This document shows, piece after piece, positions 1-33,732 of a stretch of 33,732 bases of DNA; within the stretch, counting starts at the first letter, position 1; each line of letters starts with the position of its first letter. This DNA comes from Stramenopiles sp. TOSAG23-2 (taxonomy: Eukaryota): NCBI GenBank assembly GCA_900128395.1, contig LT649356.1, positions 1-33,732 on the forward strand. Reading direction: 5' to 3'. The notes below the pieces were generated by a model, which had not been told where the DNA came from, ran no database searches, and saw only the letters and a program-made list of their open reading frames with translations. Both the position numbers and the translations under genes were made by a program.

Positions 1-274
1 AATATTACTGATGTACAAAGTATTGGCGATGCATTAAAAACAAACAATACATTAAGTACATTGACTCTATCTTTTAATAATATTACTGATGATAGTGGAT
101 GGAATACAAAGTATTATTGATGGATTAAAAACAAACAATACATTATATTCATTGTCCCTATATGATAATCAACTTAGTGATAATATGAGATCACAATTAA
201 AAGCTATAGAACAATATAAAGAAGATGGATCAAACGGGTATCAACAAGTGGAAGAGATGAGGATATATACATAA
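1..274 (+). pseudogene. 3' end of an RI-like (NLRC3/RanGAP-type) leucine-rich-repeat gene with an apparent frameshift; truncated by the window edge
   Basis: Frame 1 reads NITDVQSIGDALKTNNTLSTLTLSFNNITDD and stops at TGA 118-120. Frame 2 continues the same repeat, DGIQSIIDGLKTNNTLYSLSLYDNQLSD, to TAA at 272-274. Could be a pseudogene or an assembly error. Confidence 0.65.
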
Positions 275-634
275 AATTATTAATTCTCCATTCATTTATA
301 TATTTATATATAATACTACCAACTACAATATACCCCATATATCGATACTATCAAATTCCAAATTTCCCTTCTTGTAACATTTCCAAATGCGAAAATGAAA
401 ATAACACCCCTTGTGTCTATGCTAAATCTATTTACGATTGACACAGCATTGCCTACGATCCTCAACGTGAGTAGACCAACAACAAGGAGGATGAATACAG
501 TCGTCAATAAGGTCAACAAAGAAAAAGAGGGAAAAAAAGAATAGATAGAATCAACTGCAAGTTGCCATCCACTACTATCCTCCGGTCAATATATATACAG
601 AGAGATAGAGAGACTTGTAATAATCATAATATTA

Positions 635-658
635 GTGTGTGTGTGTGTGTGTGTGTGT
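635..658. repeat. (GT)12 microsatellite just upstream of the ATG at 664
   Basis: Read directly from the sequence. Confidence 0.95.
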
Positions 659-663
659 CGAAG

Positions 664-2574
664 ATGAATAGATTCATTATCGTATTAATAGCAATATGCA
701 TCTTTGCAATGTCAAGTACAGTTGCAAATGGTAATACAGAAGATGTACAACAACGACTGTTAAATGAAAGAGCAACACTGAGTCCACGTAGAAATCCTAT
801 GGCTGCTATGTTGAAATCGAAAACCGGAAAAGCAAATACCAACACTGGTGGTGAACAATGTGATGAAGAAAAAAGCCGCTTGCAAGGTGAGATCGATTCA
901 TTACGTGCAGAAGTGAAAGATTTGAAAGAAAAAGCGGAAACAAAAGAAACAACAAAAGATGCATTACAAGATAATAAACCATCTCCACCACGTATGTGTT
1001 GTAAAGCTATGACAAAAGCATGTCTTGCATGTTCAAAAGGTGTCTCTGTAGAGGAATTTTGTAAAACTAATGGAGGAAAATTTGGCTGTCCTAGAAAATT
1101 AATCAAACCATCGCCACCACCACGTATGTGCTGCATGGCTATGACTGCTAATTGTATTGCATGTTCAAGAGGTGTATCAGTAGAGGAACTATGTAAAGAC
1201 GCAGAAAATCGAGTACCAGGCTGCCCAAAACCTACTACAACAAAACCAGATGATGATGGAAAAAAAGAAAAAACACAAAAAGAAGAGGAAGAGGAAGTTA
1301 AATGTGATACAAAACAAGAAAAATGTTGTAAATCACAATTTAGTCCAAAATGCATGGCATGCCGTACACGTAACAGGGTAAATCTTTTAAAGGCACAATT
1401 ATGTGAAAAAACAAAAGGAGAAAAACCAGCAGGTGAAAAAGATGATGATGATAAGGCAGGTGAACATGATGATGAGAATCCAGATGATAATGAAGATGCA
1501 GATCCATCTTTGGAAGAACCGGAAAAACCAAAACGCCCATCAAAATTTGATGGACCATGTATGTTCGAAGGAAAAGAAGATAAAGATGCGCCATTTTGCC
1601 ACGATTATGATCGTATGTGGGGTATGCCAAGTGATTACAACCCCGAAAAAAAAGAAAGAGATTTTTCTCTTTTACAAACAAGTGAAAAAGTTGGTGAAGC
1701 CAAAGATATTAAATGGGTTGTTGATTTAGTGAAAAAAATTGAAACGGCATATCCGTATGATAATTGGAAAACATTAGCAACACGTTTACGTAAAATAGTA
1801 TACTTTGGTAAATTATGGGATATGCTTATCCCGAAAGCAAAGAAAACGGGTGTATTAGCAGTGAAAGGTGAATGTACGCAAGAGGTCATTAATTCATTAA
1901 CCACACCAAATTTAAATGTACGAGATCCTACTGGACAACAAATTGATTTAAACCATGTATGGGTTGGTATTGATGTGGCAAATTTCCCTGCTACAAATTT
2001 ATTAGTTAGAATCTTCGGTGGTTTAAAAGGCCCTGCAGTTGCAACATGGGCTGGTGATGTTGGTAGTGTATTAGGTGAATTTTATTATAAAACACAAGGC
2101 GAAGGCGATATCAATCGTTACTATGAAATCATGTCTGGTGATGATGATATGTATTCAAATGCTGATGGGTATGGTATTGCATTACAAAAATTACCATCCG
2201 GAAGCCGTAATTGGAAATTATCACAAAGAATTGAACATTATTACCAAACCAATATTCATAAACGTGTAACATACATGATGGATGCATCTGGACTTGCATT
2301 TAAAAAGAAAGGGCGTAAGAAAGGTCAATTGACATGGAATGCAAAGCGTAAGATTAGAGCACAGATTCGTAGATTCGCTAAGCTTTGGAGAATTCATCAA
2401 TGTCCTCATGGTTGGAAGAAATGTTTAATTCCAACTTCAAAAGACCCATTGCACCAAAAACCGAAGACAGTACATACGGCAAAAATGGGCAAAACATATT
2501 TAAAATCAGAACGTGATTATGTCATTGATAAATTTATTAAATGGGTTGAAGATCATTTAAAAAAAGAAATATAG
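664..2574 (+). CDS. Secreted multidomain protein (~636 aa): signal peptide, coiled coil, Cys-rich repeats, acidic linker, C-terminal globular domain
   Basis: Long ORF. The likely start is ATG 664 (MNRFIIVLIAICIFAMSSTVANG, a signal peptide) rather than TTG 562, which would translate the GT microsatellite. Confidence 0.85.
   Translation: MNRFIIVLIAICIFAMSSTVANGNTEDVQQRLLNERATLSPRRNPMAAMLKSKTGKANTNTGGEQCDEEKSRLQGEIDSLRAEVKDLKEKAETKETTKDALQDNKPSPPRMCCKAMTKACLACSKGVSVEEFCKTNGGKFGCPRKLIKPSPPPRMCCMAMTANCIACSRGVSVEELCKDAENRVPGCPKPTTTKPDDDGKKEKTQKEEEEEVKCDTKQEKCCKSQFSPKCMACRTRNRVNLLKAQLCEKTKGEKPAGEKDDDDKAGEHDDENPDDNEDADPSLEEPEKPKRPSKFDGPCMFEGKEDKDAPFCHDYDRMWGMPSDYNPEKKERDFSLLQTSEKVGEAKDIKWVVDLVKKIETAYPYDNWKTLATRLRKIVYFGKLWDMLIPKAKKTGVLAVKGECTQEVINSLTTPNLNVRDPTGQQIDLNHVWVGIDVANFPATNLLVRIFGGLKGPAVATWAGDVGSVLGEFYYKTQGEGDINRYYEIMSGDDDMYSNADGYGIALQKLPSGSRNWKLSQRIEHYYQTNIHKRVTYMMDASGLAFKKKGRKKGQLTWNAKRKIRAQIRRFAKLWRIHQCPHGWKKCLIPTSKDPLHQKPKTVHTAKMGKTYLKSERDYVIDKFIKWVEDHLKKEI
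976..1227 (+). repeat. Two tandem Cys-rich coding repeats (976-1092 and 1105-1227)
   Basis: KPSPPRMCCKAMTKACLACSKGVSVEEFCK...GCP and KPSPPPRMCCMAMTANCIACSRGVSVEELCK...GCP are similar at DNA level too. A degenerate third copy (CCKSQFSPKCMAC) lies at about 1321-1362. Confidence 0.9.
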
Positions 2575-2975
2575 AGTGTGTGTGACTATTATATATATTT
2601 AATTAAATTTTACGCAATAATTTATGTTTTTAAAAAATTTACTCACATATCATATCTTGATATAAATTCTCTAACTCCCAGAACTCATGTCATCAGAACA
2701 TGATGGGCACATGGGAAATGGGAAATAAATTAAAAAAAAAGATGTTATCAGGCCAGGTAAGGTGCTACGTAGACTACCAAGTATAATAATAATTCTTCCT
2801 CGTTTTCTGTAATGCTATTCTTATGCTTTATGAGATTTTTCATATACTAACAAGTATAAATATTAACCACAAACAGTTGTTTTAATTTTGTTGTTTTTTT
2901 GTACCTGAAAAATTATTAATAAAAAAAAAAGGAGGAGCACATCAGGACACATTGACACATTTGTGATAAATATGA

Positions 2976-3350
2976 ATGGCACGTTGCAATGAAAGAATGA
3001 TGTTGTTAAAGCGTTCATATGGTATTTGTAAAAATTGTATATTGGATACAGAGAAGAGCAACAAGAAGAACCACCGGTTGAATCATATACCTGTCGTTCT
3101 GAAGAAAATCAGCGGTTTCACAAGGAGTACAACAAACCTTCGAGGTTTCTATCCTTCCATGCGCGATCGTCGAACGGGCTGGACGTCGGATTCATTCGAA
3201 AACGGTGAGGTTGTCGAAGTGAAAGATCCTGTTGTGAACAACAACCGTAACTATCCGGAGAAAGATCTTGAAGTGCACGGTTGTGGCAAAACAAATCATT
3301 TATATCTATATATATTAATAATTTACGCATTAATTTATATATTGTTTTAA
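2976..3350 (+). other. Possible small or degenerate coding fragment
   Basis: 124-aa ORF whose middle (about 3050-3290) is GC-richer and coding-like, while the 3' end runs into AT-rich noncoding-like sequence. No family confidently recognised. Confidence 0.25.
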
Positions 3351-3988
3351 TTTCTCATGATAACAATATATTCCTACTCTTCAAAAGAATACAATAACTG
3401 AAATAATCTATCTCACACTAATGTGTTGATATTCTCATAATAGAGAAAACCAATGAAGGTAAATAGATGGTATCAACTACCAACTACTCGTAGCAGTTGA
3501 TGAAAAAACGAACATCATATAGGAAGGCGGAGAATAAATTGTACCGGGGTACAAGTCATTGTACGACTCACCAAATGCACATTTTAAAGCAAAACGATAA
3601 ATTTATTTTAATTATAAGCGCAGAGTTTTAATAATCGCAGTTTGTAATATCTCTACATGTGGTAGAAATCCAATTAGAAGCTGCATATATAAATAAATTA
3701 TATCATACGAAGAGTATGATATATCATAATGGCATAATTTAAAAATGTACGGAGTAATTTATATAAATTTTACGTTACACTAATTAAATGCTCACACCCC
3801 AGCTAAACAGCACCAGCGCACAAAGGTCACACACAATTTTTTTAAAATTACAAAAAAATTTACGTAAAAACACACAATATATTTTATTTAAAACACAAGA
3901 ATACTTCAAGTGCTATGATACTTCTATTCAAAAAAATGGGACAAAAAAGGTATATCTACAAAAACGAAAAATACACAAGAAATCTCAT

Positions 3989-5323
3989 TTATTCAACCAC
4001 GGCTTTCTCGGTTTCGACAATATCTAATAAATCTTGTGAAATTTGCCTAGTATTTGTATTTGCATATATATTCGATAAACTCCACTTTTTTTCCATATGA
4101 CCTTGCCCATTGCTTTTATCATTGCTATTTTGTTTTGGTGGCACTAATGGTTTGCTACTACCGGAAACTGGACTAAATTGAAATTGTTGATTCAAACTAG
4201 GTAAAGCCCTTGATGCATTCGGTGCATTGGCATTACCAACATCCGTTGCTGAATTCACTTTAGAAGCAAGCACAGCACGCAAAAGTTGACGAACAGTATC
4301 TGTTGGTAAAACACTGCGATCAAATGTTTTTGTAACATTTTTACCATCGTTGCTACTACCACCACCATCACTACTATCGCCTTCCGTCGTATTTGGACTG
4401 TCATTACTACTACCATTATAATTTTGTTGTTGTTGTTGTTGTTGTTGTTGTTGAACTGCTAGATTTTGATGAGAAGGGTTATTAAACAATGCACTGATGA
4501 CACCATCGATCAAACCATCCAAATGAGTGGAACTACCATTAACATCCGATGCTTGATGCTCCAATGCAGTTACGGGACCGGTATTGTTACCAATGCTGCT
4601 TGTTAGGTTGGATAATTGCAATGAATTCTGTGTAAACATTCCACTGAAATCACCAAAGCTATCATTACCACTAAAACCAAATGAAACATTGCCAATGGAA
4701 GATGATTGTCGATCCAAACGAGGACCACCCATATTATTTTCAGATGCAAACGTGACCAAACGCCTTTTCTTATATGGATGATCTACTAATTCTCTAGCCG
4801 CATCACGAAGTTTCTTGTGAAAACCACCTTCTTTAATCATAGTCAAAATAATTGTATTTGCTTGTTGATTCGCTGCACGAGTTTCCTTCATTTCCGTACG
4901 TAACTTCGCAACTTCCGTCTTCAACAGTTCGATCTCACTACTATTATTGTTTGCATTGCCATTGTAATCGGAACATGTTTTCCTAGTAATTTCAGAAAGC
5001 AATTTCGGCTGCCCGCGTAAAAACTTGGCGTGTTGAAATTCCCATGAATTCTTATCTTTATCTGTTTTACGAAAACCATAAAAATGTAACTGGCGTACAA
5101 AACTAGAAAAGTTATTTGATTTGAAATATTTTGGTAAAACTTCTGCTGAAAATTTATCCGGTGATAGTACGATAATCGTATCACCATCTTTGTTCCATTT
5201 GCAATACGGTGCTTCGTGATTCACTATTTGAAACAACTTTTGCAAAAAAGCGGATACAGGCCTTGTTCGGTTTGATCCATTTTTACGTTTTCGTTTGTTC
5301 GATGTTGTGCTACTTTTTACCAT
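3989..5323 (-). CDS. HSF: Heat-shock-factor (HSF-type DNA-binding domain) transcription factor
   Basis: FLQKLFQIV...W...VLPKYFKSNNFSSFVRQLHFYGFRK...WEFQHAKFLRG is the HSF DBD. It has an N-terminal KRKRK NLS-like motif, a short heptad coiled coil and a Q10 tract (4424-4453). Confidence 0.93.
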   Translation of the reverse strand: MVKSSTTSNKRKRKNGSNRTRPVSAFLQKLFQIVNHEAPYCKWNKDGDTIIVLSPDKFSAEVLPKYFKSNNFSSFVRQLHFYGFRKTDKDKNSWEFQHAKFLRGQPKLLSEITRKTCSDYNGNANNNSSEIELLKTEVAKLRTEMKETRAANQQANTIILTMIKEGGFHKKLRDAARELVDHPYKKRRLVTFASENNMGGPRLDRQSSSIGNVSFGFSGNDSFGDFSGMFTQNSLQLSNLTSSIGNNTGPVTALEHQASDVNGSSTHLDGLIDGVISALFNNPSHQNLAVQQQQQQQQQQNYNGSSNDSPNTTEGDSSDGGGSSNDGKNVTKTFDRSVLPTDTVRQLLRAVLASKVNSATDVGNANAPNASRALPSLNQQFQFSPVSGSSKPLVPPKQNSNDKSNGQGHMEKKWSLSNIYANTNTRQISQDLLDIVETEKAVVE

Positions 5324-6390
5324 GTTCTTTTTCCTTCTTTTGCTTCAACGTAATGTCTTTTCTTTTTATTTTTAATTGAAATAGGACAATATGATGTTTC
5401 TTTGTATTATTGCAAAATAATATATGAGTATAAATACCTAAACGTCTACGTATCTATGTATAACGATCTGTGTCTATGTATATAACTATTTCCTAATATG
5501 AAAGTGATATACTTTATCTATTTCTAGATAAGAGTTCCGACTGTTCTAATTATTTTGTGTGAATATATATGTCATATATATTTTTTGCCATCATAGCTAT
5601 ACTTATAGGTGCAACACATTGCCAGATGATTGCAGGCAGAGCGTTGGTTTCTGCTGAGTTTCCTATTTCCAATAGTAATCCACACTAAATTGTTGTACTA
5701 TTCTAGTAAAAGTTTTAGAACAAATGTTTCTAGTTGATCGATGAATATTCTATTACAATTTACCATTTCGAAGGTGTCATGCCCGGCCCAGCCGGCGTGA
5801 CTTTTAGCATGGTAATGGTATGCCATGGTACTGCGGACTGCGAGACATTGTTCTTGTTAGACGATTAAAAATTAACTACAGATATTGTAGCGTCTAGCGG
5901 CCTATCACCCTACCATCTACGATAGTGTTGTAAAAGTACAATCAACGACATTTGTTTTGTTTTCAGGCAACATCAAGTGCTATTTATATACAAATAGGTT
6001 CGAAAAACCTTAATTTTATATTTAGTATATAAATAGGACTTAATGTTATTTATTTGTTGGACACCGTCAAACTTTTCCCCTATCCATGTGGATAGCTAGC
6101 CATATGGATAGTAAAATAGGTAAAGCTATACCAAGTATAGAGACTACTAGTCTATTACATAGACTAGCTGCTACCAGAGCGAAATAAATATGGTGTATGT
6201 TGTTGGTTGTTGTTGAATGAATACAATGAAAAGATACTTTTTGTATATATTAAATATTATAAATATTCTTGTATATCCAAAAAGATAATCCAAGTTTTAG
6301 AATATATATAATATATTAACAACAACAACAACAGGGAGTGTATACGTTAAACCGTCCTTATCCGAGAAGAAAAATAATAATAGTAATAAT

Positions 6391-8112
6391 ATGGCAAAAT
6401 TAATTAATAGTACCAATGATGTAGTATCTGAAATGATATCTGGTGCATTATTTTCACATCCAGATTTAATGTTATTAAAAGGACAAAATGTTTTATTAAG
6501 AAGAGATTATCAATTAGTAAAAGATGAGCAAGTATGTTTGATATCTGGTGGCGGGTCAGGCCATGAACCGGCACATGCTGGTTTTATTGGTGATGGCATG
6601 TTAACAGCAGCTGTTTTAGGTGGAGTGTTTGCATCTCCAACTGCTGCTGCTGTATTATCTGCAATTACAGAATGTACAGGGAAAAAAGGTTGCCTTCTTA
6701 TTGTTAAAAATTATACCGGCGATCGATTAAATTTTGGCATTGCTGCCGAGAAAGCAAAAGCAAAAGGACTACAAGTGAAAATGATCATTGTTGGCGATGA
6801 CGTTGCTGTAAATGCAGGGAAAGAATCGGATGGGACAATTACTGGTAGGCGTGGATTAGCAGGCACATGTTTTGTTCATAAAATATGTGGAGCAGCAGCG
6901 AAAAGTGGTGCAACATTATCAAGCGTTTACGATGCGGCTGTTCAAGTATGTAATAATATAGGTTCCATGGGCGTAGCATTATCAACATGCACAGTGCCTG
7001 GTACAAAGCCATCTACGCGTATACCATATGCACATATGGAAGTTGGATTAGGTATACATGGTGAACCTGGAAGAGAATTATGTAAAATCCAGCCTGTAGA
7101 TAATATTGTTGCTACTATATTAAATAAAATTAATGAGATTTTACCACTTGAAAAGGAAGAAGAAATCGTTGTTATGGTTAATAATTTAGGTGGAACACCA
7201 TTAATGGAATTGTACATTGTTGCTAATTCCGTGCGAAAGTATTTAAAGGAAAAGTTAAATGCAACTGCAATACGTTTTTATGTTGGTTCGTTTATGACTA
7301 GTTTAGAAATGCAAGGATGCATGGTAACATGTATGAAAATTATAAATGAGTTGCAACTTTGTAGGTTAGATATGAAGACAAGTGCACCAGCTTGGCCAAA
7401 ACAATCACAACAATTAACAACTGTAACAGATTTAATGAGTCAAAGCCATATACATCCATTGATTGAATCGAGAGATTTAAAGAATACATTTGATGATTCA
7501 GAAAAAGATGAATATGTCGATGTAGATATTACGAACAAAATAAAAAATGCATGTGAGAAAATTATCAATGCAGAAGCTGAGTTGACGCAACTTGATTCCG
7601 TTGTTGGTGATGGAGATTGTGGTTTAACTATGAAAAAAGGCGCAATGGCGGTATTAGACAACCTTAATAATTTGTCTACCAAATTTCCAATCGATTTAAT
7701 GGGCGAGATCTCATATATAATTGGCGATGCAATGGGTGGATCATCAGGTGCATTGCTGGAAATTATGTTAAATGCAGCAGCTTCATCGTTTAAAGATGAT
7801 TATAATAATTCAAACGAAAAACCTAATTGGAGAAAAGCATTTTTAGCTGGTGTAAATGCTGCATCGTTTTACGGAGGTGCAAAAAAAGGTTATCGCACAT
7901 GTCTTGATAGTTTATTCCCAGCGGCAGAAGCGGCTGTTGCGGGTAGTAGTGTAGATATAATCATAGAAAGTGCTAAAAATGGTGCAAATGAAACAGCAAA
8001 TATGAAGCCATTAGCTGGACGTTCATCATATTTAAAAATAGAACAAGTGACGGGCACGAAGGATCCAGGTGCAGTTGCAGCATCAATAATTATCGAAGCG
8101 TTGTTAAAATAA
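6391..8112 (+). CDS. TKFC: Dihydroxyacetone kinase / triokinase-FMN cyclase (fused DhaK-DhaL)
   Basis: Motifs ISGGGSGHEPAHAGFIG, KNYTGDRLNFG, GRRGLAGT, GLGIHGEPG, NNLGG, GDGDCG, MGGSSGAL, AGRSSY and DPGA. Confidence 0.96.
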   Translation: MAKLINSTNDVVSEMISGALFSHPDLMLLKGQNVLLRRDYQLVKDEQVCLISGGGSGHEPAHAGFIGDGMLTAAVLGGVFASPTAAAVLSAITECTGKKGCLLIVKNYTGDRLNFGIAAEKAKAKGLQVKMIIVGDDVAVNAGKESDGTITGRRGLAGTCFVHKICGAAAKSGATLSSVYDAAVQVCNNIGSMGVALSTCTVPGTKPSTRIPYAHMEVGLGIHGEPGRELCKIQPVDNIVATILNKINEILPLEKEEEIVVMVNNLGGTPLMELYIVANSVRKYLKEKLNATAIRFYVGSFMTSLEMQGCMVTCMKIINELQLCRLDMKTSAPAWPKQSQQLTTVTDLMSQSHIHPLIESRDLKNTFDDSEKDEYVDVDITNKIKNACEKIINAEAELTQLDSVVGDGDCGLTMKKGAMAVLDNLNNLSTKFPIDLMGEISYIIGDAMGGSSGALLEIMLNAAASSFKDDYNNSNEKPNWRKAFLAGVNAASFYGGAKKGYRTCLDSLFPAAEAAVAGSSVDIIIESAKNGANETANMKPLAGRSSYLKIEQVTGTKDPGAVAASIIIEALLK

Positions 8113-8739
8113 AAAAAAAAAGGCACATCAGAGAGCGCATGGTGTGGTGTTGGTGAGTCATGAAAATAATATCATATTTTACGAAGCTTATGATACCTTG
8201 TTCTCTCCCTCCGGTAAAGAGGGAAAACATTAAAATTTTTTTTAAAAAAAAATATATATTTTAATACAATCATCTTCTTCTTTTACGAACGTAATATATT
8301 TTACTCGTACATTATTTTACTCTCTTCTTACACCCCCTCCGCGCTCTTTTTGCTAACAATCAAGTTCTTCAAAAACATATCCAAAATTTGTTTTATTTTT
8401 TGTTTCACATCATTTTTACAAGATATTTATTAATGATACATTTTTTGGAGATGATGTATGATACACAAAATGATCTCGAATTCTGTCCTCTGCAATCTTA
8501 TTTTCTTTTTTACCTCTTTTTTTTTTTCTTCTTTTTTTTCTTTCTGTTATTCAAATACTAAACTTTCAGGATTTAATCCAAAGTTATATTGTTTTTTTCT
8601 CGTTCTCTTTAATTCTATATATTCAAAATTATTATTTGTATTTTGATATATATGTATGTCTTCTAGATATATAAATATACACGTATGCATTTTTACTTTA
8701 TAAATATCAAAGTATCAACACACTGATATAACCTAAAAT

Positions 8740-9648
8740 TTACACTGCATTTTTGTCCAAATCATTAAAATATTCATGATCCATAGAAGTTTTTGCGGTG
8801 ATACGTCCACTTGGTTCGTAAATAAGAGTTTGGCGTAACAAATCAACACCTGCTGCGTCCAATGTTGGTACACGTTGTGAAAGAGGTCTGGCAGGCCATT
8901 TTGGGAAAGTTTGTTTGTAATCTGGTAAGCGTGTAACACCTGGCCATGTTTGTTCTGTTGGTGTACCAAGGGTACGGAAGATTTTGTATAATTCATCAAT
9001 TTCTGAGTCACCTGGCCATAATGGTCTACGATTAGCCATCTCAGCGAAGATAACACCGATACTCCAGATGTCTACTGGGCATGCGTATTGCCTTTGACCT
9101 AAAAGAATCTCAGGTGCACGGTACCACAAAGTAACAACTTCATGTGTGTAAGTACGAATAGGTATTTGAAATGCACGTGCTAAACCAAAATCAGCGATTT
9201 TTAATTCTCCTGCACGGTTGATCAAAAGGTTTTGTGGTTTCAAATCACGATGCATAACACCGCGGCGATGGCAAAAGTCCATTCCTCTTACAAGTTGGAA
9301 CATGTATGATTTGACTAATTCTGGTTTCATACCGCCAACACCACAGGTATCCATATATTTTTTCAAATCTTGGTCAAGCCATTCGAATACTAAATATAAA
9401 CGTGGTGGTTGTTCACTGTGTTCAACATCTTTCAACTCAACAATGTTGCGATGGCTAAGTTCTTTTAAAAGGGAAATTTCACGCAAAGCGGTGGATGGTA
9501 CACCTTCATCTTCGACTTCTAAGCGAATTTTCTTTAATGCTACGGTAAGACCAGTAGATTTTTCGGTTGCTTTATATACAACACCATATGTACCTTCACC
9601 AATTGGTTTTTCAGTTTTTTTGTATTTGCTAATGATGGAGCTAGACAT
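8740..9648 (-). CDS. CDK1: Cyclin-dependent kinase, CDK1/cdc2 family, PSTALRE type (CDKA2/CDKB-like)
   Basis: [52 protein letters not shown]-loop [14 protein letters not shown] and GDSEID; 302 aa with no extensions. Confidence 0.95.
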
Positions 9649-10369
9649 GTTTTTTTATTTATTTCAAATATATATATAAATGATTCTTTTGCTACGATAA
9701 CTATTATTCTGCGATAATAATTAAAAAAAAAAAAGGGAATGCAATATGCTATATATATAAACTACCTTTCTTGTTCTACCTGTTAAATTGTTCTACTTGT
9801 TGAAACGATATCTCTGTACATATGTCGTCTTGTATGATTTTTATTATTAATACTATAAGCATGTAAATACCATTGTTTCCACTGTTTGAATTTTTTTGAT
9901 GTAGAAAACATTTTGTTTGGTTTGTTTAATCTCATCTTAAACACCTGCTATGTCCATGTTAAATCTAATCTCACCAACTGTCATTTTTTAGAATCAAGAA
10001 TAACTGTGAGATTTTGAGTTTCTACGATATTGTGAGGTGGATTTAATGCTATGTACCTGTTCAATATACCTTAACATCAGAGTCTCTCTGGCTAAAGTGT
10101 TGGTTTGCCTCTAAAAATTTATTGGAGATTCCGTGAGCACAAAACGTTTGTGGCCTTTGTAGTAGGCACATTATAGCCTGGATACCACTACATATAGGAA
10201 TAGAAAATTATAAATAGAATAGCAATAGTACAAAACAAGATTATTTCCATCTCTTTTTTTGTGTTTGCTGGTTTGCACAAATAATAATATATATTTTACA
10301 CTATAAATAAGAAATTATATATATACTCTTCACTCAAAATAATATATGAACACTACTATATATTTCTCT

Positions 10370-13300
10370 TTACTCAAACATTTCAACTTTTAATGTCAAT
10401 ACCAATTTCATAATACTAGAATATTTATTTGGTTCTTTCAAAATAAAATTCAGCTGGTTTTTTATCTTTGTTGCATCTTCCTCATTTAACTTCAAATGAT
10501 TCATCCATTTGGATTGTAAATCGCTACTAAAATTCCATATGTAATGTAAACTCATTAATAAATTTTCGGTAATATGTATGTTATTAACGATGCGATTACT
10601 ATCATTATTACTATTATCATCAATTAAAATGTTTAATGAATATAATATTGAGTCATTGAAAAAACATTTTTCAAGCATTTCATCACAAGAAAGCAAATTT
10701 ACAATCAATAAAGTACATTCATTTTTAATCATATTGTCATGCCTTCTCAATCCCATAAACTTATAAAGGCATGATAAAATTATTTTACGATCATTAGCAT
10801 TAATCTTATACAAAGACTTGTGGTTGTGTTTCAACGTTTTCAAACAGGCTTTCAAAGCAAGTAGAAGGGGATATATTTCTACAATCTCTTTAGATAAATC
10901 ATTCTTACTTATCTTGCTTTCATCCTGCGTATTGGAATGAAAATTTACAAGTTGCGTAATCAATTGTGCTGTAAATGCTTTTAACAAAAGTGTATCGTTT
11001 ACATAATTTTCCAATATGTAACATATATCATTTACAACAGATGCTCGATGGCGAAATAACAATCCAATCATACGAATTTCTTCATTTGTTTCCTCGATGT
11101 CCATATTTATGCTCTGTAACGGAAGCGATATGTCGTTTGCATTTATCATTTTACTAGCATTGTTTGGATCTACTAAAGCGCTAATCATGAAACTCAGATA
11201 CAAAGCTGGTCCTAATTTTTCAAGACGATGAAATATTAATTCCAATATTTGAACCCTAACATTTTGCGAAACGGATGGATGGTTAATACATACAGCAAAC
11301 GCACGTAACATGAATTGATTGATATTTGGTGCATAAAAAAATACATTTAATGCTAATTTTTGTACTTTTTCATCCATCTTAAAAAATGGACCATACATTT
11401 CTTTTTTCTTTACAGGCGGGGGAGACGTAGATGATGCAAACGGCGATTTACTTTTGTCGACGATAGCAGTTTTATGATTTTTCAAAGTTACTTTTGTATA
11501 AAAAAACATTACTAGCATCCCTAGGTGTTTTTCCAATATACCATCATCATCGACATTGGCAAATAAAGCTGTATTTGACATATGTAAGATAGTGTATAAG
11601 ATTTGAAAGCATTTTTGTACATTATCTTGGTCCATGTTCTTTCCTAATTTCCACACTAGTTTTGGTATCATTCCAGTCCATACTAATAATACATCTTTCC
11701 CATCTAAACCATGGTTTGTAGATAGGGAATTCCTTTTGGAAAGACTTTTTAATATATTTAATATAACTTCTAAACACGAGCCTAGACAAGCTGAATTTGC
11801 AGGTTTTACAACTTTAAAATAATTTGTAAATGCTAGTAATACTTTGCGGAAAGAATTTGAGTTAACTTCAAACAATATATGTGGCAATACTTCAACCAAA
11901 GCAATCATACCTAAATTGGATGCAATGTTATTGTCATCAATATGATCACTACCGCGTATTTCCATTTTTGTTTCTCGTTCATATGTTTTAGTCAAATAAT
12001 TGGCAATACGTTTCCCCCAAATTTCTTCTTCACCGGTTTCGTCATCTTCCTCATCACTATTATTATTATTATTATTATTATTATTATGGTGATCTTTTTC
12101 CATTCCAAGAGTTTTACTCAGACGTACTAATGCACGGCAAAGCGATGCATTTAATCCTGCAATTTCTAGAAATGGTAAATTCCCAATACTGCCTTCTCGT
12201 TCAATTGGAAATGCATTTAATAGCGTATTACGTAAAGTCAAAATAAGATCATAATTGTATTTATTGAAGTGTTTATTATTTTTGATATAATTTCCATTTT
12301 TGATATTATTAGTTCCAACGCTATTATTATTATCAATTCTATCAACCAAAGCATAAAAAATATCTACAATGCGTTTCATTGTATTTATCGTAATACTTAT
12401 ATCTTCCAAGGTATAATTGCGTTTATTATTATTGCTACTATTAGCATTACTATTATTATTAGATTTGATATTTAAAAACGAAATTGAATGATTCCATGCA
12501 ATTATTAAAGTATTTAACAACTGTATGATTGAGGTATCCTTATTATAATTCCGATTGTTGCTATGATTTCCATTATTCGTACTGCCAGTTTCAAGTGACC
12601 GTGATCGGCAAGATTCTTGTATTGATATTTGTTGTACTTGATTTCCATTTCCATTACGATAAGCTATATTATTTAAGCCATATAACGGTGGGAAATGATT
12701 GTTATTTACATCTTGATTCCAAATGCCATATACGTTGTTTTGGTATTGAACCATTTGAATCTGGTCTTTATATTTATTGTTTTCAACTGCATATGTAATC
12801 AACATATTAATACCATCAATTACTTTTGAAATTCGTTTTAAATGTTTAGATTCATTTTTGCGTTTAGATTTATTATTATTATTTCCATTACTATTACTTG
12901 CAAACCTTTTCTTAACCGCAAATCCATCTGTAGAAGATGCTGAACGAATAGAAAGGGAAGATTTTAACAATGCAATATAATTCGGTAATAATGTACCTTC
13001 ATATTTTTTCAATATAGTCGGATTCCAATTTAATAAAATTGATGCAAAGTCAATTGCATGCAAACGGATATCACTTTCTAAATTAGACATAGCGCTTCCA
13101 ATATAAGCTATATATATATTTACAATAGAAGAACCGACTTGTTCATCTACATGTTGAAACAAATGTTTCAATAATTCTAATAAGGCAATTCGTACATCTG
13201 TATCATTATCAACGACAAGTTCTATTAAGCGACGTAATAGACGTCCAAGAGTTTCACCACCAAGTACAACATTTTGATGTACTGAAGTTAATTCTTTTAT

Positions 13301-13567
13301 GCCCCATATAGCATCCTTCCTCACTTTTGCATTATAATGTCCCAATTGCACCATTAAATCTTTCATATTTAAGTTCCTTTTGGTAACGATATCCCCCTTT
13401 TCCTTCATACTATTTTGCCCAGGCATACGGACTGACCGTGCAGTGAATGATGTATCAGTGGCATTTGCAGGCTTTAATTTCTTCCCAACTTTTACTTTTG
13501 GTCTTTTAAAATCAACAACTTGCGTACCTTTTTTCCTTTTAAATGCCTTTCTTTCATTTTTACCCAT
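10370..13567 (-). CDS. TEX10: TEX10/Ipi1 (Rix1 complex, pre-60S ribosome biogenesis)
   Basis: N-terminal DFKRPKVKVGKKLKPANATDTSFTARSV, then L..HYNAKVRKDAIWGIKEL and YIGSAMSNLESDIR (Ipi1_N-like). HEAT-like helical body with Asn-rich inserts. Confidence 0.88.
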   Translation of the reverse strand: MGKNERKAFKRKKGTQVVDFKRPKVKVGKKLKPANATDTSFTARSVRMPGQNSMKEKGDIVTKRNLNMKDLMVQLGHYNAKVRKDAIWGIKELTSVHQNVVLGGETLGRLLRRLIELVVDNDTDVRIALLELLKHLFQHVDEQVGSSIVNIYIAYIGSAMSNLESDIRLHAIDFASILLNWNPTILKKYEGTLLPNYIALLKSSLSIRSASSTDGFAVKKRFASNSNGNNNNKSKRKNESKHLKRISKVIDGINMLITYAVENNKYKDQIQMVQYQNNVYGIWNQDVNNNHFPPLYGLNNIAYRNGNGNQVQQISIQESCRSRSLETGSTNNGNHSNNRNYNKDTSIIQLLNTLIIAWNHSISFLNIKSNNNSNANSSNNNKRNYTLEDISITINTMKRIVDIFYALVDRIDNNNSVGTNNIKNGNYIKNNKHFNKYNYDLILTLRNTLLNAFPIEREGSIGNLPFLEIAGLNASLCRALVRLSKTLGMEKDHHNNNNNNNNNSDEEDDETGEEEIWGKRIANYLTKTYERETKMEIRGSDHIDDNNIASNLGMIALVEVLPHILFEVNSNSFRKVLLAFTNYFKVVKPANSACLGSCLEVILNILKSLSKRNSLSTNHGLDGKDVLLVWTGMIPKLVWKLGKNMDQDNVQKCFQILYTILHMSNTALFANVDDDGILEKHLGMLVMFFYTKVTLKNHKTAIVDKSKSPFASSTSPPPVKKKEMYGPFFKMDEKVQKLALNVFFYAPNINQFMLRAFAVCINHPSVSQNVRVQILELIFHRLEKLGPALYLSFMISALVDPNNASKMINANDISLPLQSINMDIEETNEEIRMIGLLFRHRASVVNDICYILENYVNDTLLLKAFTAQLITQLVNFHSNTQDESKISKNDLSKEIVEIYPLLLALKACLKTLKHNHKSLYKINANDRKIILSCLYKFMGLRRHDNMIKNECTLLIVNLLSCDEMLEKCFFNDSILYSLNILIDDNSNNDSNRIVNNIHITENLLMSLHYIWNFSSDLQSKWMNHLKLNEEDATKIKNQLNFILKEPNKYSSIMKLVLTLKVEMFE

Positions 13568-14041
13568 ATTTCTGTTATAGTATTTTACACACCAACAATA
13601 ATAATAATATTGTTGCTTGTCTTTTTGTTTATATATATATATATAGATATATATTATGAATATTATGCTTCTACAACAATAAGCTTGTGTATTCCTTCTC
13701 TCTAACTATTATTTATTTTTATTATTATTATTGGATGGGCGTCGTAGTCGTAGTCGTGGTGGTGATGAGAAGAAGATGAAGGATGTAGAAGAAGAATACC
13801 AGGTACTGTAGTAAATAATATAGGAAAGAAAGGAGGAACTATTGTGGTGGAGCTGCAATATGTAGTGCTATAATAGTGGTATAGAGGAGCGCAAGGGTAT
13901 TGTGTGGTGAAACAATTAAGGAAAAGGAAAAGTTTTTGCAAAAAATAGGAAAGTAAAGTAGAAAGACACTACAAATATAATATACTATACAATATTGGTT
14001 TTGTCTTTTTATTATTATATTTTTTTTCCTTTTTTATTTTT

Positions 14042-17000
14042 TTAATATTTGTAAACAGTGTTTTCATTAGTACACGAGCGCGGATCGCAAAGAACAAATA
14101 CTCTATCATGCCTAGACAATATCATTTCTGGTTTTGGGTTAGTAACTATGTACGGTAATGGTGCAGTGTGTGTAAACGGCGAGCGATAAACACCAAGCGG
14201 CAAAATTCGTAATTTCATTACTAAATACGTATACAAAACATGGTATTCTTGCTTATCAAAAATTCGTGGAACTTTAATTTGAATTAATGCATCGCATTCA
14301 CGGTAATGGTGCAAAGGCCTTTCTTTCTCTGGATGCAAAATGTTATTTAACTCTGTACTATATATCAAACGTGTTAACAATGCCATTACCGATTCGTTGT
14401 AATAAATTTGACAGACAACAGAATCAATGTCACATAGGTACACTTGACCACTACAGTATTGTGGCCACGCACACGAAGGATCATCGCTGCTTGGCCGATG
14501 CTTCAAGAATGCCATAGATTGTTCATCAAGCATCTCAGCAATGATTCGACAATTAAACTCTTCTTCAATGATACATGATGTAAATATAGTTGCAGTGTCG
14601 CGTATTCTTGTCCCCATATTTTTTGCTGCCGCTTGCGTTGGATCCGAACGTACCACTACACAATGCGCACGTTCTACACCAGCATCTAGCAGAAATTGTG
14701 TCGAAAGGCCATTACCTTGTAATATGTATATATTCTTAAATTCATCAACGCATGATTGGATAACCGCTTCGTGGTCGTCAAACTCGTTGAGCAGAAGCAC
14801 TGGAATATGCGAGAAAAATCGTAAAACGGATAAAAAGCCTTTGATACCTTTCATACTGCCTACCAATATGCAATGCCCCGCCAAATCAGCTGGGGCTTTA
14901 TGCATGACATGCATTGGGTATATCCATGCATCCTTCTGTTGCTTAGAAAGTTTAGGAGAGGCCTTCCCCATTGTTTTCGTCATAGCTTCCTTTTTGGTAG
15001 CATCTTTTGTTTCAATTTCAACGGTTTTAGTTTCTAATTGCAATTTTGCTGAAGCCATTATACTATCGTTTAAAGACGCTCCATCCTTTGCGTTAAGATC
15101 ACTTAAATTACTTATAGATACCTTTCGTAACGGGGATTTTGCAACCGCATTTTGCTTCTTCTTCATTCTTAGCGATATTTCTGATTTATTTAATGGACGT
15201 TTGATTACTTTTGCAGGGGATAATTCCACAACGTTGTTTCCAACTTGCCTTGGCAAATTTTTAGATAGTAACTCTGGATCAGGTTCCATTTCTTTCGACC
15301 CGTCCCAGAAATTTACTATTTCAGCATCTTCATAGTCGTCAGCAACTAAAAAAGCCATATCACCTGAACGTATGTAATATCCTAAAGGATTCACTAATGT
15401 TATTCTCTTCACTTCCTTATCTTTCTTCGTCTGTTTTCCAGCTTTTCTTCGTACAACTCGATCTTCAACGGCAGATATTGCGAATAAACACACACCAAAT
15501 TCTCTAAACAATTCACAACTTGCCTGTTCAAATCGAACGTTTGTGAAATAAGATGAAAATGCTACGCAATATATTTCCTGACCAAATCCGTACAAATATT
15601 CTCTCATCCATGCTGACACTTCTTTGTCACCAATTTCCCATTCAGCGCTAGATTTCATCAAATTTGTTATTAGAGTGGAAAATCCAGGACAAACTACATT
15701 CCTAGCAAGCACAGCCGCTTCAAATTCCTCTAAACAAACAATGTGGTTCCATTTTGCCCAACCACCATGATTTTTGCTTTCAGTGGACAGCAGTTGAACG
15801 TAAACTGGTAATTTCGTTGGTCTAATATCTTTCATCGCTTTAATTGCCAGTATGGAGCAGGCATCAGATGCTGTTGGATCTACGGAATATTGATTTGATA
15901 AAACAAACACGGCTTTGCAGTCCATGAAAGCGCTACGCTTTAAATCACTCTCTACAAGGACGCTACCTTTCAGATACTCGACCCTAGATTCATAATAGGA
16001 GTCTGCCAACGCGGTTGCAAGCATTTCATCTGGTTCATAATGGCATAGGAAAACAATGATATCTTTAACATCCCCGTGGTCCTCATGAAAAAACTCTTTT
16101 AAAAACCTCATTGCTGCACGTGTATCTATATCGCCACAAACAAGGACATGTGGATTATTTGATGGATTGTTGTAACTGCCAGAATATTTGGAAGCCCTTG
16201 AACTCATATCAGTATATAGATTAAATTCAGGTGGCAAAGAAATTGTTAAGCTCAACACTACCCCCAACGTTAGCAATTGTGCCCATACTGTTTTAGGATG
16301 TACATCCCCATAACCAATTGTGGTTATTGTAATAAGTAATAAGTAGGCTGCATCCCAATAAGTGAAATGGCATATTGACTTCCAACCCATTTTTTTTGGA
16401 TGCCATTCGTTATATAAAGTGGCTTGTGGAAACATAGTAAAATAGTGACGATCTTCCAACTGAACAAACGAATAAAGATCTGTATATTCTACTTCACACT
16501 CGTCGTTTCTCCACGGTACAACAAACGAACCAGGTGATAGGAAGTTTTCATATGCATGTATCAAACCGGCACCTATAAACATACACATATAAAACAGGAA
16601 AAAAATCCTATAAAGTTGTTGGCGGACTTTGGTATGTGTCACTTCTGAGTCGTCAGACATAGTGGTTTTTACAACTAAACGCAATACCCTGTAAACGCGG
16701 GCTACACGAAAGACTCGCAAAAATATCAAGTATTGATATTGTGCAGGGTTTGCATAACCTAAAATTGGAATTATGGAAGCCATATCAAAAAGTGCATCCA
16801 TACCAAAGATATATTGTATTCTCGACTCTGAAATATACCAATGGAGTAAGTAGTCGAATATAAAAAAAAAAGACACAATGATTTCAATATAACAAATAGA
16901 TGTTGGCAAATATATCGCAGACTCAAGTAAGCTACATTCAACAACATACGTTAGAGTTGAAACGAAACTTACTATTATCTGAGCCAAGTCAAGAAGAAAT

Positions 17001-17305
17001 CCATTTTTAGAATTGTATACAAACTCTTTCATTGCTAGTCGGTTGATCTCCATCTTGCTAACAGTTTCCTTTTTATCCTTTTTCAAATCTTCTGGGAGCT
17101 CAAAATTTTCGTTTTCCATTGCATGTAACAACATATTCTTTTTATGCGCAGCTTTCAACTGAGACCGCCTTTTTTCAGAATTTATGTTTATCCTTTTAAC
17201 TCTGTTGTAGTCAAGTACGTTACGTGTATAACTAAGTTTCCGTTCAAGCGTCCTATCGACAGAGCCGCTTGCCCCTTTATGACCTGATGTTCTCGGGCCA
17301 AGCAT
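14042..17305 (-). CDS. BK/Slo-family K+ channel alpha subunit (6TM plus tandem RCK domains)
   Basis: S4 LRVFRVARVYRVLR (16679-16717), K+ filter TTIGYGD (16304-16324), RCK1 HVLVCG...FLKEFFHED, YLKGS...DLKR, CPGFSTLITNL, WMREYLYGFGQEIY, RCK2 GHCILVG and C-terminal YIVTNP...DRVFVL. Confidence 0.93.
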   Translation of the reverse strand: MLGPRTSGHKGASGSVDRTLERKLSYTRNVLDYNRVKRININSEKRRSQLKAAHKKNMLLHAMENENFELPEDLKKDKKETVSKMEINRLAMKEFVYNSKNGFLLDLAQIIVSFVSTLTYVVECSLLESAIYLPTSICYIEIIVSFFFIFDYLLHWYISESRIQYIFGMDALFDMASIIPILGYANPAQYQYLIFLRVFRVARVYRVLRLVVKTTMSDDSEVTHTKVRQQLYRIFFLFYMCMFIGAGLIHAYENFLSPGSFVVPWRNDECEVEYTDLYSFVQLEDRHYFTMFPQATLYNEWHPKKMGWKSICHFTYWDAAYLLLITITTIGYGDVHPKTVWAQLLTLGVVLSLTISLPPEFNLYTDMSSRASKYSGSYNNPSNNPHVLVCGDIDTRAAMRFLKEFFHEDHGDVKDIIVFLCHYEPDEMLATALADSYYESRVEYLKGSVLVESDLKRSAFMDCKAVFVLSNQYSVDPTASDACSILAIKAMKDIRPTKLPVYVQLLSTESKNHGGWAKWNHIVCLEEFEAAVLARNVVCPGFSTLITNLMKSSAEWEIGDKEVSAWMREYLYGFGQEIYCVAFSSYFTNVRFEQASCELFREFGVCLFAISAVEDRVVRRKAGKQTKKDKEVKRITLVNPLGYYIRSGDMAFLVADDYEDAEIVNFWDGSKEMEPDPELLSKNLPRQVGNNVVELSPAKVIKRPLNKSEISLRMKKKQNAVAKSPLRKVSISNLSDLNAKDGASLNDSIMASAKLQLETKTVEIETKDATKKEAMTKTMGKASPKLSKQQKDAWIYPMHVMHKAPADLAGHCILVGSMKGIKGFLSVLRFFSHIPVLLLNEFDDHEAVIQSCVDEFKNIYILQGNGLSTQFLLDAGVERAHCVVVRSDPTQAAAKNMGTRIRDTATIFTSCIIEEEFNCRIIAEMLDEQSMAFLKHRPSSDDPSCAWPQYCSGQVYLCDIDSVVCQIYYNESVMALLTRLIYSTELNNILHPEKERPLHHYRECDALIQIKVPRIFDKQEYHVLYTYLVMKLRILPLGVYRSPFTHTAPLPYIVTNPKPEMILSRHDRVFVLCDPRSCTNENTVYKY

Positions 17306-18206
17306 ATTCGCAATACAATTACCAAAGAAGTGTTTTTAAAATAAAAATAAAGACAGGTGGTTACGGGTTACAATTTTATGCAATTTAAATTGATACGATT
17401 ACTGCTCAAGAAAGATTCTGTACTTAGTAAATAAACAACTATTGCTAGTAAATTTTATGTATATTTCATTAAATAATACAGTTCATAGATCATTGATATT
17501 ATTTAATAATACAATGGCATGTGCAATAATAATAATAGTTAGTAGTTGTTGCTATTATAGTTTAGTTGCAATAATAACAACATTAAGAAGATAGCATGGG
17601 GATAGTATTAGGAATACACTGATACGTGCATAGCATAATATCCATAATGATGTGGCATCGTACATTTTCTGGTTATGGTGTTTTTATTTATTTGAATCGG
17701 GCCATCCAGCCATTCACATCATAGACTATATGAATACCAGGCATAAATACTGTTAAATACTTGCAATTAATTTAATGCAACTGTAGCACGGTTGATAATG
17801 ATATTTATGTAGTATAACAAAAAATAAATGACAATGAATAAAAGAGTTATCTTATATCCGTAAAGGTATTTTAGACTCATAAAATAGAGTAAAGGTAAGA
17901 AATAAATGGCACATCGGCACAAATCTTATCATCACCATAGAATGCAAATTGCAGATATGCAGATTAATACGTTGTTACGTTGTTACTAATCATTCCAGCA
18001 AACCTGGTATAATATTACGTATACAGGAATGCAGGAGTATCCATGGAATAAAAAGCCTGGAAAGCCTGGGTGCCTATATGGAAAGCCAGAAAGCACCACC
18101 AAAAAAAAAATAATGATAATAGTAGTAGTATAGTAGTATCTAGCTATTATACAATGTATTACTATATAATAATGAAATAATATATATATAACTTATATAT
18201 ATATAT

Positions 18207-18238
18207 ATGTATGTTAGCCTGATGTATGTTAGCCTGAT
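18207..18238. repeat. 15-bp tandem duplication (ATGTATGTTAGCCTG x2) in the BK/Cav intergenic region
   Basis: Read directly from the sequence. Confidence 0.9.
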
Positions 18239-18424
18239 TAGTTTTAATTGCAGATTATATATAATATATATCTATACCAGTTAATAAAGTTACAAATACG
18301 AGAGTTTAGAGACGGCAGCTTTTGATTATCAAACCTGTTTAATTATTTCCAAATATACAGAAGAGTATAAGCTTATCTTGTTTAATTTACCAAGCTTTAG
18401 TAAAAACTGTCAATAGTAGTATCT

Positions 18425-21400
18425 ATGATGTCGGGAACTCAAGAAAAAGACATAGACTGGGAGCTTATTTTAAGTCTTTTAATAGAAGAAGCTGTTGGTG
18501 AAGATGTTTCTCGTAATCTAGGTGTGTTTAAGCAGGAGAACATAGATGGAGTAAAACGAGTGTTTTCGAAAGAATTGGATGCAATTAAAGATCTAAAAAG
18601 GGAATCTTCGCGAATGTTAGAAACTTCTGAATTTTCCCACCACAGTCTTGCACCATTGCGAAAAATGCAGGAGGATATAGATGACGTTAGAGACGAAATA
18701 AAACTTCTTAGTCGTAAAGAAGAAATGAAAATCAATGTAGCTAAAGTTTCAGACATTAATCCAGAGTTGCTATTTGATATCCAAGATGCAGACATGAAGG
18801 AAGAGACCCAAAATTATAATGCTAGACGCATGTTGTATGAGGCCAACGTAGATAGACTTACCAAGACTGAACAGGAACTAGGAGAAGGAAAATGGATTAG
18901 TTATGAGGCAACTATGTCAAACGTAGAAGAGTGCATGAATTGCCCCAACAAAATAAAAAAATATACAAATGACTTGATATCAAATTGGTATTTTGACAAA
19001 TTTATTCTAATCGCAATTATTTGCAACTGCATCACGTTAGCTTTGGATAATCCACAAAATACAGGCACGGAACTGGCCAAATTTATAGCAGTTATTGATT
19101 ATGTTTTTATAGGAATATTTGTTATAGAAATGGGATTGAAAATTACAGCATTAGGGTTCGTGAAAGAAGACAACTCATATCTTAGCGATCCATGGAATGT
19201 ATTGGATTTTATAATAGTCATGACAGGATTGTTAGCAATTTTGTTAGAAATTCTAGAATCCCCCACATCCAACGTAAGTGCGTTTAGGGCATTCAGAGTT
19301 TTAAGACCTTTGCGAACAATTACTCAATTTCCTGGCTTGCGTGTGCTAGTAAATGCAGTGCTTGAATCTTTAACCTTGCTAGGTAATACCATCGTTATTA
19401 TGTTTTTTTTCTTTATTGTCATGGGCATAGCTGGACTTCAAATGTTTAAAGGGATGCTGCATTATAGATGTTTCACGATGGTCAATGGTACATACGTAAT
19501 GGACCCTCGGGATGTAGACCCGGCTAGATTTTGCTCGGATGTAGAAAGGGAGTGTAATCCAGGATATGAGTGTTTAAAGCTCGGTACGAATCCACAAAAC
19601 GATGTCGTCTCATTTGACCATATCGGAGCAAGCATTATGAATCTATTCGTCTTCGTAACTTTAGAAGGTTGGTCAGATGTTATGTACTATTTATCAGATA
19701 CAGTTGGTCCAGCTATGGCTCTTTTCTTTTTTCTACCATTGATATTTATAGGTTCGTTCATATTGATTAATTTAACGCTCGCAGTTATTCTTTCTAGCTT
19801 CCGCCAATCAAAAGAAAGACAATATAAAGTCATTGAATCGAAACTAAAGCTCAATAAACGGCGTTCGGAGCTGCAACAAGTGCGAAGGTCGTTGTTAAAA
19901 ATGTCATCTGGCAAAGAGAACCCTGACAGTTTTAGCCCACAACGGGATCCTGAAAGTAAATGGAACAGTGTTAGAATAAAAATTAAAACAGCCCAAGCCC
20001 TTTCACAAGGGAAGTCTGCGGAAGCGAAACCGGTACAATTGTCAAGGCTAAAAAGGCTTAAAGCGTGTTTTAACAAGATGTGGAGCGATATGGTCTCTGC
20101 ACACCAAAATTTTAGGGCAAAGGTGACTGCACATAAATACTATGGGTGGTTCAATGGTTTCATCATTATTTGCATTATGTTAAATAGTATAGCATTTGCA
20201 ATAGAGCATCATAATATGCCGAAGGACTTGGAAGTCGTTTTAAATGCAATAAATTTAACATTTACATATATATTTATTGGTGAACTAGTTATCATGATGG
20301 TCATACACAATCCCTACAACTATGTAAGCGATTATTCAAGATGTTTTGATGGGTTTTTGGTTCTTACTAGTATTTTAAATTTAATTGTTGATAATATGAA
20401 TATCCAGGCAGATGCAGGGGCTAAAAGTATATTAGAAGCACTTGTCGTTTTTCGTGTTGCAAGGGCATTGCGTATTTTCCGTGTTGCAAGACAATTGAAA
20501 TCTATGGCCAACATTTTGGATGTCATGTCTCGAAGTATTAGTTCCTTCAGTTATATTTTTATCTTGCTTTTGCTTTTTATGTTTATTTTTACTATACTTG
20601 GAATGCAATTATTTTCCGGTTTCACGATGCCGAATCGGAACCAATTTAACGATTTTGGCCTCGCGTTTATAACAATTTTTCAAGTATTGACAGGGGAAAA
20701 TTGGAATGCATTATTAGAAGACTTTGCAGTAGCAGGAGGCCAACCTGGTACTATATTTCTTTTTTTCGTAGCATGGATTTTTGCCGGGCAATACATTTTA
20801 TTGAATTTAATTTTAGCAGTTATCATGGAACAGTTTGGGAACATGGAAGAAAAACAAGCGAAAAAAGACAAAGATTCCCCAGGTGGTGTGCGCAAGGCAC
20901 TCTCTAGATTAACGTCGTCATTTGGCACTTTTTCATCGTCCCCATTGGGCAAAAAGAAGGAGCTTACAGGGTTTAGAGCGAAACGATTATTTTGCTGTAA
21001 TCCAAAGGGTATAGTTGTTAAAAAAGCACAAGAAATTGCAAATAATAAAAATTTCGAGAATTTCATCTTGGTCATGATTATTTTAAGTAGTATTGTTTTG
21101 GCAGCGGAGGGGCCAACTGGCGAGGAACCTTCGGCGTTTTTGAACGTAATTGATATTCTGTTTAATATCATATTTATAGGTGAAGCTCTTGTAAAAATCA
21201 TTGCGATGGGATTTATTTTGCCTAAAAAATCATACCTTCGTGACAATTGGAATATTTTAGATTTTATTATCGTTTTATCAGGCATTTTGACAATGATCTT
21301 AATGTCATTTCCAACTTCCGGGAATTCGGAAAATATTGGATTTATGAAAGTATTGAGGATGCTACGGGTCCTTCGCCCCCTTAAAACGATCTCACGATAT

Positions 21401-23569
21401 CGAGGTATGCAATTAGTTGTTAGATGTTTGATAGAATCCATGGCGTCTGTGGGAAATGTTTTGATAGTTGCATTTGTATTATTTTTTGCATTTGCAGTTG
21501 CTGGGTATGCGTTGTTTGGTGGTAAATTTTATTCATGCAATGATCCTGACTTTCCAGGCGGAACCAGCCGATATGGAGTAAAAAATGCCAGCAACGTAGC
21601 GACGACAGTAATATTAAATGGCACATCGGCGATTATTCCAGCAAATCCAAATTACATATGGATTGTCGAACCTTGTAGTTCTGGCTATTTTGCAAAAGAT
21701 GGGACGGAAAGAGCATGGGAGAACGCCGAATTCCATTTTGATAATTTCCCACAGTCGCTTATCACATTATTTGTTTTGTTCTCGCTTGAAGGGTGGCCAG
21801 ACATATTATGGCCAGCAATGGACGTTACAGATGTCGATGTTAGTCCTTCTGAAGGTGCTTTTGCGATGTTTGGATTTTCATATTTTTGCTTATTCATATT
21901 CTTAGCATCGATGCTTTTGTTGAATTTATTTACTGGTGTAATTTTTGAATCATATTTGCAACAAAATAGAGCCATGAAAACAGAAGGTATCTCAATCTTT
22001 ATTACGCCCGAACAGCAAGAATGGATTGATAAAATGAAAGTGTACATGAATGCAAAAAAGCCGCCTCAAAAGTTTGACCCACCGGAACACCCGTTGCGAT
22101 TTAAAGTGTATAACATTGTGACGAATTCAAAGTTCGACACTCTCATTTATGTGTTCATCATTTCAAATTTAATTCAACAAGCTTCTACGTGGGAGGGAGA
22201 GCCGGAAGCTTGGACAACTGGAAGTACTTATCTATCATATTTCTTTACTTTTGCTTTCTTTGTCGAAGCAGTTATGAAGATATATGGTTTGGGCTGGAAA
22301 CCATATTGGTCTGATGGATGGAACAAATTTGATTTTGTATTGGTTACATTTTCATTTCTTGATCTCGGGATGACATTCGTTTCTCTAAATTTTTCATTTT
22401 TTCGCGTCCTCCGTGTCGGACGAGTTATTGGCCGCATATTACGTATAATACGAGTTTCGCGAGTAGCTCGATTAGCAAAAGCGTTTTCAGGATTAAGAAC
22501 GATTTCCTCTACACTTGCAATGTCATTTTTTTCCTTGATTAACATTGTTACATTGTTGTTCCTAGTATATTTCATATATGCTGTTTTAGGCGTCAAAACG
22601 TTTGGCGCCATCAAAGAAGGTGCACATGGATTCATAAACGAACAAAGAAATTTTAATAACTTTGGGAGTGCAATGTTATTTACAATTGTTATCAGCACTG
22701 GCGAAAGTTGGAATGGGGTGATGTATGATGCGATGAAAAGCGGGAATTTAATGGCAGTTGTCTACTTTTTCACATTTATTATTTTAGCTCAACTAGTCAT
22801 GATGAATTTGTTTATCATGATCATTGTCGAAAATTTTGATAATTTAAATTCGAAAGAAGATAATGGAGAGCTCGAATTCGACACTATATTCAAAGCCGTG
22901 TGGGAATTGTTTGATCCAGAAGGTACTGGAAAGATGCTTATGGTAGACTTGGAGGAGTTTTTAAAACGGCTTCCAAATCATTATGGTTTACGGCGCGACG
23001 CAACCAATTCTCAGTTACTTAGAATATTGCAAGAGCTGGAACTGCACGTTTGGGAGGTGCCGAATTCTGATTATCGCGATGAAATTGATAAAATGATAGA
23101 TTTCAAAGAGCTGCTTGTTGCTTTGCATAGACGAATACGTCATATTGATATAAATGACAGCGTTTTAGGCACTCTTAAAGTAACACCGATCGATGTGAAA
23201 TCATCCATTCTAGAGAACGCTACTTCGAAAGGTGTATTTGGAGGTAAGACCAAGAAAAAGAATTTACCAACAATAGGAATGGGAACCGTTAGTCATGAAT
23301 TTGCAGTACGTTCCATTACTCGGATATTCCGCAAATGGCGAAGATATCACGGCAATGAAAGGTCGAGATCGCCAGTACCTGAAATTGAAGGCATCAAAAG
23401 TCCAACAAAGAAAATATTAATAATAAATAATTCATTATTAGAGGAGCATAATTTAGTTGGCGAATTGAGCACAGAAATTACTGAAATTGAAGGCAGACTT
23501 GGCAGTAGTTCCCCAGGAAGAAGAACCTCTAATTCTCGTTCAAGATCAAACAGTTTTACAAGCAGGTAG
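18425..23569 (+). CDS. Four-domain voltage-gated cation channel alpha-1 subunit with EEEE (Ca2+-type) filter
   Basis: Four 6TM repeats with Arg-rich S4s. Pore motifs are TLEGW (E codon at 19664), TGENW (20696), SLEGW (21788) and TGESW (22703). C-terminal EF-hand-like WELFDPEGTG and IQ-like AVRSITRIFRKWR. Intronless, 1714 aa. Confidence 0.95.
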   Translation: MMSGTQEKDIDWELILSLLIEEAVGEDVSRNLGVFKQENIDGVKRVFSKELDAIKDLKRESSRMLETSEFSHHSLAPLRKMQEDIDDVRDEIKLLSRKEEMKINVAKVSDINPELLFDIQDADMKEETQNYNARRMLYEANVDRLTKTEQELGEGKWISYEATMSNVEECMNCPNKIKKYTNDLISNWYFDKFILIAIICNCITLALDNPQNTGTELAKFIAVIDYVFIGIFVIEMGLKITALGFVKEDNSYLSDPWNVLDFIIVMTGLLAILLEILESPTSNVSAFRAFRVLRPLRTITQFPGLRVLVNAVLESLTLLGNTIVIMFFFFIVMGIAGLQMFKGMLHYRCFTMVNGTYVMDPRDVDPARFCSDVERECNPGYECLKLGTNPQNDVVSFDHIGASIMNLFVFVTLEGWSDVMYYLSDTVGPAMALFFFLPLIFIGSFILINLTLAVILSSFRQSKERQYKVIESKLKLNKRRSELQQVRRSLLKMSSGKENPDSFSPQRDPESKWNSVRIKIKTAQALSQGKSAEAKPVQLSRLKRLKACFNKMWSDMVSAHQNFRAKVTAHKYYGWFNGFIIICIMLNSIAFAIEHHNMPKDLEVVLNAINLTFTYIFIGELVIMMVIHNPYNYVSDYSRCFDGFLVLTSILNLIVDNMNIQADAGAKSILEALVVFRVARALRIFRVARQLKSMANILDVMSRSISSFSYIFILLLLFMFIFTILGMQLFSGFTMPNRNQFNDFGLAFITIFQVLTGENWNALLEDFAVAGGQPGTIFLFFVAWIFAGQYILLNLILAVIMEQFGNMEEKQAKKDKDSPGGVRKALSRLTSSFGTFSSSPLGKKKELTGFRAKRLFCCNPKGIVVKKAQEIANNKNFENFILVMIILSSIVLAAEGPTGEEPSAFLNVIDILFNIIFIGEALVKIIAMGFILPKKSYLRDNWNILDFIIVLSGILTMILMSFPTSGNSENIGFMKVLRMLRVLRPLKTISRYRGMQLVVRCLIESMASVGNVLIVAFVLFFAFAVAGYALFGGKFYSCNDPDFPGGTSRYGVKNASNVATTVILNGTSAIIPANPNYIWIVEPCSSGYFAKDGTERAWENAEFHFDNFPQSLITLFVLFSLEGWPDILWPAMDVTDVDVSPSEGAFAMFGFSYFCLFIFLASMLLLNLFTGVIFESYLQQNRAMKTEGISIFITPEQQEWIDKMKVYMNAKKPPQKFDPPEHPLRFKVYNIVTNSKFDTLIYVFIISNLIQQASTWEGEPEAWTTGSTYLSYFFTFAFFVEAVMKIYGLGWKPYWSDGWNKFDFVLVTFSFLDLGMTFVSLNFSFFRVLRVGRVIGRILRIIRVSRVARLAKAFSGLRTISSTLAMSFFSLINIVTLLFLVYFIYAVLGVKTFGAIKEGAHGFINEQRNFNNFGSAMLFTIVISTGESWNGVMYDAMKSGNLMAVVYFFTFIILAQLVMMNLFIMIIVENFDNLNSKEDNGELEFDTIFKAVWELFDPEGTGKMLMVDLEEFLKRLPNHYGLRRDATNSQLLRILQELELHVWEVPNSDYRDEIDKMIDFKELLVALHRRIRHIDINDSVLGTLKVTPIDVKSSILENATSKGVFGGKTKKKNLPTIGMGTVSHEFAVRSITRIFRKWRRYHGNERSRSPVPEIEGIKSPTKKILIINNSLLEEHNLVGELSTEITEIEGRLGSSSPGRRTSNSRSRSNSFTSR

Positions 23570-23871
23570 ATCGCGTAGGCATAAATTATTACCGAGTATG
23601 CATAGGAAGGCGGAGAATAAAATCTACTACGCGTAAATATATATATTTTTTTATTATATTATCATATCATACGCTTCGCGTATCATATCATATCATACGA
23701 TTATTGTACGTGTGTAATACGTATACTACGTTCGTATTTTTTTAGTTTTTACTCATGATTAATTCTCTACTCAGCCCAAAATTTTTTTTATTTTTTAAAA
23801 CTTTTTTAATGCGTTTGTGTAAAATTGTGTATGATAGTTGTTCTTTTTTATAAATTTGTCAAATCCCTTTC

Positions 23872-25599
23872 TCATTGCGCTTGATACCTTTTCCTAGCTT
23901 TCACCCATTCGTTACCGCCCTTCACGGGACCACTGTTACTTGTTTTCTCGTTCTTTTTTTCATTTACAACTGAGTCAAGTGACATATTTTTCGGGACAAC
24001 CTGTGCAAAAAGCTGCTGTCGTCTATAAAACATGAGACCAAAAGCAGAAAGGGAAAACCACGATAACAGTGACCAGAATATTAAAAATCCAATAATAGGA
24101 CGGTACGTATTTGACGTAAAAATACCAGTAGAAGTGATTTCTTTGACCCAATCTGTAATTCGCTTAGCCTCATCATTTTCACCAACGAATAAATTAAGTA
24201 AACCTCTTTTATTATCTTTCGTTGAGGAACCACTTGATGAATTAAAAAGGGCATGCTCTGTTCCGACGTTTTCCCAACCCACTTGCTCTTTTAAAAGATG
24301 CTGAATATTATTGCAAATGTGCAAATTATAATTTCCCTTACGGTGTAATAAAAGTGTTAATGCAAGGTTAAATATGATAGGACCGCAATATTGAACACCT
24401 ACAACGCACACACGCCAAAATATTTGCTTTACACCATAACTGATACGATTGGTCATTGCTTTGTCAATATTACTAACAGTATGCATAATCTCATTTACTT
24501 GAGTCTTTGCTTCTTCCAAATGTGCTTGTAAATATTTGCGTAGTAAATATAAGCTTAAAAAACTAGAGAATAGCAAGAAATATGTACGACCCGCATAAAA
24601 GATTGACTCAGTAATAAAAAAATATCCTTCCGGTGGAAAGCTCCTGCAATCTCGAATTAATTCATCTGCATTGCATGCTACCAATCCCCGTGTTAATATG
24701 AAGTCAGTCGTTAATGGTGGAATCCAGCATAGAGATAAAAACAATGGCGCAAAATATGTTATTTGTAAAGCAGCATTTAATAAAAATCCGTTTTGATCGG
24801 AATCAACCATTTCATTATAATATTTCGACATTCGTAATGCCGGTAAGACGTAACTACTTGATATGATACCGCATGTAATTGCTAGTATTAAACGTATATA
24901 AACAGCATCGATTAAATCATCAACAACTTTTTCCTCTGGTGTTGCTACAGCAAGATACAGTTGCTTCACATTTTTATTCAGCTCAGGCATCGCTAAATCC
25001 AAACGGAAATCTATTACTGTTGGGGGTAAATTTAAAGCACCAAATGCAACAATACTGCTGAAAACGCCTATAATAATTGCCATTTGTGTATCAAAATGTT
25101 TCACACTTCGTTTACTCAATAATTTAATATTTAACGAGATACCAACATATGCCATGAAACATAACAATATCGTACTTAGATCTAAATTAACTGGTGCCGT
25201 ATCTAAGCACTTTATTATATTTGAAACAGAATATACCATCAATGCTTGAATTGTCAATACAAAAATCCATTGCAAATCTTGCAGAACTAAAAAGTGTTTT
25301 GCATATTCAGGAAAATTTTCAGTTGAAATTTTATCTTGGAATAAAACAAACGAATCCAAACGTTTTGACGTTAAATATTCTTTTTCTTTCTCTGCTTGTT
25401 TCTTCTTCTTTTTTGCACTTGGTTTTCTTTGATGCTGTTTTGGCATTTTAATACCATCTACTTGCTCTAAGTCAGGAGGTAAGTAATAATTCAACCCAAG
25501 TAATACATATGAAACAGGGTCGATTAGTAATCCTAATACTTTAGTTGATAAATACAAAACTAATAGTTCAGCTATGGTACTATACGCGAACACGGCCAT
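23872..25599 (-). CDS. TMEM161: TMEM161-family multipass membrane protein
   Basis: N-terminal hydrophobic segment then LNYYLPP, about 8 TM segments, and family-like motifs LPALRMSKYY, LRKYLQAHL, CVVGVQYCGP and IIGFLIFWS. Confidence 0.8.
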   Translation of the reverse strand: MAVFAYSTIAELLVLYLSTKVLGLLIDPVSYVLLGLNYYLPPDLEQVDGIKMPKQHQRKPSAKKKKKQAEKEKEYLTSKRLDSFVLFQDKISTENFPEYAKHFLVLQDLQWIFVLTIQALMVYSVSNIIKCLDTAPVNLDLSTILLCFMAYVGISLNIKLLSKRSVKHFDTQMAIIIGVFSSIVAFGALNLPPTVIDFRLDLAMPELNKNVKQLYLAVATPEEKVVDDLIDAVYIRLILAITCGIISSSYVLPALRMSKYYNEMVDSDQNGFLLNAALQITYFAPLFLSLCWIPPLTTDFILTRGLVACNADELIRDCRSFPPEGYFFITESIFYAGRTYFLLFSSFLSLYLLRKYLQAHLEEAKTQVNEIMHTVSNIDKAMTNRISYGVKQIFWRVCVVGVQYCGPIIFNLALTLLLHRKGNYNLHICNNIQHLLKEQVGWENVGTEHALFNSSSGSSTKDNKRGLLNLFVGENDEAKRITDWVKEITSTGIFTSNTYRPIIGFLIFWSLLSWFSLSAFGLMFYRRQQLFAQVVPKNMSLDSVVNEKKNEKTSNSGPVKGGNEWVKARKRYQAQ

Positions 25600-26199
25600 A
25601 ATGCCAATATAATTATTGTTTTTAGGTAAATATATATATTAACTATTTTCTTTATTTATGGTACACGAAAAGAAAGCGAACGGAAATTATATATATATAT
25701 ATATGTAAATTAAAAATCAAATACGATCTTTCTTTCAAATGAATTAGAAGTAGTTTATATAAATTCTTCTATATAATACATTAATTTACTCCGACTGTCG
25801 TCAATCTGATACATCATATATATATTTTAATTTAATTCATAAATAAATAATAAAAAATATAATAATATAAAAAAATGTACGGCTCTCGCTCTGCTCATTA
25901 TTCTTCTCTGCTGCTCTTCGTCTTCTATTAATACTGTATTATAGTGCTTAACAACATTTTGATAGGAAAAAAGACTAGTGAGTAAAGTTAATTAATCTTT
26001 ACCTACCTGAAATTTAGGATGGACACAGCATTAAATAGCATAGATAGAGCATTAAAAATCTGATAAATTCCAGAAACAGCGTAAGAAATTAATAGTTACC
26101 AGGAGGTAATAAATAATACCGAAAATATTATAATAGAACGAAAAAATTTTATTAGAAGAGGAAATTTTGATGTTCATTCTCAAAAAAAATTAAAAGTTC

Positions 26200-27389
26200 T
26201 CACATACCTCTGATTTCTTTATTTTCCCTTGCTTTTCTACTGATTTCAAAACGTTTTGGCCAATTTTTGCAATTATATGGGACGGCACATGGATTTCCTT
26301 CTATGCAACTACAATTTGCACTATCATCACCAGCTCCACTTGTTGCACCAAACGCATCGTTATCATTTGATGAGAATTGTTTATTACTTAAAGTTTTCAT
26401 TGAATGGGAATATTCATAATGATTAAATTTTTTTAATGAACCAAATTTCATTGCAAGTTTTAAACACCACTCTGTATCAACATCAGTTAAATCTGGATTC
26501 CCATTTTCCGCTGCTGATTTCAACGTGCAGGGATTGCCATATATACATAATGATTTAATACGTTTACATTTTTTCATATCCTCCATCGTTTTCCGCATTT
26601 TAATATCATTGTTTCCAATATTTAATTCTTCAAGCGTATTTAAAAGTGTTGACATATGATCAATTAAACCACCACCATCTGAAGCATCCATAGAACCTAA
26701 TTCACATTGTTCCAATCGTAAAATGCGTAAATGTTTACATGTTGCAAATGTTTTTTTGGTATTTTCATTGAATTGTTTAAATGGATTATATGATAAATCC
26801 AAAACTAGCAATAAAGGCAAATGCGATAAATCAGGGAAGTCTAATATTTTGTTACCAGCAGCAATGATTTCTCTTAAGAAAACTCCATTTATTTTATTTA
26901 TTGAAGGGCTTGTGAAGCAATTATCGGTTATATTTAATGCAATTATTTGATTTTGCATGTTGCGGTTCATGATTAATTCAAATATATCTGAACTTTGGCA
27001 TGAAATCCGTTGTTTTCTTAAAAGAGCTTGTTCAAGATCTACACTTGAACCAATATCAGCACTGATATTATTGTTATTATCCATGACCACATATTTATTA
27101 TTGTTAATATCATTGTTCATATTGTTCTTATTATTTGGATCCTCATTCTTATCCTCCACAATAACATTGGTATTATTATTTATTCTATTATTTATGCCAC
27201 CTTCGTCATTTAAATTAAGCTGTTCAAGTTTTTCATTCTCTTCTTCTTCCACCTTTTTAGCCTTTTCCATTTCAGATGCTGCTAGGTCTGCTGCTAGTTT
27301 TAATCGTTTAATTTCATGTTCTTCTGCAATTGTCCATAGATCAAACAACATACCCGATGACAATATATTTGTGTTTTTGTTGTTCGCAA

Positions 27390-27440
<51 letters not shown>

Positions 27441-27741
27441 CTATGCGAAACCAGTAATCAATATTTTTTAATAATTCATTATATTGATCTGCAGGAGATG
27501 CTTTACCCCCATACGGACTTTCTAGTGTTTTCCAAGGATCAATTAACGGGATCTCTTCCACAACAGGTTCTGGTGGTGATACCTTTTTTTTTACAACTTT
27601 TGATTTTTTTACATTATTTTTATTATTTGTTTTTTTTACAACATATTTACTCGTACCACCTGCATTGTTTTTCTTCTTTCCTTTTTTATTATTACCATTA
27701 GTATTATACTTTCCTTTTTTTTTCTTTTTTCCACTACTCAT
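26200..27741 (-). CDS. LRR protein (SDS22-like) with Lys-rich N-terminus, poly-Asn tract and C-terminal Cys motif
   Basis: LRRs LNITDNCF, IIAAGNKI, LDLSYNPF, LRLEQCEL, LNIGNNDI and an LRR cap LCIYGNPC. Tail CSCIEGNPCAVPYNCKNWPKRF. Confidence 0.82.
27391..27438. repeat. (ATT)16 microsatellite encoding poly-Asn on the minus strand
   Basis: Read directly; matches the N16 run in the 513-aa ORF. Confidence 0.93.
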
Positions 27742-28229
27742 ATCTCACATATGTATATCTAATATATATTCCAGTACCATTCTATTCTTGTTCTATATTT
27801 GTTTAGATATAATTGCGTGTGAATTGACCACGACACACACACACACATTTATTTTTTGGTTTCTATGATACTAATAACGGTTTGCCAGTTTGGTGCCGCG
27901 CGCCAACTCACTGAACTCACATCATTTCCACTAAGGTTAGTGTGGTGGTTTTTTTTTTGGTTGCTTTTTTTTTCTCAATACTAGGACATATAGGAGGTAT
28001 TAATATCTTTAAGTACAATAATCATTACTGTGTATAATTGTTGTGCTAAGGGCTTAAGTTGCGTTTCTTTTTTCCCATTTTTCCATTTAGTGAATTTAGA
28101 CAGTAGTGGGGGAGGACGGGAGGAAGCAAAACAACAGAGGGAGATTTCTCTCTACTATAACTATGTTATTATAATGTAAATATAATAATAATAATATTTT
28201 AATATTAAGTTATAATTACTATATAATTC

Positions 28230-28976
28230 AAATACATTTCGCGTAGGGGTGATTTTGGGGGAGTATACGATGGTCCATACTTAAACCGAATTCTGATATG
28301 GTATTTTCCTATATGATTTTGGAGTCTAAGAAATCGTACCACTCCGTTCCTGAAGTCGGTTGCATTGGGGCAGGAGAGAAGGGTCGAAAAAAATGTCAAA
28401 AAAAAATTTTCCGCGTTGTGCCACATATATCAGGAGAGGATAGCATGTCCCACAGTTATGTGGTGAATGAACAATTTTTTCCACAAAAATAGCGTTTTTT
28501 TGTAAATCGGGATGATAGAGAAAATGTGTTTTACATACTTAAATCGTCTAAAATTAATATATTTTTTCTTTGTTAATAGTGTTAAGACATGTTGTATACA
28601 TTTTTTGTACCGAAAATGGAATTATCTTTAGCTAAATGTCAGTAGTAGATAGGTTTTGTGTTAAGGAGATGCAAGAAATTGTAGAAAAAAGTGGATAGAA
28701 ATTAGAAAAAATACCAAGATATTGAAATAACCGCAACAATTGGCAAAAAATTACAAGAAACCGTGGATTTTGTAAATTAAGTAACAATAATTTAATAGTG
28801 AATAGTGTATTTTTAATATTTAAGGATACCAGACGATTTAGAACACAGCTGATAGAAATTAGAACAAGTATTTATATGAATAACAACATAAAATTAATGT
28901 ACGACGCCGGCCACCCAAAATGATTGCAATTACTTCCTCCTTATTTCGAACATTTGCCGGCGGCGTTAGCCCCTAG
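28230..28976. mobile_element. Candidate non-autonomous repeat or transposon remnant (boundaries uncertain)
   Basis: No credible ORF. It has an inverted repeat (28540-28549/28831-28840), a direct repeat (28694-28707/28851-28864) and a GC-rich inverted repeat (28901-28911/28956-28966) just before CTAG|T. Confidence 0.25.
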
Positions 28977-29570
28977 TATATATAAATTAACAGATATATC
29001 TTCTATGGTTTAGAAAAATGTGAGAAACATATATACTAACAAGTATAAGATAGTAGTGATGTATAGCAGGTGAATACTACGCACCAGGTTTTTGAACCAA
29101 AGAAAAAATTTTCTGAAATCATCGGTCACAACTTTTTAAAAATATATATTAAGTATATATATTTTTATACTAAGATTCCTATTGATTCCTATTTGATTTT
29201 TCCTTGTTGCCTTGTGTATACGAATGCACGAATGCATGTGCATATATTGAATAATAATATATGTATACATGACAGATTTATGTGAACACCTTGACGAATC
29301 ATGATATTAGTATATATATATGTATAAAAGAATTTCTTTTTTTTTTTATCTGTGTGGTGGTGGTGAATAATCTTAATCATCTTCTATTTCATCGTTTAGT
29401 GTTTTCAGTAGGTATATTCATACATATATATATATATATATATTTGTACGTAAGGTACAGATTATATATTAGACATATAGCTAGATTGATTTAACTAGGT
29501 ATCATTTAATTTTGGTTTACATTCAAATTTATCCAATATATACACACATTATTTTTATATAAATAAAAAA

Positions 29571-30470
29571 ATGAAACTATTGATTTCTCCAACATTCATT
29601 GCATTATTATGCAATATCATAACTATTGCAATGGTAAATGGGAGAAATTGTACCGTTCATGATGTTGGAAAAGATATTATACATTGGAATGCTGGTTTAC
29701 ATGTTATGGAATGGGATATTAAAGATTGTACTCGATTAGTTGCAAGGCATTTGAAATTAAATGATACTCATATTGTACCATTAGCGGAACATCTTGAAGG
29801 AAATAAAATATTACAACATATTGATTTAGGACATAATCATATGAGAGATGGCAGTGCAATTGCATTTGCAAAAGTGTTGGAACATCGACATACTGCACTG
29901 GAACGTTTGAATTTGGAAGGTAATGATATTGGATGTGGCGGGATCAAAGCATTAGCACATGCATTGAAAGAAAATGTGAATTTAAAAATGTTAGAACTTG
30001 GACGTAATCATATTCATCCAGATGGGGCTAAAGCATTAGCACAAGCTATACGAATTAATCATGTCTTGCGTGAATTAGACATTGAACATAATGCTTTTGG
30101 TGTCGAAGGTGCTGTAAAAATCGCAGAAGCGTTAAGATATAATCGACATATTGAAACAGTAAATTTAGCATATAACAGGATCAATGAACATGGTGCGCAA
30201 GCCATTGCATCTATGTTGCGTGTGAACAAAGGTTTGAAATCATTATTGATAGGTGGTAATGCTATCGGTGATCATGGAATGCATTTACTTGAACGAGCAA
30301 TGAAGCATAATAAAGTTTTGACTAATATTGATTTACATCATAACAATGCGCATCATGAAGCTACTTTAAAAATAGCATTACAAGTTGCGCGTAATATACG
30401 TGATGCAAATAAAGCTGCAGAAGAAGCTGCTAGTATTGGTAATGATGATTCTGTAAAATCGGAGTTGTAA
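29571..30470 (+). CDS. Signal-peptide-bearing, His-rich RI-like LRR protein with C-terminal KSEL
   Basis: Signal peptide MKLLISPTFIALLCNIITIAMVNG, then about 7 repeats of 28 aa (L..LNLEGNDIG..G...LA.AL..N..L); ends VKSEL-stop. Confidence 0.9.
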   Translation: MKLLISPTFIALLCNIITIAMVNGRNCTVHDVGKDIIHWNAGLHVMEWDIKDCTRLVARHLKLNDTHIVPLAEHLEGNKILQHIDLGHNHMRDGSAIAFAKVLEHRHTALERLNLEGNDIGCGGIKALAHALKENVNLKMLELGRNHIHPDGAKALAQAIRINHVLRELDIEHNAFGVEGAVKIAEALRYNRHIETVNLAYNRINEHGAQAIASMLRVNKGLKSLLIGGNAIGDHGMHLLERAMKHNKVLTNIDLHHNNAHHEATLKIALQVARNIRDANKAAEEAASIGNDDSVKSEL

Positions 30471-30584
30471 TCATACAAAATTAGGTTTTATTACCACATC
30501 GCGATATTTTGTTTGAGAAAGAGATTTTTAGGTAAAAACTGATTAGTATATGTACGTTGAAGACTATTGATACAGGACTTTTTC

Positions 30585-30859
30585 TTAAAATAAGGTCCAT
30601 TTAAAAAAAATAAAATAATAATTAATAAAATAATAGAATAAACTAAAAATATAAACTAAAGTAATAGTCTAAAAGTCGTTCAAGTATAAAAAGTGAAAGT
30701 AGTCCTTTTTTCTTTTCCGTCAAAGTTACATTGTTATATGTTAAAATTGATATATGTAAAATTGATCGTAACTGATAGGCATAAATTTGTATAACACAGT
30801 TTATTCTATTTATTTTATTATTTATTATTTTTATTTTTTTTAAATGGACCTTATTTTAA
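30585..30859. mobile_element. MITE-like element (~275 bp) with ~60-bp terminal inverted repeats
   Basis: Left arm 30585-30644 and right arm 30798-30859. The outer 31 bp (TTAAAATAAGGTCCATTTAAAAAAAATAAAA) are perfectly inverted; the rest has two 1-nt indels and one mismatch. TTAA at both outer ends. Confidence 0.7.
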
Positions 30860-31243
30860 AATGTAAGTGTCGCATCGTTTTGGCGTTTTGGCAACTTATA
30901 ACAACATAGTAATAGCACCATGTGTACAACAATATATTATCTTTTCTTCTTCCCATCCACGAGAATATATATAATATATATATAACAATAGCAACTGCAA
31001 TACAAAATGCAAAATGCGTCATATAATATTTTAGAGGTACACGTTCATTTATATAACACAGGTAGGTTTATAGCTATATCACCCGATTGGATAAATAATA
31101 AACCAACAAGCTTGAAATCCATACAAGCAAATTATCAAAATTAAATATATATATATATATATATATATATAACAATAATAATATAATATAAACAAAACAA
31201 CAAATAAAATACAAATACAACAAGTATATTTTAAGATTAAGAA

Positions 31244-32984
31244 ATGTTGCAAGAAGAAGATGAAAATAAAAAGGCAAAAGAAGATGAGGTACCTGAAGGT
31301 AAACTAGCCAAAGCTATGTATTACTGGAAAAAAATAAGCCATAGCTTGCCATATCATATTATTCAATCATTATTATCATACCTTGCATTGATAACGATGA
31401 TTGTTGCGTTGACAGTTCTCATGTTCCCACCACATTTTGCTCCAAAAATATATGATGGTGGAAAAGATTTATCAATACCCGCAGCTACAAGAATTTTTAA
31501 CCTTGTCCACGCAGCAAGAGAAAAGCCCGAGCTTCAAAATAGCACGACGTACAGATTTGCCGCTCAGAATGGTAAATATGGCCTGCGTGTCTGTACCGAT
31601 CTTACTGAAGAACAATTCGAGAAAGCAACCACCTTGGTTGAAACGGATAGAATGTGGGATAACATGGATTATTCAGCAATTGCAAAATTCAAAAAAAATA
31701 AATGCGAGAATAGCACTATGTTGTCTTATAATTCTAACTGCAACATGCGTAGTGACGATGGCGTGTTGAAGGGAGGAGCATATTATTCGATAAAAAATTC
31801 ACAAACGGCTTACCCAAATCGTGCAAGTGTAACATCATTTCCAGGAAAAGGACAATGTGGAATGCCTGCATCGTGGGGGGGTAAAGGAAACCTTCTGTTC
31901 ACACGACCAGATCCAGGTTATGGTTGGCTTTGGACAATGATGATTCGTGACCCAAATAAAGGATTCCCATTTAAATTCGGTGGATTTCCTGAAGACGAAA
32001 ACAGAACGCATCCCAATTGTACTGAGACCATTTGCAATAAACAAGGTAGTAAATGCGATTCGAATAAGGGACAGGTTTGTTATGATGAAGACTTGGAGGA
32101 ATGCCTGTCAGCTAGCGAATTAAAAGAAGACAGGAAAACATGCAGTGGCCCTACAATGACCAATTGTACATGTAGTTCATATTATGGTAAGTTTAACTTA
32201 AACATGTATCCATATAAACATAATTATTTTCTCTAACACGTATATACATATATACATAATTTTTTTAGAATTCATTCCTGGCGAACCAGAGTGGTATAAG
32301 AAAGGAGTTGAGTTTAAAAACGAAGAGTGTCAGTACGGTTTTGGACCACTAGATGCAAATGAACAAATTTGGAAAAAACAGAGAGCAGATGCAGAACCAT
32401 GTTTGAAGAAGTATGTATTTGGATATGGTTATACAAATAAAGCTATTACCGCCTTGTTCATTATAGGTGCTATTTTACGCATTGGAAATCAAATAATGTC
32501 ATTTTATTGGGGCTGCACAGAGGACGATGAAGATTACAAAGTATTATTTACAACGGAAACATTTGTTCGTATATATTCAATTTGCACCAAAGGTTTAGAC
32601 TATGTGAATAACGTAATTGATACTAAATGGCAAACTGGTTGGCCGTGGATGATTGGATTTTTTGATTCAGCGTTTGTAGCACTTGCTACACTTGGGTGTG
32701 CTATCGGCGCAGACCCGTTCCCTGACTTGATAAAGGGAAGAACTACAATGTTCTTTCTATGGATATCAGCAATACGTGAATGCCTGAAACTACTATACAA
32801 GATTTACAGTGCAAAAACAAAGAAGCCATGGATTATCCAAGAAAAATCTGAAAATGTTGAATGTTGTGGTAAAACGATTCCATGGTGTGGCCCTGTAAAA
32901 GAACCAGAAGATGACGAGGGACCAGAGGAGGAAGATAAGGGAACAGTTGATCCGGATCAGATTGAATTGGGAGAAAAAAAATGA
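31244..32984 (+). CDS. Two-exon multipass membrane protein (~552 aa) with a large Cys-rich loop; join(31244..32186,32269..32984)
   Basis: Removing the intron joins the 330-aa and 193-aa ORFs in frame (...SSYY-E-FIPGEPEWYKKG...EPCLKKYVFG). One N-terminal TM segment, a Cys/N-glycosylation-site-rich loop and about 3 C-terminal TM segments. Confidence 0.85.
32187..32268 (+). other. 82-nt phase-1 spliceosomal intron
   Basis: G|GTAAGT donor, CTCTAAC branch point at 32231-32237 and TTTTTTAG| acceptor; splicing restores the reading frame. Confidence 0.88.
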
Positions 32985-33732
32985 GACTTATATTACACAC
33001 AACAACTGCTTCTGATCTGGAAAGCGTTGTGATCAAAGAGTTATTTTTTGATGTAATATCATACACTGTAACATTCGAAAATTTCTATTGGCATGTATGA
33101 TATGCTTGCTTGCATGCGTATATTACTTGGGTAATTGAAATGTCTCGAAGTCAAAAAAGCAATAATATATCATACGGTTCGTATGTGAGTATAAGAGAAT
33201 AATATAACGTATATATAAAATTCTTTTACTCCCGTTATTATATATATCATATTCAATATATGACAGCAGGGTTATATATTTTATAAAAGATATTTTTTTT
33301 GGTATAATAATTTTAACACTTCTCTCGTGCTAAAGTAATGTGCTCAATATTCAATCGCAAGAATAATATTCTATCCTACTATGATATAGTAAAAACAATA
33401 TTTTTAGACCCACCTTTAATAAGATCAGGAGGAATATAAAAAAGACCATAATATTACATAGTACCTAGTTTTACATACTTTTTAATGGTATTTATATGCT
33501 ATTTCTACATATTTTTAAGCTCTTTCCGTATTATCATGTCTCTGAGGAGCAAAAAATTTTCAATGGTATAATCTTCGAAACTAGATCGATTCACTATCTA
33601 TAATTTTATGCCGGAAATCGTCATATAATCGTTTATAGCTGCAGAGAGTTTTGAAACACGAAAATGAAAAAAAACATGTTTTAGAACAACCATGCCCTTC
33701 AAAAAAAAATATTAAAAAGTTAAACACAAACA

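Follow-up and report, generated by a model that had tools for sequence, protein, structure and literature searches.

A Slo-family channel, a four-domain EEEE channel and a TMEM161 protein encoded side by side in a stramenopile: probably three new family members and incidental neighbours

Introduction

Do two voltage-gated channel genes and a TMEM161 gene that lie next to each other in a stramenopile form a functional unit, or are they neighbours by chance? The question is raised by contig LT649356.1 of Stramenopiles sp. TOSAG23-2 (assembly GCA_900128395.1), whose entire stretch of 33,732 nucleotides is the window analysed here. Animal BK and Cav channels are described as acting in Ca2+-nanodomain pairs (PMC8795833, PMC5503510), and loss of vertebrate Tmem161b is reported to raise ICaL and IKr in the zebrafish heart and to disturb Ca2+ transients in the mouse, with raised cytosolic Ca2+ in emei mutants of Drosophila (PMC10290617). 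A sequence-only reading of the locus had proposed a co-regulated depolarisation/repolarisation module and an ancient link between TMEM161 and channels, with the caveat that adjacency in a compact genome may be accidental. We have asked what the three proteins are, how ordinary their arrangement is, and whether it recurs in relatives.

Results

All three open reading frames were recovered in the standard code, and the neighbours, orientations, gaps and coordinates are exactly those of the sequence-only reading:

14042..17305, minus strand: Slo-family voltage-gated K+ channel, 1087 aa (Pfam, PDB matches, alignment)
17306..18424, no strand: intergenic DNA separating the divergent Slo and Cav genes (start codon to start codon), 1119 bp, GC 0.283
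18425..23569, plus strand: Cav-like four-domain voltage-gated cation channel with EEEE pore, 1714 aa (Pfam, PDB, alignment)
23570..23871, no strand: gap separating the convergent Cav and TMEM161 genes (stop codon to stop codon), 302 bp
23872..25599, minus strand: multi-pass membrane protein of the TMEM161 family, 575 aa (Pfam, ESM Atlas, AF2 model)

The Slo and Cav genes are thus head-to-head and the Cav and TMEM161 genes tail-to-tail, and neither gap is unusual in size for the window. Its divergent gaps measure 1067, 1119 and 1829 bp, which makes the Slo-Cav gap a typical one; its convergent gaps measure 638, 627 and 302 bp, that between Cav and TMEM161 being the smallest of the three. The ten other neighbours in the window have no relation to excitability, comprising by Pfam TEX10/Ipi1, CDK, DAK, HSF and LRR proteins as well as ORFs of no family. 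GC3 is 0.326 and 0.339 in the Slo and Cav genes, as against 0.187-0.277 in eight of the 11 other ORFs; the remaining three range from 0.313 to 0.408.

The first gene product had been called a Slo/BK K+ channel, and the Slo half of this name stands. Pfam finds Slo-like_RCK (3.6e-35, in two stretches), BK_channel_a (2.5e-25), Ion_trans (3e-11) and Ion_trans_2 (7.8e-10), with TrkA_N (23.0 bits) and Slowpoke_C (19.9 bits) slightly below the cut-offs; the closest solved structures are BK alpha (6nd0_A, 2.4e-45) and, as a nearly equal match, Slo2.2 (5u70_A, 1.3e-42). The protein aligns to the gating rings of both with RCK1 and RCK2 in tandem, and these follow a six-TM voltage-gated core with the K+ filter TTIGYGD at residue 328, so that filter (TIGYGD), voltage sensor, pore and RCK order are those of animal BK (Slo1, KCa1.1) alpha. 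The BK half is undemonstrated. Identity to named animal BKs is only ~23-31%, and the S4 segment, RVFRVARVYRVLRL, carries five arginines at regular intervals, as in Kv channels and unlike the animal pattern. Residues 104-357 contain six hydrophobic segments, the first of them (104-122) after a hydrophilic N-terminus of ~100 residues, and no S0 helix was seen by Kyte-Doolittle hydropathy, the one method applied to it. The acidic Ca2+ bowl is absent from RCK2, where the query reads KHRPSSDDPS and a named Daphnia BK DQDDDDDPD; the alignment to 6nd0_A agrees on the non-acidic bowl, and an acidic run is present in one of the 11 aligned Slo sequences. In the same 6nd0_A alignment the Glu of the Mg2+ site, presumably E374 in human BK numbering, is replaced by Ile.

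A channel that responds not to Ca2+ but to voltage alone, or to some other ligand as Slo2 or Slo3 does, is therefore a serious candidate, albeit one that we lean against; if it were true, Ca2+-nanodomain logic would be inapplicable even with both channels in one membrane. The altered bowl, the Ile at the Mg2+ site, the Kv-like S4 and the closeness of the Slo2.2 and BK scores all speak for it. On the other side, the H-x-D of the RCK1 Ca2+ site and the E of GQEIY, which we take to be H365, D367 and E535 of the high-affinity site in human BK numbering, are conserved without exception in the 11 aligned Slo sequences, the query included, and also in a pairwise alignment with human BK. RCK1 by itself is enough to make animal BK sensitive to Ca2+. 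Because the RCK1-site residues are kept throughout the alignment, Ca2+ activation of the protein may still be possible.

The identification of the second gene as an EEEE four-domain channel is confirmed. Ion_trans matches in four stretches (1.3e-213), PKD_channel being the only other Pfam match, and in each repeat the pore position is a glutamate (E414, E758, E1122 and E1427), aligned with its counterpart in P0052 and P0059, two named L-type channels; Glu occupies all four sites in 13/13 aligned sequences. S4-like R/K triplet runs begin at residues 288, 677, 975 and 1337, so that four Ion_trans repeats, EEEE pore and an R/K-rich S4 in every repeat are in common with animal Cav1/Cav2 and with the protist FVCC clades, in some ciliate subclades of which E/E/E/E with charged S4 is reported as the dominant pattern (PMC5824947). 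The best PDB matches are Cav3.2 (4.8e-169), Cav1.2 (3.4e-166), Nav1.7 (1.6e-141) and NALCN (2.5e-71), and named relatives are at most 33% identical. Pfam gave no match for the C-terminal and linker domains of animal Cav channels (GPHH, IQ, Cav1/2 C-terminal), of which the animal matches carry PF16905, PF08763 and PF16885. By this Pfam content and the similar Cav3, Cav1 and Nav scores, the protein does not appear orthologous to any single animal subfamily (Cav1, Cav2 or Cav3). Published work finds no evidence that metazoan Cav channels and those of protists are closely related, choanoflagellates excepted (PMC5824947).

The third gene is a TMEM161 gene, as had been proposed: Tmemb_161AB matches over its full length (2.5e-48, with residues 35-525 covering positions 35-481 of the 485 in the profile), TMEM161B clusters are nearest in the ESM Atlas (0.96), and a family search yielded 128 representatives at E<=1e-3. 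Identity to distant homologues is 17-24%, and the family-wide residues P253, R256, P285, W292, R338, L361 and P407 are present, as is a Q403-Y404 motif; 49 of 64 aligned homologues have Tyr at the position of Y404, which is inside a Q-Y-x-x-P motif. The AF2 model (pLDDT 87.9, pTM 0.87) has ~9 long helices, in line with TMEM161B, ERGU-1 and emei and with the 9-TM plan described for TMEM161B, which is located partly in cilia and otherwise in the ER or in diffuse membranes (PMC9942790). Searched against the PDB, the model has no solved-structure relative at E<=1e-3 (best TM-score 0.17); the predicted fold is neither channel-like nor auxiliary-subunit-like. ERGU-1/TMEM161B is described as an ER membrane protein with redox-dependent oligomers and a haem-pocket Tyr (Tyr454 in ERGU-1), and is proposed to be a transmembrane oxidoreductase; the criterion that led to its discovery was the presence, within two TM helices, of cysteines in close pairs such as CC, CXC or CXXC (PMC13713018). 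Unlike ERGU-1, the protein studied here has no CC, CXC or CXXC pair among its nine cysteines; its Y404 is a candidate counterpart of Tyr454.

Apart from short repeats of AT-rich sequence, the divergent region at 17306-18424 contains just two copies of GGAAAGCC and, at 18207-18236, a 15-nt tandem duplicate; searches for Rfam families and tRNAs in it returned none. The number of 10-mers that it has in common with other upstream regions is within the window's range, no enriched shared 10-mers or special repeats were found among the upstream regions of the window, and the intergenic DNA of the three genes yielded no distinctive or shared motif.

Near-identical public proteins exist (Slo P0005, 98%; Cav P0037, 99%), and the 98-99% identical relatives of the three genes are on single-gene contigs 178, 885 and 423 nt longer than the CDS, which look like separate mRNAs. 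The next relatives of Slo, Cav and TMEM161 are 51-59% identical, and no cluster of one family has its longest contig in common with that of another. A close relative of the partner family is absent from the longest contigs of Slo relatives P0006 (29,118 bp) and P0007 (16,141 bp) and of Cav relative P0040 (22,992 bp), and neither of two contigs with Cav relatives, 16,099 and 22,992 bp long, carries a full-length TMEM161 relative. Scans of genome contigs bearing on conserved adjacency gave no hits. If the relatives are assumed to be orthologous, intron-less and similarly spaced, the chance of missing a conserved neighbour is ~0.0075 on all three contigs for Slo-Cav and ~0.008 on both contigs for Cav-TMEM161; assuming orthology, this is an indirect hint that the genes are no longer adjacent in the next relatives. 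The identities between these relatives (TMEM161 87.6%, Slo 67.4%, Cav 60.6%) do not fit one simple species pair. A closer relative is represented by Cav P0038, at 73% the nearest after the near-identical P0037, and by P0157, a C-terminal TMEM161 fragment identical to the end of P0002 (a 76% relative). Because P0157 resembles the product of a contig that ends just past a convergent Cav gene, this closest relative may keep the Cav-TMEM161 pair.

With families of 1-20 members and 8,000-25,000 genes assumed, 0.0001-0.05 Slo-Cav neighbour pairs are expected per genome (about 0.01-5%) if the pair is pre-specified, and any channel-channel neighbour pair is expected 0.03-11 times by the same calculation. 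The Slo-Cav adjacency is thus rare by chance if pre-specified, but it was singled out only afterwards, in a scan whose size is not known.

Discussion

One explanation of the channel pair is that selection has kept the two genes head-to-head, with a shared bidirectional promoter matching the amounts of a Ca2+-entry channel and of the K+ channel that repolarises after it, as might serve flagellar or feeding responses. The single 1119-bp upstream region of the divergent genes, the rarity of this specific pair, the relatively high GC3 of the two genes and the D367 and E535 equivalents kept in every aligned Slo sequence are consistent with it, as is the animal precedent, in which members of the same two channel superfamilies are coupled, Ca2+ entering through one and driving a K+ channel that repolarises the membrane. 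Animal nanodomains, however, are associations between the protein products of unlinked genes, whereas here there is gene adjacency alone and a K+ channel with a degenerate Ca2+ sensor (non-acidic bowl, Ile in place of the Mg2+-site Glu). The gap is typical of the window's divergent pairs, the upstream DNA holds no special motif, the partner family is missing from the longest contigs of P0006, P0007 and P0040, and the pair was chosen retrospectively. We thus consider such a selected arrangement unlikely, and the proposal of a co-regulated depolarisation/repolarisation module is left without support by the ordinary gaps, the lack of a shared motif and the absence of an acidic Ca2+ bowl.

That TMEM161 is a dedicated partner of one or both adjoining channels, as auxiliary subunit or as biogenesis or trafficking factor, and that its position records an ancient link, we believe to be extremely improbable. 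A link between TMEM161 and Ca2+ channels is not absurd because of the current and Ca2+ phenotypes of Tmem161b and emei mutants and the partly ciliary location of TMEM161B, and the P0157 fragment is compatible with a Cav-TMEM161 pair in the closest relative. Against this, the convergent orientation means that TMEM161 and Cav have no promoter in common, a full-length relative is missing from the two long contigs of Cav relatives, the modelled fold is unlike any known channel subunit, and among the 12 papers listed, of 22 that matched, our literature search found no report of a physical interaction between TMEM161 and Ca2+ channels. Homologues of TMEM161B are known in plants and amoebae (PMC9942790), and four-domain channels were not found in embryophytes or amoebozoans (PMC5824947); the family therefore exists without four-domain channels. 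The ER-membrane location and redox role of ERGU-1/TMEM161B also point elsewhere, its authors suggesting redox defects as the origin of the arrhythmia phenotypes (PMC13713018), and the effects of TMEM161B/ERGU-1 on currents may be indirect. The ER redox role and the occurrence of the family in plants and amoebae leave the idea of an ancient TMEM161-channel link unsupported. A combined scenario, in which the Slo-Cav pair is a selected bidirectional unit setting the ratio of Ca2+-spike to K+ channels in a flagellate and TMEM161 is kept as an ER or ciliary factor of Cav biogenesis, seems to us very unlikely.

We suggest instead that the locus holds three intron-less, separately transcribed genes, ordinary members of their families in a compact, AT-rich microbial eukaryote, and that their adjacency is probably incidental; the caveat of chance adjacency has thus turned out to be the better reading, both gaps being typical for the window. 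All three are most likely new members of known families. From what is known of these families, depolarisation would open the EEEE channel and admit Ca2+, the Slo channel would open with voltage, and possibly also with Ca2+ via RCK1, to repolarise the membrane, and TMEM161 would serve redox or Ca2+ homeostasis in the ER or ciliary membrane, touching channel currents only indirectly. As a regulatory effect of gene position we consider just a passive one likely: the divergent Slo and Cav genes have 1.1 kb of upstream DNA in common, through which some co-expression would be possible without selection for it.

As it stands, the value of the locus is descriptive: a protist lineage for which most knowledge comes from environmental sequence is now documented with a Slo-family channel that combines a Kv-like voltage sensor with a degenerate Ca2+ bowl, with an EEEE four-domain channel, and with a TMEM161 orthologue without the cysteine pairs that defined ERGU-1. 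Should the combined scenario of a bidirectional unit and a TMEM161 biogenesis factor nonetheless be true, the locus would show for the first time, at the level of the genome, a trace of the connection between TMEM161 and ICaL seen in vertebrate hearts. If the linkage were conserved, it would represent a rare case of ion-channel gene clustering in a eukaryote, and would offer a testable entry into the influence of TMEM161 on Ca2+ and K+ currents.

Layout of the window

The window reads as a piece of a compact eukaryotic chromosome. It is AT-rich (GC 0.28-0.39 per kb, 0.30-0.40 within ORFs), it uses all three standard stop codons, and it holds 13 long ORFs in which introns are not evident. A giant-virus origin was rejected because of the coding density of 70%, the intergenic gaps of 0.3-1.8 kb and the presence of cellular genes (TEX10, HSF, CDK and dihydroxyacetone kinase, DAK). 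The Slo, four-domain (Cav) and TMEM161 ORFs lie exactly at the positions, and by Pfam have the identities, that the sequence-only reading had assigned to them, and its spacing of 1119 bp for the divergent and 302 bp for the convergent pair was borne out by measurement:

14042-17305, (-) strand: Slo-family K+ channel, 1087 aa; Pfam Slo-like_RCK (3.6e-35, two stretches), BK_channel_a (2.5e-25), Ion_trans and Ion_trans_2
18425-23569, (+) strand: four-domain EEEE channel (Cav-like), 1714 aa; Pfam Ion_trans (1.3e-213, four stretches)
23872-25599, (-) strand: TMEM161 protein, 575 aa; end-to-end Tmemb_161AB match (2.5e-48)

Both gaps are ordinary for this window, where divergent genes are separated by 1067, 1119 and 1829 bp, convergent genes by 638, 627 and 302 bp, and tandem genes by 259-773 bp; the two divergent pairs besides Slo|Cav are HSF|DAK and LRR|LRR. 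The remaining genes encode a TEX10/Ipi1-like protein, a CDK, DAK, an HSF, two LRR proteins and family-less ORFs; Pfam finds no excitability gene among them. A search of the window for Rfam families and tRNAs gave no match, in the 1119-bp gap or elsewhere. Apart from short AT-rich repeats, the only features of that gap are a 15-nt tandem duplicate and two copies of GGAAAGCC, a number reached in 5 of 100 shuffles. G/C-containing 10-mers common to it and to the region upstream of TMEM161 occur at 13.4 per Mb^2, inside the range of other region pairs (0-24.5). With gaps of ordinary size and no excess of shared 10-mers, the proposal of a co-regulated excitability module finds no support here. A literature search for head-to-head potassium and calcium channel genes with a bidirectional promoter found no paper.

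Other features of the window

No named gene exceeds Slo (0.326) and Cav (0.339) in third-position GC; eight of the remaining 11 ORFs lie at 0.187-0.277, two family-less ones at 0.31-0.32 and a doubtful 124-aa ORF at 0.41. The high values of the two channels may be due to low expression or to weak codon bias, and are no evidence for co-regulation. Antisense ORFs with low-complexity translations lie within both channel genes (14541-15335(+), 264 aa, in Slo; 20680-21441(-), 253 aa, in Cav), and are most likely by-products of coding-strand composition.

For the 636-aa product of the ORF at 664-2574(+), Pfam gives no family at E<=0.01; the sequence shows a signal-like N-terminus, a Cys-rich motif present in duplicate (PSPPRMCC...CSxGVSVEE) and an acidic stretch of low complexity. 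The 513-aa protein of 26200-27741(-) has long Asn-rich tracts, with ATT repeated in tandem (x16.7) at 27391-27440, and ends in an LRR region of the SDS22 type (Pfam LRR_4, 2.2e-06). Among its nearest clusters by language-model features are PPP1R42, U2A', dynein axonemal light chain 1 and LRRC23 (0.94-0.96). That several of these are ciliary we take as a lead only. The second LRR protein, at 29571-30470(+), has 299 aa; its N-terminus is hydrophobic and its LRRs are of the RNI type (LRR_6, 1.3e-19). As LRR proteins also serve as BK gamma subunits (PMC8892010), we considered this role for it; the candidate was rejected, as its sequence has no visible C-terminal TM and it does not adjoin Slo.

In the largest gap of the window, the divergent 1829 bp at 27742-29570, ORFs that start with ATG do not exceed 73 aa and there is no Rfam match; it may hold long promoters, a small or spliced gene that escaped recognition, or a non-coding RNA. 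Two family-less ORFs on the same strand, 31244-32236(+) (330 aa) and 32496-32984(+) (162 aa), are separated by the shortest gap of the window, 259 bp, and may be a single intron-split gene or two small genes.

The two channels

The Slo protein has 30 distinct matches among solved structures at E<=1e-5, every one of the Slo family. BK alpha ranks best (6nd0_A, 2.4e-45), Slo2.2 is close behind (5u70_A, 1.3e-42), and the match to the Slo3 gating ring is weaker (1.8e-18). The selectivity filter is TTIGYGD, and S4 carries five Arg, one at every third position, a regular pattern that is broken in animal BKs. A hydrophilic N-terminus of ~100 residues is followed by six hydrophobic segments, and thus hydropathy gives no S0. 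In human numbering, H365, D367 and E535 belong to the RCK1 Ca2+ site and E374 to the Mg2+ site. Equivalents of the three Ca2+-site residues are kept in all 11 sequences of an alignment of the query with 10 homologues; in contrast, the Ca2+-bowl region reads KHRPSSDDPS where the named Daphnia BK has DQDDDDDPD, and in a pairwise alignment to BK the position of E374 is taken by Ile. Because the window protein keeps the RCK1 residues and neither the acidic bowl nor E374, and because S0 is missing, "Slo-family, possibly Ca2+-sensitive through RCK1 only" is a more accurate label than "BK". The sequence-only reading's Slo/BK channel therefore holds as to family, by Pfam and PDB alike, the BK label being its less accurate part.

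The Cav protein matches 64 distinct PDB sequences at E<=1e-20; among the 60 of these that were listed are Cav3.2 (4.8e-169), Cav1.2 (3.4e-166), Nav1.7 (1.6e-141) and NALCN (2.5e-71). In an alignment with 12 homologues, two of which are named L-type channels, the pore Glu occupies all four positions in every one of the 13 sequences (E414, E758, E1122 and E1427 in the query). Four S4 runs of R/K triplets are present. The four Ion_trans stretches and the four pore Glu confirm the EEEE four-domain channel that had been claimed. By Pfam, the C-terminal domains of animal Cav channels, carried by the animal matches, are absent from the window protein. The portion of PMC5824947 consulted states that protist four-domain channels, choanoflagellates excepted, are not close to metazoan Cav, and that some protist clades commonly combine an E/E/E/E pore with a charged S4. 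Judged by its sequence, the window channel is EEEE, Cav-like and not the orthologue of any animal subfamily. For both channels, the closest named relatives come from ciliates, oomycetes, green algae and chromerids and share 24-33% identity. An amoebozoan source is unlikely, since PMC5824947 did not find four-domain channels in that group.

The TMEM161 protein

In the ESM Atlas, the TMEM161 query falls with TMEM161B clusters (0.96), and an exhaustive HMMER search returned 128 representatives at E<=1e-3, of which 38 reach E<=1e-10 and 4 reach E<=1e-30. AF2 gives a confident model (pLDDT 87.9, pTM 0.87), which has no match among PDB folds at E<=1e-3 (best TM-score 0.17); excerpts of PMC9942790 describe a 9-TM plan that lies outside every known superfamily. 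For an alignment of 64 sequences we combined the query, 3 close relatives and 60 of the 128 HMMER matches, choosing longer sequences and leaving out fragments. P253, R256, P285, W292, R338, L361 and P407 are near-invariant, and the Tyr of the Q403-Y404 motif is found in 49 of the 64.

For the family member TMEM161B/ERGU-1, the available text of PMC13713018 reports that oligomers form in a redox-dependent manner and that modelling gives a haem pocket containing a conserved Tyr; ERGU-1 was picked out there by closely spaced cysteine pairs (CC, CXC, CXXC), and the authors propose redox defects as the origin of the arrhythmia and brain phenotypes. The window TMEM161 has no CC, CXC or CXXC motif, but retains the family-wide Q-Y-x-x-P (Y404), so that, if family function is conserved, the cysteine relay may not be an essential part of it. 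Effects on ion currents are described in the sections seen of PMC10290617: IKr and ICaL are increased and Ca2+ transients larger in zebrafish grime mutants, Ca2+ oscillations are disturbed in cardiomyocytes of Tmem161b knock-out mice, and cytosolic Ca2+ is raised in fly emei mutants. No physical interaction of TMEM161 with a Ca2+ channel is reported among the literature matches listed. A complex prediction for residues 1-540 of TMEM161 and 1225-1480 of Cav (repeat IV) gave a score of 0.00, the mark being 0.34, and is uninformative either way.

Linkage in public relatives

Bacterial and archaeal genome contigs, searched with the Cav protein and the TMEM161 alignment, gave pattern matches only and no relative. 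All three proteins have public counterparts at 98-99% identity: P0005 (Slo), P0037 (Cav) and P0001 (TMEM161). Their contigs, which look like separate transcripts, exceed the CDS by 885, 423 and 178 nt, respectively, and each counterpart represents 22-31 member sequences; contigs barely longer than the CDS and so many members suggest a near-identical strain that was repeatedly sampled as transcripts. More distant relatives are P0038 (73% identity to the query), P0039 and P0040 (both 51%) for Cav, P0002 (76%), P0003 and P0004 (both 66%) for TMEM161, and P0006 (59%) and P0007 (58%) for Slo.

Linkage was assessed indirectly, from the longest contig given for each relative cluster. The Cav relative P0040 lies on one JGI contig of 22,992 bp, and no close Slo or TMEM161 cluster has a contig of that length from the same source; for the Slo relatives P0006 (29,118 bp) and P0007 (16,141 bp), no contig of matching length carries a close Cav cluster. 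The estimates assume that the window's arrangement and spacing were preserved, that the relatives are orthologues with intron-less genes, and that the cluster tables are complete. The probability of missing a listable neighbour piece, were Slo-Cav kept, is then 0.16 (P0040), 0.15 (P0006) and 0.30 (P0007), jointly 0.0075; that of missing TMEM161 beside a linked Cav is 0.07 (P0040) and 0.11 (P0039), jointly 0.008. Under these assumptions the values argue against linkage being kept at a distance of 51-59% identity. The mutual identities of the relative pairs (TMEM161 87.6%, Slo 67.4%, Cav 60.6%) are not those expected of one species pair, and some of these proteins may therefore be paralogues.

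Discussion

A Slo-Cav unit maintained by selection is, in our view, unlikely. Under random gene placement the expected number of Slo-Cav neighbour pairs is 2bc/G, or 0.0001-0.05 per genome for assumed ranges of 1-20 paralogues each and 8,000-25,000 genes, and so small a value speaks for such a unit; against it stand the ordinary size of the gap and the longest contigs of P0040, P0006 and P0007. Channel-channel neighbours of any kind are expected 0.03-11 times per genome (30-300 channel genes). The pair would be surprising had it been named beforehand; it was chosen after reading, with the size of the scan unspecified, and many other pairings would have seemed meaningful too.

We consider a dedicated partnership of TMEM161 with the channels very improbable. 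A 232-aa C-terminal TMEM161 fragment, P0157, is identical to the end of P0002 and is what would be expected from a contig ending shortly past a convergent Cav; the closest relative may thus keep the Cav-TMEM161 pair, which is compatible with a partnership. However, the family occurs where such channels do not: as far as the consulted parts of the two sources go, TMEM161 is present as one copy in most organisms, with homologues in plants and single-celled amoebae (PMC9942790), while four-domain channels were not found in embryophytes and amoebozoans (PMC5824947). Its core role therefore cannot depend on such channels, and the ancient TMEM161-channel link that had been suggested is left unsupported.

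The caveat already attached to that suggestion, that the adjacency may be chance, is the best-supported reading, given ordinary gaps and neighbours unrelated to excitability. We thus think it probable that the window carries three independent genes whose products have their usual family roles, and that their adjacency is incidental. Being divergent, Slo and Cav could be passively co-expressed through their common upstream region, and no other effect of their position is likely.
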